Origin: Minisyncoccota bacterium
GTDB lineage: Bacteria; Patescibacteriota; Minisyncoccia; Phycocordibacterales; SBAW01
DNA: 64,000 bases
Assembly (NCBI GenBank): GCA_035546615.1
Contig: DASZWM010000005.1
Span: 40,959-104,958, forward strand
Direction: 5' to 3'
Shown piece by piece: positions 1 to 64,000 of the stretch; within the stretch, counting starts at the first letter, position 1, and every line of letters starts with the position of its first letter. The notes beneath the pieces were generated by a model, which did not search any database, had not been told where the DNA came from, and worked only from the letters and a program-made list of their open reading frames with translations. Both the position numbers and the translations under genes were made by a program.

Positions 1-51
1 GCTCGAAGACGGGAGCGGGGACTATTTTTTTAAGCAGGCGTTTCATAGTAA

Positions 52-648
52 TTATTTCATTGAACCCAGATGTTTAAGCGCGGCGGCCAGGCGTTCGCGC
101 ACCGCGGCGGCCTCGGGCGCATCCTTCGCACTTTCTTTTACCGCTTTGCGGGATTCGGACGCGGAGTACCCGAGCGCCATAAGCGCTTCAATCACTTCGC
201 CGTCGCCTCCGGCACCCACGGCTTCGCCCCGCGCGGCCGCCTGGTCCGCCAGCTTATCGCGCAGTTCCACCACGATACGCTCCGCGCTCTTTTTGCCGAT
301 GCCAAACACTTTGGTGAGTATCGTGCTGTCGCCTTGCGCGATGGAGCGCTTAAGCGTTGAGGCTTCGGCGACATTGAGTATGCCGAGCGCCGATTTCGGG
401 CCGATGCCCGAGACGCTCGTGAGCTCCCGGAAGAAGGCGAGGTCGTCGCCGGTTGCAAAACCGTACAGGTCTATCGCGTCCTCGCGCACCGCCGTATGTA
501 TAAATAGAGAGATGTCGCCCGCGCGGCCGCTCATGGAAGATATAAGGAGCGCCGGTACGCGCACGCAGTAGCCTACGCCGCCTACCTCCACTATGAGCGT
601 CCCGTCTCCCGCCGTTCCCCCGTATCGTCCGGTCAGTTTGCCAATCAT
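52..648 (-). CDS. ruvA: Holliday junction DNA helicase RuvA
   Basis: 198-aa ORF; N-terminal OB-fold-like region, central helix-hairpin-helix GIGPKSA motif, C-terminal domain III; typical RuvA architecture. Confidence 0.85.
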   Translation of the reverse strand: MIGKLTGRYGGTAGDGTLIVEVGGVGYCVRVPALLISSMSGRAGDISLFIHTAVREDAIDLYGFATGDDLAFFRELTSVSGIGPKSALGILNVAEASTLKRSIAQGDSTILTKVFGIGKKSAERIVVELRDKLADQAAARGEAVGAGGDGEVIEALMALGYSASESRKAVKESAKDAPEAAAVRERLAAALKHLGSMK

Positions 649-672
649 GTAGTATTAGAGTACTATCTTCGC

Positions 673-915
673 ATGGCAATTACCAAATCCGCCAAGAAAG
701 CCCACCGCCAAAGCCTTCGCCGGAAGGTTATGAACGATGCGCGCAAGGACGCTTTGCGCGGGGCATTCAAGGGTATCCGCACGGCGGCCAAGGGTGACAC
801 CAAGGCTATCGCGGCGGCATACAAGGCTATCGATAAGGCGCTCAAGGGCGGCCTTATCAAGAAGAACACTGCCGCTCGCCGCAAATCAAAGGTTGCGCGG
901 GCGCTTAAGGCCTAA
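673..915 (+). CDS. rpsT: 30S ribosomal protein S20
   Basis: 80-aa highly basic Ala/Lys-rich ORF (AKKAHRQSLRRK..., NTAARRKSKVARALKA) matching bS20. Confidence 0.85.
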   Translation: MAITKSAKKAHRQSLRRKVMNDARKDALRGAFKGIRTAAKGDTKAIAAAYKAIDKALKGGLIKKNTAARRKSKVARALKA

Positions 916-930
916 CTCTTTAGGCCACCC

Positions 931-1002
931 CCTCTCGTCGTTCAATGGATAGGACGCCTCCCTCCGAAGGAGGCGATGCAGGTTCGATTCCTGCCGAGAG
1001 GA
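931..1002 (+). tRNA. tRNA-Arg (anticodon CCG)
   Basis: Manual cloverleaf: acceptor cctctcg/cgagagg, D-arm gttc-aatggata-ggac, anticodon stem cctcc/ggagg with loop ctCCGaa, T-arm gcagg-ttcgatt-cctgc; no encoded CCA. Confidence 0.8.
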
Positions 1003-1125
1003 CAAATTTCACGAAGTGAAATGTGCCTCTCGGAGCGCGCCAACTGCTTGGCGCGAGTAAGGAATCGAAAGGCTTTTCGTTGCTTCGTCTAATAAAGTCG
1101 AAAAGCACCCGCGACGGGAGTCGAG

Positions 1126-1147
1126 ATTCCTGCCGAGAGGACAAATT
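1126..1147 (+). repeat. Direct repeat of the tRNA-Arg 3' end (~23 nt, gattcctgccgagaggacaaatt), att-like
   Basis: Exact ~23-nt copy of tRNA-Arg T-arm 3' half, acceptor 3' strand and the following 6 nt (986-1007) recurring 140 bp downstream, immediately upstream of the first giant-protein gene. Confidence 0.7.
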
Positions 1148-1173
1148 GTGCATAAACAGCCTGGCGGAAAAAA

Positions 1174-3003
1174 ATGCGCTACTATGTATGCATGGTTCTA
1201 CACCGCTCTTTGTCCGGCCTGACGTTCATCATCAGCATATTTGTATTTCTCTTCGCGCTTGCGATATTTTTTCCGCCTTCGTTCGCCAGTGCCGGAGGAG
1301 GGGGTGGGGGAAGCGGCGGGGGAGGCGCATCCTGCCCGCCGTTCGCGACGGACCCCCCTGCGGTGGCAGCTGTGCCGGGATATAAGCCTGCAGGCCCCAC
1401 CCTCTACGAGATGCCGGGAAGCCTGGGATATTTCGACGCCGTCGTTCCCACCGTTGTAAAGCGGGCCTGGTACAACAAGATGCCGTCGGCCGGCGTATGT
1501 GGCGGGCAACAGATGGGCCTATGCATGACCGACAATTTTTCCGTTATCCAAGGAACGAAGATAGCGGCTCTCACCGCCTCTATGAATATCAAGCTCGGCA
1601 AGCCGGCGGCGTCGCAGGTGAGCATAGACGCTGTTACCAAGCCAATCAGCAATAACTGCGGACAAACTTCGACGCTCTGGTCGTACGTGCTTACCCCTTC
1701 GGCGGGGGACTTTACGATGAAGGTCCCCAAAGGCGTTTCGATAGACCTGACCTACAGCTGTCAGCCGAACCAGACCTATACCTGGGAGACGCACACCAGC
1801 TGCTTTTTGGGCATCGGCAACTGCAACGTCCGGCAGCATGCGCGCTCGTTCATGTTCGCGGACCGCGCGGTAAGCAACATTCCCTCGGGCTCTTCCGGCC
1901 TTTCAGGCACCAAGACCTTCGTGCCCCAGGAAGGCACGTCCTATTCGCTCGCCTGCGGCGGCTACCGTCCCGAGAACGGCAGCGCGACTCCTCCCACCTA
2001 CGGCTCAGCGAGCAGCGCCGGAGGCGTATGCTTCCTCGGCATCGACTGCGACAGCGGCGGCGACTTCTCCTCCTACAACGTCAAGGACTCCTCCTACCAG
2101 CAGCCCCCGCTGGCCATGTCTGTGGAGGCCTGCACCGGCGACGACGAGGTAGTCGTCAATAACGTTTGCACCCCATGCTCGCAGGTGCTCCCGGGGAGCT
2201 GGCGCATCGAGAACATATGCGTCACTTCCTTGCCCGTGGTTTCCATTGACGCGTTCGTGAACGGAAAGTCGGTGAGCACCACGACTCCCGGCATCCCGGT
2301 TACCATACGCGCCACGTACGTTTCCACCACGTCCGACCCGATAGCCGGCGCCGTCATCAATGGCGGGACCAAGGGCAAGGATACGCCGGCGTGCACCGGC
2401 TCGTGCATGCAGACTACCTATAGCCGCACCAAGGCCACCGCTACCACTACGTACACATTCACGCCGAGCGCTTCGGGCGTTTTCACCTTCTATCCCTCGG
2501 TGCAGACCAAGCTGCTTGCCGCCTGGAGCAATTATGGCGATGTGTCGAAGACGCTCATCGTGGGCAACGCGTGTCCGGCTAACGCCACGCCCTCGGGCTC
2601 GAGCTGCACGTGCAACGACAAGTACTCCGCCTATATCGGCAACGCGTGCGTGCTGACGTGCCCCGCGACCATGCATCCAAACATGAGCGGCAGCACCTGC
2701 ATCGCCAACCTTCCCACGAGCGCGATGCTGGACTTCACCGCCCTGCGCGTGCGCGAAGGCGCCAGGTCCACCCTGTCATGGACGATACGAGGCATGCAGA
2801 GCGGCATCGCCTGCGACATCGCGCCGCGCGAGCTGCTTGAGAGTCCCATGCCGGCCTACCCCGGAGGCTCCACGTGGAGCGGCGCTCTCGGGACCACCCC
2901 CATCAAGGATCCCACGCGCTATACCCTGAGCTGCACCAACGGGGAGGAGACGGTTAGCAAGACAACGACCGTGCAGCTTATCCCCGAGTACCAGGAAATC
3001 TAA
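1174..3003 (+). CDS. Secreted/membrane-anchored glycine-rich, Cys-rich surface protein (paralog 1), conserved C-terminal IPEYQEI domain
   Basis: 609-aa ORF; N-terminal hydrophobic signal/anchor, poly-Gly stretch, Cys-rich middle region homologous to the middle of the 4758-8594 protein (KVPK...SY.C.PNQ.Y.W ... CGGY.P..G ... C.PC), shared ~90-aa C-terminal domain. Confidence 0.7.
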   Translation: MRYYVCMVLHRSLSGLTFIISIFVFLFALAIFFPPSFASAGGGGGGSGGGGASCPPFATDPPAVAAVPGYKPAGPTLYEMPGSLGYFDAVVPTVVKRAWYNKMPSAGVCGGQQMGLCMTDNFSVIQGTKIAALTASMNIKLGKPAASQVSIDAVTKPISNNCGQTSTLWSYVLTPSAGDFTMKVPKGVSIDLTYSCQPNQTYTWETHTSCFLGIGNCNVRQHARSFMFADRAVSNIPSGSSGLSGTKTFVPQEGTSYSLACGGYRPENGSATPPTYGSASSAGGVCFLGIDCDSGGDFSSYNVKDSSYQQPPLAMSVEACTGDDEVVVNNVCTPCSQVLPGSWRIENICVTSLPVVSIDAFVNGKSVSTTTPGIPVTIRATYVSTTSDPIAGAVINGGTKGKDTPACTGSCMQTTYSRTKATATTTYTFTPSASGVFTFYPSVQTKLLAAWSNYGDVSKTLIVGNACPANATPSGSSCTCNDKYSAYIGNACVLTCPATMHPNMSGSTCIANLPTSAMLDFTALRVREGARSTLSWTIRGMQSGIACDIAPRELLESPMPAYPGGSTWSGALGTTPIKDPTRYTLSCTNGEETVSKTTTVQLIPEYQEI

Positions 3004-4540
3004 TGTTTTTCTTGCGCGCGTACGCGGCCAGGAAAAGCGCCGCAATGGCCGCGTAGAGCGGATAGCTTCCCGCGAGCGAGTACAGCGTCGCGCGTCGCGC
3101 TTCGGGGATCTCGAGCGTGCCCTGAAGCAGGCCCTGCTGTCTGAAGCCGAGCGACTTCACCACGGCGCCGCGTGCGTCTATGAGCGCCGACGGCCCTTCT
3201 ATAGAGGCCCGCACGGCGGGAATATTGTTCTCGGCGGCGCGGTAGCGGGCGGCCGTGAGGCTGTATGCCTCGCCGGCGTCTTCGGGCAGTATCCACTCGA
3301 ACCCCATATTAAGGAAGAAGCCGGCGCCCTTGGCGTCGCGGCGGGCAAGGCCCGCCAGGTGTATTTCCGAGCACTGGAGGCTTGCGGCGACAACGCCGCT
3401 TTCAAGCTCGACAACGCCGCTTCCGGTGCCGGCGCTCAGGGGAGCGGGCGTCGGCCCGAAGCCGAAAGAAGCGTACGCAGGCGCGTATTCTGTAAATGCG
3501 AATAAGTTGCGTTTATCGTAAGCGGCGGCCAGCGTCCCCGAATGCCAGAAGTGATATGTCTGGAAGTATTCGCCGCCCCGGTACGCGAGGTCCCAGGTAA
3601 CCACCGTGCTCGAGGCGGGCGCGTTCTCGCGCATCCAGTCATCGAGCGCCCGGCGCGGGAAGAACCGCAATTCTCCATAGCCGTCCGCGGGCGGCGCGCC
3701 CTCGTAGGCGACCTCGTTCGCCACTGCCGCCGGATAGACGACGAGTTCATTCCCTTGCGCTCCGGCTTCGCGCAGCGCCGCGGCGAGCGCCGGGAACGTG
3801 AGGCGGTCCTGGTATACGTTGGCGAACGGGAGCGCGTCGCGCGGTCCCGCCTGCACCACGGCGACGCGCATCTCCCGCGGCGCGGGAGCGCCCCCGAGGT
3901 ACCGCTCGTGCGCGAAGCACAGGAGCCATGCCGCCAGCGCGAGATATGCGGCCAGCGCGAGGGCCCGCCTGCGCTGGCCGCGCGGTGCGGCCAGCAGTTC
4001 TCCCGCGAGCGCTCCCGCGAGCGCAACCGTGAACGAGACGAGAGCCTCTCCTCCCAGCGCCGCTCCCGCGAAGGAGGCTGGCAGGAAGCCCGTCGTGTAC
4101 GCCAGCGCGCCGAGATAATAATGGCCGGTCACCCACTGGAGGGCGCTTTCAAGCGTGACATACGCTCCCGCGAACAGCGCCGCATTGAGGAGAATCGAAT
4201 CAAAGCGAAACGCGCGGTAGAGAACGATGCAGCCGCCCCCCACGCATCCGAACAGGAGCGCCCACAGGACGGGGCTGCAGTGTATGAGCTCCAGGACGAA
4301 CGGCGCGTCGGAGGGCCATGCGAAGCCCGTAAAGATAAAAGCGGAAAGCGATGCGCCGGGCAGGGCGCCGGCAATAAAACCCGCGACGAACAGGTGTTTT
4401 GCGGGGATGGGGGCCCTTCGCGCGGCGACAAAGACCACCGGCGCGAACGCCATAAGGGAGAAAAGGGGAGCGGAAAAAGGCGGCAGGGCCAGTGCAAGCA
4501 ATACTCCCGAGGCGGCCGCAAAAACAAGGCTCATGACCAT
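2978..4540 (-). CDS. lnt: Apolipoprotein N-acyltransferase (Lnt)
   Basis: Multi-TM N-terminal half plus C-terminal carbon-nitrogen hydrolase domain with Lnt motif YDKRNLFAFTEYAP and catalytic Cys (LQCSEI). The ORF as listed runs to 4846, but the likely start is MVMSLVF at ~4540. Confidence 0.75.
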   Translation of the reverse strand: MVMSLVFAAASGVLLALALPPFSAPLFSLMAFAPVVFVAARRAPIPAKHLFVAGFIAGALPGASLSAFIFTGFAWPSDAPFVLELIHCSPVLWALLFGCVGGGCIVLYRAFRFDSILLNAALFAGAYVTLESALQWVTGHYYLGALAYTTGFLPASFAGAALGGEALVSFTVALAGALAGELLAAPRGQRRRALALAAYLALAAWLLCFAHERYLGGAPAPREMRVAVVQAGPRDALPFANVYQDRLTFPALAAALREAGAQGNELVVYPAAVANEVAYEGAPPADGYGELRFFPRRALDDWMRENAPASSTVVTWDLAYRGGEYFQTYHFWHSGTLAAAYDKRNLFAFTEYAPAYASFGFGPTPAPLSAGTGSGVVELESGVVAASLQCSEIHLAGLARRDAKGAGFFLNMGFEWILPEDAGEAYSLTAARYRAAENNIPAVRASIEGPSALIDARGAVVKSLGFRQQGLLQGTLEIPEARRATLYSLAGSYPLYAAIAALFLAAYARKKNIRFPGTRG

Positions 4541-4688
4541 GACGCAAGTATACTGTCTCCGCGCTGACCCTGCTTGCGGCATCCTTGCTGCCGGCATTCG
4601 GGCAGGCGTTCGTCTATTTCTGCAAACAGTCCTCCCGCCTCGGGGGCCTGGGCCGCATCCAGCGACGGCGAGAGGAGAGCCGAAGGCG

Positions 4689-4702
4689 TTTCCTGCCGAG
4701 AG
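4689..4702 (+). repeat. Degenerate third copy of the tRNA-Arg 3'-end repeat (tttcctgccgagag ... gacaaaat)
   Basis: 13-14 nt identical to the tRNA-Arg 3' region, followed after an 8-nt insertion by gacaaaat; sits directly upstream of the second giant-protein gene. Confidence 0.45.
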
Positions 4703-4757
4703 AACGGATTTTGTGGACAAAATATTATGTAGCGAATTCTCGGGGTAGTATAGAAGA

Positions 4758-7700
4758 GTGAGCTTCAAGTGCTTGAAGAAATATTTTTTTCTCCTTCCGC
4801 TGCTTGTTTTTATAGGTCCTGCGCCCTTTGTCATGGCCGCCCCCACGTTTCAAGTGGGGCCGATTTACCTCACTACGACAAGCGCGTCAAACCAAACCTG
4901 GCCCGTGCCTTCTGACTGGAACAATGCGAGCAACATCGTGCAGGTTATTGCGGCTGGAGGAGGCGGGGGCGGAGTCGCCAGCAACACGACGGGGAGCGGC
5001 GGGGGCGGCGGGGGCGGCGGATATTCAAAATCGACAAATATTACCCTTTCCGGTTCATCGGTAACGTATCGTCTTGCGCCCGGCGGCGCCGGCGGAGGAT
5101 CGTCGGCTGCGGTTGCCGGAGGCGATGCATGGTTTAACGGCACCACATGCGCGGCTGCCTCCGTCTGCGCGAAAGGCGGAGGGGCAGGGGGCGCAGGCAC
5201 AGGCGGAGGGGGAGGCGCCGCGGGCGCAGGCGGGCCGGCTACAGGAGGAGTCGCGTCAGGCACCGGCTCAATAAAAAATAACGGCGGCGCAGGCGGGGCA
5301 GGCACAGGTGTTTCCGCCGGCGGCGGAGGGGGCGGCGCGGGCGGCCCAAACGCCGCCGGCGGGACTGGCAATCGCACCAATGGCGGGCAAGGGGACGGCA
5401 CTGCAGGCGGCGCCGGCGGGATGACAAGCCTCATCAGGGCCGCGTCTGCTGGAAGCCCAGGAACTGAATTTTCATCCTCGCCCGCGTACGGGTCCGGCGG
5501 CGGCGGCGGAGGTTCTAGATACGCAGCGGACGCGGCAGCGGGAGGCACGTACGGCGCGGGCGGCGGCGGAGCTTTTGCTGCCTCCTCCGGTACCCTCCGC
5601 CGCGGAGGAGCCGGCGCTCCCGGGCTTATTGTGATTAATTACAGCGCACCTCTTACCGTTTCCATTACCGCGCCGACCAACAGCGGCAACGCATGTATTG
5701 GCACGCCCGGTGCATTTACCATCAGCCGCAACGGGCCGGCAACTTGGCCTGCAGTGCCGGTTGATCTTATATACGGCGGAAGCGGGAGCACCGCGGCTGC
5801 GGGGATAGACTACTCCGCTGCTGCGACAACGGTCACCATACCGGCAAATACCATGTCTATAACGCTTCCCATTACCGCGCTTCAAAAAACATCGGGCGGC
5901 AGCACTACGCTCAAGGCGACCATAGCCGCATCCTCGGCCTATTCCGTCGGTACGCCAGCGAGCGCCACAATAGTTATTAACAATGGGACTCCGGCGATTG
6001 AGACAGTCGCCCCCTACACGATCGCTCCTTTTGCTGCTTACCCATTGCCCTACAATGGCTACATTTATCACCAAAATGGCGGTTCCGGCTACACTAATCC
6101 ATTTGCCACTCCCGCAAGCATTCTTAATACATGGATCAGCAATAGCCCTTCGCCCCAACTATGCGGCGCCAACGGCGGTACGGCCGGTATATCGCTTCCT
6201 AGTGACACGGCACAGGGCGTATGCATGGGTCCTAATTTCTCCGGCACTGTAGCAGGCACCCGGGTTGCGGTCCTGCAGGCGGTAGCGCAGACTGCAGGCA
6301 TTCCTCCGGTTAATGTCGGCCTCGATCTCACGAATGTCAAAAAAACAAATCCTTGCAACACTTCAACAACGCACTGGGCGTACGCTACTGCGCCGACACA
6401 AAATACGCCCGCCGCGACGCTTAAGGTCCCTAAATACACACCGGTCCAGTTCTCTTATCAATGTTTGCCGAACCAGAATTATGTTTGGTTTAACGCCGCA
6501 TGCCAAGGCGCTTACATTATTAGCTGCCTTAGCTGGACGCTTGTTACCGATGGCGACCTCAATGTCCAGACAGCGGATCGAGCGTGGTACAAGGGCACTG
6601 AAACGGCGAACCTTATCGACAGTTCTACGCAGACATTCAGCAATTCGCAGAGCGTTACGCTCCAATGCGGCGGCTATCAGCCTCAAGAAGGGATTCCCGC
6701 AAACGGCGGTTCTCCGCCAGCTGCATCCTCCGGCACTGCTCCTACTGGAGGCAGCTACACGGTATACGGTATGCAGAATCCTTCCTATCGGCAGCCGCAA
6801 ATACAAGTTGACGTACAGACATGCTCGGATCCTACCGCTATCGTACAGGGCGGTGCGTGCGTTCCGTGCAATACGGTAACTTCGGGCAGTTATCGTTCGG
6901 GTAATACCTGCGTCTTGTATCCGCCCCCGACGGCGACTATCCAAGCCAATAACGCCGGTTTTCAAGCGGCAGACAGCAGCGGCAACAAGAACGGAAAATT
7001 AGTTTCAGTTGGGGCGGGACAGCAAGTAACTGTAGCCGCCACGTATGCTGGCAGTACCAATCAAACTCAAAAAACCGTCTTTATTACTGCCGCAGGTTCT
7101 GGCGTATGGACCGTGCCAAGCGATTGGAACAGCGCCAATAACAGCATCGAGGTTATAGGCGGCGGCGGCACGGCGGCTTTTACGGGAGGCCGAGGCGGCG
7201 GGGGCGGCGGCGGCGCGTATTCAAAAAAGACTAATATTTCCCTCACGCCTGGCGCGCCTGTGACATATAGGGTGGGTCAAGGTGCGGCCCAAGGGAGTCC
7301 GGCCGCTCCGGGTGACGATACTTTTTTTAACCGGACCGCCGGTTCCTCAAATACCTGCGCCGATACGGTTTCGGTATGTGCCAAGGGCGGAAACAGCGGC
7401 AATGGCAACAATGGTGGAGCTGGAGGCGCTGCGAGTGGCGGCGTCGGCACTGTTAAATATTCGGGGGGCGCCGGCGCTTACGGCGATAATAACAATTCCG
7501 GCAACGGCGGCGGCGCAGGAGGTCCCAACGGGAATGGTCAAGCGGGAGACAGTGGCGGCGCAGGGGATGCGGGGCTTGGCGGCGCGGGCAGCGGTTGTGG
7601 CAACCCACCTGCGGCTGGGGGGAATGGTGCCGAGTGGATTGCTACCAATGTGTGGAGTGGCACTGCATACACGGGCGCAACGCCGACGGGCGGCTCCGGC

Positions 7701-8594
7701 GGGGGCGGCGGGTGCCGCTCATCCATTGCCGCTCCGGGCGGTAACGGCGGTTTGTATGGCGGCGGAGGCGGCTCCGGCGGAGGCAGCCAGAGCAATGAAG
7801 GAGTCGGGGCTCAGGGCATTATCGTAATCAAATATACCTCAACCGGCGACCCTCTTGAGGCTACCGCTATCAATTGCGACTCGGGATGCGATTCACAGGA
7901 CGGTGATACTGTTAACTGTAACCTTGTTGCTCCTCCCAATCCGCCGGCGGCTCCTGATCCAAACTGTTGGCGGAAACCCGATGCGACAAAGACGTATACC
8001 TTTACGCCGGCATCAGCAGACGCGGGAAAGACGTTTGTATTTTCCGCACAGGCAAAAACTTTTAACTACATCAACTATAACGGCTACGCTACCGTGCAGG
8101 TGCGGGTATGCCCGATCGGTCAGGGAACGGACGGCAACGGCGGATGTATTGCGGACGCATGCACCAACAATATCGTATTCCCAGGCAGCCAGACGACAGT
8201 ACCCGCAGGATGTACGGGTAATCCGGACAATACGTGCAGCGTGCCCACCGGCTATGCGTTCAACGGCGCGGCCTGCGTCCCTTCAGCTCCGTCGGTTCCG
8301 ACCCTTAGCCAAAACTCATTTACCGCCACCCGCGTACGTATGGGGGCGGCATCGACGCTTTCATGGAACATACCGGGTATGGCGAGCGGCATTACATGCG
8401 ATATCAGTCCTGCGGATAAATTGCAGAGCCCGATGCCTGCCTGGACAAGCGGCTCTACTTGGATCGGCTCGGTACAGACGACCAGCATATACGGGCCCAC
8501 CAAATATACGCTCACGTGCACTAACAGCACGACCGACCCGCCGGCCACCCGCAGCGTCATCGTCAACATCATCCCTGCGTATCAGGAGATATAG
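4758..8594 (+). CDS. Giant secreted glycine-rich surface protein (paralog 2) with two Gly-rich beta-solenoid-like modules, Cys-rich middle region and conserved C-terminal IPAYQEI domain
   Basis: 1278-aa ORF with GTG start; signal peptide MSFKCLKKYFFLLPLLVFIGPAPFVMA; Gly-rich module (TWPVPSDWN..NI.VI..GGGGG...GGGGGGYSK.TNI.L....VTYR...G...G.IVI.Y) duplicated at ~4896-5643 and ~7100-7840; middle and C-terminal regions homologous to the 1174-3003 protein. Confidence 0.75.
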   Translation: MSFKCLKKYFFLLPLLVFIGPAPFVMAAPTFQVGPIYLTTTSASNQTWPVPSDWNNASNIVQVIAAGGGGGGVASNTTGSGGGGGGGGYSKSTNITLSGSSVTYRLAPGGAGGGSSAAVAGGDAWFNGTTCAAASVCAKGGGAGGAGTGGGGGAAGAGGPATGGVASGTGSIKNNGGAGGAGTGVSAGGGGGGAGGPNAAGGTGNRTNGGQGDGTAGGAGGMTSLIRAASAGSPGTEFSSSPAYGSGGGGGGSRYAADAAAGGTYGAGGGGAFAASSGTLRRGGAGAPGLIVINYSAPLTVSITAPTNSGNACIGTPGAFTISRNGPATWPAVPVDLIYGGSGSTAAAGIDYSAAATTVTIPANTMSITLPITALQKTSGGSTTLKATIAASSAYSVGTPASATIVINNGTPAIETVAPYTIAPFAAYPLPYNGYIYHQNGGSGYTNPFATPASILNTWISNSPSPQLCGANGGTAGISLPSDTAQGVCMGPNFSGTVAGTRVAVLQAVAQTAGIPPVNVGLDLTNVKKTNPCNTSTTHWAYATAPTQNTPAATLKVPKYTPVQFSYQCLPNQNYVWFNAACQGAYIISCLSWTLVTDGDLNVQTADRAWYKGTETANLIDSSTQTFSNSQSVTLQCGGYQPQEGIPANGGSPPAASSGTAPTGGSYTVYGMQNPSYRQPQIQVDVQTCSDPTAIVQGGACVPCNTVTSGSYRSGNTCVLYPPPTATIQANNAGFQAADSSGNKNGKLVSVGAGQQVTVAATYAGSTNQTQKTVFITAAGSGVWTVPSDWNSANNSIEVIGGGGTAAFTGGRGGGGGGGAYSKKTNISLTPGAPVTYRVGQGAAQGSPAAPGDDTFFNRTAGSSNTCADTVSVCAKGGNSGNGNNGGAGGAASGGVGTVKYSGGAGAYGDNNNSGNGGGAGGPNGNGQAGDSGGAGDAGLGGAGSGCGNPPAAGGNGAEWIATNVWSGTAYTGATPTGGSGGGGGCRSSIAAPGGNGGLYGGGGGSGGGSQSNEGVGAQGIIVIKYTSTGDPLEATAINCDSGCDSQDGDTVNCNLVAPPNPPAAPDPNCWRKPDATKTYTFTPASADAGKTFVFSAQAKTFNYINYNGYATVQVRVCPIGQGTDGNGGCIADACTNNIVFPGSQTTVPAGCTGNPDNTCSVPTGYAFNGAACVPSAPSVPTLSQNSFTATRVRMGAASTLSWNIPGMASGITCDISPADKLQSPMPAWTSGSTWIGSVQTTSIYGPTKYTLTCTNSTTDPPATRSVIVNIIPAYQEI

Positions 8595-8634
8595 CGGGAG
8601 GAGGAATTTTGCTCCGCTTAGCACACAAGCGCAA

Positions 8635-8658
8635 AACCTGCCGCAGGGCAGGTTGTTG
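8635..8658. terminator. Bidirectional rho-independent terminator
   Basis: Hairpin cctgccgcagggcagg followed by ttgttg; lies between the 3' end of the giant-protein gene and the 3' end of the minus-strand tRNA-Arg. Confidence 0.55.
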
Positions 8659-8667
8659 CGTCTAGTG

Positions 8668-8739
8668 TGCTCCCGGTAGGAATCGAACCTACATCACGAA
8701 CTCCGCAAGCTCGTGTCCTATCCATTGAACGACGGGAGC
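8668..8739 (-). tRNA. tRNA-Arg (anticodon read as GCG)
   Basis: Reverse-complement cloverleaf: acceptor gctcccg/cgggagc, D-arm identical to the 931 tRNA (gttc-aatggata-ggac), anticodon stem cgagc/gttcg (one G-U) with loop ttGCGga, T-arm gtagg-ttcgatt-cctac. Confidence 0.7.
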
Positions 8740-8781
8740 GCTCAATAACTCCTTGAGCTTACAACGAAAATTAGCTTTTTT

Positions 8782-9252
8782 CTAGAGGCCGAAGATCTCG
8801 GCTACGTGCTCGCCCACGTGCGGGCCCTGCTCCTCTTCCTGCACCCGGGTTTTGAGATGCTCGCGCACGTCGGCGCCCTGCTGGGCGCTGTCGAGTATCA
8901 AAGAGAAGTGGGGAGCAAGAACTCCGCGCATTGTCATGAAAAGCCGGGGATTTTCCTGGTCATGCTCGACCCAGAACGTGTGTATGGCTGAATAGGGGTA
9001 GCGCGTGCCGTCTACCGACAGGCCGCGGTCGTCCATATGGACCGAGTGCTCGCGGGGGCCGCGCGCGGCGAGAAAGCCTATCGACAGCGCGCCTATTGCG
9101 ATAATAACGGCGAAAAGAAAGTTGCCGAAGAATACCGCAGCTACTCCGCCCGCGAGCGCGATAACGCCCAAGCCCCAGTACCAGTCGGTGCTGCGCTCGC
9201 GGTGCTCGTGCGTCGTAACGCTCCATTCCATGCGCTCCGTAGTGCCTGGCAT
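8782..9252 (-). CDS. Hypothetical small membrane protein (2 TM)
   Basis: 156-aa ORF with two adjacent hydrophobic helices (GLGVIALAGGVAAVFFGNFLFAVIIAIGALSIGFLAA); no recognisable family. Confidence 0.5.
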   Translation of the reverse strand: MPGTTERMEWSVTTHEHRERSTDWYWGLGVIALAGGVAAVFFGNFLFAVIIAIGALSIGFLAARGPREHSVHMDDRGLSVDGTRYPYSAIHTFWVEHDQENPRLFMTMRGVLAPHFSLILDSAQQGADVREHLKTRVQEEEQGPHVGEHVAEIFGL

Positions 9253-9296
9253 ATCGTCTTCAGTATACCATCACGCAACTGGTATACTTTTAAGAT

Positions 9297-10109
9297 ATGA
9301 AGACAATCAAACTAAACGAGGATGCGAATATCCCCGTGCTCGGCCTGGGCACGTGGCAGCTGACGGGGGATGCGTGCACGGAAGCCGTCCGCTACGCGCT
9401 TGAGCTCGGCTACACGCATATCGATACCGCCGATGTGTATGGTAATCATGCGGAAGTGGCGAGCGGCGCTAAAGCCTCCGGCGTCGCACGGGAGAAGTTC
9501 TTCCTTACCACCAAGGTGTGGCGCACCGACTTGGCGCACGACCCGCTTGTGGAGAGCGCGGACCGCTTTCTTGAAGAGCTCGCTACCGACTATATCGACC
9601 TCCTCCTTATTCACTGGCCTAACAGCGAGATTCCTGTCGAGGCCAGTCTTAGGGCGATGGAGGAGCTTAAGCGCGCCGGAAAGGTGCGCGCGATAGGCGT
9701 TTCTAACTTTACTGTTCATCACCTTAAGGACGCACTTGAAGCCGGGGTTGAAATAACCAACAACCAAGTAGAGATACGTCCCGCCTTCGCGCAAAAAGAA
9801 CTGCGTGATTTCTGTGCTTCCAAGGATATTTCCGTAACCGCGTACTCGAGCCTGCGCGGCGGTGCTAATGAATTGCCGCTTATCGTGGAATTGGCAGGGA
9901 AGTACGGCAAGACTGCTTCGCAGATAATCCTCAACTGGGTTGTGGCTCGCGGCATGATAGCGATACCTAAGAGCTCGCACCCGGAGCGCATTAAAGAGAA
10001 TTTCGAGTCAGTAGATTTCGAAATGGAAGAAGCGGACCTCGCGCGCATAGATGCGCTGCCGGAAGGGAAGCGGGTTAATACGCCGGCCTTCGGGGAATTC
10101 GATTATTGA
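9297..10109 (+). CDS. Aldo/keto reductase (2,5-diketo-D-gluconate reductase-like)
   Basis: 270-aa ORF; AKR signatures LGLGTWQ, IDTADVYGNH, LLLIHWP, IGVSNF. Confidence 0.85.
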   Translation: MKTIKLNEDANIPVLGLGTWQLTGDACTEAVRYALELGYTHIDTADVYGNHAEVASGAKASGVAREKFFLTTKVWRTDLAHDPLVESADRFLEELATDYIDLLLIHWPNSEIPVEASLRAMEELKRAGKVRAIGVSNFTVHHLKDALEAGVEITNNQVEIRPAFAQKELRDFCASKDISVTAYSSLRGGANELPLIVELAGKYGKTASQIILNWVVARGMIAIPKSSHPERIKENFESVDFEMEEADLARIDALPEGKRVNTPAFGEFDY

Positions 10110-10583
10110 GAAAAGTTTTTGCCGATGGCATTCCACGGCAGTTTCATGCCTGATTCCGGAAACTTGTCGAGAATCCATTGTACGTAAGTATTACTGTTGG
10201 GACCACGCAAGCCGTATTTCTCTTTAAAAGGATATTGATCTACAGAAGAAGTAATACAGTCAGCCATTCGCTCCGCAGTGGAACCATCTGCACCTTCGAC
10301 AGTATCTACTATTGCAGAATTCCAGTGGAAGTAATGAACAAAAGCGAATGTCTGTATCCCGTCGGTAGGGGAAAGTAAGTCTGCGTCGAGATGGCCCCAG
10401 CTTTTGTCGCGAATCTGTCGTCCGAATCCTATTTCCCAGCGTGATATAGCGCCTTTTTATTCACGACGAACCAAGGATGGATAGCAAAGTTAAAAGGGAT
10501 ACAGGCAGGACATGCAAAAAGAAATACCTGATATAAGTCTTTCTTTAAGAGTTTCTGGAACTCGGCTTCGGTCATATTTCCAA
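10104..10583 (-). pseudogene. Frameshifted hypothetical gene (two overlapping frames joined at an A5 run)
   Basis: Minus strand: frame a reads MTEAEFQKLLKKDLYQVFLFACPACIPFNFAIHPWFVVNKKALYHAGK* and frame b reads ...KGAISRWEIGFGRQIRDKSWGHLDADLL...NSNTYVQWILDKFPESGMKLPWNAIGKNFSQ*. The frames overlap by ~12 codons at the homopolymer aaaaa (plus ttttt 10454-10458), and a 1-nt shift there would give one ~160-aa protein. The region is AT-rich. Confidence 0.45.
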
Positions 10584-10587
10584 ACTT

Positions 10588-10675
10588 TGGCGGAGGGGGT
10601 GAGATTCGAACTCACGGTACCTTGCGGTACTCTTGTTTTCAAGACAAGTGCACTCGGCCTCTATGCGACCCCTCC
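10588..10675 (-). tRNA. tRNA-Ser (anticodon TGA), CCA encoded
   Basis: 88-nt class-II tRNA: acceptor ggagggg/cccctcc, anticodon stem cttgt/acaag with loop ctTGAaa, long variable arm taccgcaaggtacc, T-arm gtgag-ttcgaat-ctcac, 3' gCCA encoded. Confidence 0.8.
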
Positions 10676-11155
10676 CTGGCGATTTTGTATCTTACCACTG
10701 TACCAGTTATTTTCTAGGTAATGTTCCTCTGAGTGACAATTTGGACAAAGTAGTTCCAGGTTATCCAGCGTATTGTGTTGCCGGTTTCTGTCTTTGTGAT
10801 GTACGTTTAATATCTCATACCTTGCATATCCGCATCGTTCGCAAATGGGGCCTCGCAGTTTCAACAGACGAAGTTTCAAGCCTCGCTGGTATACAACTTT
10901 GTCCTTAGGCGCTCGACCTTTGTATTTTATTCCTGCACGGTTGGTATTGGCGCAGCCTCTGCTACATGTATTTTTGTTTGCACTAGAGAGAATAGGTTTA
11001 CCGCAGACAACACAAGGGTGTTCTTTTCGAGTAGCTAGTCCATAACAGGTTTGACTGCAAAATACTCGACCTTGTTTAATTTGACCCGGTCGTCTATAGA
11101 TTGGTTTGCCACAAACTGTGCATGCAGTATTGGGATTTCTTTTATACTCATCCAC
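10661..11155 (-). CDS. HNH endonuclease with Cys4 zinc-ribbon motifs
   Basis: 164-aa ORF; HNH motif NVHHKDRNRQHNTLDNLELLCPNCHSEEH plus three CxxC pairs. AT-rich; the 3' end overlaps the tRNA-Ser 5' end by ~15 nt. Confidence 0.75.
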   Translation of the reverse strand: MDEYKRNPNTACTVCGKPIYRRPGQIKQGRVFCSQTCYGLATRKEHPCVVCGKPILSSANKNTCSRGCANTNRAGIKYKGRAPKDKVVYQRGLKLRLLKLRGPICERCGYARYEILNVHHKDRNRQHNTLDNLELLCPNCHSEEHYLENNWYSGKIQNRQGGVA

Positions 11156-11214
11156 TAATCCAGTATACCAATTCTTAGTATGGCAGGCAATACACTTTTT
11201 CCTGTCCGTAGGCT

Positions 11215-11889
11215 ATGCTCGAAGGGAACATGGATATCCAGATTGAGCGGCTGAAGAAAAATATAGACAAATTACAGAAGACGCATGGCCACCCGGACTA
11301 TACAGCCTTGTACGGGACTGGCTGTATCGATCATCCGGACCTTTTTCTTATTCTTATGAATCCGACCGCACGCAATATATCCGTGCACAAGGATTGGAAG
11401 GGTCTTAAGGCTTCCTGGCTCGGGACAAAGAACTTTTGGAAGATACTCTATAAACTCGAACTGATCTCGGCCAAAACTTTTGCAGCTACCCAGGAACGCG
11501 CCCCGGCCGAATGGGACAATGATTTCTGCGTCGCGGTGTATACGGAGCTGGCGCGCAACAAGGTTTTTATCACCAACTTAGGCCGTTCAACCCAGCCTGA
11601 CGCTCGACCACTCCCTGACGCGGTATATAAAGCGTGCGTTGCGCTCACCCAGGAAGAGATAAACGCAGTGAAGCCTAAAGTGGTCGTTCTCTTCGGGAAT
11701 CAAGTAAGCTCAGCTTTGCTTGAAACACCGATCAAGGTTTCTGAAACCCGCAAGAAACGTTTTGATCTTGAGATAGGCGGTACGGTGTATCCCGTATATG
11801 CCACCTATTACCCGGTCGGCATGGGATTTATGAATGCCGATAAGACGATCGAAGATGTTCGCTGGATTCGCAAGGCGCATTCACGATAG
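11215..11889 (+). CDS. Uracil-DNA glycosylase superfamily protein (putative)
   Basis: 224-aa ORF; motif-1-like LILMNPTARN (xNP motif as in MUG/SMUG families) and C-terminal YYPVGMG at the position of the HPS-type motif 2; VVVLFGNQ core. Confidence 0.45.
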   Translation: MLEGNMDIQIERLKKNIDKLQKTHGHPDYTALYGTGCIDHPDLFLILMNPTARNISVHKDWKGLKASWLGTKNFWKILYKLELISAKTFAATQERAPAEWDNDFCVAVYTELARNKVFITNLGRSTQPDARPLPDAVYKACVALTQEEINAVKPKVVVLFGNQVSSALLETPIKVSETRKKRFDLEIGGTVYPVYATYYPVGMGFMNADKTIEDVRWIRKAHSR

Positions 11890-11900
11890 ACTTACTTAGC

Positions 11901-12323
11901 ATGAAATATCTCGGCATAGATTACGGGACCAAGCGCATCGGCGTAGCTGTCTCTGATGATGGGGGCGTGGTAGCATTTCCCCTCACGACCCTGAAGAGCG
12001 ATAGGGACGCGGCAGGGGAGGTTGCCGCGCTTGCCAAGAGCCGCGAGGTCGGAACAATCGTCATCGGCGAGTCTCGCAATTTTCAGAACGAGCCCAACCC
12101 TGTGATGGAGGATATTGAGCAGTTCAAAAAAGACATTGCCAACCTGACAGGTCTGCCTGTGGAATACGAACGGGAGTTTTTTACCAGCACGCAGGCGGCG
12201 CGGCAGTTTGCGCCCGACGGCTCGCGCAAAGACAATCCTTCGCAGGAAAAGCTGGATGCATCGGCTGCAGCCTTGATTTTACAGGGGTATTTAGACAGAA
12301 TAGGTGCTAAGAAGCCCATATAG
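11901..12323 (+). CDS. ruvX: Holliday junction resolvase-like YqgF/RuvX
   Basis: 140-aa ORF; N-terminal LGIDYGTKRIGVAVSD and IVIGES motifs typical of YqgF. Confidence 0.8.
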   Translation: MKYLGIDYGTKRIGVAVSDDGGVVAFPLTTLKSDRDAAGEVAALAKSREVGTIVIGESRNFQNEPNPVMEDIEQFKKDIANLTGLPVEYEREFFTSTQAARQFAPDGSRKDNPSQEKLDASAAALILQGYLDRIGAKKPI

Positions 12324-12325
12324 TC

Positions 12326-12375
12326 GTCGCTCGCTCGGAAATTAAAGTAAAACTTTATTTCTCTCACTCGCTAGA
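12326..12375 (+). repeat. Dispersed ~50-nt repeat copy R1 (tcggaaattaaagtaaaactttatttctctcactc core with internal hairpin)
   Basis: Near-identical to the reverse complement of 26521-26570 and related to 13302-13350; hairpin gaaattaaagt-aaa-actttatttc; lies ~15 nt upstream of the start of the 12388 ORF. Confidence 0.6.
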
Positions 12376-12387
12376 CTATTAAAAACA

Positions 12388-12717
12388 ATGGAACCAATTA
12401 GCATAGACGATTTCAAAAAGATAGAGATCCGCATCGGAGAGATAAAGAGCGCGGAGAAGATAGAAGGGAGCGACAAGCTCCTGAAGCTTAAGGTTATGTT
12501 CGGCGAAGAAGAGCGTCAGGTGCTTTCCGGCATCTCGGCGTATTTTCCCAACCCGGAGGACTTGGTGGGGAAGAAGTGCCCGTTCGTTACCAACCTGGCG
12601 CCGCGCACCATGATGGGGCTTGAGAGCCAGGCGATGATATTGGCAACCGGCGGCGACGGCGAAACGCCGTTCGCTCTGTTCGAAACCTCGGGCGCTTCCG
12701 GCGCGCGCGTCCGCTAA
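12388..12717 (+). CDS. tRNA-binding protein (CsaA/Trbp111-like; equivalent of the MetRS C-terminal domain)
   Basis: 109-aa ORF; OB-fold tRNA-binding signature (IRIGEIKSAEKIEGSDKLLKLKVMFGEEERQVLSG, CPFVTNLAPRTMMGLESQAMIL). Confidence 0.7.
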   Translation: MEPISIDDFKKIEIRIGEIKSAEKIEGSDKLLKLKVMFGEEERQVLSGISAYFPNPEDLVGKKCPFVTNLAPRTMMGLESQAMILATGGDGETPFALFETSGASGARVR

Positions 12718-12720
12718 TTC

Positions 12721-13311
12721 ATGCTTGAGCGACTGCATGAGTGGAAGGATTCTGCATGGCAGAAATTCATAGTGCTGGCGCAAGGCCCGCATGCGCTCTT
12801 CTGGCTCGGCGTATGCGCGCTGACCGATCCGATATTCTTTCCCATACCGCCGGAGGCATACCTTGCCGCGCTGATCTTGGCTCACCCCAAACGTTTTAAT
12901 CTATATTTGGGTATTGCCGCCGTCTTTTCGGTACTGGGTGCGGCACTCGGCTATTTTGTAGGAGCATTTGTATTCCACCAGTTCGGGATGCCGCTCCTCC
13001 ATTTCTATCACCTGGAGCCCGCATTCCTGCAGGCGCAGGAGCTTATAAAGGGCGGCGTGTTCGTCGGCATGATATTGGTGGCCTTCCAGCTGATTCCGGA
13101 GAAGGTATTCGTGCTCGCGGCGGGCTTCTTGGGAGCGCCGTTCTTTCCGTTTTTAGCGGGATTCCTGGTGGGCCGCGTGGCGCGTCTTGCCCTTATCGCA
13201 TATCTCACGAAACGGTTCGGCGCGGACGTAGTGCTGCTTATAAAGCGGTACTTCCTCGCCGCGACTGTTTTGTTCTTGCTCGCAATAGCGTATTATTTCC
13301 TAGTGAAGTGA
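12721..13311 (+). CDS. DedA/YqaA-family membrane protein
   Basis: 196-aa multi-TM ORF; DPIFFPIPPEAYLAALI motif of SNARE-associated/YqaA proteins. Confidence 0.6.
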   Translation: MLERLHEWKDSAWQKFIVLAQGPHALFWLGVCALTDPIFFPIPPEAYLAALILAHPKRFNLYLGIAAVFSVLGAALGYFVGAFVFHQFGMPLLHFYHLEPAFLQAQELIKGGVFVGMILVAFQLIPEKVFVLAAGFLGAPFFPFLAGFLVGRVARLALIAYLTKRFGADVVLLIKRYFLAATVLFLLAIAYYFLVK

Positions 13312-13350
13312 GTGAAGGAAAGCTCGCTTTATTTCCGAACGAAAGGACGG
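13302..13350 (+). repeat. Dispersed repeat copy R2 (agtgaagtgagtgaa...hairpin...ttccgaacgaaagga)
   Basis: Shares the 15-nt agtgaagtgagtgaa and ttccgaacgaa(a)gga blocks with 26521-26570, with a different central hairpin; overlaps the stop codon of the 12721-13311 gene. Confidence 0.55.
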
Positions 13351-13416
13351 AAATATGAATGTACTCGTTCATATGCTATTGTGCATTTCCGCCTGCTGCT
13401 TTTGTAGGGGGACAAT

Positions 13417-13488
13417 GCCTTCGTAGCTCAACGGATAGAGCCGCGCTCTTCTAAGGCGTTGATGTAGGTTCGATTCCTACCGAAGGCA
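13417..13488 (+). tRNA. tRNA-Arg (anticodon TCT)
   Basis: Acceptor gccttcg/cgaaggc, D-arm gctc-aacggata-gagc, anticodon loop ctTCTaa (stem with two G-U pairs), T-arm tagg-ttcgatt-ccta. Confidence 0.75.
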
Positions 13489-13605
13489 CAAATAGTGCGG
13501 GGCACTATTTGTGAGCCGCAGGCGCGACGGCGCCGAGGCGGGGTCGCGGAAATTTTCAGCAGAAAATTATCTGTGACCAAATAGCGGAGAATAAGATAAC
13601 AGCAC

Positions 13606-13678
13606 GGGCGATTAGCTCAGTTGGTAGAGCAACTCTTTTACACAGAGAAGGTCACAGGTTCGAGTCCTGTATCGCCCA
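13606..13678 (+). tRNA. tRNA-Val (anticodon TAC)
   Basis: Acceptor gggcgat/atcgccc, D-arm gctc-agttggta-gagc, anticodon loop ttTACac, T-arm acagg-ttcgagt-cctgt. Confidence 0.75.
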
Positions 13679-13682
13679 CACT

Positions 13683-14354
13683 ATGGAAGGTCCTGCCAAA
13701 CCCAGTAACAACACTAAGGAAAGCTCTCCTAAGCCTTCTGTTGAAGTTGAATCAGAGTTTGCCGAATTCGTGCCACAGGACTTCCTTAATGACCCTGTAG
13801 GATATTTTGAACGTGGAGGAAAGAATATAAAAACAGGAGAAGTTAAATATGATGAGGCTGGTGCGCTTCGTGAGGATCCAACTGCTGTAAAAGATTTACC
13901 AGTCTGGACGAATAGCAATGGAATAGAAATTCTTACGGTAGGAAGAAGGGTAAATACGATTAAGGGCGCTGTAGGAGAATCAGGAGATCCTTTCTACGAG
14001 TACAAAATCCTTGAGAAGCTTATGGAAATCGGGTTACCCGCTGCGAGGCCTATTGCGAAAGCAGAACAGGGCGGTACTCATATCATTGTCATGGAGCGTA
14101 TTCCGGGGGTTAGGTGGTCTGAAAGAGAAAGTCTGAATCTCAAAGAAAAAGGATACTCTGACGAAGACATTGCAACTCTAATAAGTGAAGCAGAACAGAA
14201 AATGGATGGCCTGAAAACTCGCTTTGACGAAGCGGGAGTTATTCGCAGTTGGAAACTGAAGGATATGGTATTTGAGATAGACATTGAGAATAAGAAAGTT
14301 ATTTCTATAGTCCCCACAGATTGGGAAAGGACGAAGATTATTGAAAAGCAATAG
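13683..14354 (+). CDS. Hypothetical protein, possible small atypical protein-kinase-like fold
   Basis: 223-aa ORF in an AT-rich stretch; motifs in kinase order (EYKILEKLMEIGLPAARPI, hinge-like HIIVMERIPG, then DMVFEIDIENKKVISIVPTDWE) resemble RIO/Kdo-type kinases; weak. Confidence 0.3.
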   Translation: MEGPAKPSNNTKESSPKPSVEVESEFAEFVPQDFLNDPVGYFERGGKNIKTGEVKYDEAGALREDPTAVKDLPVWTNSNGIEILTVGRRVNTIKGAVGESGDPFYEYKILEKLMEIGLPAARPIAKAEQGGTHIIVMERIPGVRWSERESLNLKEKGYSDEDIATLISEAEQKMDGLKTRFDEAGVIRSWKLKDMVFEIDIENKKVISIVPTDWERTKIIEKQ

Positions 14355-14405
14355 AGGTTCTAATATCGTGTACTTCTGACCACAGAAGACGTCTTTATTC
14401 AAGTC

Positions 14406-15140
14406 TTGTGCTATAACACTTCCATGGAGCCGACAGTTATATATGAAGACGATTCCGTTATCGTCGTTAACAAGCCATCGGGCCTGCCTGTGCATGCGGA
14501 CGGACGGCATGACCGCGCCACGCTTGTGGACTGGCTCGCCGTGCACTATCCGGAACTCAAAGGAGTGGGGGAGGAGCAGCGGCTCGCCGACGGCACGATA
14601 ATAGACCGGCCCGGCATCGTGCACCGCATCGACCGCGAGACGTCCGGCGTGCTTGTCGTGGCGCGCACGCAGGCGTCTTTTGAGCATTTAAAGGAGCAGT
14701 TCCAGAACAGGGAAGTGAGAAAGGTGTACCGCGCCTTCGTGTACGGCGCCCTTAAAGACGAGCGCGGCACGATAGACAGGCCGATAGGCTCCTCGCGCGG
14801 AGGCCACGGTCCGCGTTCGGCGACGCGCCCGCACGGTGTCATGCGCGAAGCGCAGACGCTCTACCGCGTCATACATAACGGCAAGGACGCCGCATATGTG
14901 GAGGCGTTTCCGAAAACCGGCCGCACGCACCAGATCCGCGTGCATTTCTCCGCCATTCAGCATCCGATAGTAAATGACACTTTGTATGCGCCCAGCCGCA
15001 AGCCGATACTGGGCTTCACCCGGCTCGCGCTCCACGCGTATTCCATCTCCTTTATCCATCCCGACGGGCGGGAGGTCCTTTTTGAGGCTCCGCTGCCGGC
15101 CGATTTTGCCGAAGCCGAGCGGCAATTGCGGGCTAATTAA
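14406..15140 (+). CDS. RluA-family pseudouridine synthase
   Basis: 244-aa ORF; catalytic motif HRIDRETSGVLVVART, PSGLPVH substrate-binding motif; no N-terminal S4 domain; the start may be the downstream Met (MEPTV). Confidence 0.8.
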   Translation: MCYNTSMEPTVIYEDDSVIVVNKPSGLPVHADGRHDRATLVDWLAVHYPELKGVGEEQRLADGTIIDRPGIVHRIDRETSGVLVVARTQASFEHLKEQFQNREVRKVYRAFVYGALKDERGTIDRPIGSSRGGHGPRSATRPHGVMREAQTLYRVIHNGKDAAYVEAFPKTGRTHQIRVHFSAIQHPIVNDTLYAPSRKPILGFTRLALHAYSISFIHPDGREVLFEAPLPADFAEAERQLRAN

Positions 15141-15172
15141 AGCCGTGTTAGAGTGTTCAGGCATTAAATCAT

Positions 15173-15676
15173 ATGAAATCCGCAGTTAAAATCTCTCCGG
15201 TCGACATGGAAGCCCGCGTAGCCCTTGGGGTGCGTCCGGGCGATACTGTCCGTGTCTGGCAGAAGATAGTCGAGCTCAAGAAGGGCAAGGCAGCCAATAA
15301 GAAGGAGGTGACGACGAAAAATGTCCGCCGCCAGGCCTTTGAGGGCCTCGTGCTCGCGGTTAAGCACGGCTCCGAGGCGGGAGGCATGTTCACGGTCCGC
15401 CGGGTCGCTTCCGGCGTAGGTGTCGAGAAGATTTTCCCGCTCTATTCTCCCAATATCGAATCTATCGAGGTACTGCGCCGCACCCGCACCCGCCGCGCAA
15501 AGCTCTACTTCATCCGCGACAAGGCCGCCCGCGACCAGAAGCGCGCGATGCGCAAGGCCCGCGAGTATGTCGCCCCCGCGGCAGCGGCAGCCGACGCCGA
15601 AGTTCCCGCGGAAGAGCCTGTTGTTGAGGCTCCGGCTGCAGAGGAGGCTGCCGCTCCGGAAGTCGCAGCGGAATAA
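15173..15676 (+). CDS. rplS: 50S ribosomal protein L19
   Basis: 167-aa ORF; bL19 core ([12 protein letters not shown]...[12 protein letters not shown]...FTVRRV...[18 protein letters not shown]) with Ala/Glu-rich C-terminal extension. Confidence 0.85.
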
Positions 15677-15734
15677 GAAAACGAGCTCACGCTCGTTTTT
15701 CGTTTTGGCGTTTTCGTTGTAGGTTTATAGACAT

Positions 15735-15818
15735 GCCCAGGTGGCGAAATTGGTAGACGCACTACCTTGAGGTGGTAGCTCCCGCAAGGGATTGGAGGTT
15801 CGAGTCCTCTCCTGGGCA
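15735..15818 (+). tRNA. tRNA-Leu (anticodon GAG)
   Basis: 84-nt class-II tRNA: acceptor gcccagg/cctgggc, anticodon stem ctacc/ggtag with loop ttGAGgt, long variable arm, T-arm ggagg-ttcgagt-cctct. Confidence 0.8.
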
Positions 15819-15827
15819 CAAAAAAGA

Positions 15828-15866
15828 CAGAATAATCTGCCCTGCGGCAGATTATCTGCTTTTTGT
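15828..15866 (+). terminator. Rho-independent terminator after tRNA-Leu
   Basis: 13-bp hairpin cagaataatctgcc-ctgc-ggcagattatctg followed by cttttt. Confidence 0.7.
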
Positions 15867-16020
15867 GAGCCGGAGCGATGTTTCGCGAGTACGCGAAACC
15901 GCGAGGCAGGGTCGTGCGGCCGCATTCGCGACGGCGAATGCGGAACGCCTGACCAAAAGGATTTGTAGATGTGACGCAGACCCTAGATTAAGGGTATTTC
16001 CGACGGTTCCCACGGAGGTC

Positions 16021-16049
16021 TTGACAAAGTACCCGAAAGGGTATACACT
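16021..16049 (+). promoter_or_regulatory. Sigma70-like promoter (TTGACA-17-TACACT)
   Basis: Consensus -35 TTGACA, 17-nt spacer and -10 tacact (a tatact follows); ~330 nt upstream of the TerC-family gene. Confidence 0.5.
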
Positions 16050-16382
16050 ATACTTAGTTGTGAGGGAGCCAGCCTACGGTGTGTCATCGTGCACCGAAGG
16101 TGGGACCGGAAAGTGGCAACCTCGCGCCGGGACGATCGCAAAAGTCCCTTCTGTTCTTTCAGCGCGGAACGCGCAACGTGGTCTACTGTTTAGATGGTCT
16201 TGGGTCGCGAGGAGGTCAAAAATAACCCGCGACACTGCAAAAGTGATTGGCAATCTCAATCATGAAGGACCGTCACACGTAAGAATGGAAAAACCAAGGT
16301 CCTCGGACCAGTGGCCCCCCAGCACAACTGCATTGACAGTTGAGTGGGGGCCTTTTTACATTCAATGTAGTATTCTGTAACA

Positions 16383-17384
16383 ATGAAACTTTTCATCGCC
16401 CCCATCGTCATTTCGTTCATAGCGCTTATCGCCGTATTCCTGTGGGGCGGTACGGCAGCCCTGCTTCTTGCCGCAACGCTGGCGGTGCTCGAAGTGACGC
16501 TTTCTTTCGACAACGCGGTCGTCAACGCGAAGGTGCTCGAGGAAATGGACGCGCGCTGGCAGCGCAGGTTCCTTACCTGGGGCATCATCCTTTCGGTATT
16601 CGGCACGCGCCTGGTGCTGCCGATACTTATCGTCAGCGCCGTGGCATTTACTTCGCCGTTCACCATTACGACGCTGGCCCTCTACGAGCCCGACCAGTAT
16701 TCTGCGCTTCTTACTTCGGCCGAGGCGGCTATCAAGGCGTTCGGCGGCGCATTCCTGCTCATGGTGTCGCTCAAGTATTTCTTCGACGTCGGCAAGAGCG
16801 TGCACTGGTTCGCGCCGCTTGAGCGCCGCTTGTCGCGGTGGGGAAGGGTGGAGGCGATTGAGATCGCTTTGGCGCTCGCCATGCTGCTCGGCATCTCCTA
16901 CGTGTCGCACGACTCGGTTGAGACGATACTCCATGCCGGCATTATCGGCATCATCCTCTTTACGCTGACGGAAGGCATCGCGCACGGCCTCGGGGTGGAA
17001 ACCAAAGGCGCGGTCCGCTCGGGCCTCATGCTCTTCGTCTATCTCAATATCCTCGACTCGGCCTTTTCTCTGGACGGCGTCATCGGCGCGTTCGCGCTCA
17101 CGACCTCGCTCCCGATAATCGTGGCGGGCCTTGGCATCGGCGCGTATTTCGTCCGCTCGCTCACGGTCTACCTGGTACGACAGAAGACGCTTGCGGCGTT
17201 GAAGTACCTGGAGCACGGCGCGCACTGGGCGATATTCGGCCTGGCGCTCTCGATGTTCGCCGGCCTGATAATCCGCGTGCCGGAAGTGGTGATAGCGGGC
17301 ATTGGGCTCGGCTTCATCACGCTTGCGTACATTTCGTCCCGCCGCGCCCTGCGCGCGGACGAAGTGGCCGAGTCGCTCGGCTAG
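16383..17384 (+). CDS. TerC/DUF475-family integral membrane protein
   Basis: 333-aa multi-TM ORF; LSFDNAVVNA motif (TerC-family LSxDNA), repeated internal halves. Confidence 0.7.
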   Translation: MKLFIAPIVISFIALIAVFLWGGTAALLLAATLAVLEVTLSFDNAVVNAKVLEEMDARWQRRFLTWGIILSVFGTRLVLPILIVSAVAFTSPFTITTLALYEPDQYSALLTSAEAAIKAFGGAFLLMVSLKYFFDVGKSVHWFAPLERRLSRWGRVEAIEIALALAMLLGISYVSHDSVETILHAGIIGIILFTLTEGIAHGLGVETKGAVRSGLMLFVYLNILDSAFSLDGVIGAFALTTSLPIIVAGLGIGAYFVRSLTVYLVRQKTLAALKYLEHGAHWAIFGLALSMFAGLIIRVPEVVIAGIGLGFITLAYISSRRALRADEVAESLG

Positions 17385-17428
17385 CCTCATCGCTTCTCCT
17401 TTGGTATATTGACTTCGTTGTTCGATAT

Positions 17429-17502
17429 GGTGGTCGTAGCTCAATCGGTAGAGCCCTGGTTTGTGGTACCAGTTGTTGTGGGTTCGAGTCCCATCGACCA
17501 CC
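17429..17502 (+). tRNA. tRNA-His (anticodon GTG) with genomically encoded G-1
   Basis: Acceptor gtggtcg/cgaccac, extra 5' G (17429) opposite discriminator C, anticodon stem ctggt/accag with loop ttGTGgt, T-arm gtggg-ttcgagt-cccat. Confidence 0.8.
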
Positions 17503-17506
17503 CAAG

Positions 17507-18040
17507 ATGGAGGAATTTAAAAAATCTAAGGAAGCCGCGACAAGGAGCCTCAACCTTGCCGGCACTTTGCAGAAGCTTTTTCGCCCTGTCCTGATTAAAG
17601 GCATGGAGGGCGAAAAAACAGAGGATCCGATAGCTCGAGTAATAGCGGAAGCAGGCCCTAAAAACCTAAGCGATATAGAATCGTATCTTACAGCGCAGAG
17701 CATTGATGCCCTTGCTCCTCTTGAGCACGGCTATGGCTTTAGTGCCGTAGTGCTTGACGCAGGCGATCGGGTGGTGCGCTTAAGCAGACTGAAGCCTACG
17801 CATAAACCCGGTATTCCCCTTGTCCTCCAGCCTCTTGCGGAGGAAATAGTGGGAAAAATTTCTGTGCAGATCTTCAAAAAGCTTCAGACGGCGGGAATTA
17901 CGGACGCCGATGTACAGAATGTTAAGGACCAATTGGGGATGGAAGGGTATAGGTGGGATGACGCCGGTACCGACAACCTTGGGCGGGACGAGAACGGCCA
18001 ACTTTTTATACTCGACGGTTCGGTGCATACACTCGCATGA
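17507..18040 (+). CDS. Hypothetical protein, possible small kinase-like fold
   Basis: 177-aa ORF starting 4 nt after tRNA-His; YGFSAVVLDAGDRVVRLSRL (Gly-loop and Lys-like) ... DAGTDNLGRDENGQLFILDGS (D..N catalytic-loop-like and DFG-like) in kinase order; weak. Confidence 0.3.
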   Translation: MEEFKKSKEAATRSLNLAGTLQKLFRPVLIKGMEGEKTEDPIARVIAEAGPKNLSDIESYLTAQSIDALAPLEHGYGFSAVVLDAGDRVVRLSRLKPTHKPGIPLVLQPLAEEIVGKISVQIFKKLQTAGITDADVQNVKDQLGMEGYRWDDAGTDNLGRDENGQLFILDGSVHTLA

Positions 18041-19236
18041 GCAATGCTCCCATAACCTTCGTTATCTTCGGCGCCACGGGCGATCTGGCTCAGCGCAAGA
18101 TAGTGCCCGCGCTCTGCGCGCTGTACGCAAGCGGGGCGCTTCCTGAAGGCTCAGATATAGTCGCTTTTTCGCGCCGGCCGTGGGGCGACGCGGAGTATCG
18201 CTCCTTCATACAGCCCTCCCTCAAGGCTTTTCCGGAAGAAAAGGCGGTTAAATTCCTGGAGCGTATCCGCTATGTGCAAGGTACGTTCGGCGATCCCGCA
18301 TCGTTCGCTGCATTGAAAGATGCATTACGCACGCAGAATATCTTCTTCCACCTCGCAGTCCAGCCTGAGTTTTACGAATCCATCGTGCATGGGCTGGGGG
18401 ATGCGGGCTTGCAGGGCTCGCTCCTTATCGAGAAGCCGTTCGGCCACAACTACGCCTCCGCCGCATCGCTTGAGCGAGGTCTTGAGAAGTACTTTTCGCC
18501 CGAGCATATTTTCCGCGTCGATCATTACTTGGGGAAGGAAGGACTCGAGGTGCTTCTGAATCGCCGCCGCACGGATGCCGATTTTGAAAAGTCACTAAGC
18601 AGCGAGCGCATCGCGTCCGTCGCGGTCCGCCTGCTTGAGACGTTCGACGTAGAGGGTAGGGGAGAGTTCTACGACGCGGCGGGCGCGCTTAAGGACGTGG
18701 GCCAAAATCATCTGCTTGAGATGCTCGCGACACTTCTTATGAATATTCCGGAAGATGCTCGCGGCATTCCGCAGGCGCGCGCTGAAGCGATAGCGGGACT
18801 GGCCCCGAAGATGTCCGTTCAGGGGGCGGTGGCTGCCGTGCGCGGCCAATACGAGGGGTACCATGCCGATCCGGAAATTCCGGACGGCTCGCAAACGGAA
18901 ACGTATTTTAAAGTCGAATTGCGCAGCGCAATTCCGCGCTGGCAGGATGTCCCGCTCGTGCTTGAAGCGGGGAAAGCCCTGCGCGAAAAGAAAAGCGATA
19001 TCGAGATCTCATATAAGGACGGCTCGAAGCAGGTATTCGACATGGATATCCCCGGCGCGCGCGACGCATACGAGCACATGATAGAAGCGGCACTGCGCGG
19101 CGACGCGACGCGCTTTGCCGGAAGCGAAGAAGTGTTCGCCGCGTGGAAGCTTATCGACCCGCTGCGGGAGCAGCTCCTGAAATTGCCGCTTCACAGGTAC
19201 GACCGCGGCGGCGACGGCGCGGGGCGGTTTTTGTAA
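18037..19236 (+). CDS. zwf: Glucose-6-phosphate 1-dehydrogenase (short form)
   Basis: 399-aa ORF; NADP-binding FVIFGATGDLAQRKIVPAL, substrate motifs EKPFGHNYASA and RVDHYLGKE. Confidence 0.8.
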   Translation: MSNAPITFVIFGATGDLAQRKIVPALCALYASGALPEGSDIVAFSRRPWGDAEYRSFIQPSLKAFPEEKAVKFLERIRYVQGTFGDPASFAALKDALRTQNIFFHLAVQPEFYESIVHGLGDAGLQGSLLIEKPFGHNYASAASLERGLEKYFSPEHIFRVDHYLGKEGLEVLLNRRRTDADFEKSLSSERIASVAVRLLETFDVEGRGEFYDAAGALKDVGQNHLLEMLATLLMNIPEDARGIPQARAEAIAGLAPKMSVQGAVAAVRGQYEGYHADPEIPDGSQTETYFKVELRSAIPRWQDVPLVLEAGKALREKKSDIEISYKDGSKQVFDMDIPGARDAYEHMIEAALRGDATRFAGSEEVFAAWKLIDPLREQLLKLPLHRYDRGGDGAGRFL

Positions 19237-19253
19237 AGTGATACAATTGCCGC

Positions 19254-19661
19254 ATGCCTATGCTGCCGAAGCCCAAAACCAAGCTTGAAGAGATAGCGCT
19301 CGGCTTTACCAGCTGGGTAGGGTCCATCCAGTCGGTCGCGGTGCATACCGTCGCCTTCGTCGCGAGCTTCCTGGCGGTGGCGTTCGACCTCATTACCTTC
19401 GACCGGATGCTCCTCGTGCTCACCACCGTAGTGTCGCTTGAAGCAATTTATCTCGCCATATTCATACAGATGAGCCTCAACCTGACGCGCGAAAGCCTGG
19501 CGGAGGTTGAGCAGGACATAGACGAGATCCAGGAGGACGTGGGCGAAATTCAGGAGGATGTCGACGAGATACAGCAGGACGTCGATGAGATCCAGGAAGA
19601 CGTTGACGAGATACAGGAGGAAATAGTAGAAGAGGAGGATGGAGAATCGGCGCATGCTTAA
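19254..19661 (+). CDS. Membrane protein (DUF1003-like) with acidic heptad-repeat tail
   Basis: 135-aa ORF; two TM helices, then five tandem 7-aa repeats D[IV][DG]EIQ[EQ]. Confidence 0.5.
   Translation: MPMLPKPKTKLEEIALGFTSWVGSIQSVAVHTVAFVASFLAVAFDLITFDRMLLVLTTVVSLEAIYLAIFIQMSLNLTRESLAEVEQDIDEIQEDVGEIQEDVDEIQQDVDEIQEDVDEIQEEIVEEEDGESAHA
19515..19619 (+). repeat. 5 x 21-nt tandem repeat (coding DIDEIQE heptads)
   Basis: gacatagacgagatccaggag / gacgtgggcgaaattcaggag / gatgtcgacgagatacagcag / gacgtcgatgagatccaggaa / gacgttgacgagatacaggag. Confidence 0.7.
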
Positions 19662-20079
19662 GGAAAAGGTCGGCGGCTTTTTTTCGGAGTTCAGGAACTT
19701 CGCCGTCAAAGGCAACGCCTTCGACCTCGCGGTCGCGGTCGTCATCGGCAACGCCTTTACCGCCATCGTGAACTCGCTCGTGGGCGACATCATCACCCCC
19801 TTCCTCGGGCTCGTGACCGGGAATGTTGACTTCAAGAGCCTCTCGTATGCGGTCCGGCCCGACCTCGTCATAAAATACGGCGCGTTCATCCAGGCGATAT
19901 TCAATTTCCTGCTCATTTCGCTGTCGATATTCGTCGTTTTCAAGCTGCTCTCGGTCGCGCGCAGAAAGGTCTTCCGCGAAGGGGAGAAGGCGGTGCCGGA
20001 GCACGAAAAGCCCGCTCAGGAGCGCCTCCTTGAGGAGATCCGCGACCTTTTGAAGGAAAAGAAGGAGGAAGTGGTATAG
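19639..20079 (+). CDS. mscL: Large-conductance mechanosensitive channel MscL
   Basis: 146-aa ORF; FREFAVKGNAFDLAVAVVIGNAF signature; the start is probably the downstream Met (MLKEK). Confidence 0.85.
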   Translation: MENRRMLKEKVGGFFSEFRNFAVKGNAFDLAVAVVIGNAFTAIVNSLVGDIITPFLGLVTGNVDFKSLSYAVRPDLVIKYGAFIQAIFNFLLISLSIFVVFKLLSVARRKVFREGEKAVPEHEKPAQERLLEEIRDLLKEKKEEVV

Positions 20080-20086
20080 TTAGCGC

Positions 20087-20776
20087 ATGCCTGACATAAA
20101 AAAGTTCGAGCTTTCTCCCTCGATAGCCATACTCGTGTGCGGCGTGCTCATCGCCGGCTCGATTATTTTCGTGAATCTCCATCCCGGCCAGCCCGCGGTT
20201 GCCGCAGACCCGAATCAGCTTCCGGCGAATGCCAACGTGCCGGCGCCGAACGCCAACGACCACATCCGCGGCTCATTGAGCGCGCCCATTGTGCTGGTCG
20301 AGTATTCGGACTTCCAATGTCCGTATTGCCAGATGGTGCATCCGACGCTCAAGCGCCTTGTGGACGAATCCAACGGCAAGATAGCGTGGGTATACCGCGA
20401 GTATCCGCTCACGAGTCTCCACCCGCAGGCCCGCCCCGCAGCGCTCGCCGCCGAATGCATCGAGGAGCAGCTCGGCAATGACGGGTTCTGGAAGTTCGCC
20501 GACACCATATTCGCCGACCAGACCAAAATGAGCCCCGAGTACTATGCCCAGCTTGCCGCGCAGTTCGGCGCGGACCCGGCGCAGTTCGCCTCGTGCGTCT
20601 CGAGCGAGAAATATGCGGGGAAGATAGCGTCGCAGTCGCTTGAGGCGCAAAGCAACGGCGGCAACGGCACGCCGTTCACGGTCATCGTGGGTGCAGGCGT
20701 GCAGGTGCCGGTGTCGGGCGCGCAGCCGTACGAGAACTTCAAGGCTGTAATAGACGCGATGCTCGCGCGTCAGTAA
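20087..20776 (+). CDS. DsbA-family thiol:disulfide oxidoreductase (membrane-anchored)
   Basis: 229-aa ORF; N-terminal TM; thioredoxin-fold CPYC active site in VEYSDFQCPYCQ. Confidence 0.8.
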   Translation: MPDIKKFELSPSIAILVCGVLIAGSIIFVNLHPGQPAVAADPNQLPANANVPAPNANDHIRGSLSAPIVLVEYSDFQCPYCQMVHPTLKRLVDESNGKIAWVYREYPLTSLHPQARPAALAAECIEEQLGNDGFWKFADTIFADQTKMSPEYYAQLAAQFGADPAQFASCVSSEKYAGKIASQSLEAQSNGGNGTPFTVIVGAGVQVPVSGAQPYENFKAVIDAMLARQ

Positions 20777-20819
20777 CAGGATAGCTATTAGTTATTAATG
20801 TTTTTTATAATCACTACGT

Positions 20820-21662
20820 ATGAACGGCTTGTTTGAGGGTTCTCAGGGCGTGTGGCTTAGGCGCGCCATTATCGCGTCGGTAGCATTGCTTGCTTTGTTC
20901 CTGGCGGTCCAGGTCATCGCCGGCGTTAAGGAATGGCGCTACATAGGCGCTGGGCTTTCCGCCACCAACACCATTACCGTATCCGGCCACGGCGAGGCGC
21001 TCGCGGTGCCCGACATTGCAACGTTCTCGTTCTCGGTCGTCTCCGACAAGGCGACGGTCGCCGCCGCGCAGGAAGACGCGACTGCAAAGATCAACGCAAT
21101 AACCGCGTATCTTAAGGATGCGGGCATCGACGAGAAGGATATCCAGACCAGCGACTACTCGGTCTATCCGCAGTACGAATACCAGAACGCGGTATGTCCC
21201 ACCGTCGCGCCGACCTATTCGGGAGCTTCGGCAAGCGCTATCTACTGCCCGTCCGGCAAGCAGGTGCTCAAGGGCTACGAGGTGCGCCAGACCACCGCTA
21301 TCAAGGTGCGCGATACCGAGAAGGCGGGCGATCTCCTCTCCGGCGTAGGAACCAAGGGCGCCACCGAGGTTTCGGGCCTGACATTCACGTTCGACAAGCC
21401 CGATATGGTTCAGGATGAGGCCCGCGATAAGGCTATCCAGAACGCGAAGGAGAAGGCGGATACGCTCGCGAAGTCCCTCGGCGTCCACCTGGTGCGCGTC
21501 GTCTCCTACAACGAGAACGGCAACTACTCGCCGATGTACGCCCGCGACGTGGCGTACGGCAGCGCAGGCCTCGCCAACGAAACCAAGGCTGCCGCTCCGG
21601 AGATCTCCATAGGCCAGAACAAGGTCACCTCGGATGTCGCGGTAACCTACGAGATTAGGTAA
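20820..21662 (+). CDS. SIMPL-domain protein (DUF541/BP26-like)
   Basis: 280-aa ORF; N-terminal TM; the rest fits the SIMPL/BP26 family (assignment from recall, not a motif match). Confidence 0.65.
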   Translation: MNGLFEGSQGVWLRRAIIASVALLALFLAVQVIAGVKEWRYIGAGLSATNTITVSGHGEALAVPDIATFSFSVVSDKATVAAAQEDATAKINAITAYLKDAGIDEKDIQTSDYSVYPQYEYQNAVCPTVAPTYSGASASAIYCPSGKQVLKGYEVRQTTAIKVRDTEKAGDLLSGVGTKGATEVSGLTFTFDKPDMVQDEARDKAIQNAKEKADTLAKSLGVHLVRVVSYNENGNYSPMYARDVAYGSAGLANETKAAAPEISIGQNKVTSDVAVTYEIR

Positions 21663-21807
21663 GCCTATGCAGAGCTAGGTAAGCCTAGGGTTGACTCCAG
21701 CCTTAAATAGGGTAGTATAAGAAAAAGCCCCGGGAGGGGTTTTTTCTTAGGCAACCGTCTTGCCTGTCGGCAGACAGGGAAGACGGAAAGTTAAATAGAA
21801 CTAAATT

Positions 21808-21978
21808 ATGCCCCAATACTTTAAAGACGTCCGCAGCGAGCTGAACCATGTAAGCTGGCCCACGCGCAGTCAGATAATCGCGTATACCGTCGTGGTCATT
21901 CTCGTGTCGCTCGGCACGTCCGTGTACCTCGGGCTTCTGGACTACGTCTTCTCCGCGATTATCCGCAGCGTTGTTTAG
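21808..21978 (+). CDS. secE: Preprotein translocase subunit SecE
   Basis: 56-aa ORF below the ORF-track cutoff: MPQYFKDVRSELNHVSWPTRSQIIAYTVVVILVSLGTSVYLGLLDYVFSAIIRSVV, single TM; immediately upstream of nusG in the conserved secE-nusG-rplK order. Confidence 0.8.
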   Translation: MPQYFKDVRSELNHVSWPTRSQIIAYTVVVILVSLGTSVYLGLLDYVFSAIIRSVV

Positions 21979-22039
21979 TAATTAGCTACTTGGGTGTAGC
22001 CACTAGTCGCTATACCCCAAACCCTAACACCTAACTAAT

Positions 22040-22591
22040 ATGGCAAAACAAGATGCAAGCGTCGGAAGGGCATGGTACGCGATACACACGTACGCGGGCT
22101 ACGAGAACGCGGTCGCGCGCAACCTGCGCCAGCGCATCGAGAGCCTCGGCCTCACCGATAAGATATTCCAGGTGGTCGTGCCGACCGAGCGCACGGTAAA
22201 GATAAAGGGCGGCAAGCGCGTGGAGGAAGAGGAGAAGGTGTATCCGGGCTACGTGCTCGTCGAGATGACCGTGGACGACCAGTCATGGTACGTGGTGCGC
22301 AATACGCCCCGCGTGACCGGCTTCGTGGGCTCCGGCGTCAATCCGGTCCCGCTCCAGCAGAAGGAAGTGGACGAGCTCTTGGGCCGCATGCAGGCGACCG
22401 AAGGCTCCATCAAGCACGCCATCGACCTTTCGGTGGGCGACTCGGTCGTCATCGTGGACGGTCCGTTCAAAGAGCTCGACGGCAAGGTGGGCGAGGTGGA
22501 CGAGGCCCGCGGCAAGGTGAAGGTTCTCGTGCCGATGTTCGGCCGCGAGACGCCGGTGGAACTCGACTTCCTTCAAATTAAGCGTATATAG
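22040..22591 (+). CDS. nusG: Transcription antitermination factor NusG
   Basis: 183-aa ORF; NGN domain (WYAIHTYAGYENAV) and C-terminal KOW (GDSVVIVDGPFKELDGKVGEVD). Confidence 0.9.
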   Translation: MAKQDASVGRAWYAIHTYAGYENAVARNLRQRIESLGLTDKIFQVVVPTERTVKIKGGKRVEEEEKVYPGYVLVEMTVDDQSWYVVRNTPRVTGFVGSGVNPVPLQQKEVDELLGRMQATEGSIKHAIDLSVGDSVVIVDGPFKELDGKVGEVDEARGKVKVLVPMFGRETPVELDFLQIKRI

Positions 22592-22631
22592 CCAAAAACA
22601 ATAAACTAAGGTATTCTCTTAATCTCGATAT

Positions 22632-23054
22632 ATGGCAAAGAAAATCGTTAAAAAGATAAAGATCATCGCGAACGGCGGCGCCGCGGCGATGACCCCTGCC
22701 ATGGGCCAGGTGCTCGGCCCGGCCGGCATCAACATCGGCGAATTCATCAAGAAGTTCAACGACGCATCCAAGGAGATGCGCGGCGACATGGTACCGGCAG
22801 AGATCTCCGTCTACGAGGACCGCTCATACGATTTCATCCTCAAAACCCCGCCGGTATCGAGCCTCATCCTTAAGGCCCTCGGCAAGGAGAAGGGGAGCGG
22901 CAAGCCCAATACCCAGAAGGTAGGCGCGCTCACGAAGGCCCAGGTAAAGGAAATCGCAGAGAAGAAGATGCCCGACCTCAATGCCCACGACCTCGACCAG
23001 GCAATGAAGACCGTCGCCGGCTCCGCCCGGAGCATGGGCGTTGATATGAAGTAA
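22632..23054 (+). CDS. rplK: 50S ribosomal protein L11
   Basis: 140-aa ORF; uL11 signatures PAMGQVLGPAGINIGEF, ISVYEDRSYDFILKTPP. Confidence 0.9.
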   Translation: MAKKIVKKIKIIANGGAAAMTPAMGQVLGPAGINIGEFIKKFNDASKEMRGDMVPAEISVYEDRSYDFILKTPPVSSLILKALGKEKGSGKPNTQKVGALTKAQVKEIAEKKMPDLNAHDLDQAMKTVAGSARSMGVDMK

Positions 23055-23081
23055 GATAATTGGTAACTTTCAACCCACCTT

Positions 23082-23111
23082 GCCTGTTTTCTTTAGGGAA
23101 CAGGCATTTTT
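23082..23111 (+). terminator. Rho-independent terminator directly after rplK
   Basis: Hairpin gcctgtt-ttctttagggaa-caggc followed by attttt; sits where rplA normally follows. Confidence 0.6.
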
Positions 23112-23135
23112 GGTTCTTCGACAAGGAGGCATATC

Positions 23136-23549
23136 ATGCTGGAAGAAGGGAAGACTTTTGTTACTTTTGCGCAGATCCATTTTTCTACTCAAGGAGGCGG
23201 TCAGCTCAATCTTGCGGAGATTGAGGAAAAATTCCGTGCCATCCTCGCAGAAGAACCCTCTCGTTGGGAAGTGGAGTGGTTAAGGGCAGAAGACGCTACC
23301 GCAGGCGGCCTGCGCATGTCTTTCGCGCTTACAGATGCGGCGATCCTCTACTTCGGTTGTCGTTCCGGTAGCGAGCGCGATATTTCCATCCAGGAAATAT
23401 CATGTCTCATGGATTGGGTTGGGAGTATAACTAAGAAATTCTCCGAAGCCGAGTTCAAGTTTGGACTGCCGGTATTCGTGAGCGGTGGAGTCCAACTCAA
23501 CAGCAGCACAGGCGCTTACGCAACTAAAGCTTTTTCTGCCACCATATAG
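23136..23549 (+). CDS. Hypothetical protein
   Basis: 137-aa ORF with an aaggagg RBS 7 nt upstream; no recognisable motifs; followed by a terminator hairpin at 23564-23596. Confidence 0.45.
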   Translation: MLEEGKTFVTFAQIHFSTQGGGQLNLAEIEEKFRAILAEEPSRWEVEWLRAEDATAGGLRMSFALTDAAILYFGCRSGSERDISIQEISCLMDWVGSITKKFSEAEFKFGLPVFVSGGVQLNSSTGAYATKAFSATI

Positions 23550-23658
23550 GGATCTAAGAAAAAGCCCGGCGCCAAAGGTGCCGGGTACTGCTTTTCATTT
23601 GGAACGGCAAGGAGTACTCTGGGCGTCAGAGATCCTTTCGGCTAGCACAGGAGTTCCC

Positions 23659-24363
23659 ATGAAGCCCAACGTCTCTCTTCCTACCTGGATTCAGGACTTG
23701 ATGGTGACGTGGGTCCGGCCCCAAGTCACTCTCCGCAAAGTGGTGCGGTGGAGCAAATACCGCAAGCGCGGCACGCGCCGCCAAGACACGCTCCAGCACA
23801 CGCTCTCGCTTCTCTTGTTCGCAACGTGGGCGTTCCCGCTTTTCAGGCCCCATGTGCGGTTCGACGAATCGCTGCTCTTCCGTACCCTTTTGCTCCACGA
23901 CTTCGGGGAGGGGGAAACGCAGAAGGGCGACACCCTTTACATCGACAAGACGCGCGGCGGCGACCTGGCGGAAACCGCGGCGTTCATGGAACGGTTCGGC
24001 ATCGTTATCGGCCAGGAAGGCACTAAGGCCTTTCTTCTCCAGTTCGCGAAAAACGCGAACCAGATGGGCGAATTCAGAAGCATTCTGCAGGGGATTAAGA
24101 AGAAATACCCCGTCGAATGCCTGCTGTTCGACGCCCTGGAGCGCTTCGACTACTTTCTCTACGCTCTCGAGCAGTATCGGGAACTTGGGAAGGCGAAGAT
24201 CCTGGTGCAGGTGTTGCGCCATCAGATACCGCACTTCGAGCGTCTGTCACGCGAGCTGCCCGGCTTCAAACAGGTGCTCTGGCGGCCCGACTTGGCCGGC
24301 TGGTGCTCGCTGTTCCTCAGCCGCTACGACGGTCAGTGGATCGAGCAGAAGGGCGAAAAGTGA
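23659..24363 (+). CDS. HD-domain phosphohydrolase (YfbR-like) (putative)
   Basis: The ORF track gives 23485-24363, but that start overlaps the upstream ORF and the terminator; the likely start is MKPNVSL at 23659 with an aggag RBS; HD motif in LLLHDFGEGETQKGD. Confidence 0.45.
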   Translation: MKPNVSLPTWIQDLMVTWVRPQVTLRKVVRWSKYRKRGTRRQDTLQHTLSLLLFATWAFPLFRPHVRFDESLLFRTLLLHDFGEGETQKGDTLYIDKTRGGDLAETAAFMERFGIVIGQEGTKAFLLQFAKNANQMGEFRSILQGIKKKYPVECLLFDALERFDYFLYALEQYRELGKAKILVQVLRHQIPHFERLSRELPGFKQVLWRPDLAGWCSLFLSRYDGQWIEQKGEK

Positions 24364-24366
24364 ACC

Positions 24367-24408
24367 AATATCGCCCGTCCCGGAACCCGGGACGGGCGAT
24401 ATTTTTTA
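24367..24408. terminator. Bidirectional terminator between convergent genes
   Basis: 16-bp perfect hairpin atatcgcccgtcccgg-aac-ccgggacgggcgatat followed by tttttt. Confidence 0.75.
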
Positions 24409-26520
24409 GACGGCTGCAACAGGATTTCTTTCGACGATATCCTGGGTGCCGCGCTTGTAGTTGAAGCGGTCTTCGCTTGAGTCTATGTGGAGTATTAATC
24501 CTTCGCTCTTCAATTCCCGAAGCATAAGCGCGCCGATGTTCTGGGAAATAACGCGGAGCGTTGGATGTACGGAAATGCCCGAACGCAGCTCGACGACAAA
24601 GGCTAGCGCGGGCAGGTCGCCGGTAATGCGGCAGGCAACCTGGTATCCCATCGGGACATAATACTGGGCTAGGGTAGGGGACAGATTCAGCCTCTCGAGG
24701 CCTGCAACGTAGCGGGCGAGAAAAGCTTTCGCCTCGTCCGCGAGCTGTTGCGGTACCTGGCTGAAGTACCATTCGCCGAACCCGTGCTTCGTCGTCAGAA
24801 GCGGCATCCGCTGGGTGATGGAACGATGCCGGTGCAGGTCGCGGAACGAGCCGAAGTCGAGCGGAAACGAGAACTGCATCCCTCCGGCTTCCGCAAGGAA
24901 TTTCGGCAGCTCCGCTTTTGCGGGGCGGCTGTCCAGGATATGGCGATGCTTCTGGAGCAGTCGCGGTTCCACGGTATTCCGCAGCAGAAGAACATTTCCG
25001 TATCCGGCCTTCGAGCCATTAAGGGTCGGTTCTGCTTCAGCGGAATAGTAGTACGCATTCTGCATCCACTCTTCGACGTATTCTTCCTGTGCAGAGTAGC
25101 GCTTAGCGAAGCCGGAATTCGGATACTTCTCCATTAGCGCTTCGCCCACCGCATTTGCGATATCGCGCACTTCTGCAAGCGGATGATGGCGCAGGCGCAG
25201 GAGATGGTCGGAAGCGTGCCGCAGCTCGGTATGCCACGCGAGGTTCGTTGCGGCGCCGGCAGGCAGGAATCCCCGCATGATATCGAACGCGCGGGCATTG
25301 ATGGCCTTCTGCCAAACCTTCTCGTCCTCATCAGTTTGGCGCGGATGGCGCTTGGCGAGCTCTTCCTTCATGGTTTCGAGCCCATTCAGATGGAATGCGC
25401 GCAGCGATTCAAGGAGCTCTGCGCCCTCTGGGGAGTTGTGCGGATTGCCGAACGCCTGTTTGGAGAAGTCGATGTAACGAGTCGAGGATTCCTGCCCATT
25501 GTAGAGCTGGGAGTCTTGTACCGCTTTCGCCGCGAGCATCGACACTCCTTCTATAAAGATGGTCGCCGTGCCGTCATCGCCGATGGATTTGTCGCCGTAA
25601 CCGACATAGTAGGTCTGCATGAAATCTTGGGCGCCCCGCTTGGCAAGCCTGATCAGGTGCGCATCTATGCCGCCCAGGGAGCGCGAATGAAGTGCTTGAA
25701 GCATTGCATCTTCCTCAGCATTGATGATAGCGCCGGTGTCGAGTACGACTACCTGCCCGTTTCCTGGGAGCGGCTTGCGTACGTGTTTCAGGTCTTCGTA
25801 TTTTGTAGCAGTTCCTTTTTGTACTTGTTCCTGCGCGGGTGCGGCGCGTTGTCCGATGTCGCGATCAAGGTAGAGGCGGGGGAGCATCTGCTCAGGGGTC
25901 CAGCTGCTTTTTACCTCTTCAAGGTTCGTGCTGACCTGATATTTGCCGCTCTTGGTGTAATCGGACTGTAGAATAGGCCCGGTCTCGAAGAAGATGATCT
26001 GCGCGATGCGGCGGCCGACCACAAGCGGAATGATGTAATTCTTGGAGTTGTTGGTTATCTCCATCGTCCAGCGGTTGACGTATCCGACGTCGCCCCAGCC
26101 GGCACATTTGCACACTTCTATGAAGTTGCGGCCCATGCTTGAGCGCGCCTTCATCATCGTCGTGATATGGTCGCGCCCGCCGATGAACTCGTTCGTATGC
26201 GCGAGGATGGTTTCGCCGGGCCGCAGGATGATGACCTTGTCCTCCGGGCTGATGCCGTCCCACTCAAAGTTATATTTTTCGAACGCTTCCTTCGCGGGTA
26301 CCGCCCGCTCCACCTTAGAGGCGCCCCACACATGCTCCATGTGCGCGCGGCTCCAGATGTTGTAGAGGCTGTGATTGTACTTGGTCGGCTGCTCGCGGAA
26401 GAAATGCTCCCCGAGCGTCACGTCGTAGGAAGAAGTGGCAAGATTTTCCCGCTTGAACGGCTCTATAATGACGGAGCCTTCCTGCATCGCTTCGAGGATT
26501 TTCTTGTCCGATAGTGCCAT
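24406..26520 (-). CDS. Fusion protein: dCTP deaminase-like domain + two tandem ThyX (flavin-dependent thymidylate synthase) domains
   Basis: 704-aa ORF. Residues 1-190 are Dcd/dUTPase-fold (LSDKKILEAMQEGSVIIEP; KARSSMGRNFIEV...GWGDVGYVNRWTMEITNNS). Residues ~230-480 are ThyX-like and keep the S.RY motif (ESSTRYIDF) but have QDSQ in place of RHR. Residues ~480-704 are ThyX-like with the RHR motif (FRDLHRHRSITQ) but no S.RY. Both halves keep the ThyX C-terminal helix pattern (AR..LP....T..W..N.R.L.HFL.LR). Confidence 0.6.
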   Translation of the reverse strand: MALSDKKILEAMQEGSVIIEPFKRENLATSSYDVTLGEHFFREQPTKYNHSLYNIWSRAHMEHVWGASKVERAVPAKEAFEKYNFEWDGISPEDKVIILRPGETILAHTNEFIGGRDHITTMMKARSSMGRNFIEVCKCAGWGDVGYVNRWTMEITNNSKNYIIPLVVGRRIAQIIFFETGPILQSDYTKSGKYQVSTNLEEVKSSWTPEQMLPRLYLDRDIGQRAAPAQEQVQKGTATKYEDLKHVRKPLPGNGQVVVLDTGAIINAEEDAMLQALHSRSLGGIDAHLIRLAKRGAQDFMQTYYVGYGDKSIGDDGTATIFIEGVSMLAAKAVQDSQLYNGQESSTRYIDFSKQAFGNPHNSPEGAELLESLRAFHLNGLETMKEELAKRHPRQTDEDEKVWQKAINARAFDIMRGFLPAGAATNLAWHTELRHASDHLLRLRHHPLAEVRDIANAVGEALMEKYPNSGFAKRYSAQEEYVEEWMQNAYYYSAEAEPTLNGSKAGYGNVLLLRNTVEPRLLQKHRHILDSRPAKAELPKFLAEAGGMQFSFPLDFGSFRDLHRHRSITQRMPLLTTKHGFGEWYFSQVPQQLADEAKAFLARYVAGLERLNLSPTLAQYYVPMGYQVACRITGDLPALAFVVELRSGISVHPTLRVISQNIGALMLRELKSEGLILHIDSSEDRFNYKRGTQDIVERNPVAAV

Positions 26521-26570
26521 AATCGAGTGAAGTGAGTGAAATAAAGTTTACTTTAATTCCGAACGAAGGA
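26521..26570 (-). repeat. Dispersed repeat copy R3 in the leader between the divergent dcd-thyX and tmk genes
   Basis: aatcgagtgaagtgagtgaaataaagtttactttaattccgaacgaagga. Its reverse complement matches 12326-12375 over ~35 nt, in the same orientation relative to the downstream start codon. Confidence 0.6.
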
Positions 26571-26650
26571 TGATTATATAATTGCGAAGCAATTCTATAC
26601 GGTATAGTGTGTTTCGGGAGTACTATACCACTGTGGAGAGGGGAACAAGT

Positions 26651-27289
26651 ATGGACAAACGCGGAAAATTTATCGTAATTGACGGCATGGACGGCTCCGG
26701 CAAGGGGACGCAGATAAAACTGCTCCAGGAGCGGCTTGCGGACAAGGGCGTGCTCTTCACTCGGGAGCCGGGCGGCTCGCCGCTTGGAGAGGAGATCCGG
26801 GAGATATTATTGAGGACCGAAGGAAATTCGCGCGGCCCGTTAGCGGACCTCTTTCTCTTCTTCGCGTCGCGGGCGTCGCATGTGGAGGATACCGTTACGC
26901 CGGCGCGCGAGCGCGGTACGCACGTCATAAGCGACCGGTACGCTTCCTCTACCTACGCCTTCCAGGCCTACGGGGAAGAGAAGCGCGAATTGCTGCCGCT
27001 TTTTGATGCGGTCATGCATTCGCTCGACCGGGCGAAGTACTGGCCGGACCTCTATCTCATCCTCGACCTTCCCGGCGAAATGGCCTACGAGCGCAGAAGG
27101 AAGGATGCCGCGCAGGCGAAAAGCGGTTTTGATCTCAAGCCGCTCGCATACCATGAGCGCACGCGAGAAGGCTTTAAGGCGTTCGCCAAAAGCTACGGTC
27201 CGGTCGAATTTGTCGACGCGAGCCGTAGCCCTCAGGAAATCCATGCCGATATCTGGAACATTGTCGCTCCCATGGTAGGATTTAAATAA
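26651..27289 (+). CDS. tmk: Thymidylate kinase
   Basis: P-loop FIVIDGMDGSGKGTQ, DRY-like SDRYASSTYAFQ; the start is chosen at MDKRGKF inside the longer listed ORF. Confidence 0.85.
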   Translation: MDKRGKFIVIDGMDGSGKGTQIKLLQERLADKGVLFTREPGGSPLGEEIREILLRTEGNSRGPLADLFLFFASRASHVEDTVTPARERGTHVISDRYASSTYAFQAYGEEKRELLPLFDAVMHSLDRAKYWPDLYLILDLPGEMAYERRRKDAAQAKSGFDLKPLAYHERTREGFKAFAKSYGPVEFVDASRSPQEIHADIWNIVAPMVGFK

Positions 27290-27339
27290 TATGATCTAGC
27301 GCGCTCAGAGACCGACTTACTTAGCTAACCGATATACCA

Positions 27340-28608
27340 ATGGATCTCTACGACGCTATACAAAAACAGGATAAGGACGTCTTCGCCACGCTTGAGGGCG
27401 AGGAAACGCGCGAGCGGGAAGGGCTTGAGCTCATTCCTTCCGAGAATTACGTTTCAAAAGCGGTGCGCCAGGCGCAGGGCTCGATATTCACCAACAAATA
27501 TTCCGAAGGATATCCCGGAAAGCGCTACTACGGCGGACAGACGTACACCGACCAGGTTGAGACGATAGCTATCGAGCGCGCCAAGCAATTGTTCGGCGCC
27601 AAATTCGCCAACGTGCAGACGCACTCGGGCGCCAACGCCAACATCGCGATGTACATGGCCTTGCTGCAGCCGGGGGACACGGTACTGGGTATGGATCTCA
27701 GCCACGGCGGGCATCTGACCCATGGCCACCCGGTTACCTATATCACCAAGTTCTTCAACTTTGTGCGCTATAAGATGAAGGACCCGGAAACCGGTGAGAT
27801 AGATTACGACGACATGCGGCGGGTGGCGCTTGAGGCCAAACCCAAGATAGTGCTGGCCGGATACTCGGCGTACTCCCGCGAGCTCGACTACGAAAAGATT
27901 TCTGCAATAGCAAAAGAGGTCGGCGCGTACGCGGTCATGGATGCGGCGCATATCGCGGGCCTTATTGCCGGCGGCGTTGCGAAAAATCCGTTCGACTACG
28001 GCTTCGATATCATTACTTCAACTACGCATAAGACTTTGCGCGGCCCTCGCGGCGGGCTCATCCTGACGCGCGAGTCCGAAGACATTGCCAAAAAAGTGGA
28101 CAAGGCGGTGTTTCCGGGTCTCCAAGGCGGCCCCTTGATGCACGTGATAGCGGGAAAGGCGGTCGCCTTCGGCGAGGCGCTTTCTCCGAAGTTCAAAGTG
28201 TATGCGGCGCAGATACTCAAGAACGCCAAAGCGATGGAAGAAGTATTTCGTGCTGCCAATGTGCGCATGCTCGGCGGCGGCACATCTAACCACCTTATTC
28301 TCGCCGATGTGTTCGGCAGCCTCGGCATCCCCGGGAAAGAAGCGGAAGTTTTGCTCGACCGCGTGGGCATCACGCTTAACAAGAATGTCATCGCAGATGA
28401 CACGAGGAACCCCATGGACCCGTCCGGCATTCGCTTCGGCACACCGGCCATAACGACGCGCGGGTTCAAGGAAGGGGAGTCCGCCCGCGTAGCCGAGCTT
28501 ATGCTTGAGGCTATGAAGAATCGCACTGATGAAGCGAAGCTCGACGCTATCCGCGAGGAGATAAAGGACCTCTGCGCGAAATTCCCGATTCCGGACTCGT
28601 TCGTATAA
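27340..28608 (+). CDS. glyA: Serine hydroxymethyltransferase
   Basis: 422-aa ORF; SHMT motifs LELIPSENY, YSEGYPGKRYYGG, PLP-Lys region TTHKTLRGPRGG. Confidence 0.9.
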   Translation: MDLYDAIQKQDKDVFATLEGEETREREGLELIPSENYVSKAVRQAQGSIFTNKYSEGYPGKRYYGGQTYTDQVETIAIERAKQLFGAKFANVQTHSGANANIAMYMALLQPGDTVLGMDLSHGGHLTHGHPVTYITKFFNFVRYKMKDPETGEIDYDDMRRVALEAKPKIVLAGYSAYSRELDYEKISAIAKEVGAYAVMDAAHIAGLIAGGVAKNPFDYGFDIITSTTHKTLRGPRGGLILTRESEDIAKKVDKAVFPGLQGGPLMHVIAGKAVAFGEALSPKFKVYAAQILKNAKAMEEVFRAANVRMLGGGTSNHLILADVFGSLGIPGKEAEVLLDRVGITLNKNVIADDTRNPMDPSGIRFGTPAITTRGFKEGESARVAELMLEAMKNRTDEAKLDAIREEIKDLCAKFPIPDSFV

Positions 28609-28880
28609 AATCGTGCTACAGTAGCAATCGGACGCTCTTCGAGTCACTTCTTCCAGACTAGCCTTAGGCCATCTTGGCCTCATCGATATGGCTTGGGAGC
28701 GTCCGCTTTCCGCAACAGCAAGGGAGTATGTGACATGAAAGGTCACGTCCGTCACCTCGTGATCTAGGCGGCGCTTAGCGCACTCTGCGGCCTTGGGCCG
28801 CGATCACACCCGCCGTCGGTTTATGTCTGAACCGGCAAAACCCTTCTAGACTAAGAAAGGTCTCCGCTTCAGTCGTTATC

Positions 28881-28916
28881 GGCCCGCTCCTCCCCGGAGC
28901 GGGCCGGCGTTTTTTA
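28881..28916 (+). terminator. Strong rho-independent terminator ~270 nt downstream of glyA
   Basis: Hairpin ggcccgctcc-tcccc-ggagcgggcc followed by ggcgtttttt. Confidence 0.7.
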
Positions 28917-28932
28917 TCTGTACAATAGAGGA

Positions 28933-30054
28933 ATGGTCATCCGCTCCGGATTTCATCGCCTCATCGAACTATGGGAGCGCTATGAGCGGCCGCTCGCGGC
29001 CGGTTCGCTCATCATTGGCTTCATATTCGACCTGTTCATCGCGCGCAGGCCGGACAACGTGTTCAACAACATCCTCCTGCTCACGTACCTCTTCATTGCG
29101 GCGGCGCTCATACTCATCCTCAATATCCGCACGTACCGCCGCAAGAGCGAGGAGCCTGAAGCAACGCCGCTCTTCCTCCTGCTTGTGCTCCAGTTCTGCT
29201 TCGGAGGCCTGGCCTCCAACATGCTGGTGCTGTACGGCAAAAGCGGCACCTTCGCGGGCTCCGCGCTTTTTCTCCTGCTCCTGCTCGGCATGCTCATAGG
29301 CAACGAGTTTTTGAAGTCCCGCTACGCGCAGCTGCGCTTCAATATCGTCATCTACTACACCCTGCTCCTGACCTACTGCATCATCGCGGTGCCGACGTTC
29401 CTGCTGCACTCGGTCGGCACGCTCGTGTTCCTCGCAAGCGGCGTCCTAAGTCTCATTCTCATTGCGGGCTTCCTGTCGCTTGTGTACGTCATTATCTTCC
29501 GCGGCCGCGACCGCATCGCGCACCTGTACGAAGTGTCGATCCTGGTCGGGCTCGTGTTCCTTTTCTACAACCTCCTCTACTTTATGAACATCATCCCGCC
29601 CGTGCCGCTCTCGCTTCGCGACATCGGCGTGTACCACTCCATTACTCGCCTGCCCACTTCCGCGGGCAGCGAGCAGGGGATATATTCCGCCACGTACGAA
29701 AAGGCGCCGTGGTACGAGTTCTGGCGCAGCACAAGCCCGACCTACACCGTATTCTCCTCCGGAGAGGCCGCATGCTTCTCGTCCGTCTTCGCGCCCACCA
29801 ACCTGTCCGCTCCCATTTACCACCGCTGGGAAAAGCATAACGACGAGAAGAACACCTGGGCCACGGCGGCGCGCATCTCGTTCGACATAAGCGGCGGACG
29901 CGACGCCGGGTATCGCGGATTCACGACAAGCGCCGTCAGCCCCGGCCGCTGGCGCTGCGACGTGGAAACCGAAGGCGGCGCGCTCATCGGCAGGACCTCC
30001 TTCACCGTCGAGTCGGCCTCGACGACCCCCGCGCTTTCGACAAAAACCCTCTAG
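28933..30054 (+). CDS. Membrane protein with C-terminal soluble domain (DUF2914-like)
   Basis: 373-aa ORF; 5-6 TM helices, then a C-terminal ~130-aa domain (YHRWEKHNDEKNTWATAARISFDISGG...RWRCDVETEGG). Confidence 0.5.
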   Translation: MVIRSGFHRLIELWERYERPLAAGSLIIGFIFDLFIARRPDNVFNNILLLTYLFIAAALILILNIRTYRRKSEEPEATPLFLLLVLQFCFGGLASNMLVLYGKSGTFAGSALFLLLLLGMLIGNEFLKSRYAQLRFNIVIYYTLLLTYCIIAVPTFLLHSVGTLVFLASGVLSLILIAGFLSLVYVIIFRGRDRIAHLYEVSILVGLVFLFYNLLYFMNIIPPVPLSLRDIGVYHSITRLPTSAGSEQGIYSATYEKAPWYEFWRSTSPTYTVFSSGEAACFSSVFAPTNLSAPIYHRWEKHNDEKNTWATAARISFDISGGRDAGYRGFTTSAVSPGRWRCDVETEGGALIGRTSFTVESASTTPALSTKTL

Positions 30055-30073
30055 ACGCGGCTTCTGTAGTCTA

Positions 30074-30102
30074 TTGACTTTTAATATATTTGGGTGTATA
30101 AT
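30074..30102 (+). promoter_or_regulatory. Consensus sigma70 promoter (TTGACT-17-TATAAT)
   Basis: -35 ttgact 30074-30079, 17-nt AT-rich spacer, perfect -10 tataat 30097-30102; ~50 nt upstream of the 30155 ORF. Confidence 0.6.
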
Positions 30103-30154
30103 AATAGAGGTACTAAATCGCCCAGTTTTTTGGGCTTGAACAGGGAACCTTCTC

Positions 30155-30736
30155 ATGCAGACAAACGTAATACACACGTCCCGGGGTCCCAAGACTCCGG
30201 GCGAAGCGCGGCTGCTCTTCGTGGGGGGTGCGCTGAACAACGGCGACTTGCTGGGGATCATCAGCGGTCTTGCTGCCATCAAGAACACGGGCGGCGAAGC
30301 GTACGAGGTCGCCCGGTACGTTCTTACGCGCAAGGACCAGTACCGCGACAACATCGTCGCCAAGGCTCGCGAGATTCTCGGTCTGTCCGAAGCCGCGCCG
30401 GCGGCCAAGACTGGGCCACAGCGCGTCGAGGGCCAGAAGCACCTGGAGCAACTGGTCCAGGACGTCAAGCCGGGCATGCAGTTGCGTATGCGCTTCAAGC
30501 AGAACGGCTTCGCCGGCCTCACCTACCTCAGCGGCATGGAGATGGGGGGTGTCATTGAAATCTCCAACGACAAACGGATTCTGATGCAGGTAGCCAATCA
30601 AACCCGCGACTGGGGCAACTCTGATCAGAACCGTACCCTGACGGTCAGGGTCGCTCACAGTTTCAAGCCGACCTGGTTCAGCCAGCGCCTCTACCGTGAG
30701 ATCGAGACCATCGAAATCCTGCCGGCGGTCGGCTAG
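30155..30736 (+). CDS. Hypothetical protein (orphan, own promoter and terminator)
   Basis: 193-aa soluble ORF; no recognisable motifs; flanked by the consensus promoter and the 30758-30792 terminator. Confidence 0.5.
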   Translation: MQTNVIHTSRGPKTPGEARLLFVGGALNNGDLLGIISGLAAIKNTGGEAYEVARYVLTRKDQYRDNIVAKAREILGLSEAAPAAKTGPQRVEGQKHLEQLVQDVKPGMQLRMRFKQNGFAGLTYLSGMEMGGVIEISNDKRILMQVANQTRDWGNSDQNRTLTVRVAHSFKPTWFSQRLYREIETIEILPAVG

Positions 30737-30757
30737 GTTCGTTCGCGCAGTTCGACT

Positions 30758-30792
30758 CAACTGGCTCCAGCAATGGAGCCAGTCTTCTTTTT
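30758..30792 (+). terminator. Rho-independent terminator
   Basis: Hairpin ctggctcca-gcaa-tggagccag followed by tcttcttttt. Confidence 0.7.
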
Positions 30793-30816
30793 ATATATAC
30801 GGTATTCTGCTACTCT

Positions 30817-32463
30817 TTGTGCATGATCCGTGAGGCATTAGAGAAGGCTATCGCCGCGGCGCTGGGAGAACTCGGCGCCGGCAGTGTTTCGTTTACCGTA
30901 GAGCGCCCGGGCTCCATGGACCATGGCGACTACGCCACCAACGCGGCGCTTGCCGCGGCAAAAGCGCTCAAGAAGAACCCGAAAGAAGTGGCGCAGATGC
31001 TGCTGACCATGCTCAGCAGCATCGAGGGCATAAAAAAAACAGAAATCGCGGGCGCGGGATTCATAAACTTTTTTATTTCGCGCGAAGCGGTTGCAAAAGA
31101 AATCTCGCGCGCCGCGCAGGACGCGGAGTGGGGAAGCAACAGTTTGTATAAAGGAAAGACGGTGATGGTGGAATATACCGACCCGAATCCGTTCAAGGAG
31201 TTCCATATTGGGCATCTGATGAGCAACGCGATAGGCGAGAGCGTTGCGCGAGTACTTGAAATCTCCGGCGCAAAAGTTATCCGCGCTAACTACCAGGGCG
31301 ATGTAGGGCCGCATGTGGCAAAGGCTATCTGGGGAAAGATGCAGAAGCCGGAATTAAGCTGGGGCGAAACGTATGTGCTCGGCAACGCCGAATATGAAGC
31401 GCATAAGGCGGATATCGATATGATCAACAAGCAGGTCTACGAGAAAAGCGACGACAAGGTCGCTGAGCTATATGCCGCGGGACGCAAGCTTTCGCTGGAG
31501 CACTTTGAAGAGCTGTATACAGCGCTCGGCACGAAATTCGACCGTTACTTTTTTGAAAGCGAGACGACGCCCCTAGGCACGGCTCTTGTAAAAAAGCATC
31601 CCGAGCTGTTCGTGGAAAGCGAGGGGGCAAGGGTATTTCGCGGCGAGGAAGAGGGGTTGCATACCCGCGTTTTTATCACTTCGCAGGGCTTGCCGACGTA
31701 TGAAGCGAAGGACCTCGGACTTCTGGACGTAAAGAGCAAAGAGAAGCTCGACGTGTCCATCACCGTTACCGCGAACGAGCAGAACGAGTACTTTAAGGTA
31801 GTTCTTGCGGCTGCCGCGCATATCGCGGAACTTGCGGAGATAGCCGGAAAGACGAAGCACGTCTCGCACGGCATGATGCGCTTCGCCGAGGGCAAAATGT
31901 CCTCGCGCAAGGGGAACGTGATCACCGGCGAGTCGCTCTTGGAAGACCTTAAGGACGCCGCGAAAGAAAAGATGGAGGGCAGGGAACTGGCGGATGCCGA
32001 AAAGACTGCCGAGGCGGTTGCGGTGGGAGCGATAAAGTATTCGGTGCTCAAGCAGGGAAGCGGTCGCGACATTATATTCGACCCGGAGAAGTCGCTGAGC
32101 CTCGAAGGCGACTCGGGACCGTATATACAGTACGCGCACACCCGCGCGCTGTCGCTGCTTAAGAACGCCGGCCGCGAAGGCGTTGAACCAGGAACGGATG
32201 ACAAGCCTGCTGCAGCAAATGCGCTCGAGCGGCTTATTCTGCATTTTCCAGACGTGCTTTCCCGCGCAGCGCAAGAGTTGGAGCCGCATCACATAACGAC
32301 GTACGTTACGGAACTCGCTTCAACGTTCAACAGCTGGTACGCGAGCGAGCGGATTATCGGCGGCACCAATCCGCAGTACGGAATTCTCATCGCGCAGGCG
32401 GTGGAAGCGACGCTCAAAAAAGGCCTGCATGCGCTTGGCATCCCAGCGCCCGAGGAGATGTAA
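30817..32463 (+). CDS. argS: Arginyl-tRNA synthetase
   Basis: 548-aa ORF; class I HIGH (FHIGHLMSNAIGES), KMSK-like GKMSSRKG, ArgRS N-terminal add-1 domain pattern. Confidence 0.9.
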   Translation: MCMIREALEKAIAAALGELGAGSVSFTVERPGSMDHGDYATNAALAAAKALKKNPKEVAQMLLTMLSSIEGIKKTEIAGAGFINFFISREAVAKEISRAAQDAEWGSNSLYKGKTVMVEYTDPNPFKEFHIGHLMSNAIGESVARVLEISGAKVIRANYQGDVGPHVAKAIWGKMQKPELSWGETYVLGNAEYEAHKADIDMINKQVYEKSDDKVAELYAAGRKLSLEHFEELYTALGTKFDRYFFESETTPLGTALVKKHPELFVESEGARVFRGEEEGLHTRVFITSQGLPTYEAKDLGLLDVKSKEKLDVSITVTANEQNEYFKVVLAAAAHIAELAEIAGKTKHVSHGMMRFAEGKMSSRKGNVITGESLLEDLKDAAKEKMEGRELADAEKTAEAVAVGAIKYSVLKQGSGRDIIFDPEKSLSLEGDSGPYIQYAHTRALSLLKNAGREGVEPGTDDKPAAANALERLILHFPDVLSRAAQELEPHHITTYVTELASTFNSWYASERIIGGTNPQYGILIAQAVEATLKKGLHALGIPAPEEM

Positions 32464-32465
32464 CT

Positions 32466-33068
32466 ATGAAAATACTTGGCCGAGGCTGGCAATATACTAC
32501 CTACGATATAGGAAATGGTCGCGTGCTTAAAAAGTATAATTCGTTCCTAGTAGCTTATGCGGTAATGCTCAATGCCTGTGTCAAATCAGATAGGCTTTCG
32601 ATTTTTAAAATTCCGCAATACCACAGAGGCTGTAAAGAATTTGCACGAAGCTCTCTAAAGAAAGCGACCAGTGGCCTGCTTGATAGTTGGATGGTTGGCA
32701 ATCCAAAGCCGCTAAATGAATTGGATTACGAACAAGACAAGCTCATTCCGCTCCATGAACGCATCAACGGAATTAGTTTAGAAAAGGCAAAAGGGTATAT
32801 TGACCGTTTTGTTGATTTCAATAAAACTCTTTTGGAGAGAGGTCTCATCGACAAAAGTTTTAATATTACTAAGAACTTCGGCATAGATTCCGAAGGAAGG
32901 ATTGTTTTGATGGATCTTGGTGAATTGCACTCAGAAAAGCTAGCTATAGAAAAACAACGACGTAAACGGATGTGGACGTACCCATATGTAGTAAATTGCA
33001 TCTTAGATGAGGAAGTACGTGCCTACTATGTTCAGCGGATGGACGAAAGCTTTGGATTAGCCGCATAG
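32466..33068 (+). CDS. Hypothetical protein, small atypical protein-kinase-like (AT-rich islet)
   Basis: 200-aa ORF, markedly AT-richer than neighbours; Gly-loop-like LGRGWQYTTYDIGNGRVLKK, catalytic-loop-like LIDKSFNITKNFGID, DFG-like RIVLMDLGE. Confidence 0.35.
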   Translation: MKILGRGWQYTTYDIGNGRVLKKYNSFLVAYAVMLNACVKSDRLSIFKIPQYHRGCKEFARSSLKKATSGLLDSWMVGNPKPLNELDYEQDKLIPLHERINGISLEKAKGYIDRFVDFNKTLLERGLIDKSFNITKNFGIDSEGRIVLMDLGELHSEKLAIEKQRRKRMWTYPYVVNCILDEEVRAYYVQRMDESFGLAA

Positions 33069-33100
33069 CCTTTGTTTTTAAGGCTTAAGTGCTATAGTTT

Positions 33101-36100
33101 TTGGATATGTCCGAAGTGGGGAAGTCAGAAGTGGCCAAGCGCGAGGAGAAAGTACTCGCTTTTTGGAAAGAACAGCAGATATTCGAGCGCAGCGTTGGGA
33201 AGCGCGCGCCGCGCGGCGAATTCACCTTTTATGACGGCCCGCCGTTCGCAACCGGCCTGCCGCACCACGGCAGCCTCCTGTCCTCGATAATTAAGGACGT
33301 CGTTCCGCGCTATAAGACCATGCGCGGCTACCGCGTCCCGCGCCGCTGGGGCTGGGACTGCCACGGGCTTCCCATCGAGAACCTGGTCGAAAAGAAGCTC
33401 GGCCTCAAGACAAAGAAAGACATTCTTTCCATCGGCATCGATACGTTTAACGAGGAGGCGCGCTCGACCGTGCTCCAATACGTGCACGACTGGGAGCAGT
33501 ACGTGGACCGCGTGGGCCGCTGGGTGGATTTCAGGAACTCGTACAAGACGATGGACAACTCGTATATCGAGACCGTCTGGTGGGCGCTCAAGGAAATGCA
33601 GGACAAGAAGCTTTTGTACGAGGGCCGGAAGGTGCTCATGTACTGCCCGCACTGCGAAACGCCGCTTGCCAAGGCCGAAATTGCCGCCGACAATACCTAC
33701 AAGGATATTACCGAGGAGGCCGTTACCATCAAGTTCAAGCTTAAGTATCCGCAGAAGTTCGGCCTTCCCGAAAATACGTATCTGCTTGCGTGGACGACGA
33801 CCCCGTGGACGCTTCCGGGCAACGTGGGGCTCGCGGTCGGGCCTGACATCCCATACGTGCTTGTGGAGCAAAACGGCGAGTACCTCGTGCTTGCGCGCGA
33901 CCTGAAAGGGCAGGCGTCCGGCACGGTCGCGGGAGAACTGCTCGGCCGGCAGATGGTCGGCGCGGACTACGAGCCGCTCTATCGCATCAATGCGGTAGAG
34001 GCGCACAAAGGAAGGAAGCATCAGGTGCTTGCGGCGGACTTCGTCACTACGACCGAAGGCACGGGCATCGTGCACACCGCCGTCATGTACGGCGAGGACG
34101 ACTTCGCGCTCGGGCAAAAAGAGGGCTTGCCGATGGTGCAGCTCCTCAGCCAGAACGGCACGTACAACGACAACGCGCCGGAGTTCGTGCGCGGCGAGTA
34201 TATAAAGAAGGCGGAGAAGCTCATCAAGGAAGACCTCGAGGAAAAGGGCCTGCTCTTTTCCCGCGCGAACCACACGCACTCCTACCCGCACTGCTGGCGC
34301 TGCGGCACCGCGCTCATCTACAACGCCGTCGCGTCCTGGTTCATCAATATTCAGAAGGTGAAGGCGAAGATGCTTTCGGAGAACCAGAAGATAAACTGGG
34401 TGCCCGCGTACCTGCGCGACGGGCGGTTCAGGAACATCCTTGAGAACGCGCCGGATTGGACGATATCGCGCAACCGCTTCTGGGCCTCTCCCTTGCCGAT
34501 ATGGAAGGAGAAGGGCGGCAAGAACCTGATGGTCGTGGGTTCTGTCGAGGAATTGCTGAAAAAGACGAAGCGCTCCGGCAACAAGTACTTCGTGATGCGC
34601 CACGGAGAGGCGCGTCACAATGTGGAAGATGCCATGGACGGCGCCGGAAGGCCGGACAACCACCTGACCGACGCGGGGAGAGAATATGTGCGCGCGGCGG
34701 CGCAGGAGTTTAAAAAAAGGCAGGAGATAGACCTTATCGTTATGTCTCCGTTCGTGCGCACCCGCGAAACTGCCGCTATCGTCCAGGAAGTATTCGGTCT
34801 TCCCGATTCTGCCGTGGCCGTCGATAACCGCCTCCATGAAATAGGGTTCGGCGAGTTCGAAGGCAGGCCGCTCAGGGAGTGGGCGGAATTCTTCGGTTCG
34901 CTTGAGAACAGGTTCTTAAAGACTCCCGAAGGGGGAGAGCCGTTTAGCGACGTGCGCCGGCGCGTGGGGGATTTCCTGTTCGAGATAGAGCGCCGGTATG
35001 TGGGCAAGAATATCCTCATCGTGACCCACAAGGGGCCGGGCTGGCTGCTTAATGCGGTGGCAAAGCGCTACTCCGCCGCGCAGATAGCCAATGAAGAGGA
35101 ATATTCGCCCTTCATGCGCAACGACAAGGCTCAGCGCATATACGAGCTTCCGTTCACGCCCTTCCCGCACAATAAGGACTACGAGATGGACCTGCACCGC
35201 CCGTATATCGACGCGATAACGCTTGTGGACGCTCAAGGCCGCGGCTACGAGCGCATTCCGGAGGTCATCGACTGCTGGGTCGAGTCCGGCGCCATGCCGT
35301 ACGCGAGCAATCACTACCCCTTTAAGAACAAGAACCGCTTCAATCCGGCGCGCTTCTTCGGCTTGTGGCCGAAAGGTTTCCCGGCGCAGTTCATCGCCGA
35401 GTACATCGGGCAGACGCGCACCTGGTTCTACTACATGCTTGCGGTCAGCACCGTTCTCTCGGGACGGGCCTCATTCCAGAACGTGGTATCCACCGGCAAC
35501 CTGCTTGCGGCGGACGGCGCGAAACTTTCCAAATCCAAGGGCAACTACACCGACCCGCTCAACATCATGAACCAGTTCGGCGCCGACGCGTACCGCTTCT
35601 ACCTCATGGGCTCGGTCGTGATGAACAGCGAGGACCTCCAGTTCCGCGACGAGGACGTGCGCGAGGCCAACAACCGCGTGCTCGGCATACTTTGGAACTG
35701 CTACAAGTTCTTCGAGCTCTACAAAGACGAGCGCGACCCCGCGATACGCGCTCAGGATAGCTCGCACCCGCTTGATCGCTGGGTACTGTCGCTTCTTAAC
35801 AAAACCACTGCCGCAGTAACGGCAGCGATGGAAGCGTACGACACGCCGGGGGCATGCAAGGCCCTGCGCGCGTTCGTCGACGACTACTCCACCTGGTATG
35901 TGCGCCGCTCGCGCGACCGCGTGAAGGGCGAGGATGAGGCTGACAAGCAGTTCGCGCTCGCGACCCAGTACGAGGTGCTTTTAACGCTTTCGCAATTGTT
36001 CGCGCCCATCACGCCGTATATTTCCGAAAGCATCTACCGCTCAGCCGGCGGCGAAGAAGACAGTGTGCACCTGAGCGAGTGGCCGGAAGCCGGAGCCGTG

Positions 36101-36532
36101 GACGAGAAATTGCTTGCCGACATGGAGGTCGTGCGCAAGACCGCGTCGATGGCGCTGGAGGCGCGCGAGCGCGCCGGCATCAAGATACGCCAGCCGCTCG
36201 GGAAGCTCTCCGCAAAGTCCCTGCCCGCCGACTTGGGGCTTCGCCAGCTTATCGCCGAAGAAGTGAATGTGAAGGAGATCATTGAAGATGTCGTGATGGA
36301 AGATGACATATCGCTCGACACCACGATGACGCCGGAGTTGCGCGATGAGGGCATTATGCGCACGCTCATGCGCCGCGTGCAGGAATGGCGCAAGGACGAG
36401 CAGCTCACCATTGCCGACAGGCCGGACTACACGCTCGTCGTTACCGCCGAAGAAAATCCCGTGGCGCAGAAGTACCGCGAAGAGATACGGAAAGCGACCG
36501 GCCTCAATAGCCTCGAAATAACGGTAGAATAG
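33101..36532 (+). CDS. ileS: Isoleucyl-tRNA synthetase (type 2) with an inserted histidine-phosphatase (PGM-family) domain
   Basis: 1143-aa ORF; IleS type-2 motifs FYDGPPFATGLPHHG, WDCHGLPIE, WTISRNRFWASPLPIW, KMSKS as KLSKSKGN. An internal ~200-aa segment (nt ~34580-35170) carries the exact PGM signature VMRHGEARHN and a second catalytic His in IVTHKGPG. Confidence 0.8.
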   Translation: MDMSEVGKSEVAKREEKVLAFWKEQQIFERSVGKRAPRGEFTFYDGPPFATGLPHHGSLLSSIIKDVVPRYKTMRGYRVPRRWGWDCHGLPIENLVEKKLGLKTKKDILSIGIDTFNEEARSTVLQYVHDWEQYVDRVGRWVDFRNSYKTMDNSYIETVWWALKEMQDKKLLYEGRKVLMYCPHCETPLAKAEIAADNTYKDITEEAVTIKFKLKYPQKFGLPENTYLLAWTTTPWTLPGNVGLAVGPDIPYVLVEQNGEYLVLARDLKGQASGTVAGELLGRQMVGADYEPLYRINAVEAHKGRKHQVLAADFVTTTEGTGIVHTAVMYGEDDFALGQKEGLPMVQLLSQNGTYNDNAPEFVRGEYIKKAEKLIKEDLEEKGLLFSRANHTHSYPHCWRCGTALIYNAVASWFINIQKVKAKMLSENQKINWVPAYLRDGRFRNILENAPDWTISRNRFWASPLPIWKEKGGKNLMVVGSVEELLKKTKRSGNKYFVMRHGEARHNVEDAMDGAGRPDNHLTDAGREYVRAAAQEFKKRQEIDLIVMSPFVRTRETAAIVQEVFGLPDSAVAVDNRLHEIGFGEFEGRPLREWAEFFGSLENRFLKTPEGGEPFSDVRRRVGDFLFEIERRYVGKNILIVTHKGPGWLLNAVAKRYSAAQIANEEEYSPFMRNDKAQRIYELPFTPFPHNKDYEMDLHRPYIDAITLVDAQGRGYERIPEVIDCWVESGAMPYASNHYPFKNKNRFNPARFFGLWPKGFPAQFIAEYIGQTRTWFYYMLAVSTVLSGRASFQNVVSTGNLLAADGAKLSKSKGNYTDPLNIMNQFGADAYRFYLMGSVVMNSEDLQFRDEDVREANNRVLGILWNCYKFFELYKDERDPAIRAQDSSHPLDRWVLSLLNKTTAAVTAAMEAYDTPGACKALRAFVDDYSTWYVRRSRDRVKGEDEADKQFALATQYEVLLTLSQLFAPITPYISESIYRSAGGEEDSVHLSEWPEAGAVDEKLLADMEVVRKTASMALEARERAGIKIRQPLGKLSAKSLPADLGLRQLIAEEVNVKEIIEDVVMEDDISLDTTMTPELRDEGIMRTLMRRVQEWRKDEQLTIADRPDYTLVVTAEENPVAQKYREEIRKATGLNSLEITVE

Positions 36533-36536
36533 GAGG

Positions 36537-37130
36537 ATGCATAAGCTGTTCGTAAGCGAAGGACTGGTGCTCGGCAAGCGCGGAGTGGGGGAGGCGAATA
36601 CGCTTCTGGCTATTTTGACCCGCGACATGGGGCTTGTGAAGGCGGTCGCGCGTTCCGCCCGCCGCGAGAACTCGAAGCTGCGCTACGGGCTTGAACCGCT
36701 GACCCTCGCCACGTACTCGTTCATCCGCGGCAAGCACGAGTGGAAGCTTGTCGGCGCCGAGCGCGCATCAAAAGAATTGCAGGACCCGGCGCTGCCGCTG
36801 CCTGCGCGCCAAGCCATGGGCCGCTCCATCCGGCTGCTGCTCAGGCTCATACACGGCGAGGAACACAGCGAAGCACTCTATACGACCGTGATGGAAGGAT
36901 TCAAGGCGCTTGCTTCTTCTGCTCGGCAAACGCCGCAGGAGATGCAGCATGTAGAGACCGTGCTCGTCCTGCGTATCCTCTCGCACCTGGGCTACTTGCC
37001 GCAGACTCCGGAGCTCAAGCCTTTCATTGAGGCCGATTTCTTCGCGATAGAGCTGGCCGCCGAGGTCGCGGCCTCCAAAGCCCTGCTCACGAAAGCCATA
37101 AATGAATCTCTCAACGCTACCGGCTTGTAG
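36537..37130 (+). CDS. recO: DNA repair protein RecO (short form)
   Basis: 197-aa ORF; N-terminal OB-fold pattern (SEGLVLGKRGVGEANTLLAILTRDMGLVKAVARSARR...LEPLTL) typical of RecO. Confidence 0.55.
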   Translation: MHKLFVSEGLVLGKRGVGEANTLLAILTRDMGLVKAVARSARRENSKLRYGLEPLTLATYSFIRGKHEWKLVGAERASKELQDPALPLPARQAMGRSIRLLLRLIHGEEHSEALYTTVMEGFKALASSARQTPQEMQHVETVLVLRILSHLGYLPQTPELKPFIEADFFAIELAAEVAASKALLTKAINESLNATGL

Positions 37131-37153
37131 CGGAGTGATATACTTCTCCCTAT

Positions 37154-39130
37154 ATGGCACGGGAGGAAAAGGGAGGGGTCGAGGGTCTTAAGCGGCGCCT
37201 TTACACGCGCAAGCCCGCTCCGAAAACCGGCGACGCACGAACGCCGCTGTCGCCCTCGGAAACGCACATTCCGACCTCGTGGAGCGAGATACATGCGCCG
37301 GGAGAGGGAGCGGAACCCGCAATGCCCGAGGAGCCCGCGGCTCCGGCCGCGCCCATTACGTCCATAGCCCCGGCGGGCCTTGAAATGTCCAGAAAACGCA
37401 TGACATTCGCCACAAAGTTCTTTTTAGGCTCCATCGCCTTTTTTGTGGTGGCCGCGGGCATTGCGGCCGCGCTCTTCCTCGGAGGCGTCAACACTACTTC
37501 GCCGCAGAATATTTCCATATCGATAGACGCGCCGTCCTTAATAGACGGCGGCAAGGAGGCGCAGTTCAACATCACCATTACCAACCGCAACACCACGTCG
37601 CTCAACGAAGCGGACCTGGTCATCGATTACCCGGACGGCGCGCGCGCGGTGAACGACCCGACGCAGGCACTGACCCACGAGCGCATTTCGATAGGCACTA
37701 TCAAATCAGGCGAGCAGATAAAGCGCACGGCTTCGGCGCTCTTGTACGGGCAGGAAGGCGCGCAGCAGAAATTAGTCGCGCGGCTCGAATATAATCTTTC
37801 GGGCTCCAACGCCGTGTTCGAGAAATCCGCGGAGACGTCGTTCACCATCGGCTCGGCACCGGTATCGCTCACCGTGGACGCTCCGGAGCGGGTTATCGCG
37901 GGCGACCAGTTCGCGATGGACATAACCGTGCGCTCAAACGCAGCCGCTCCCGTCAACAATGTCACCGTGGAGGCGCAGTACCCGTTCGGATATTCCGTCG
38001 CGGCAGCAACGCCCTCAGCCGCAGCAGGCGGTTCGCTCTGGCGCCTGGGCACGTTGGCGCCCGGCGCTTCAAAAAAGATACACATCACCGGCGCCATAAC
38101 CGCCTCCGACGGAGACGACCGCGTATTCAAGTTCCTGATAGGCTCCAACGCCGACCAGACCGACGTGCATGTGCGCGTGCCGTTCCTAACGCTGCCGCAG
38201 ACCATAAGCGTCGAGCGGCCGTTCATTAGCGGCTCGGTTTCCGTGGAAGGCAAAACGGGCCAGAGCATTTCCGTCGCGGCGGGAAAGACATTGCGCGGCA
38301 CGGTGGAGTGGGAGAACAATCTCGACGACTCCATCTCCGACCTTGAGCTCAGTCTTTCCTTCAGCGGCCCCGCGCTCGATAAAAGCTCCGTGAACGCGCA
38401 GAACGGCTTCTACCAGTCGGGGAACTCCACCATAATCTGGACGAAGGACCGCAGCGGGGAGCTCGAGTCGGTAGCGCCCGGCGCCACGGGCTCCTACCAA
38501 TTCTCCTTCGGTACGCTTCCGCCGGGCTCGTCCGGCACGCTCATCACTAATCCGACCGTAACGCTCAACCTCACTGTGCGCGCGGTGCGCCAGGGCTCAA
38601 GCGGCTCGCCTGAGACAATCACTTCAGCGGCGACCGCCAAGGTAACGCTCGCATCCCAGCTTTCAATAGGCGCGGAATCGTCGCACTCGGGCGGGCCGTT
38701 CCAGAACGGCGGGCCGGTGCCGCCGCGCGCCGAAACGCCGACCTCCTACACGATTACCTGGACGGTAAAGAACTCCGCCAATGCAGTTGCCAATGCTGTG
38801 GCTTCCGCCGTGCTGCCGCCGTACGTCACCTTCGTCACCGCGCAGTCGGGAAGCGGCATCACGTACGACTCCGGCAGCCGCACCGTGCGCTGGAACCTGG
38901 GCGACGTGAAGGCGGGCGTGGGCTATACCACCGCCGCGCGCCAGGCCGCTTTCCAGGTGACGCTCACGCCAAGCGCCTCGCAGGTAGACTCCGTGCCTGC
39001 CCTTACGGGCCCGGCCAGCATTACCGGCCAGGACCGCTTCGCGCAGGTTACGGTGGAGGGCCAGGCGGAGTCTGTCAGTACCCATACCAGCGACGGCGGC
39101 AGCGGCAATGACGTTGTACAGCCGAAGTAA
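37154..39130 (+). CDS. Large membrane-anchored surface protein with repeated beta-sandwich (DUF11/CARDB-like) modules
   Basis: 658-aa ORF; Pro/Ala-rich N-terminus, single TM (FFLGSIAFFVVAAGIAAALFL), then repeated ~100-aa Ser/Thr/Val-rich modules (NITITNRNTTSL..., VTVEAQYPFGY..., NLTVRAV...). Confidence 0.5.
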   Translation: MAREEKGGVEGLKRRLYTRKPAPKTGDARTPLSPSETHIPTSWSEIHAPGEGAEPAMPEEPAAPAAPITSIAPAGLEMSRKRMTFATKFFLGSIAFFVVAAGIAAALFLGGVNTTSPQNISISIDAPSLIDGGKEAQFNITITNRNTTSLNEADLVIDYPDGARAVNDPTQALTHERISIGTIKSGEQIKRTASALLYGQEGAQQKLVARLEYNLSGSNAVFEKSAETSFTIGSAPVSLTVDAPERVIAGDQFAMDITVRSNAAAPVNNVTVEAQYPFGYSVAAATPSAAAGGSLWRLGTLAPGASKKIHITGAITASDGDDRVFKFLIGSNADQTDVHVRVPFLTLPQTISVERPFISGSVSVEGKTGQSISVAAGKTLRGTVEWENNLDDSISDLELSLSFSGPALDKSSVNAQNGFYQSGNSTIIWTKDRSGELESVAPGATGSYQFSFGTLPPGSSGTLITNPTVTLNLTVRAVRQGSSGSPETITSAATAKVTLASQLSIGAESSHSGGPFQNGGPVPPRAETPTSYTITWTVKNSANAVANAVASAVLPPYVTFVTAQSGSGITYDSGSRTVRWNLGDVKAGVGYTTAARQAAFQVTLTPSASQVDSVPALTGPASITGQDRFAQVTVEGQAESVSTHTSDGGSGNDVVQPK

Positions 39131-39168
39131 TTGTTTCGTTTTCCGGACTATAGTACAAACATAAGGAT

Positions 39169-40560
39169 ATGGCTGAAATGGACTTGATGGAGAAGATAGT
39201 GTCGCTGTGCAAGCGGCGCGGCTTCGTATTCCAGGGCTCCGAAATATACGGGGGGCTCGCCGGCACCTGGGACTACGGGCCTCTGGGCGCTGAGCTCAAT
39301 AACAACATCAAGCAGTACTGGTGGAAGACGTTCGTATATGACCGCGACGACGTGTACGGCGTGAACGCCTCTATCCTGATGCATCCGCGCGTATGGGAGG
39401 CTTCCGGCCATACGGAAGGATTTACCGATCCGCTGGTGGAAGACAAAGTGACGCACAAGCGCTACCGCGCGGACCATATCCTTGAAGACGCGGGCGTGGA
39501 CGTGAAGAACCTCTCCGTCGCCCAGATGGGGGAGAAGCTCGCCGAATTGAAACTCAAGAGCCCGGATGGCAACGCGCTTACCGAGCCGAAAGTGTTCAAC
39601 CTGCTCGTAGAGGCCGGCATCGGCGCCGTCGAGGGCGCGAAGGAAAAGGTATTCCTGCGCGGGGAGATAACGCAGGGCGTGCACGTGAACTTCAAGAACG
39701 TGCTCGACGCGATGCACCCGAAGATCCCGTTCGGCATCGCCCAGATAGGGAAGGCATTCCGCAACGAGATAGTGCCCGGCAACTTCCTCTTCCGTGTCCG
39801 CGAGTTCGAGCAGATGGAGCTCCAGTATTACGTGAAGCCGGAGGATGAGGAAAGCAAGAAGCAATACGAGGCTTGGAAGGAGCGCAGCATGGAATGGTAC
39901 AAGGGCCTCGGCATCAAGCCCGAGAACCTGCGCTTCCGCCAGCACGAAACGGACGAGCGAGCGCACTACGCGCGCGATGCGTGGGACATAGAGTACCAGA
40001 CGCCGTTCGGCTGGAAGGAAGCGTGGGGCATACACCACCGCGGCGACTGGGACCTCAGGCGCCATCAGGAGTATTCAGGCCAGTCGATGGAATACGTCGA
40101 TGACGAAGGAAAAAAGTTCTTGCCGTGGATAATCGAAACTTCGGGAGGCGTCGGCCGCGCCTTTCTTTTTACGCTTCTCGATGCCTACCGCGAAGACGAA
40201 GTCGGGGGAGAGAAGCGGGTTTACCTTGCGCTGTCTCCGCGCGTAGCGCCGGTCAAGGCCGCCGTGTTCCCTTTGCTCAAGAACAAGCCGGAGCTTGTGG
40301 CCAAAGCGCGCGAGATATACGCCGCGCTCAAGAAAGAGATTCCGCAGGTCGTGTTCGACGACAACGGCAACGTCGGCAAGCGGTACCGCCGGCAGGACGA
40401 GATAGGCACGCCGTGGTGCATCACGATAGATTTCGACACGCTCGGCGAGAATCCGGAGCTTACAGATACTGTCACGCTGCGCGACCGCGACACGGGCGAG
40501 CAAAAGCGCGTCGCAGTGAGCGAATTGGCTTCGCTTCTGCTTCCGCTGGCGAAGGTGTAG
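39169..40560 (+). CDS. glyS: Glycyl-tRNA synthetase (alpha2, eukaryote/archaeal type)
   Basis: 463-aa ORF; FQGSEIYGGLAGTWDYGPLG, class II motifs, C-terminal anticodon-binding domain. Confidence 0.9.
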   Translation: MAEMDLMEKIVSLCKRRGFVFQGSEIYGGLAGTWDYGPLGAELNNNIKQYWWKTFVYDRDDVYGVNASILMHPRVWEASGHTEGFTDPLVEDKVTHKRYRADHILEDAGVDVKNLSVAQMGEKLAELKLKSPDGNALTEPKVFNLLVEAGIGAVEGAKEKVFLRGEITQGVHVNFKNVLDAMHPKIPFGIAQIGKAFRNEIVPGNFLFRVREFEQMELQYYVKPEDEESKKQYEAWKERSMEWYKGLGIKPENLRFRQHETDERAHYARDAWDIEYQTPFGWKEAWGIHHRGDWDLRRHQEYSGQSMEYVDDEGKKFLPWIIETSGGVGRAFLFTLLDAYREDEVGGEKRVYLALSPRVAPVKAAVFPLLKNKPELVAKAREIYAALKKEIPQVVFDDNGNVGKRYRRQDEIGTPWCITIDFDTLGENPELTDTVTLRDRDTGEQKRVAVSELASLLLPLAKV

Positions 40561-40570
40561 TATAGGGGAG

Positions 40571-41641
40571 ATGCCGAAGAATCTCTCCGTCACCATCAGC
40601 CCGTCGACCATATTCACCACCATCCTCATCCTCGCGGGGGCGGCGCTTTTGTACTACCTGCGCGACCTGGCGCTCATGGTGCTTACCGCCGTGATTATCG
40701 CGTCGGCCATGGAGCCGGGCGTTCACGCCTTCGTGCGCCGCGGCGTGCCGCGGGTGCTCGGCGTCATTATCATGTACCTTACCGTCGCCTCGGTCTTCTT
40801 CGGCGTGCTGTTCCTCTTCATCCCGCCGGTCTTGAGCGACTTGGCCACGTTTTTGGCAACGCTCCCGCAGACGCTCGTATCGCTCAACATTTCCGACGTA
40901 ACGCACGGGCTCCTTCCGTGGGGGAGCGTGGCGGATACTGTTTCCTCGGCCCAGCTTCTGCAGAATGTATCCTCGGCGCTTGGCGACTCGGCCGGAGGCG
41001 CGTTCTCCACGCTTTCCTCCATCTTCGGCGGCCTTACGTCATTCGTCCTCATTGTCGTGTTCTCTTTCTACTTCTCCGTGCAGGAAACCGGCGTGGATGA
41101 CTTCCTGCGCGTCGTGACGCCGGTCAGCGAGCAGGCGTACGTGCTCCATCTCTGGAAGCGCAGCCAGGAGAAGATAGGCAAGTGGATGCAGGGCCAGCTC
41201 ATACTCGCGCTTATCGTGGGCGTACTGCTCTATCTTGGTCTCACTATACTTGGCGTGCCGCACGCGCTTTTGCTTGCGATACTGGCGGGCATGTTCGAGC
41301 TCATACCGGTCTTCGGCCAGTTCCTGGCGGCCGTTCCGGCTATCGCCATCGGCTTCAGCGTGGGAGGCGTCACCGAGTCGCTTCTTATCGTCGGCCTCTA
41401 TATGCTGGTGCAGCAGTTCGAGGCGCATCTCATCTACCCGGTCGTGGTGAAGAAGGTCGTGGGCGTACCGCCGCTCATGGTCATCCTCGCGCTTCTCATC
41501 GGCTTCAAGCTCTTCGGGTTCCTCGGCGTGCTGTTGTCCGTACCCATCGCCGCAGCCATACAGGAGTTCCTGTCCGATGTGGACCGCGAGAAGACGCGCG
41601 CGCTCGCGCGGCAGCTTGCGGCTGAGCACGCGAAAGAGTAG
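40571..41641 (+). CDS. AI-2E family transporter (UPF0118/PerM-like)
   Basis: 356-aa ORF; 7-8 TM helices with the AI-2E arrangement (central large loop, C-terminal IPVFGQFLAAVPAIAIG block). Confidence 0.65.
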   Translation: MPKNLSVTISPSTIFTTILILAGAALLYYLRDLALMVLTAVIIASAMEPGVHAFVRRGVPRVLGVIIMYLTVASVFFGVLFLFIPPVLSDLATFLATLPQTLVSLNISDVTHGLLPWGSVADTVSSAQLLQNVSSALGDSAGGAFSTLSSIFGGLTSFVLIVVFSFYFSVQETGVDDFLRVVTPVSEQAYVLHLWKRSQEKIGKWMQGQLILALIVGVLLYLGLTILGVPHALLLAILAGMFELIPVFGQFLAAVPAIAIGFSVGGVTESLLIVGLYMLVQQFEAHLIYPVVVKKVVGVPPLMVILALLIGFKLFGFLGVLLSVPIAAAIQEFLSDVDREKTRALARQLAAEHAKE

Positions 41642-41650
41642 TTTTCTGAT

Positions 41651-43081
41651 ATGGCCGACAAGAAAACGTTTTACCTCACGACGCCGATTTTCTATCCCAA
41701 CGCGAATCTGCATTTGGGCCACGCGTACGTAACAACCTTGTGCGACGTTCTTGCCCGCTACCATCGTTTGGCGGGGGACAAGACGTACTTTTTGACCGGT
41801 TCGGACGAGAACGCGCAAACCGTATTACAGGGAGCAAAGAAGGCCGGCAAAGACCCGGAAGTATTTCTGGAGGAGATTGTCACTAATTTCAAAAAGCTGT
41901 TCGCGAGCCTGAATATTTCTCAGGACCAGTTCATCCGAACATCCGACAGGCAAGTGCACTGGCCCGGCGCCATCGCTCTCTGGAAAAAACTGGATGTCGC
42001 GGGTGACATATACAAAAAAGAGTACGAGGGCCTGTACTGCGTCGGTCATGAGGCATTCATAACCGAAAAGGAATTGGTGGATGGCAAATGCCCCGACCAC
42101 GGTACTGTGCCGGAACTAGTCAAAGAGGAAAATTACTTCTTCCGCCTTTCCAAATACACGGATGCTATAAGAAAAAAGATAGAGTCAGACGAACTCAGTA
42201 TCGTTCCTACCACCCGAAAAAAGGAAATCCTCTCTTTTCTGGAGGAAGGGCTGCAGGATGTAAGTTTTTCTCGTCCTAAGACTTCTAACGCGGTGGGCAT
42301 TCCCGTTCCCGGGGACGACTCACAGGTGATGTATGTGTGGTGTGATGCGCTTTCAAACTACATAACAGCGCTTGGGTACGGTAAGGATGATGAATCGCTC
42401 TACAAGGAGTTTTGGCCCGGTATACATGTTGTGGGAAAGGACATCCTGCGCTTCCATGCCGCAATCTGGCCGGGCATGCTCATGTCCGCCGGTATTCCGC
42501 TTCCGCAGAAAATATTCGTGCACGGAATGATAATTTCCGGCGGTAAAAAGATGTCCAAGACTCGCGGGAATGTCATTGATCCGGTTGAACTGTTGAGCGA
42601 ATACGGAACTGACGCGGTACGCTACTTCCTTTCGCGCCACGTCTCGCCTATGGAGGACAGCGAGCTTACCTTAGAAGGGCTTAAGGATATCTATAATGCC
42701 GATTTGGCGAATGGTCTTGGCAACCTAGCTGCGCGCATCATGCAGCTCGCACAAACACACCTTGCTGAGCCCGTGGTCGTAGAATTTACCGGGTATCCAG
42801 AAGAATATACGAATGCCCTTGAACGCATGGAAATCAATAAAGCCGCTGATTTCGTCTGGAGCCGCATCAAGAGCCTAGACCAGCAAATAACGGACACGAA
42901 GCCCTTTACGGTAGTGAAAGAGAATCCCGAAGAAGGAAGGAAGCTTATCGCCGCGCTGGTGCGCGAGCTTGCGGCTGTAGACCTTCTTATCGAGCCGTTT
43001 ATGCCCGAAACCAGCAAGAAGATAATCGACGCCATCATGGCGAACAAAAAGCCCGAGAATCTTTTCCCTCGCAAAGACTAA
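41651..43081 (+). CDS. metG: Methionyl-tRNA synthetase (catalytic core, no C-terminal tRNA-binding domain)
   Basis: 476-aa ORF; HLGH (PNANLHLGHAY), KMSKS (KMSKTRGNV); ends after the anticodon-binding domain. Confidence 0.9.
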   Translation: MADKKTFYLTTPIFYPNANLHLGHAYVTTLCDVLARYHRLAGDKTYFLTGSDENAQTVLQGAKKAGKDPEVFLEEIVTNFKKLFASLNISQDQFIRTSDRQVHWPGAIALWKKLDVAGDIYKKEYEGLYCVGHEAFITEKELVDGKCPDHGTVPELVKEENYFFRLSKYTDAIRKKIESDELSIVPTTRKKEILSFLEEGLQDVSFSRPKTSNAVGIPVPGDDSQVMYVWCDALSNYITALGYGKDDESLYKEFWPGIHVVGKDILRFHAAIWPGMLMSAGIPLPQKIFVHGMIISGGKKMSKTRGNVIDPVELLSEYGTDAVRYFLSRHVSPMEDSELTLEGLKDIYNADLANGLGNLAARIMQLAQTHLAEPVVVEFTGYPEEYTNALERMEINKAADFVWSRIKSLDQQITDTKPFTVVKENPEEGRKLIAALVRELAAVDLLIEPFMPETSKKIIDAIMANKKPENLFPRKD

Positions 43082-43083
43082 GT

Positions 43084-43641
43084 ATGAGAATTTGTATTTT
43101 CGGCGATAGTATCACTTGGGGAGAGGGAGATAAGGAAATCGGCGGATGGGCTGATCGTCTAAAGGTCCATTTAATGGAACGGGATTTTAGCGTTTACAAT
43201 CTTGGAATTAGAGGGGACACAAGCGCTGGCGTTTTAGATCGGTTCAAACAAGAAATTGCTGCACGCAGCCGAAAGCTGGGAGGTATCTTGTTCGCGATAG
43301 GAATTAACGATTGCCTTCAGGGAGTTTCCGTAGAAGAGTTCCAGAATAATATGCGAACCCTTATGGAGCTATCTCCGGAGTTTGCGGACACAACTATAAT
43401 GATAGGCCTAACAAGAACCACGGATACCTCGGCCAATGAAAAGATAGAGCAATTTAATAAGGAGCTGGAGGTCCTCTGCAGAGAAAGAAAAGTTTTGTTT
43501 ATTCCCATGTTCGACCTTTTCGCAACAGATGATTTAACGAAAGACGGTCTCCATCCGAGTCCGACTGGCTACAAGAAGATGTTCGAGCGTATCAAACTTG
43601 TTCTAGAACCGCTTCTGCCTGTAATGACTGTCGACCAATGA
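43084..43641 (+). CDS. SGNH/GDSL-family hydrolase
   Basis: 185-aa ORF, AT-rich; block I GDSIT, block III GINDCL, block V DGLHPS. Confidence 0.7.
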   Translation: MRICIFGDSITWGEGDKEIGGWADRLKVHLMERDFSVYNLGIRGDTSAGVLDRFKQEIAARSRKLGGILFAIGINDCLQGVSVEEFQNNMRTLMELSPEFADTTIMIGLTRTTDTSANEKIEQFNKELEVLCRERKVLFIPMFDLFATDDLTKDGLHPSPTGYKKMFERIKLVLEPLLPVMTVDQ

Positions 43642-44414
43642 AGCTATTCGACGCCCATTGCCACTTGCAGCTTTCGCAATTCGACGCGGACCAGGCGGAG
43701 GTGCTTTCGCGCATGCGCGATAAGGAGATGGGCGCCATTGTTATCGGCGTAGACCTGGCAACGAGCAGGGAAGCGGTCGCGCTGGCTGAAGCTCACGACT
43801 TCTTGTGGGCTGCGGTAGGGCTGCACCCGAACGATAATCCGAAGGAGGAGTTCGACACGACGGCTTTTGAAGAGTTGGCGAAGCATCCCAAGGTCGTCGC
43901 AGTAGGGGAATGCGGGCTCGATTATTTCCGAAGCGGCGGCACTCCTGAGGAAAAGCTGGCCCAGAAAGAGCGGTTTGAAAAGCAGATAGCGCTGGCCATT
44001 AAGGTAGGAAAGCCTCTGATAATCCATTGCCGCAACGCGCACGACGACATGCTTGAGATCTTATCCTTATATTCTGCAGAATTAGAGAGTAAGGAGTTGC
44101 GGGCGGTTATTCATTTTTGCACCGTCGATGGGGCGCTTGCCCAGAAATATATCGACCTGGCCTGCTATCTTTCGTTCCCCGGGCCCATTACCTATACCGA
44201 CATGTACGACGATTCGATCAAAGTCGCGCCGATGGATAGGATTCTTGTCGAAACCGACTCACCATTTGCCGCCCCGGTGCCGTATCGCGGCCAGCGCAAC
44301 GAGCCCGCATACGTAGAGGACGTGGTAAAGAAAATCGCAGCTCTTAAGGGCGTCTTGGTCGAAGAAATGGCGGCCCAGATAGTCAAAAACAGTCAGGAAG
44401 TCTTCAAACTGTAG
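43638..44414 (+). CDS. tatD: TatD-family metal-dependent DNase
   Basis: 258-aa ORF; DAHCHL, GLHPND, GECGLDY, IHCRNA, ETDSPF motifs. Confidence 0.85.
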   Translation: MKLFDAHCHLQLSQFDADQAEVLSRMRDKEMGAIVIGVDLATSREAVALAEAHDFLWAAVGLHPNDNPKEEFDTTAFEELAKHPKVVAVGECGLDYFRSGGTPEEKLAQKERFEKQIALAIKVGKPLIIHCRNAHDDMLEILSLYSAELESKELRAVIHFCTVDGALAQKYIDLACYLSFPGPITYTDMYDDSIKVAPMDRILVETDSPFAAPVPYRGQRNEPAYVEDVVKKIAALKGVLVEEMAAQIVKNSQEVFKL

Positions 44415-44454
44415 GGTTATTGCGGGGGCTAAACCCTTGTGCTATAGTGCCCGC

Positions 44455-44991
44455 ATGGCAGAAACGTCGCAGGTCTCGGCTGAGACCTCATCCCAAGCGA
44501 ATGCCCCTAAGGACACCCGTCTCATCTACGAGATCGGGTTTCATGTCGTGCCGACCGTTGAGGAGGCGAAAGTGGGGGATGTCGTAGAGACCATCCGTAC
44601 CGCGCTTTCCAGCATCAAGGCCGACATAATCGGCGAGCAGTTCCCGAACAAGATAACCCTCGCTTACGAGGTGGAGCGCTCGACGACCGGCAAGCGCGAA
44701 AAGTACACGCAGGCCTACTTCGGCTGGATAAAGTTCGCGGTCGAGGAGCGCGACGGCATATCGTCGGTTGAGGCGATGCTCCGCTCGTCCAAGGACATCC
44801 TGCGCTACCTCCTTGTCGCTTCTTCTCTCGTAGAGGCGATCCAGCCTCGCCGCGCGGTCTTCTCCTCCAACCGTCTCGAAGGCGAGACGATAAAGAAGCC
44901 CACCGCCGCTCCCGAGGAGGCGGGCGTCGTATCCGAGGCCGAGCTCGACAAGAGCATCGAGGCGCTCGTGAGCGACGAGAAGGCGGTATAA
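44455..44991 (+). CDS. rpsF: 30S ribosomal protein S6 (with acidic/Ala-rich C-terminal extension)
   Basis: bS6 pattern YEI.F.V.P...E ... I..LAYE ... in RLIYEIGFHVVPTVEE...KITLAYEVE; first gene of the conserved rpsF-ssb-rpsR trio; the start is chosen at MAETSQ. Confidence 0.7.
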   Translation: MAETSQVSAETSSQANAPKDTRLIYEIGFHVVPTVEEAKVGDVVETIRTALSSIKADIIGEQFPNKITLAYEVERSTTGKREKYTQAYFGWIKFAVEERDGISSVEAMLRSSKDILRYLLVASSLVEAIQPRRAVFSSNRLEGETIKKPTAAPEEAGVVSEAELDKSIEALVSDEKAV

Positions 44992-44998
44992 TCAGCGT

Positions 44999-45448
44999 AT
45001 GAACAAAGTCATCCTGTACGGCAATCTCACCCGCGACCCGGAGCTCAAGGCGCTCCCGTCAGGGGCGCAAGTAGCTTCTTTCGGCCTCGCGACCAACCGT
45101 GTGTGGCGCGACAAGGAGGGCAACAAGCAGGAGCAGGTGGAGTTCCACAACATAGTCGTGTTTGGCCGCCAGGCGGAAACCACAGCACAGTATCTTAAGA
45201 AGGGGAACTCAGCCATTATCGAGGGCCGCATCCAGACGCGCAGCTGGGACAGCCCGGAGAAGGGCAAGCAGTACCGCACCGAGATAATCGCGGACCGCGT
45301 AGAGTTCGGCTCGCGCTCCTCAGGCGGCGCAGGCTCAAACTCGGCCCCGGCAGCCATGAGCGACGCGGAGGCGCCGCAGAAGGCGGTCAAGGAGGACGCG
45401 ATAGACTACCCGCAAGAAGACATTAATCCTGACGACATCCCCTTCTAG
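44999..45448 (+). CDS. ssb: Single-stranded DNA-binding protein
   Basis: 149-aa ORF; OB fold (LTRDPEL...FHNIVVFGRQAE), Gly-rich linker, C-terminal acidic tail DDIPF. Confidence 0.9.
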   Translation: MNKVILYGNLTRDPELKALPSGAQVASFGLATNRVWRDKEGNKQEQVEFHNIVVFGRQAETTAQYLKKGNSAIIEGRIQTRSWDSPEKGKQYRTEIIADRVEFGSRSSGGAGSNSAPAAMSDAEAPQKAVKEDAIDYPQEDINPDDIPF

Positions 45449-45484
45449 AAGGGGATAGTATAAAAGACGTTCGTAATAATTTTT

Positions 45485-45694
45485 ATGGCAGCACGCACAG
45501 AAACTCAATTGCTCGGAGCCCAGATCCAGACCCTGGATTATAAGGACGTGGAAACGCTGAAGAAGTTCCTTAATCCGCACGGCAAGATAATGTCGCATCG
45601 CCGCACGGGCCTTTCCGCGGCCAACCAGCGCGCGCTCGCGCAGTCGGTCAAGCGCGCCCGCTTCATGGCGCTTCTTCCATTTATCGTAAGATAA
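45485..45694 (+). CDS. rpsR: 30S ribosomal protein S18
   Basis: 69-aa ORF; bS18 motif [48 protein letters not shown]. Confidence 0.9.
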
Positions 45695-45720
45695 ATAAAT
45701 TAAATAGATCGTCCGCTAAC

Positions 45721-45746
45721 AAAACCCCGCCTTTGGGCGGGGTTTT
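45721..45746. terminator. Bidirectional rho-independent terminator (rpsR / efp convergent)
   Basis: aaaaccccgcc-tttg-ggcggggtttt. Confidence 0.75.
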
Positions 45747-45890
45747 CAGTTGGAAGAATCAGGGTCGTGAGCCGGCCGAGAGGAGCTATACGCCTTATCT
45801 TCTGAGGCTTGCGATGTGCTATGGGAGATTAAGCTCCTTCTGCCTGTCGATTGCCCTCAGGCCGCAATCGTCCCAATAGTAGATCGAGCC

Positions 45891-46460
45891 TTATTTTTTG
45901 TCGACGCGCTCCACGTACTGGCCGAGCTCGGTGTTGACGCGGACAATATCACCCTCGTTTATAAAGAGGGGGGCCTGCACCGTGGCGCCGGTCTCAAGTG
46001 TTATCTCTTTCGTGCCGCCTTGGGAGGTGTTGCCGCGCACTGCCGGCGGGGCGTCCTTCACGACGAGTTCCACCTTGATCGGCACGCGCACCGCGATAAT
46101 ATTGTCGTCGAATACGAGGGCCTCGAGTACGGAGTTGGGCTTCAAAAACTGCCCGGCCGGTCCGATGGTTTCCTCCGGAAGCTTGAACCGGTCGGCGGGA
46201 TTCTTCACGTCGCTGAACCACCATTCGCCGCGGTTGGTATAGAGGTATTTCACATCGCGGGTGGAAAGGTCGGCTTCCTCTGCTTTTTCAGACACGTGGA
46301 AGGCCTGTTCGGTCACCTTGCCGGTGATAAGGTGGCGCAGCTTCGTCTGGTTCACCGGCTTGCGCTGCTGCTTGCGGAAGACGTGCGCATCCAGGACTTC
46401 GTACGGCTGGCCATCCATTAGGATGACCTTTTTGGGCAAAATCTCGTTATATTCAAGCAT
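45891..46460 (-). CDS. efp: Elongation factor P
   Basis: 189-aa ORF; KOW-like N-domain and two OB domains; matches EF-P throughout (e.g., GQFLKPNSVLEALVFDDNIIAVRVP). Confidence 0.9.
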   Translation of the reverse strand: MLEYNEILPKKVILMDGQPYEVLDAHVFRKQQRKPVNQTKLRHLITGKVTEQAFHVSEKAEEADLSTRDVKYLYTNRGEWWFSDVKNPADRFKLPEETIGPAGQFLKPNSVLEALVFDDNIIAVRVPIKVELVVKDAPPAVRGNTSQGGTKEITLETGATVQAPLFINEGDIVRVNTELGQYVERVDKK

Positions 46461-46505
46461 TGAAACATTTTACACAAAGATACGGTTATATCAATCGAAG
46501 CCGCC

Positions 46506-47117
46506 ATGATATATGCTGTGACCATGGGAAAGGGATATCTCTCGCTTGAAGAAGAAGCCAGGGAGCAGACCGACGAGGAAGTGCTCGCGGCTTCGGTGTC
46601 GCATCCGGCGCTGTTCGCGATTCTGGTTCGCAAGTACGAGGCCCCGTTCATGCGAAAGGCCAGAAGCATCGTGCGCGAAGAGACGGAGGCCGAGGACGTG
46701 GTGCAGGAAGCCTTCACCAAGATTTATCTCAACGCGGCGAAGTTCAAGACGGTCGAAGGCGCGACGTTCTCTTCCTGGGGCTACCGCATCCTCATCAATA
46801 CCGCGCTGACGCATTACGCGCGGCAGAAGCGCGAGCGCGGCAGGACGGCGGAACTCGACGACGAGATTTGGGCGCTCATTCCGGACAAGAATTTGAAGCA
46901 GTTCGAAAAGAAGGAATTCATGGACGAGGTCGCATCGGTGCTCTCGCGGATGCCGCCGATATTCGCACAAGCCTTGTCCGGGTTCTTTCTGGAAGGGAAG
47001 TCCCAGGAGGAGATGGCGCAGGCTGAAGGCGTGTCGGTCGGGGCGATAAAGACCCGGGTGCACCGCGCCAAGAAGGAGTTTAAAAAGGTGTTCGAGGCGA
47101 TTAGCACTAATATTTAA
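46506..47117 (+). CDS. RNA polymerase sigma factor (sigma-70 family, ECF-like)
   Basis: 203-aa ORF; region 2 (EDVVQEAFTKIYLNAAKF...FSSWGYRILINTALTHYAR) and region 4 HTH (SQEEMAQAEGVSVGAIKTRVHRAKKEF). Confidence 0.8.
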   Translation: MIYAVTMGKGYLSLEEEAREQTDEEVLAASVSHPALFAILVRKYEAPFMRKARSIVREETEAEDVVQEAFTKIYLNAAKFKTVEGATFSSWGYRILINTALTHYARQKRERGRTAELDDEIWALIPDKNLKQFEKKEFMDEVASVLSRMPPIFAQALSGFFLEGKSQEEMAQAEGVSVGAIKTRVHRAKKEFKKVFEAISTNI

Positions 47118-47120
47118 TAT

Positions 47121-47447
47121 ATGAGCAAGATAGAAACACAGGTGATGGCGAGCGTCGGCGTTATATACGCCGCCCGCGCCTTGATGAGCGCAACGGCCAT
47201 AAAGCTCTACGCGCTTGTCGCGTCTTTCGCCGGCATCGTGTTCTTCGCTTCGGTGCCGCACGTGGCTGCCAACTTCTTCTCGGTTGCCCATAGCGGTCCT
47301 ACGAGTGTTGTATTCTTCGTCGTCTACGCCGTATTAAGCACAACGGTAGTCGTGCAATTCGCGCTTGCGGTAGGAGCCGCAGCTGCCGTGTCGCTGTTTG
47401 TTTCCGGAGTCCATTCGTTTCTCTCCGGCAAAGCAGTGACAGCCTAA
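47121..47447 (+). CDS. Small 3-TM membrane protein immediately downstream of the sigma factor (possible anti-sigma partner)
   Basis: 108-aa hydrophobic ORF starting 4 nt after the sigma gene stop. Confidence 0.4.
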   Translation: MSKIETQVMASVGVIYAARALMSATAIKLYALVASFAGIVFFASVPHVAANFFSVAHSGPTSVVFFVVYAVLSTTVVVQFALAVGAAAAVSLFVSGVHSFLSGKAVTA

Positions 47448-47505
47448 ACATATTTTGGACTTCGTAAGTCCAGAATATCGGCAAAAAGCCTTATTTGCAG
47501 GCGTT

Positions 47506-48603
47506 TTATTCTTCTTCCGAGCCGTCGGAATCTTCGGAGCCGCCTTTTTTGCTCGGGACTGCCGACGCGTTCTCGGCCAAGCCCTTCCTGATAGCTTTCA
47601 GAAGGTCGCTCGACACTTTCTTATTCTCGCGCAGGTACGTGCGCGATGCGTCGTATCCGCGGCCGAGCTTTTCCTCGCCGAAGGCGTAGGAGCTGCCGCT
47701 CTTCTGTACGACGCCGAGCTTCTCGCCGAGCGCCAACAGTTCGCCTTCGGTCGAGATGCCTTCGCTGTACATAATGTCGAACTCGGTCGTGCGGAAGGGG
47801 GCCGCGACCTTGTTCTTGACCACCTTCACGCGATGGCGGCCGCCCACGACCTCTTCTCCTTTCTTGATTTGCGCGATGCGCCGGATGTCGAGGCGGATGG
47901 AAGTGTAGAACTTAAGCGCCTTGCCGCCGGTCGTGGTTTCCGGATTGCCGAACATCACGCCTATCTGCATGCGGATCTGGTTGATGAATATGATGATGGT
48001 CTTCGATTTGGAAACGATCGCGGTGAGCTTGCGCAGCGCCTGGCTCATGAGCCGGGCTTGCTTGCCGACCTGGTAGGAACCCATGTCGCCCTCGATTTCG
48101 TCTTTCGGAGTGAGCGCGGCCACGGAGTCCACCACGATGATGTCCACCTTGCCGGAGCGCACGAGACCCTCGACTATCTCAAGCGCCTGCTCGCCGTTGT
48201 CCGGCTGGGAGACAAGCAGCTCGTTTATCTTTACGCCGAGCTTCTTTGCGTACTCCGGGTCAAGCGCGTGCTCCGCGTCGATGAACGCGCACACGCCGCC
48301 TTTTTTCTGCGCCTCGGCGATGGCGTGGAGGCTGAGGGTCGTCTTGCCGGAAGATTCGGGACCGAATACTTCCAAAATGCGGCCGCGAGGATAGCCGCCG
48401 ATGCCGAGCGCCCAGTCGAGGCCTACGGAGCCGGACGGGATGACGTCGACGTCCACCTTGGGGGAGTCGCCGAGCTTCATGATAGCCTCGTCGCCGAACT
48501 TCGTTTTTATATCGCGTATGGCCGCGTCTATCGCGCTATTGTCCTTCTCTTTGCCCGAACCCATCGTCTTCTCCGGCTTCTTGTCCTTTCCTTTTAGTGC
48601 CAT
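47506..48603 (-). CDS. recA: Recombinase RecA
   Basis: 365-aa ORF; Walker [11 protein letters not shown], RecA core ([11 protein letters not shown]2 loop region), acidic C-terminus. Confidence 0.95.
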
Positions 48604-48624
48604 ATGTTTTTTAAATAGCGCCCG

Positions 48625-48972
48625 TTATACGATGCTCGTTGAGCAGTAGTTTAAGACAGTAATGTGAACTTGAGCGGAAGCGCGCCTGCCGAAGCGGTCG
48701 GTGGCCGCGACGGTGAATATAGCATACCCGGGCGGGGGAGTGAGCCGCAAGGAGAACCGTCCGGCCTCGTCAGTATAGGCCGGCGCGTCGTTGATGGTCA
48801 AAAACGAGATGTTCCGGGCCACGCCCGATACGGTAACGGCCGGACTCGAGGTGGCGCTGCCGTCCTGCGGCGCGTATATGGTTATTTCCGGACCGCCCAA
48901 AAGCCGCCGCGATTCGAACAGCCCGTAGGCGAGGATGCCGAGCGCAAGCAGCACTATAAGGGCCCGCTTCAT
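48625..48972 (-). CDS. Hypothetical secreted protein
   Basis: 115-aa ORF; N-terminal signal peptide MKRALIVLLALGILAYG; lies between ftsK and recA on the same strand. Confidence 0.45.
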   Translation of the reverse strand: MKRALIVLLALGILAYGLFESRRLLGGPEITIYAPQDGSATSSPAVTVSGVARNISFLTINDAPAYTDEAGRFSLRLTPPPGYAIFTVAATDRFGRRASAQVHITVLNYCSTSIV

Positions 48973-51200
48973 ACCTCCTCCGGCGGAGGCGGCGCTTCTG
49001 CGGGCTTCATGCCCAGTATCTCGCGCGGCTTGGCGCCGTCGCCGGGGCCTATGACGCCGCGCTCCTCAAGTATGTCGATAAGCCTGGCCGCGCGCGCGTA
49101 GCCCACGCGCAGCTTGCGCTGGAGGTACGAGGTCGAAGCCTTGCCGGCCTCAAGCACCGCGGCGCGCGCCGCCTCGTACATGTCGTCGTCTATCTCTTCG
49201 TCGTCTCCGCCGAACCCGCCGCCCGAGGAGCCTGCGCCGTCCAGGCTCAGGCTCGTCGTGCCCGGGGCGGGCGCGCCGATGTCTACCGGTATCTCCGCCT
49301 CGTTGTTCTTGGCGATGAAGTCAACGACCTTCTTCACCTCGCCTTCGCTGATGAACGCGCTCTGGAGGCGCACCGGCTTTCCCATGTCGCCCGAAAGATA
49401 CAGCATATCGCCCGCGCCCAGGAGCTTTTCCGCGCCGCCCTGGTCGAGGATGGTCCGCGAGTCTATCTGGGAGGCTACCTGGAGCGCCAGGCGGGCGGGA
49501 ATGTTGGCCTTAATAAGGCCCGTGATGACGTTAACGGAAGGCCGCTGGGTGGAAAGAAGCAGGTGGATGCCGACCGCGCGCGACATCTGTGCCAGGCGCA
49601 CGATGGCGCCTTCAAGCTCGCGCGGGTAGCTCTGCATGATGTCGGCGAGCTCGTCGATGACGATGACGATGTACGGCATGCCCTCGGGCACCTTTTCGCC
49701 CTCGTCCGGCGCGCCGCCTTTCTTGCGCAGGGCTTCAAGCGCGGGAGCGAGCACGTTCTCGTGGTACGAGTCTATGTCGCGCACGCGGTGCTCTTCGAGG
49801 ATGTTGTAGCGCCTTTCCATCTCCTTGCCCGCCCAGCGCAGGGCGGTTATGGCGCGTTTCGCGTCGGTAATGACAGGGGAGAGCAGGTGGGGAATCGGGT
49901 TATACAGCGTAAGCTCCACGCGTTTCGGGTCTATCATCAGGAATCTGAGCCGCGAGGGGCCCATACGGAAGAGAAGCGAGGCGATGATCGCGTGTATGGT
50001 GACCGACTTGCCCGAGCCGGTCGCGCCAGCAATGAGCGCGTGCGGCATTTTGGCGACATTGGCGAAGTGGGACGAGCCGGCGATGTCGCGGCCAAGCGCC
50101 ACCAGAAGCGGCTTGCGCGAGGAGGCGAACTCGGGGGACTCCAGCAGGGTGCCGAGGCCGACCGTTACCTTAGCGGAGTTGGGGACTTCGATGCCCACCA
50201 GCGACTTGCCGGGGATAGGCGCCTCGATGCGCACCGGGTGCGCCGCGAGCGCGAGCTCAAGGTTGGTCTGGAGCGACAGTATCTTCTGCAGGCGCACGCC
50301 TTCGGCGGGCTTTATCGCATAGCGCGTTACCGACGGGCCGATTGATATTTCGTCCAATTCAACTGTAATCCCGAAGTTCTGGAGCGTGCGCTTGATGATA
50401 TTGGCGTTGCCCTTTATGTCGCCGACGCCCGGCCGGCCCTTGTCGCGCTCAAGCAGGGACAGGGGAGGCGGCTGATACTCGCCTAGAAGAGTTTGGAGCG
50501 CTGCGGCGTTCGCGATGCGCGCGTCGTGGGCGGCGGCCCGGGCAGGCGCTTTGGCGATGACCGGTTCCTCGTCGTAGTCTTGCGCCGGCGGCTCTTCATG
50601 CGCCGAAGCGCGCGCCGGAGTTTCATCGCCGCCCATGTCCGCGCCGGTGATGAGGGCATCTTTTGCGGCGTCATCACTCCCCTTTTTGAACAGGCGCATA
50701 AGCAGGCTCCAAAGCGCTCGGAGAGGCGCGAGCGAGATATTCCCTTCAACCAATATAAGGAGCGAAATGAGGGAGAGGCCGCCCAGCACGCTTACCGCGG
50801 CGTAAACGTCGAACAAGCCCACCAGGGGGTCGGCGATATGGGCTCCGACGAACCCCCCTTTGCCGCTTACTATTGTGACGAAGCCCAGACCCGCCACGAA
50901 AAATATCGCGCTCGCCAGTACCTTAAGCAGGGGGACGCCGCTCCCCTCCTGTTCGCGCAAGGCCGCCGCGGCAAGGACAAAGGAAAGGAGCGGCAGCAGG
51001 AAGTAGCCGATGCCGAGCAGATATGCAAAAAGATTGTAGGCGCTTGTGCCGGCCTCTCCCGCGCCGTCGAACGCGGCAAGGGTCAGGAACACGCCCACTA
51101 TGGCAAACACGACCGCGACTATCGCGCGCAGTGTAGCCGGCGGAAGGGCGGTAAGGGGATTCAGCGAGGGCTTATTTTGCCTGTTGTGCTTGCGTGCCAT
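48969..51200 (-). CDS. ftsK: DNA translocase FtsK/SpoIIIE
   Basis: 743-aa ORF; 4-5 N-terminal TM helices, Pro/Ala-rich linker, motor domain with Walker A GATGSGKS, C-terminal gamma winged helix. Confidence 0.9.
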   Translation of the reverse strand: MARKHNRQNKPSLNPLTALPPATLRAIVAVVFAIVGVFLTLAAFDGAGEAGTSAYNLFAYLLGIGYFLLPLLSFVLAAAALREQEGSGVPLLKVLASAIFFVAGLGFVTIVSGKGGFVGAHIADPLVGLFDVYAAVSVLGGLSLISLLILVEGNISLAPLRALWSLLMRLFKKGSDDAAKDALITGADMGGDETPARASAHEEPPAQDYDEEPVIAKAPARAAAHDARIANAAALQTLLGEYQPPPLSLLERDKGRPGVGDIKGNANIIKRTLQNFGITVELDEISIGPSVTRYAIKPAEGVRLQKILSLQTNLELALAAHPVRIEAPIPGKSLVGIEVPNSAKVTVGLGTLLESPEFASSRKPLLVALGRDIAGSSHFANVAKMPHALIAGATGSGKSVTIHAIIASLLFRMGPSRLRFLMIDPKRVELTLYNPIPHLLSPVITDAKRAITALRWAGKEMERRYNILEEHRVRDIDSYHENVLAPALEALRKKGGAPDEGEKVPEGMPYIVIVIDELADIMQSYPRELEGAIVRLAQMSRAVGIHLLLSTQRPSVNVITGLIKANIPARLALQVASQIDSRTILDQGGAEKLLGAGDMLYLSGDMGKPVRLQSAFISEGEVKKVVDFIAKNNEAEIPVDIGAPAPGTTSLSLDGAGSSGGGFGGDDEEIDDDMYEAARAAVLEAGKASTSYLQRKLRVGYARAARLIDILEERGVIGPGDGAKPREILGMKPAEAPPPPEEV

Positions 51201-51362
51201 GGGGAAATAGTAGCACGCCGGAGCCTAACTTTTTTGCGCCCGGATTCGTGTGGATAGGAGCTTGCGTTTGGTTCGAAGTGCGCTACTCTAAACGACAAGG
51301 AAGTGTCCCTTTGCCGGATTGGAAATCATAAAAGACTAAAAGAGACATAATAAAAGACATAC

Positions 51363-52106
51363 ATGGATGGGGCTGGTAAAAATTTTCACGAAATAGCTTT
51401 AAAATCAATCCTTTTTAAAGGACGCGGCGACTGGTATTTCTGCTATTTGAAGTCGGAAAAGATAGCCCATGTGCTCACGCTTCTGCTCCAGGGCTCGCCT
51501 GCGAAAGACAAGGAATTATTGCAGGAACTTGTCGCTTCGGCGGGGCGGCTGCCGCATATGATAACGCATTTCGTAGCCGGCGAAGTAGAAGCGGCGCTCG
51601 TGCTTGCTGATATTTTCTCCGTCCTTTCCCTTGTCAGGCTGAGCGCGACGCAGGGCTATATCCGTCCCGAAAATACCCGCATTTTGGCAGCAGAATATGA
51701 GGATATGGTGCGCCGGATAGCGGCGGAAAACCACCCCTCGCCGTTCATCACGGCGCAGGATTTTACCGTTGAGGAGGCGGTCGGGCGTATTCAGCTGGGA
51801 GGGCCCGTGTCGCCGTTTTCTGAGCCTGCCTCTGCCACACGCCACCAAGCTCCCATAAAGGACAAATCTAAAGGACATATAAAAGGCAATGCCGGCGAAT
51901 CTAAAGGACAACAGGAACGGGCCGCTCAAATATACGATTTTGTGAAGTCTCACAAGGGGGTGTCTATTAAAGAGATAGCGGCGGTAGTGCGCGGCTGTAG
52001 CGAAAAGACTATCCAGCGCGAGCTTGCCGGCCTTATCCGCCAGGGTCTTATACAAAGGAAGGGGGAAAAGCGTTGGAGCATATACGTTCCAATCCCTTCT
52101 TTCTAG
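51363..52106 (+). CDS. Hypothetical protein with C-terminal winged-helix DNA-binding domain
   Basis: 247-aa ORF; the C-terminal ~60 aa (IYDFVKSHKGVSIKEIAAVVRGCSEKTIQRELAGLIRQGLIQRKGEKRWSIY) is DeoR/wHTH-like. Confidence 0.5.
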   Translation: MDGAGKNFHEIALKSILFKGRGDWYFCYLKSEKIAHVLTLLLQGSPAKDKELLQELVASAGRLPHMITHFVAGEVEAALVLADIFSVLSLVRLSATQGYIRPENTRILAAEYEDMVRRIAAENHPSPFITAQDFTVEEAVGRIQLGGPVSPFSEPASATRHQAPIKDKSKGHIKGNAGESKGQQERAAQIYDFVKSHKGVSIKEIAAVVRGCSEKTIQRELAGLIRQGLIQRKGEKRWSIYVPIPSF

Positions 52107-52241
52107 GGGCAAAGGCTGTTGACCTTTTACCTCCCTTGGTATACCTTCATGGGTGTGGAGCAAACAGAAAAAGAGGCCCAGACGGGGCTTTTTACCTGTT
52201 TGCGTAAGACGGGCATAAAGCCGCTTATCCACAGCATTTTT

Positions 52242-52271
52242 TTGCAGTGCTCTCGCGTATAGCCCTATAAT
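52242..52271 (+). promoter_or_regulatory. Putative promoter (TTGCAG-18-TATAAT)
   Basis: Perfect -10 tataat 52266-52271 with a ttgcag -35 at 18 nt; would give a ~330-nt leader to the 52608 gene. Confidence 0.35.
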
Positions 52272-52607
52272 GGTGTGAGCGACTGAAATCGGGATTCTTG
52301 CACTACGCAGACAGACCAGGCGCTACGCAACGTTCATTGACAACTCAATAGACGGCACAAACGTCACAGCGGCGCTGTAAGCAATATAGGCTTAGAGCGT
52401 CATTAGCAGTGTTCCCCACTGATATTCCTTGTCCCTTCATGGTTGCTTAAGGTTGCGTGTCAGACTATCCCACTTGCTACCAAGACGCGCCTTTCCGAGG
52501 TGCCCGTTTCTTTAACAGGAGCGGGAGCACGGCAAGGTAGTCGGTAGAATCGTTCGGTTCCCTTTATTCGTAGATTACAAGTAAGAAATTATTAGTTCGC
52601 ACTTATT

Positions 52608-54659
52608 ATGACTATTACCCAAACCAATCGGTTTGTCGCAATCGCAGCAGGCGTTGCAGTCGCACTTTCTCTCATGGTGGGAGCATTCGCGGCTGTTACT
52701 CCGGCTCAGGCGGCATCCCTCACTTCTTCGCAGATCAGCGCGATCATCTCGCTGCTCCAGTCGTTCGGCGCCGATGCGGCGACGATCGCAAACGTTCAGG
52801 CATCCTTGACCGGCGGCACCCCGTCCGGCTCAACTGGCGGTTCCGTTTCGTCCAGCTGCATGTTCTCACGCAGCCTTACGATCGGTTCTTCCGGCGCTGA
52901 TGTGACCTGCCTTCAGCAGGCGCTCATAGCGGCAGGCTACTCGATCCCGGCAGGCGCAACTGGCTACTTCGGTGTCCAGACGCAGACCGCGGTCGCTTCA
53001 TGGCAGGCGGCTAAGAACATCGCTCCGGCAGCCGGCTACTTCGGTCCTATCTCGATTGCCGCATGGGCATCCTCGATGGGCTCGACCGGCGGCTCCACTG
53101 GTGGCAGCACCGGCGGTTCCACTGGCGGTTCGACCGGCAGCCTTTCAGGCGGCGAGGCAGACCTCCGCAACTTCGACCTTATCTCGGGCGACGACCTCAT
53201 GGAGGGCGACTCCAACACGGAGATCGCAGTCGCTGAGTTCGATGTCGAGGGCGGCGATGTTCGCGTTCAGCGCGTGACTGTCGACTTCCAGCCGACTGTT
53301 GCAAGCACACTTGCTAACCAGCACCCTTGGGAGTACGTTGACACCCTTTCTGTCTACAACGGCAGCAAGAAGGTCGGCGAAGTAGATGCAGGCTCCAAGG
53401 ATGACTGGGACCAGAATGACTGGGACTCGGCTCACAATGCTTCCGGCAACTACGACTACTACAGCATCGACATCCCTGTTGATACCATTATCAACGAGGG
53501 CGACACCGCGGAGCTCTCTATCCGCGCCGACGCGCAGAGCTCTATCGATGAGGATGATCAGGACCAGACCTTCGAGGTCCAGGTTCCGGACGACGGCATC
53601 CGCGCAGTCGACTCTGTTGGCATTCAGCAGTACACGGGCGAGGATGGCAATACCGTCGACCTCGGCTTCAATGCCGCGGAGAACGGCGACATCACCATCC
53701 GCGAGACTTCGGACAACCCTAACGCAGGCGTCCTCGTTGCAGACGACTCCGATACCTCCGGTCCGTTCGATGTTCTCGCAGGCGAGTTCCGCAACCGCGA
53801 CAGCGCGGATGCGACCATCAACAGCCTGACCTTCCACGTTGCGACTTCTTCGCTCGTTGGCTACTACCAGCAGGCTGCTAACATCAGCACCATAATCCGC
53901 CGCGCGACCCTCACGATCGACGGCAAGGATTACCGTGGCGATGTTAACTCGAACAACACCATCGACTTCGATGATATCAATGCTGATATCAGCGGCGATG
54001 ACACGACGAACTTCGTCCTCTCGGTCGAGCTCTTCGGTTCGGACAACCACTTCTCGACCACGTCTGAGTCGCTCACCTTCTCTATTAACTCGAACACTTC
54101 GGGTGATGTAGATATCGAGGGCGCAGACACCGGCGACGCGTCGGATGTATCCGGCTCGGTCAACGGCAACAAGCAGACCATCGCGGTCAATGCGGGCGTC
54201 AACGTAGAAGGCGTCAGCATGAGCGGTTCTGCGGTGCAGGCAAATACCGCATCGGAAAGCTACGGCACCTTCACGCTCAAGTTCGACGTGACGGCTAACG
54301 GCGATGATGTGTACGTTCCGAAGACGGTACAGGCGCTTGCGTCTACTACTTCTCCGGGCGCTTCGACCGGTGTCGTGGTCATCACTGACCTCAACGCTTC
54401 AACCACTTCGAGCGGCGTCACCACCTCGATGACTACGACCGCTGATTCCGACAATGCTTCCTTCTACGTCGTTCGCGACGGAGACACGGAGACCTTTACG
54501 GTCAGCGTTCGCATCGATCCGACGGCAGCCGGCTTCTATCAGGTTGGTCTTGATAGGATCCGCTTCTCGACGACTGACAATGGCCTTGGTATCCAGACCC
54601 TCGACATTGACCAGAACGATGACGAGTTCCAGACTGACCCGGTCAGCATCAGTAACTAA
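52608..54659 (+). CDS. Secreted surface protein with peptidoglycan-binding-like domain and large beta-rich C-terminal region
   Basis: 683-aa ORF; signal peptide; conserved N-terminal motif AASLTSSQISAIISLLQSFGADAATIANVQASLTG shared with the 54823 protein; PG_binding_1-like GSSGADVTCLQQALIAAGYSIPAGATGYFGVQTQTAVASWQ; (STGG)n linker; Asp/Thr/Ser-rich beta region. Confidence 0.6.
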   Translation: MTITQTNRFVAIAAGVAVALSLMVGAFAAVTPAQAASLTSSQISAIISLLQSFGADAATIANVQASLTGGTPSGSTGGSVSSSCMFSRSLTIGSSGADVTCLQQALIAAGYSIPAGATGYFGVQTQTAVASWQAAKNIAPAAGYFGPISIAAWASSMGSTGGSTGGSTGGSTGGSTGSLSGGEADLRNFDLISGDDLMEGDSNTEIAVAEFDVEGGDVRVQRVTVDFQPTVASTLANQHPWEYVDTLSVYNGSKKVGEVDAGSKDDWDQNDWDSAHNASGNYDYYSIDIPVDTIINEGDTAELSIRADAQSSIDEDDQDQTFEVQVPDDGIRAVDSVGIQQYTGEDGNTVDLGFNAAENGDITIRETSDNPNAGVLVADDSDTSGPFDVLAGEFRNRDSADATINSLTFHVATSSLVGYYQQAANISTIIRRATLTIDGKDYRGDVNSNNTIDFDDINADISGDDTTNFVLSVELFGSDNHFSTTSESLTFSINSNTSGDVDIEGADTGDASDVSGSVNGNKQTIAVNAGVNVEGVSMSGSAVQANTASESYGTFTLKFDVTANGDDVYVPKTVQALASTTSPGASTGVVVITDLNASTTSSGVTTSMTTTADSDNASFYVVRDGDTETFTVSVRIDPTAAGFYQVGLDRIRFSTTDNGLGIQTLDIDQNDDEFQTDPVSISN

Positions 54660-54702
54660 TAGCCGAGGATTTCTCAGCTAAAGGTTCTGACGGAACGTTA
54701 GC

Positions 54703-54728
54703 AAAAACCACCCTTTCGGGTGGTTTTT
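54703..54728 (+). terminator. Rho-independent terminator
   Basis: aaaaaccaccc-tttc-gggtggttttt. Confidence 0.75.
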
Positions 54729-54750
54729 GCGTTCTCCCCATAGTTTTCAC

Positions 54751-54786
54751 AAAGGACCGTCCTCTGCATACAGAGGACGGTCCTTT
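54751..54786. promoter_or_regulatory. 16-bp perfect palindrome (aaaggaccgtcctctg-cata-cagaggacggtccttt); candidate operator or RNA hairpin
   Basis: Perfect inverted repeat between the terminator and the next gene start; the half-site aaggaccgtcct recurs at 54873-54887 inside the 5' coding region of the downstream gene. Confidence 0.5.
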
Positions 54787-54822
54787 GCTATAAGCCCTTG
54801 CCAGGCTGTTTTGGATGATAGA

Positions 54823-55518
54823 ATGTATACACCAATGAACTTTCTTAAGATATCCGCTTCAAACCGATATCAAGGACCGTCCTTTCTTGGCTTCTTTTTT
54901 GCCTGTATGCTCGTTTTTGGCGCTTTTGGAGCGGCCACTCCGGCTCACGCCGCCCTTACCTCCTCGCAAGTTAGTGCCATACTCGCACTCCTTGTATCCT
55001 TCAACGCGGACCAGGCGACAATCGCCAAAGTACAGGCCTCGCTTATGGGCCCGGTCACGCCCTCCGCCCCTGCGGGAACTCTTTCCTTTATGGCTGGTAC
55101 GCAGGCAACCAACGCCCGCATCGCCCCGGGAGCGAAGAATGTCCCTTTCACAACCTTCGCGCTTACCAACAATACCGGCGGCGCGGTAACCGTGTATGGC
55201 ATTACGGTCAATCGCATCGGTTCCGGCACGGACGCGTACCTATCGAGCGTAGCGCTCCTGGACAGCTCCGGCAATACCGTAGGCGACTCGGAGGCGCTCG
55301 ACCAAAGCCATCAGGCGACGCTTGGCGGCACGTTCACGCTTAAGGCGGGGGAGACAAAGACGCTTACCGTCGCGGGCTCCATCGCGTCAAAGAACCGTGT
55401 GCAGACCGGCAAGAATCTTTCGCTTGAGGTCGTGTCCATCAATGCTTCCGCATCGCTCCACGGCTCGCTCCCTGTTTCGGGGACGTCGTATACTGTAGAC
55501 AGGACGCTCAAGCCCTAG
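54823..55518 (+). CDS. Secreted hypothetical protein (paralogous N-terminal domain to the 52608 protein)
   Basis: Start chosen at MYTPMNF within the listed 54727 ORF; signal/TM FLGFFFACMLVFGAFGAATPAHA, then ALTSSQVSAILALLVSFNADQATIAKVQASLMG; beta-rich remainder. Confidence 0.55.
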   Translation: MYTPMNFLKISASNRYQGPSFLGFFFACMLVFGAFGAATPAHAALTSSQVSAILALLVSFNADQATIAKVQASLMGPVTPSAPAGTLSFMAGTQATNARIAPGAKNVPFTTFALTNNTGGAVTVYGITVNRIGSGTDAYLSSVALLDSSGNTVGDSEALDQSHQATLGGTFTLKAGETKTLTVAGSIASKNRVQTGKNLSLEVVSINASASLHGSLPVSGTSYTVDRTLKP

Positions 55519-55520
55519 GC

Positions 55521-55664
55521 ATGGACCAGTATTTTACAAAGACGTTCTTCCGGTTCTTCTTCAGCTTTATGGTCATCATAGGCGTAGCCTTCGGCGTGAT
55601 AGTGCTGGCTTCCTCAATAACGCCGCCCCCGGCCCAGGTAGCCTACCCGCCCGACCAGTCGTAG
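55521..55664 (+). CDS. Small hydrophobic protein (47 aa), possibly translationally coupled
   Basis: ATG 2 nt after the upstream stop; MDQYFTKTFFRFFFSFMVIIGVAFGVIVLASSITPPPAQVAYPPDQS; below the ORF-track cutoff. Confidence 0.3.
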   Translation: MDQYFTKTFFRFFFSFMVIIGVAFGVIVLASSITPPPAQVAYPPDQS

Positions 55665-55682
55665 ATTGTACTATTAAATCAA

Positions 55683-56021
55683 ATGCTGTCTTCTTTCATT
55701 TGGTTTTTAGTTCCAACTGGGATTGCTTATATTATTGCCTATTGGATTTGTCAGAAAGTCGGAATCTTCCTTTATCGTCATTTACATAAATTTTCCTTGG
55801 CAGCACTTGGTACTATATTTTTATTCCTCATCACATTTCCTATTTTAATGGTAAATGGATGGTCCGTATCGGAAGCCATTATAGAAACGCGAGAGGGTAA
55901 CGATGCAGTGATTATCAGTTTGCTTGTTGGAGGGACTCCCACCCTTCTTGTTGCATGTGTCCTATTGATAACCGGCATAATCCTTTTATTGCGGATGCTA
56001 TATAAAATCCGTATAATCTAG
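55683..56021 (+). CDS. Hypothetical small membrane protein (AT-rich islet)
   Basis: 112-aa ORF with 3-4 TM helices; AT-rich. Confidence 0.4.
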   Translation: MLSSFIWFLVPTGIAYIIAYWICQKVGIFLYRHLHKFSLAALGTIFLFLITFPILMVNGWSVSEAIIETREGNDAVIISLLVGGTPTLLVACVLLITGIILLLRMLYKIRII

Positions 56022-56079
56022 CATCGCGCTTTAAGTTTTTTGACAATCAGTAAAGATTAGCGTAAAAAGCAGTATTAAC

Positions 56080-56685
56080 ATGAAGACATTTTTAATAAAA
56101 GTGGGGAAGATAGCTGCTTGGACGTTCGGCGTCCTGGTTGTCTTATTTATCGCCCTGGTCATATATCGCATTCCAGCGGTAGGCCAGAAAGAAAAGGCAG
56201 CGGAGGCCGTAACGCGCATCCATGCGGCGGAACTCACACTCGATACGGTAATGGGGAATCGTTTGCCGCTCCCGCCCAATGAGGAGGAAAATAACGCGAC
56301 GGTCGCGGGGATAGATAACAACGGAAACGGAATCCGCGACGACGTGGAGCTCGCAATATTCGCCAAGTACCCGAACTCCGCTAAGATTCGCGCAGCGGAA
56401 CTGCAATATGCCCTAGCCCTCCAGCTAATGATTACGGAAGTTTTTGACAAAGAGACTTGGATTGCAGCTGCTGAGATGCTTTCTCGTGGAGATGCATGTA
56501 TTGGACTTACAGTTCCTAATACTGACTTAACTACATACCTAAAAAGGTCAAAAGAAGTTGAGGATACCGTGCTTAATATTAGTATTCGTAAGAATGCAGA
56601 AGATGAGGCCTATAATTTTATAACAAGCTACGGTCTTCCGAATACTGATTTGTGCGATGTTGACTTAAATACACTTTCAGGTTAA
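56080..56685 (+). CDS. Hypothetical membrane-anchored protein
   Basis: 201-aa ORF; N-terminal TM anchor; AT-rich; no family motif. Confidence 0.45.
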   Translation: MKTFLIKVGKIAAWTFGVLVVLFIALVIYRIPAVGQKEKAAEAVTRIHAAELTLDTVMGNRLPLPPNEEENNATVAGIDNNGNGIRDDVELAIFAKYPNSAKIRAAELQYALALQLMITEVFDKETWIAAAEMLSRGDACIGLTVPNTDLTTYLKRSKEVEDTVLNISIRKNAEDEAYNFITSYGLPNTDLCDVDLNTLSG

Positions 56686-56699
56686 ATTCACCCCGTTTT

Positions 56700-58508
56700 A
56701 TGAAACGGGGTATTTTTGTTTTAGGGATCCTTTTTGCACTTCTGCCCAACCTGGCCTTTGCACAGGTTTCTTCCTGCTCCCAAACTGGTTATACAGTCAT
56801 TTTTGTAAACGGTATCTTTAATACCCTCCCAGAAGCTCGAAAGAACTCCGACATTCTTCAATACAAACTTGGTCGCTCTTACAATTCTCAACCAGTAACT
56901 GTTCAGCTCGGCTACAATCAATCTCATATTGGTGGAGCGGGGGATTTGTTCGAGTCCTACTTCCCTTCTTGGGACAGCTATGATTTGAATACTATTCTTT
57001 TAGATATATATCCCAAAGTAACGACCCGCAAACTCCTCGTAGTTGGCCATTCGCAGGGAGGAATGTACGCCAACAAGCTGTATGAATATCTTATCGGACA
57101 CGGCGAGCCGAAAACGGCGCTGGGGGTGTATGCGGTCGGAACGGCGGATTCGTATGTGGCCGGAGGCGGCAAGTATCTAACCTACAATCTTGACCCGGTC
57201 ATTAACAAGGTTAGGTATCTAACAGACCTTAATCCGCTTCCCGGGAACATTGATCTCGTAGACTTATCACCGGACGTTCCGGTTGAAGGACATTCTTTTA
57301 TTGATCAGTATCTTGCCGGAGCCGGAGATAGGATAGTTTCCGACATACAGGGCGAGCTTTCGGCGCTGAAGCCGGACGCCGGGACTTCGGCCGAGGGTTG
57401 TTTTACGCCGCCCACCATAGATGGGGCATATAAAGTAGAACAGGCGATATTGGCGGTTGCCGATCCGACTGCAAGTACGATACGCGATGGTGCTGTTGCA
57501 GGCTATCAAGGTACAAAGACTGTAGCTATTGCCGTTGGCACTTCGATGCAAAAAAGCTACTCTTCCGTTGCTTCCGCTATTGGTTCTATAAAGAATCTTT
57601 TTTCCGTCAACCTCGGCACAAAGGAGCAGGATGAGGCGACGTTCCAAGTAGCAAAAGCGCTTTACGGCTCAAGCCTCGATACTGCCGACATCCAGGCGAT
57701 AATCGATGGCAAGGACTTGGGCAGCGCGGTTATGCTTGCTACCAAGCCTGTACTAAAAAAGGAAGAAAAAGCTCCTGGCCTGGTACTTGGTGCACACACC
57801 GACACCGCCTCCTCTTCTTTGCCAAGTCCCATCAAAACTAAAAAGAAGGGAACGGCCTTTCACGGCGGAACGCTTATTGCCTCTGAATCCCTTTCTGTTT
57901 CAGAGGAGCCAGCTCCCGAAGAAGAGATTCCCCCGATGCCTCAAGAGACGGCTTCTTCTACAGAAGCAACCTCGACCCCGCCTGCAGAGGAAGCAACTTC
58001 TACCGAGCCGGTCTTCTATGTGATGGCTTCTCAGTCGGACGAATCTAATCTTTGCGCTCCCAACTGGCGCGCGTGTTACACAGGTAGCGATGCTCCTGCC
58101 CAGACCAGAATAGACTTGGGCCAGGGTTCCGGTTTAGGCGGCGGGAAAATAATAAGCCTCACTATTGCTAAAGATGAGAACTCGCTCTTCAAATATCCCT
58201 GGGTCATTACTATCGAATGCTGGGTTGATATTGCACACACTCAGCCATGCCCAGACTGGACTGCTCCGAGTTCTTGGAACGGCCAGCAGACCAGCGTCTT
58301 GGCCGAATTCGCAATGCCGACACCAAGCGATAGATACTGGACCGCTTACTTTACCGACTCTGTTCACGATAGGGCTTTTGACGGTTCTTCTCCTGCGACC
58401 TTTAATCCTAATTATTACTACACGCTTCTTATAAATGACGACGGCTGGCACTTTGGCGCATACGGCTCGGCCACTGAGCCGTACTGGGTGCTGACGGGCC
58501 AGAAGTAA
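56700..58508 (+). CDS. Secreted alpha/beta-hydrolase (lipase/esterase-like, GHSQG nucleophile elbow) with C-terminal domain
   Basis: 602-aa ORF; signal peptide; VVGHSQGGMYANKLYEY nucleophile elbow; Ser/Thr/Pro/Glu-rich linker (ASSSLPSPIKTKKK...PAPEEEIPP), then a Trp-rich C-terminal domain; AT-rich. Confidence 0.6.
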   Translation: MKRGIFVLGILFALLPNLAFAQVSSCSQTGYTVIFVNGIFNTLPEARKNSDILQYKLGRSYNSQPVTVQLGYNQSHIGGAGDLFESYFPSWDSYDLNTILLDIYPKVTTRKLLVVGHSQGGMYANKLYEYLIGHGEPKTALGVYAVGTADSYVAGGGKYLTYNLDPVINKVRYLTDLNPLPGNIDLVDLSPDVPVEGHSFIDQYLAGAGDRIVSDIQGELSALKPDAGTSAEGCFTPPTIDGAYKVEQAILAVADPTASTIRDGAVAGYQGTKTVAIAVGTSMQKSYSSVASAIGSIKNLFSVNLGTKEQDEATFQVAKALYGSSLDTADIQAIIDGKDLGSAVMLATKPVLKKEEKAPGLVLGAHTDTASSSLPSPIKTKKKGTAFHGGTLIASESLSVSEEPAPEEEIPPMPQETASSTEATSTPPAEEATSTEPVFYVMASQSDESNLCAPNWRACYTGSDAPAQTRIDLGQGSGLGGGKIISLTIAKDENSLFKYPWVITIECWVDIAHTQPCPDWTAPSSWNGQQTSVLAEFAMPTPSDRYWTAYFTDSVHDRAFDGSSPATFNPNYYYTLLINDDGWHFGAYGSATEPYWVLTGQK

Positions 58509-58539
58509 TTGACAGAATTAGTTTCCTAAAGTATCTTAT

Positions 58540-58640
58540 TCCTTAAGGGCCAGAGACAGAGGGTAGGCGAAAGCCGTTAATGCCGAGAGGCGCCTTCCGA
58601 GGTCGAACTACGCCCTTACCTGGGGCTTTTTTAATGCCTC
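58540..58640 (+). promoter_or_regulatory. Putative rplJ (L10) autoregulatory leader / attenuator
   Basis: Structured GC-rich segment (gggccagagacagagggtaggcgaaagccgttaatgccgagaggcgcc...cctggggctttttt) directly upstream of rplJ, ending in a hairpin plus U-run. Confidence 0.35.
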
Positions 58641-58658
58641 AGTAAACCATCTACAAAA

Positions 58659-59147
58659 ATGGCAATTACAAAACAGAAGAAAGTGGAGATAGTCGCGAAG
58701 GTGAGCGACATCGCGAAGAAGGCGAAGACCCTGGTTTTTGCCAACTTTAAGGGTCTCACCGTGGCGGAACAGAACGAGATGCGCAAGGCGCTCCGCGCTA
58801 AGAGCGTCGGCTACACCGTAGCCAAGAAGTCGCTCCTCGCAATCGGCCTTAAGGACGGAAAGTTCGAAGGCGAAATGCCCGCGCTTGAAGGCGAGGTAGC
58901 CTTTGCCTATGGCGAAGACGAGCTCGCGCCCGCGCGCGAGATAGCGGTGTTCGTGAAGAAATTCGGCGAGCACCTGGCGTTCGCAGGCGGCATGTTTGCG
59001 GGCAAGTTCGTCGGCAAGGACGAGATTACGTCCATTGCGGCTATTCCCGGCATGGAGACGCTTCGCGCTCAGTTCGTACAGCTTATCAACTCACCTCTCC
59101 AGCGCTTTGCGGTTGTCCTCAACGCAAAAGCTGAGAAACAAGGATAA
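58659..59147 (+). CDS. rplJ: 50S ribosomal protein L10
   Basis: 162-aa ORF; uL10 pattern (KKVEIV..., LVFANFKGLTVAEQNEMRKALR, FAGGMFAGKF). Confidence 0.85.
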   Translation: MAITKQKKVEIVAKVSDIAKKAKTLVFANFKGLTVAEQNEMRKALRAKSVGYTVAKKSLLAIGLKDGKFEGEMPALEGEVAFAYGEDELAPAREIAVFVKKFGEHLAFAGGMFAGKFVGKDEITSIAAIPGMETLRAQFVQLINSPLQRFAVVLNAKAEKQG

Positions 59148-59214
59148 GCAACATCCTTACAAACTTGAGAATGTGAGAATGTTCTTAAATCTTAATTCAT
59201 AAATCTTACTTAAT

Positions 59215-59658
59215 ATGGCAGATGAAACGACAGTAGAGGCTCCGGCAGCGGCAGCTCCGGCGGCGGAAGAGAAGAAGGAAGGCGCGGCGATGCCCGCGAA
59301 GTTCAAGGACCTCGTCAGCTCGGTAGAGAAGATGTCGGTGCTTGAGCTCCACGAGCTCGTGAAGGCGCTCGAGGCCCACTGGGGCGTCTCGGCGGCGGCA
59401 GTAGCCGTGGCAGGTCCGGCTGCAGGCGTGGCAGCGGGCGAGGAGAAGACCTCGTTCAACGTGCAGCTTGCCGACGCGGGCGCACAGAAGGTGCAGGTCA
59501 TCAAGGCGGTCAAGGACGCTTTGGGCCTGGGCCTCAAGGAGGCGAAGGACCTCGTTGACGCGGCTCCGACCATGCTTAAGGAGGGCCTTAAGAAGGAGGA
59601 GGCAGACAAGCTTAAGGCGGCCGTTGAGGCAGCCGGCGGCAAGGTTGAGCTCAAATAA
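59215..59658 (+). CDS. rplL: 50S ribosomal protein L7/L12 (N-terminally extended)
   Basis: 147-aa ORF; dimerisation helix [21 protein letters not shown], flexible Ala/Gly hinge, C-terminal domain [24 protein letters not shown]...GGKVELK. Confidence 0.85.
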
Positions 59659-59676
59659 TCAAGTTTATTTTTCAAA

Positions 59677-59706
59677 CAAAAACTCCGGCTATAGCCGGAG
59701 TTTTTG
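59677..59706 (+). terminator. Rho-independent terminator after rplL
   Basis: aaaaactccggct-ata-gccggagttttt. Confidence 0.8.
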
Positions 59707-59806
59707 TTTTGTTGTATCGTGCGGCATGGACATAGTGTCCGAACGCCCAAGGGCGTATTCCTACGGGAAGGTGGAACCCAAGGGTTCCTTGAAAAGGAGA
59801 TAAGTC

Positions 59807-60439
59807 ATGAAAAAGTCCGCGATAGCGGGGGTGATGCCTCCGCGTCACGACTTAGCCGAGCAGGCGTGCCAGAGCCTCATCTTCCTCTTCGGCGCAGGCC
59901 TGGAAGAATTCCGGAGCGACGAGGAGATGCTGCAGATCCTCAATCTGATATACCAAGAGGCAGATCGGGCGGCGATGCCGCGCTCCGCAGCAGCTCCGGC
60001 ATCCGGCAAGGCGAAGAAGGATGAGGTGAGCCGGGGCGAGATCAGTCTAAGCCTATACCGCTCTGCCCGGTCCACTCGTGCCAACGGCTCGCTGTGCCGG
60101 GCAATCCCTCTAACCCTCGCCACTCTTATGGAAACAATAGTCCGGGAGTGGCGACGTACGAGTGATCTTGAGCACGAAAGAGACCTGGCAAGAGCTATCC
60201 TGGAAGTTGAAAGCTTTTTGGAGGTTCAACCCGAAGAGAGAGCCGCGCTCCAGGGTGCAGTACGAAACGGATTCGGAGGGAACACCATCCCTTTGGATCG
60301 GATTTGCCGCCTGATTCGGTGCGCCGAGGATGTAGGGTTGAAAGGGAAAAGACAGTCCCTGATCAACGCACTCCATGCCGCAGTCCGCGACATGAGCGTT
60401 GAGACCGCGGTGAAGGTCTTCGGTTCTCATACGACATGA
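59807..60439 (+). CDS. Hypothetical protein
   Basis: 210-aa soluble ORF; no recognisable motifs. Confidence 0.4.
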   Translation: MKKSAIAGVMPPRHDLAEQACQSLIFLFGAGLEEFRSDEEMLQILNLIYQEADRAAMPRSAAAPASGKAKKDEVSRGEISLSLYRSARSTRANGSLCRAIPLTLATLMETIVREWRRTSDLEHERDLARAILEVESFLEVQPEERAALQGAVRNGFGGNTIPLDRICRLIRCAEDVGLKGKRQSLINALHAAVRDMSVETAVKVFGSHTT

Positions 60440-60565
60440 CCGCCCGCCAGCTTGCCGCCGGCGCCCCCAGAAGGGCGCCGGCGTTCTGTTTTATCCACTT
60501 TTGCGCTTGACCCTCCTTTTGCGTAGAATGCTCATGTCTGACCGCGTGTTTTTCTGACAGACCGT

Positions 60566-61144
60566 ATGACCGACACACTCTCGAAACTCTTCGGCTCCGC
60601 CGCGCGCGTAAAGCTCCTGCGCCTTTTCCTGTTCAACAACGAGCAAACGTTCACGGTCGCCGAGGCCGCGGCGCGCATACGCGTCAATACCAAGGAAACG
60701 AGCCGCGAGATGCTGCTTTTGCGCAAGCTCGGCGCCATAGTCCGGGACGGTCGCGGCACGGTGCCGCGCTACCGGCTCAACGGCGACTTTTCGTACTTGC
60801 GCGCGCTCCAGGCGCTGCTCCTCAACGCTCCCGAGCGGGCGAACGATATTTATGCCCGCATTAAAAAGTCCGGTACGCTGAAGCTCGTGGTCGTGGCGGG
60901 CGTATTCGTGGGCGACTGGGAGGGCAGGGTGGACCTGCTCGTTGTGGGCGACCGCGTGGATGAGCCGACGCTTCGCCGCGCGATACGGCTCTTGGAATCC
61001 GAAGTGGGGAAGGAGATACGCTACACGCTCCTGACGACCCAGGAGTTCTATTACCGCCTCAACATGAACGACCATCTCGTGCGCGACGTGCTCGATTTCA
61101 CCCACCGGATAGTGTTCGACCGCTTGGACATCGGGCTTGAGTAG
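60566..61144 (+). CDS. Hypothetical protein with N-terminal winged-helix-like region
   Basis: 192-aa ORF; N-terminal LFGSAARVKLLRLFLFNNEQTFTVAEAAARIRVNTKETSREMLLLRKLGAI resembles a wHTH. Confidence 0.4.
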   Translation: MTDTLSKLFGSAARVKLLRLFLFNNEQTFTVAEAAARIRVNTKETSREMLLLRKLGAIVRDGRGTVPRYRLNGDFSYLRALQALLLNAPERANDIYARIKKSGTLKLVVVAGVFVGDWEGRVDLLVVGDRVDEPTLRRAIRLLESEVGKEIRYTLLTTQEFYYRLNMNDHLVRDVLDFTHRIVFDRLDIGLE

Positions 61145-61273
61145 CGGACTTTGCCCGGGCTAAAACCTCATGGTTAAGCCGTATTAGGCTATCCACAGAG
61201 GGCTGGTTGCGAAGCCTCCATATTGCTACAATTAAGGAGGAATTATTAAATTATTAGTTACTGGTTTTCGTAT

Positions 61274-61969
61274 ATGATCGTACAATCATGGGTTGATGTG
61301 CTGCAGCAGTCATTTTCGATGATGCTTGCAAACACCGTCAATTTTATTCCGTCCCTCGTGTTCGCAGTCGTTATCTTCGTGGTCGGCTGGTTCATCGGCG
61401 CGTTCCTCGGCCGCGTAGTCGCGCAGGCTGTCGGCGCCATCAAGGTTGACCAGGCGCTCCGCTCCGCAGGAGTGGGCGAGGTCGTATCGCGCGCGGGCTA
61501 CACCCTTAACTCGGGCGTATTCCTCGGCGAGCTCGTGAAGTGGTTCGTTATCATCGTGTTCCTCATGTGGGCGCTCCAGGTGCTCATGCTCACGCCGGTA
61601 ACGCTCTTCCTTCAGCAGGTGGTCCTCGGATTCCTTCCGCAGGTCATCGTCGCGGTGCTCATTGTGCTCATCGGCGCGGTTCTTGCCGAGCTGATGCAGA
61701 ACGTCGTCACCGGTTCGGCGCGCGCGGCGGGCATCCGCTCCGCGGGCTTCGCCGGCGCGCTTGCGCGCTGGTCTATCTGGATCTTCGCCATCGCTATCGC
61801 GCTCTCGCAGCTCGGTATCGGCGCGCAGTACTTCCAGACGCTCTTCATGGGCATCGTCGTCGCGCTTGCCATCGCATTCGGCCTTGCATTCGGCCTCGGC
61901 GGCCAGGACGCCGCGTCGCGCTTCATCGAGAAGACGCGCGAGCAGATGAACCATCACAATCATTCCTAA
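61274..61969 (+). CDS. Membrane protein with conserved-TM-helix repeats (MscS N-terminal-like)
   Basis: 231-aa ORF; 5-6 TM helices with repeated GxxVxxA and (A/G)-rich helices; C-terminal His-rich tail HHNHS. Confidence 0.45.
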   Translation: MIVQSWVDVLQQSFSMMLANTVNFIPSLVFAVVIFVVGWFIGAFLGRVVAQAVGAIKVDQALRSAGVGEVVSRAGYTLNSGVFLGELVKWFVIIVFLMWALQVLMLTPVTLFLQQVVLGFLPQVIVAVLIVLIGAVLAELMQNVVTGSARAAGIRSAGFAGALARWSIWIFAIAIALSQLGIGAQYFQTLFMGIVVALAIAFGLAFGLGGQDAASRFIEKTREQMNHHNHS

Positions 61970-62026
61970 AGCGGGCGCTTCTCGCTCAAGCAAAACGCCG
62001 CGCGGGAAACCGCGCGGCGTTTTGCT

Positions 62027-62425
62027 TTGTTGCAGAAAGCGGAGTCCGGGGATATGCTCGGATATAGAAATAGTCATCCGCCAGGAGTACCTCGCATGCT
62101 GTATCGCCTCACGCGCTTCGACTTCGCCGTCTTTGCGGTTCTGCTTGCCTCGGTCTGCATGGAGTGGGGTGCCGCGCCTTCATGGGTCGTCAACTTTGAC
62201 ATCTACGTCCTCGTGGCGCTGTTCTTCTCTCGCTATGTAGAGAGAGCTCTCCATCGGATGCGGTTTGACGAGCACGCGGAGATGAGCAACGACATGGACC
62301 GGTTCGTGACCTACTGCTCGTTCGTGCTTTCGCTCACGTGGCCCATACTTCTAGTACTTTCTCCCCTCATCATCCTGTTCGGCTCTCCCGTTATGCGGCG
62401 GCCCGACCCCCAGCTGAGCTGGTAA
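62027..62425 (+). CDS. Hypothetical small membrane protein
   Basis: 132-aa ORF with 3 predicted TM helices; the start is uncertain (an internal Met at MLYRL is possible). Confidence 0.35.
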   Translation: MLQKAESGDMLGYRNSHPPGVPRMLYRLTRFDFAVFAVLLASVCMEWGAAPSWVVNFDIYVLVALFFSRYVERALHRMRFDEHAEMSNDMDRFVTYCSFVLSLTWPILLVLSPLIILFGSPVMRRPDPQLSW

Positions 62426-62518
62426 CCTGACCCCGGCGCTCTACCTAGGAGCGACCGGGGCGGTTTTCTATATGGCACAAGGCTTTTTTGACCCTCTACC
62501 CCCTGGAAAGCCATATAT

Positions 62519-62547
62519 TTGACACCATATATAGAGTCGTATATACT
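62519..62547 (+). promoter_or_regulatory. Strong sigma70-like promoter (TTGACA-17-TATACT) upstream of the 23S rRNA
   Basis: ttgaca 62519-62524, 17-nt spacer, tatact 62542-62547. Confidence 0.55.
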
Positions 62548-62621
62548 CATAAGCGCAAATATGTTTACCACTAACCAATCCACAAGGCGGCGATAGCACG
62601 CAACTTTAGTGTTGCCTGTTG

Positions 62622-62644
62622 TCCCGCGAAGGCGGGATTTTTTA
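62622..62644 (+). terminator. Hairpin plus U-run ~75 nt downstream of the promoter
   Basis: tcccgc-gaag-gcggga followed by tttttt. Confidence 0.55.
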
Positions 62645-62842
62645 GTCTAAAAATTTGCACGAAGCGGCCTTTGACAAGTGAATTCCATTACGCAGCCACT
62701 TCCAATGTGGGTCTTTTTGTGGATGCGGAAATGGGCAGGTAAAAACAAAAAATTAAATTACAAACATGTATAGACATGTGTTTGTAAGCAACAACAGATT
62801 ATTGCGGTTCTCAAGCTTCTTTTCTCTGTAAAGAGAGGGGAA

Positions 62843-64000
<1,158 letters not shown>

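Follow-up and report, generated by a model that had tools for sequence, protein, structure and literature searches.

The window, that is the whole stretch of 64,000 nucleotides that was analysed, carries on its reverse strand a single open reading frame at 24406..26520 which runs from an ATG start over 704 aa and comprises a dCTP-deaminase (Dcd) domain, a linker and two ThyX halves. An identical protein is listed at NCBI as 'FAD-dependent thymidylate synthase' from a MAG of Candidatus Paceibacterota. The Dcd domain, which has the dUTPase fold, lies at 25855..26520 (aa 1-222, delimited by the Pfam DCD match and residue mapping) and is followed by a 22-aa linker, QRAAPAQEQVQKGTATKYEDL, at 25789..25854 (aa 223-244), the limits of which came from comparing the junction with that of unfused relatives. 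ThyX-fold domain 1 occupies 25042..25788 (aa 245-493), as placed by Pfam Thy1, an AF2 model, the hhalign register and conservation counts, and ThyX-fold domain 2 occupies 24409..25041 (aa 494-704), all on the same strand. A terminator scan identified a terminator-like hairpin with a 17-bp stem at 24367..24403, also on the reverse strand, 3 nt past the stop codon of the fused gene. The gene is a variant of known enzymes and puts two successive stages of the de novo route to thymidylate into one chain.

The neighbours that had been named from the sequence alone were confirmed by position and by profile. Divergently from the fused gene, on the forward strand, lie tmk, encoding thymidylate kinase (26582..27289; Pfam Thymidylate_kin, E 2.5e-35; TIGR00041, 132.4 bits against a cut-off of 83.25), and glyA, encoding serine hydroxymethyltransferase (SHMT) (27340..28608; Pfam SHMT, E 1.2e-148; NF000586, 567.8 bits against a cut-off of 335). 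The tmk reading frame opens with TTG at 26582 and the likely true start is the ATG at 26652 (MDKRGKFIVIDG), with GGAGAGGGG upstream; homologues of tmk are 201-222 aa long. Both promoters presumably lie within the divergent intergenic region at 26521..26651, as delimited from the sequence and a promoter scan, and that scan found no sigma-70 consensus there. Across 80 species loci thyX was found within 3 kb of tmk in 57 and with glyA in about 38. The product of glyA would regenerate 5,10-methylene-THF for ThyX, and Tmk would take the next step from dTMP to dTDP. Neither thyA nor dut was seen in the 64-kb window with E. coli queries.

The N-terminal Dcd domain

The proposal of a Dcd-fold N-terminus was borne out by a match to Pfam DCD (PF22769) at aa 3-179 (E 3.4e-30; 105.6 bits against a cut-off of 27), which assigns it to the DCD-type dUTPase fold, and by the best solved homologue, the bifunctional DCD-DUT of M. 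jannaschii (1ogh, E 2e-13). The domain is nearer to the M. jannaschii enzyme (E 4e-20) than to E. coli Dcd (E 0.006), and is 76-88% identical to stand-alone Dcd proteins of 225-240 aa from Patescibacteria. Residues of the catalytic type are S127 and R131 (in ARSSMGR), D144 (GWGD) and E154 (TME), which align with the conserved S118, R122, D135 and E145 of M. jannaschii; the C-terminal lid motif is GKYQ at aa 192-195. S127, R131 and E154 are kept in 120 relatives, so that the Ser and Arg of RSSxxR and the Glu, all of them catalytic, are in place; the E. coli counterparts are S111, R115 and E138. No family among the PADLOC models of defence-system dCTP deaminases matched at E <= 0.01.

The top solved matches were all bifunctional DCD:dUTPases, those of M. 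jannaschii (1ogh), M. tuberculosis (2qxx) and B. halodurans (4xjc), with E values from 2e-13 to 6e-06, and the catalytic motifs RSSxGR, GW.D and T.E are common to them and to the domain in the window. The latter differs in an insertion of ~20-30 residues near aa 43-95 and in a C-terminal extension of ~30 aa, and none of the known bifunctional enzymes is fused to a thymidylate synthase. Both extra segments also occur in stand-alone CPR Dcd proteins.

The domain, with these residues intact, probably converts dCTP to a deoxyuridine nucleotide and, by analogy with the archaeal and mycobacterial bifunctional Dcd:dut enzymes that it most resembles, may run straight to dUMP, an activity that, if present, would supply ThyX directly. 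It is unlikely that the domain is instead a dUTPase only, in the manner of the Pyrococcus 'Dcd-like' dUTPase, or a dTTP-sensing regulator. The fold and motifs are admittedly common to the whole dUTPase superfamily, the score against TIGR02274 falls slightly below the cut-off (90.4 against 92.8 bits), and an archaeal protein annotated as Dcd is actually a dUTPase according to the passage of PMC5122711 that cites Hogrefe 2002. However, E154 stands where M. jannaschii DCD-DUT has E145, the Glu that catalyses deamination and the residue mutated in 2hxd and 3gf0, and the Ser and Arg of RSSxGR are likewise conserved, while the dUTPase-specific profiles score poorly (PF00692, 17 against 22 bits; NF001862, 18 against 103 bits). 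A further point against a dUTPase is that Dictyostelium Dcd2, a eukaryotic enzyme whose clade is nested among CPR sequences, rescues an E. coli delta-dcd strain (PMC10733785).

A tandem ThyX module with divided active-site residues

The claim that the C-terminus is ThyX had been made to depend on a match to ThyX profiles, and Pfam Thy1 (PF02511) was indeed found at aa 301-468 (E 5.8e-15; 56 bits against a cut-off of 24.8). The ThyX equivalog TIGR02170 gave 30.1 bits on the 704-aa protein, below its cut-off of 87.9, and sequence profiles found no match in the last 235 aa. It was the AF2 model of aa 245-704 as a monomer (pLDDT 87.8, pTM 0.87) that revealed one beta-alpha pattern present twice, and the structures matching this model were ThyX only, so that the ThyX alpha/beta fold occurs twice, as the sequence-only reading had held.

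Both motifs quoted in that reading were located, ESSTRY at aa 344-349 and RHRSITQRM at aa 564-572, and the partition they suggested holds throughout the family. Half 1 (DSQLYNGQESSTRY) lacks RHR, with DSQ at aa 336-338 in its place, and has E344, S346, R348, Y349, D413, R416 and R434 at the positions of T. maritima E86, S88, R90, Y91, E144, R147 and R165 in the hhalign register. Half 2 (RHRSITQRMPLLT) lacks SxRY but keeps R564-H565-R566 and R646, the equivalent of T. maritima R174; at the positions of E86, S88, R90, Y91, R147 and R165 it has M572, L574, T576, T577, Q619 and P637. The motif RHRxxSxxxxSxR(Y) is therefore complete only across the two halves. The T. maritima numbering was checked only against the residue numbers of the PDB mutants H53D, Y91F, E144R and R174K, with which it agrees.

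Conservation was counted in 116 close relatives and then in 144 diverse ones, and the opposite make-up of the halves was retained in both sets. Among the diverse relatives R564, R566 and R646 of half 2 never vary (144/144) and H565 occurs in 128, whereas the corresponding RHR position of half 1 reads D/x/P and its Arg174 equivalent drifts, being R in 54 of the 144. S346 and R348 of half 1 occur in all 144, E344 in 141, Y349 in 140, R416 in 137 and R434 in 119. Invariance of RHR and Arg174 is thus limited to half 2, and Glu86, Ser88, Arg90, Tyr91, Arg147 and, for the most part, Arg165 are kept only in half 1.

The active site of M. tuberculosis ThyX is built from RHR and R199 of subunit A, R190 of subunit B, and S105, R107 and Y108 of subunit C (PMC6514825). 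With residue equivalence between the M. tuberculosis and T. maritima enzymes inferred from spacing, the partition in the tandem module agrees with these subunit roles. As each half keeps only half of the active-site residues, the two probably have to cooperate. Half 2 would provide what one canonical subunit does, namely RHR for FAD and dUMP and the Arg174 equivalent, and half 1 would provide the residues of the other two, Glu86, Ser88, Arg90 and Tyr91 for dUMP together with Arg147 and Arg165. The partition leads to the prediction that two tandem chains pair as a pseudo-tetramer with two complete FAD/dUMP sites rather than four, at which dUMP would be turned into dTMP with methylene-THF and NADPH.

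Canonical ThyX (FDTS; PF02511), as known from T. maritima TM0449, M. tuberculosis Rv2754c, H. pylori and PBCV-1 A674R, is a homotetramer of subunits of ~220-250 aa with four identical sites, each made by three subunits (PMC6514825). All of its FAD- and dUMP-contacting residues are found somewhere in the tandem module, and the partnership with SHMT is also in common, which fits a folate cycle with no need of DHFR. In contrast, the protein in the window has two diverged ThyX domains per chain, neither of them with a full canonical motif, and two complete sites predicted per pair of chains, and its identity to canonical ThyX is only 11-15%.

The sequence-only reading considered the Dcd-ThyX-ThyX protein unusual, and this was right for the Dcd fusion but not for the motif-complementary tandem ThyX, which is standard in Patescibacteria (477 species-level loci; >2,000 proteins) and is also found in jumbo Vibrio phages (vB_VmeM-Yong, BONAISHI). 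The stand-alone 'long ThyX' proteins of Patescibacteria are ~450-475 aa in length, with CPR members 52-74% identical to aa 245-704 of the window protein, and those of the phages are 32-35% identical to the same region. Both show the same motif partition, except that in the phage homologues the Arg165 position of half 1 is Q or E, and both are without the Dcd fusion; the CPR proteins also share the neighbourhood of tmk, glyA and dcd. Patescibacteria appear to rely mainly on the tandem enzyme for thymidylate synthesis, yet its annotation is only generic. Another two-domain ThyX may be the long chlamydial form (C. trachomatis CT632), of ~529 aa. The C. trachomatis enzyme has been expressed and assayed by NADPH oxidation in inhibitor screens (PMC3498832).

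A literature search found no biochemical test of any member of the tandem family, and the low TIGR02170 score, the failure of the family profile to find any ThyX among solved structures by sequence, and the occurrence of homologues in jumbo phages, whose genomes often modify their DNA, would all suit a paralogue with another substrate or product, such as a UMP methylase of the PolB type, a hydroxymethylase or another flavoenzyme that modifies pyrimidines. Such a paralogue is nevertheless improbable, given that the residues with which canonical ThyX contacts dUMP and FAD are kept without exception, though divided between halves, that the neighbourhood of tmk, glyA and dcd is conserved in Patescibacteria, and that no other thymidylate synthase was seen within the 64-kb window. 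Presence in 477 species-level genomes likewise fits a housekeeping role.

ThyX is an antibiotic target, and studies of its mechanism have, to our knowledge, dealt only with homotetramers that bear four identical sites. The tandem enzymes form a large natural family in which the residues are sorted into two specialised domains; they offer an evolutionary readout of what each subunit contributes, and a simpler scaffold, with two sites, for work on mechanism and structure.

Origin and possible consequences of the fusion

Dcd-ThyX fusions are rare, with two found among >2,000 relatives. The second is in MAG GCA_035546075.1, is 77% identical, and has a linker which differs in length and sequence yet is in frame. 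In each of the nine species nearest to it dcd forms its own cistron upstream of thyX, and the genes are likewise separate in relatives L002-L013, in two of which (L005 and L010) they are in frame with exactly one intervening stop. The junction of unfused relatives reads ...LDRDIKKK* followed by AAAGGA and then ATG. At the junction in the window neither the basic KKK tail nor the stop codon nor the internal thyX ATG survives, each having given way to other sequence, and with that start lost ThyX can be made solely as the fusion, whereas the linker of the second MAG still holds a ribosome-binding site and ATG. By this comparison the linker is derived from the old stop codon, the intergenic spacer, the ribosome-binding site and the 5' end of thyX, and the fusion is a recent event within a small clade of Paceibacterota, in which a conserved dcd-thyX gene pair lost the stop codon of dcd.

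That the single reading frame is spurious, with separate dcd and thyX genes joined by a mistake in assembly or consensus, is very improbable, even though the nearest unfused relatives (L005 and L010) are one in-frame stop away and one base error could mimic the fusion. The same fusion on an independent MAG contig, from a different assembly and through another in-frame linker, indicates that the frame is no assembly join, a concern raised when the gene was first noticed, and the several changes at the window junction would need more than a single error. On the sequence evidence the fusion is real and recent. The full account that we consider probable is of a Dcd domain joined by recent stop-codon loss to a residue-split tandem ThyX with two sites. 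In this account the architecture, the folds, the division of residues, the gene cluster and the origin and rarity of the fusion are observed, and the catalysis, the two-site oligomer and any kinetic gain from the fusion are inferred.

Whether joining the enzymes has consequences for the handling of their intermediates is pure speculation. A channelling metabolon, in which dUMP or dUTP from the Dcd domain is handed directly to the ThyX site, might be expected from consecutive, covalently joined steps and from the obligatory fusion in the window copy, and a trimer-forming domain linked to a dimer-forming module would presumably impose a defined higher-order assembly. The rarity of the fusion and its absence from the closest species fit instead a young, possibly near-neutral event; the linker of ~22 aa is of low complexity and poorly conserved, and the ribosome-binding site and ATG remain in that of the second MAG. 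Channelling is improbable. Equally improbable is the more elaborate proposal that the tandem ThyX of Patescibacteria and jumbo phages is an obligate 'half-of-sites' pseudo-heterotetramer and that the Dcd fusion forces a closed assembly of mixed three-fold and two-fold symmetry, in which dCTP would be carried through to dTMP and the mutagenic intermediates dUTP and dUMP would not escape. One such arrangement would be a D3 hexamer in which a core of six Dcd domains carries three ThyX pseudo-tetramers. The active site of ThyX was formerly mapped with mixed-mutant heterotetramers, of which a half-of-sites tandem ThyX would be the natural counterpart.

The fusion offers a case of operon neighbours caught merging, with unfused sister species as controls, and could be used to test for a kinetic or genome-protective benefit of linking dUMP supply to its consumption. 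Should the Dcd domain prove bifunctional, the fused protein, Tmk and SHMT would between them span the route from dCTP to dTDP in a minimal genome. The classical precedent for a covalent fusion of two thymidylate-cycle enzymes is the DHFR-TS of protozoa and plants, for which channelling is debated. It joins ThyA with DHFR, which are unrelated in fold and as partners, and it is of ancient origin and has become fixed in large clades, whereas the Dcd-ThyX fusion is confined to two MAGs.

The fused protein and its two ThyX domains

The ORF at 24406..26520 on the minus strand begins with ATG in the ORF listing of the window and encodes 704 aa. Its N-terminus matches PF22769 (dCTP-deaminase-like) at aa 3-179 with E 3.4e-30, so that both the 704-aa ORF and the Dcd-fold N-terminus of the sequence-only reading were confirmed. 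That reading had also claimed two ThyX-like halves. Pfam gave a single match to PF02511 (Thy1/ThyX) at aa 301-468 (E 5.8e-15), and NCBIfam was concordant, with TIGR02274 scoring 90.4 bits and TIGR02170 30.1 bits on the fused protein. In both collections there was just one ThyX stretch, and the C-terminal 235 aa matched no profile. BLASTP of half 1 (aa 245-493) against half 2 (aa 494-704) found no match; hhalign gave a Prob of 0.6% with close sequences and of 4% with a diverse set, but in the latter the register was correct. A search of PDB sequences with the family profile recovered no ThyX at E <= 10. AlphaFold2 modelling of aa 245-704, using 46 family sequences, produced a model with pLDDT 87.8 and pTM 0.87 in which one order of strands and helices appears two times, and it is this structure prediction that settles the question in favour of two ThyX domains. 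The claim thus stood for half 1 by PF02511 and for both halves by the model, while half 2 was unmatched by any sequence profile.

All the domains fall within enzyme superfamilies that are already known, and databases already label the protein generically as ThyX; an identical protein in NCBI, from a Candidatus Paceibacterota MAG, is named 'FAD-dependent thymidylate synthase'. Searchable literature yielded no description of the Dcd-ThyX fusion, of the tandem ThyX architecture or of the split of its active-site residues, and nothing relevant on ThyX in Patescibacteria. An example of the tandem form may already have been characterised in the chlamydial long ThyX of ~529 aa. As a finding the Dcd-ThyX fusion is of minor interest; the more interesting result is a family-wide split of active-site roles across the two ThyX domains.

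Partition of active-site residues between the halves

Both halves were aligned to Thermotoga maritima ThyX, manually as well as by hhalign, using a T. maritima sequence whose numbering agrees with PDB mutant names and reproduces H53, R78-H79-R80, E86, S88, R90, Y91, E144, R147, R165 and R174. The residue equivalences come from weak profile alignments checked by consistency of register, and conservation was scored across 144 diverse tandem ThyX members of 34% to 74% identity. At the position of R78 half 2 has R564 (R in 144/144) and half 1 D336 (D in 124/144); at H79, H565 (H in 128/144) and S337, which is variable; at R80, R566 (R in all 144) and Q338, mostly P or Q in the family. The next four positions show the opposite distribution, with E344 (E86; 141/144), S346 (S88; 144/144), R348 (R90; 144/144) and Y349 (Y91; 140/144) kept in half 1 and lost in half 2, where M572, L574, T576 and T577 are found. 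Half 1 also carries D413 at E144 (D in 144/144), R416 at R147 (R in 137/144) and R434 at R165 (R in 119/144), opposite T616, which is variable, Q619 (Q in 139/144) and P637 (P in 77/144) in half 2. Finally, R174 corresponds to R646 in half 2, invariant in the 144 members, and to R444 in half 1, where only 54/144 have R. The claim that S.RY occurs only in half 1 and RHR only in half 2 holds family-wide in this set.

A structural review of ThyX describes each canonical site, in Mycobacterium tuberculosis and Helicobacter pylori, as drawing residues from three subunits, with subunit A giving RHR and R199, subunit B R190 and S71, and subunit C S105, R107 and Y108 (PMC6514825). Judged by spacing, M. 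tuberculosis R199 would correspond to R174 of T. maritima, R190 to R165, S105 to S88, R107 to R90 and Y108 to Y91. Because the conservation pattern matches these three-subunit roles, half 2 retains exactly the residues of subunit A and half 1 exactly those of subunits B and C. Such a split-role model also predicts that the Arg174 equivalent should drift in half 1, as it does. In a D2 tetramer with three two-fold axes full sites would form only if both half-2 domains shared one diagonal, and a D2 pseudo-tetramer of tandem chains would be expected to have two of its four sites complete.

Homologues of the tandem ThyX are also encoded by the jumbo phages Vibrio phage vB_VmeM-Yong MS32 (L085:2971-4356) and Vibrio phage BONAISHI (L086:2902-4344), and further matches were seen in a Tunturiibacter jumbo phage and a Microcystis phage. 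The jumbo Vibrio phage proteins are 461-480 aa long and 32-35% identical over both halves, and the phage homologues are labelled 'hypothetical protein' or 'thymidilate synthase-like'. As in Patescibacteria, RHR and R174 lie in half 2 and E-S-x-R-Y in half 1, the sole exception in the partition being Q or E at the Arg165 position of half 1. Among representative proteins from the homologue searches, P0329 (657 aa), P0319 (599 aa), P0260 (549 aa) and P0387 (547 aa) consist of tandem ThyX with an N- or C-terminal extension of 100-200 aa, and no Pfam domain was found in the extensions of these four or of P0364. Two distant representatives are unusual: in P0345 (590 aa) tandem ThyX (Thy1) precedes an OB-fold (tRNA_anti-codon) domain, and in P0334 (366 aa) a Dcd domain precedes a double-stranded-RNA-binding motif (dsrm). 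Each of the two may be genuinely fused or may be a chimera produced by gene calling. Other fusions to Dcd or Tmk were sought with Pfam among the long representatives P0329, P0319, P0260, P0387, P0364 and P0345 and rejected.

Origin of the fusion

The Dcd-ThyX arrangement recurs in a second MAG (GCA_035546075.1, locus L001), in a protein of 77% identity that is likewise flanked by tmk, glyA and DUF2914. The two linkers differ in sequence and length and both are in frame (L001 ...LDRDIGARTTPSDGQTQASKGATAMRYEDLKHVRK, window ...LDRDIGQRAAPAQEQVQKGTATKYEDLKHVRK), so an assembly join of dcd and thyX, raised by the sequence-only reading as an alternative, does not account for the ORF. The closest unfused relative (L002-L004) has the same synteny and 74% identity in ThyX; there dcd is a 226-aa gene of its own ending ...LDRDIKRK*, followed by a 26-nt spacer and a 475-aa thyX. 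Gene order was compared in 80 species-representative genomes carrying tandem ThyX. The nine closest have dcd directly upstream of thyX on the same strand with at least one stop codon between in every case, and at two loci (L005 and L010) the genes are in frame and exactly one stop apart. The reverse order, thyX then dcd, was found at ~9/80 loci (L014, L015, L017, L018, L020, L028, L034, L047 and L078), all in Patescibacteria, with dcd ~7-30 nt past the end of the thyX match, and none of them showed a fusion in that orientation; the dcd-thyX pairing is therefore conserved yet rearranged. A tmk gene lies <=3 kb from thyX in 57/80 loci and glyA in ~38/80.

Comparison of the junction DNA showed that the old ribosome-binding site AAAGGA is still recognisable within the linker. 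L001 retains the former thyX ATG as an internal Met; in the window copy it is gone, ACA AAA standing where ATG CGG stood, and ThyX is therefore obtainable there only as the fusion. The L001 linker at L001:3840-3930 keeps both the old ribosome-binding site and the start codon (AAAGGAGCCACGGCCATG), and in that organism a single mRNA might yield both the fused product and ThyX on its own. Queries with the whole protein (>2,000 ThyX relatives) and with its N-terminal 265 aa (>4,000 Dcd relatives) found no Dcd-ThyX fusion beyond these two, and the two domains did not occur together in any of the 150 best representatives at 50% identity; the supposed rarity of the fusion was thus borne out among the >2,000 ThyX relatives scored. 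The fusion is young and confined to a small clade, and it arose when the stop codon between two adjacent cistrons was lost.

The Dcd domain, proposed function and neighbouring genes

The closest solved relatives of the Dcd domain are those of Methanocaldococcus jannaschii (1ogh, E 2e-13), Bacillus halodurans (4xjc) and M. tuberculosis (2qxx), all dUMP-forming bifunctional enzymes. BLASTP of the domain gave E 4e-20 with M. jannaschii DCD-DUT, against E 0.006 with an E. coli Dcd sequence. M. jannaschii S118, R122, D135 and E145 have their counterparts in S127 and R131 (ARSSMGR), D144 (GWGD) and E154 (TME), which are kept in 120 stand-alone Patescibacteria Dcd proteins 76-88% identical to the domain. 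The domain is probably an active dCTP deaminase, with either dUTP or dUMP as its product. In a published phylogeny a clade of mostly CPR sequences includes Dictyostelium Dcd2, an enzyme able to rescue E. coli delta-dcd (PMC10733785). A role as a defence-system dCTP deaminase was rejected, no PADLOC model matching.

A single chain thus probably combines two activities, the deamination of dCTP, which may run directly to dUMP, and the flavin-dependent step from dUMP to dTMP. SHMT would regenerate methylene-THF and Tmk would turn dTMP into dTDP, and DHFR would not be needed because ThyX yields THF. Tblastn of the 64-kb window with E. coli queries gave no match better than E 0.6 for thyA, dut or folA, and no second dcd or thyX was detected within it. 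Being fused may keep the two activities at a 1:1 ratio and in one place, and channelling between them is speculative; since the fusion is young and rare and its linker poorly conserved, its effect is more likely to be small or neutral. Speculatively, because Dcd forms trimers and the ThyX module dimers, the joined protein could build a higher-order assembly, e.g. a D3 hexamer.

The divergent adjacency of tmk and glyA was likewise upheld by position and by scores well above curated cut-offs. Upstream of the fused gene lie tmk (thymidylate kinase), an ORF from 26582 with a likely true start at ATG 26652, and glyA (serine hydroxymethyltransferase) at 27340..28608, and a terminator-like hairpin with a 17-bp stem follows the fused gene's stop codon. 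Convergent with the fused gene, and overlapping 23136-23549 (+), is a 292-aa ORF at 23485-24363 (+) whose sole domain signal is a weak match to an HD domain (PF13023 HD_3, E 0.009), the family of YfbR-type 5'-deoxynucleotidases; a search for a solved homologue found none. It may be a lineage-specific insertion beside the thymidylate genes, since the syntenic L002 has just a 134-aa ORF between thyX and rplK. Glucose-6-phosphate dehydrogenase (G6PD; G6PD_N and G6PD_C domains) is encoded at 18037-19236 (+), 5 kb from the fused gene, and might supply ThyX with NADPH in this metabolically reduced genome. Other genes sampled in the window (NusG, L11, tRNA synthetases, FtsK, G6PD) belong to the housekeeping set of a bacterium with a small genome. 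A 1278-aa protein with a Gly_rich_2 domain at 4758-8594 (+) and a 658-aa protein with DUF11 at 37154-39130 (+), syntenic with a CLIPPER/DUF11 protein of L002, are probably surface-associated. G+C falls to 0.47-0.50 in the 2-kb blocks 10001-12000, 42001-44000, 56001-58000 and 62001-64000, against a background of ~0.56-0.60.
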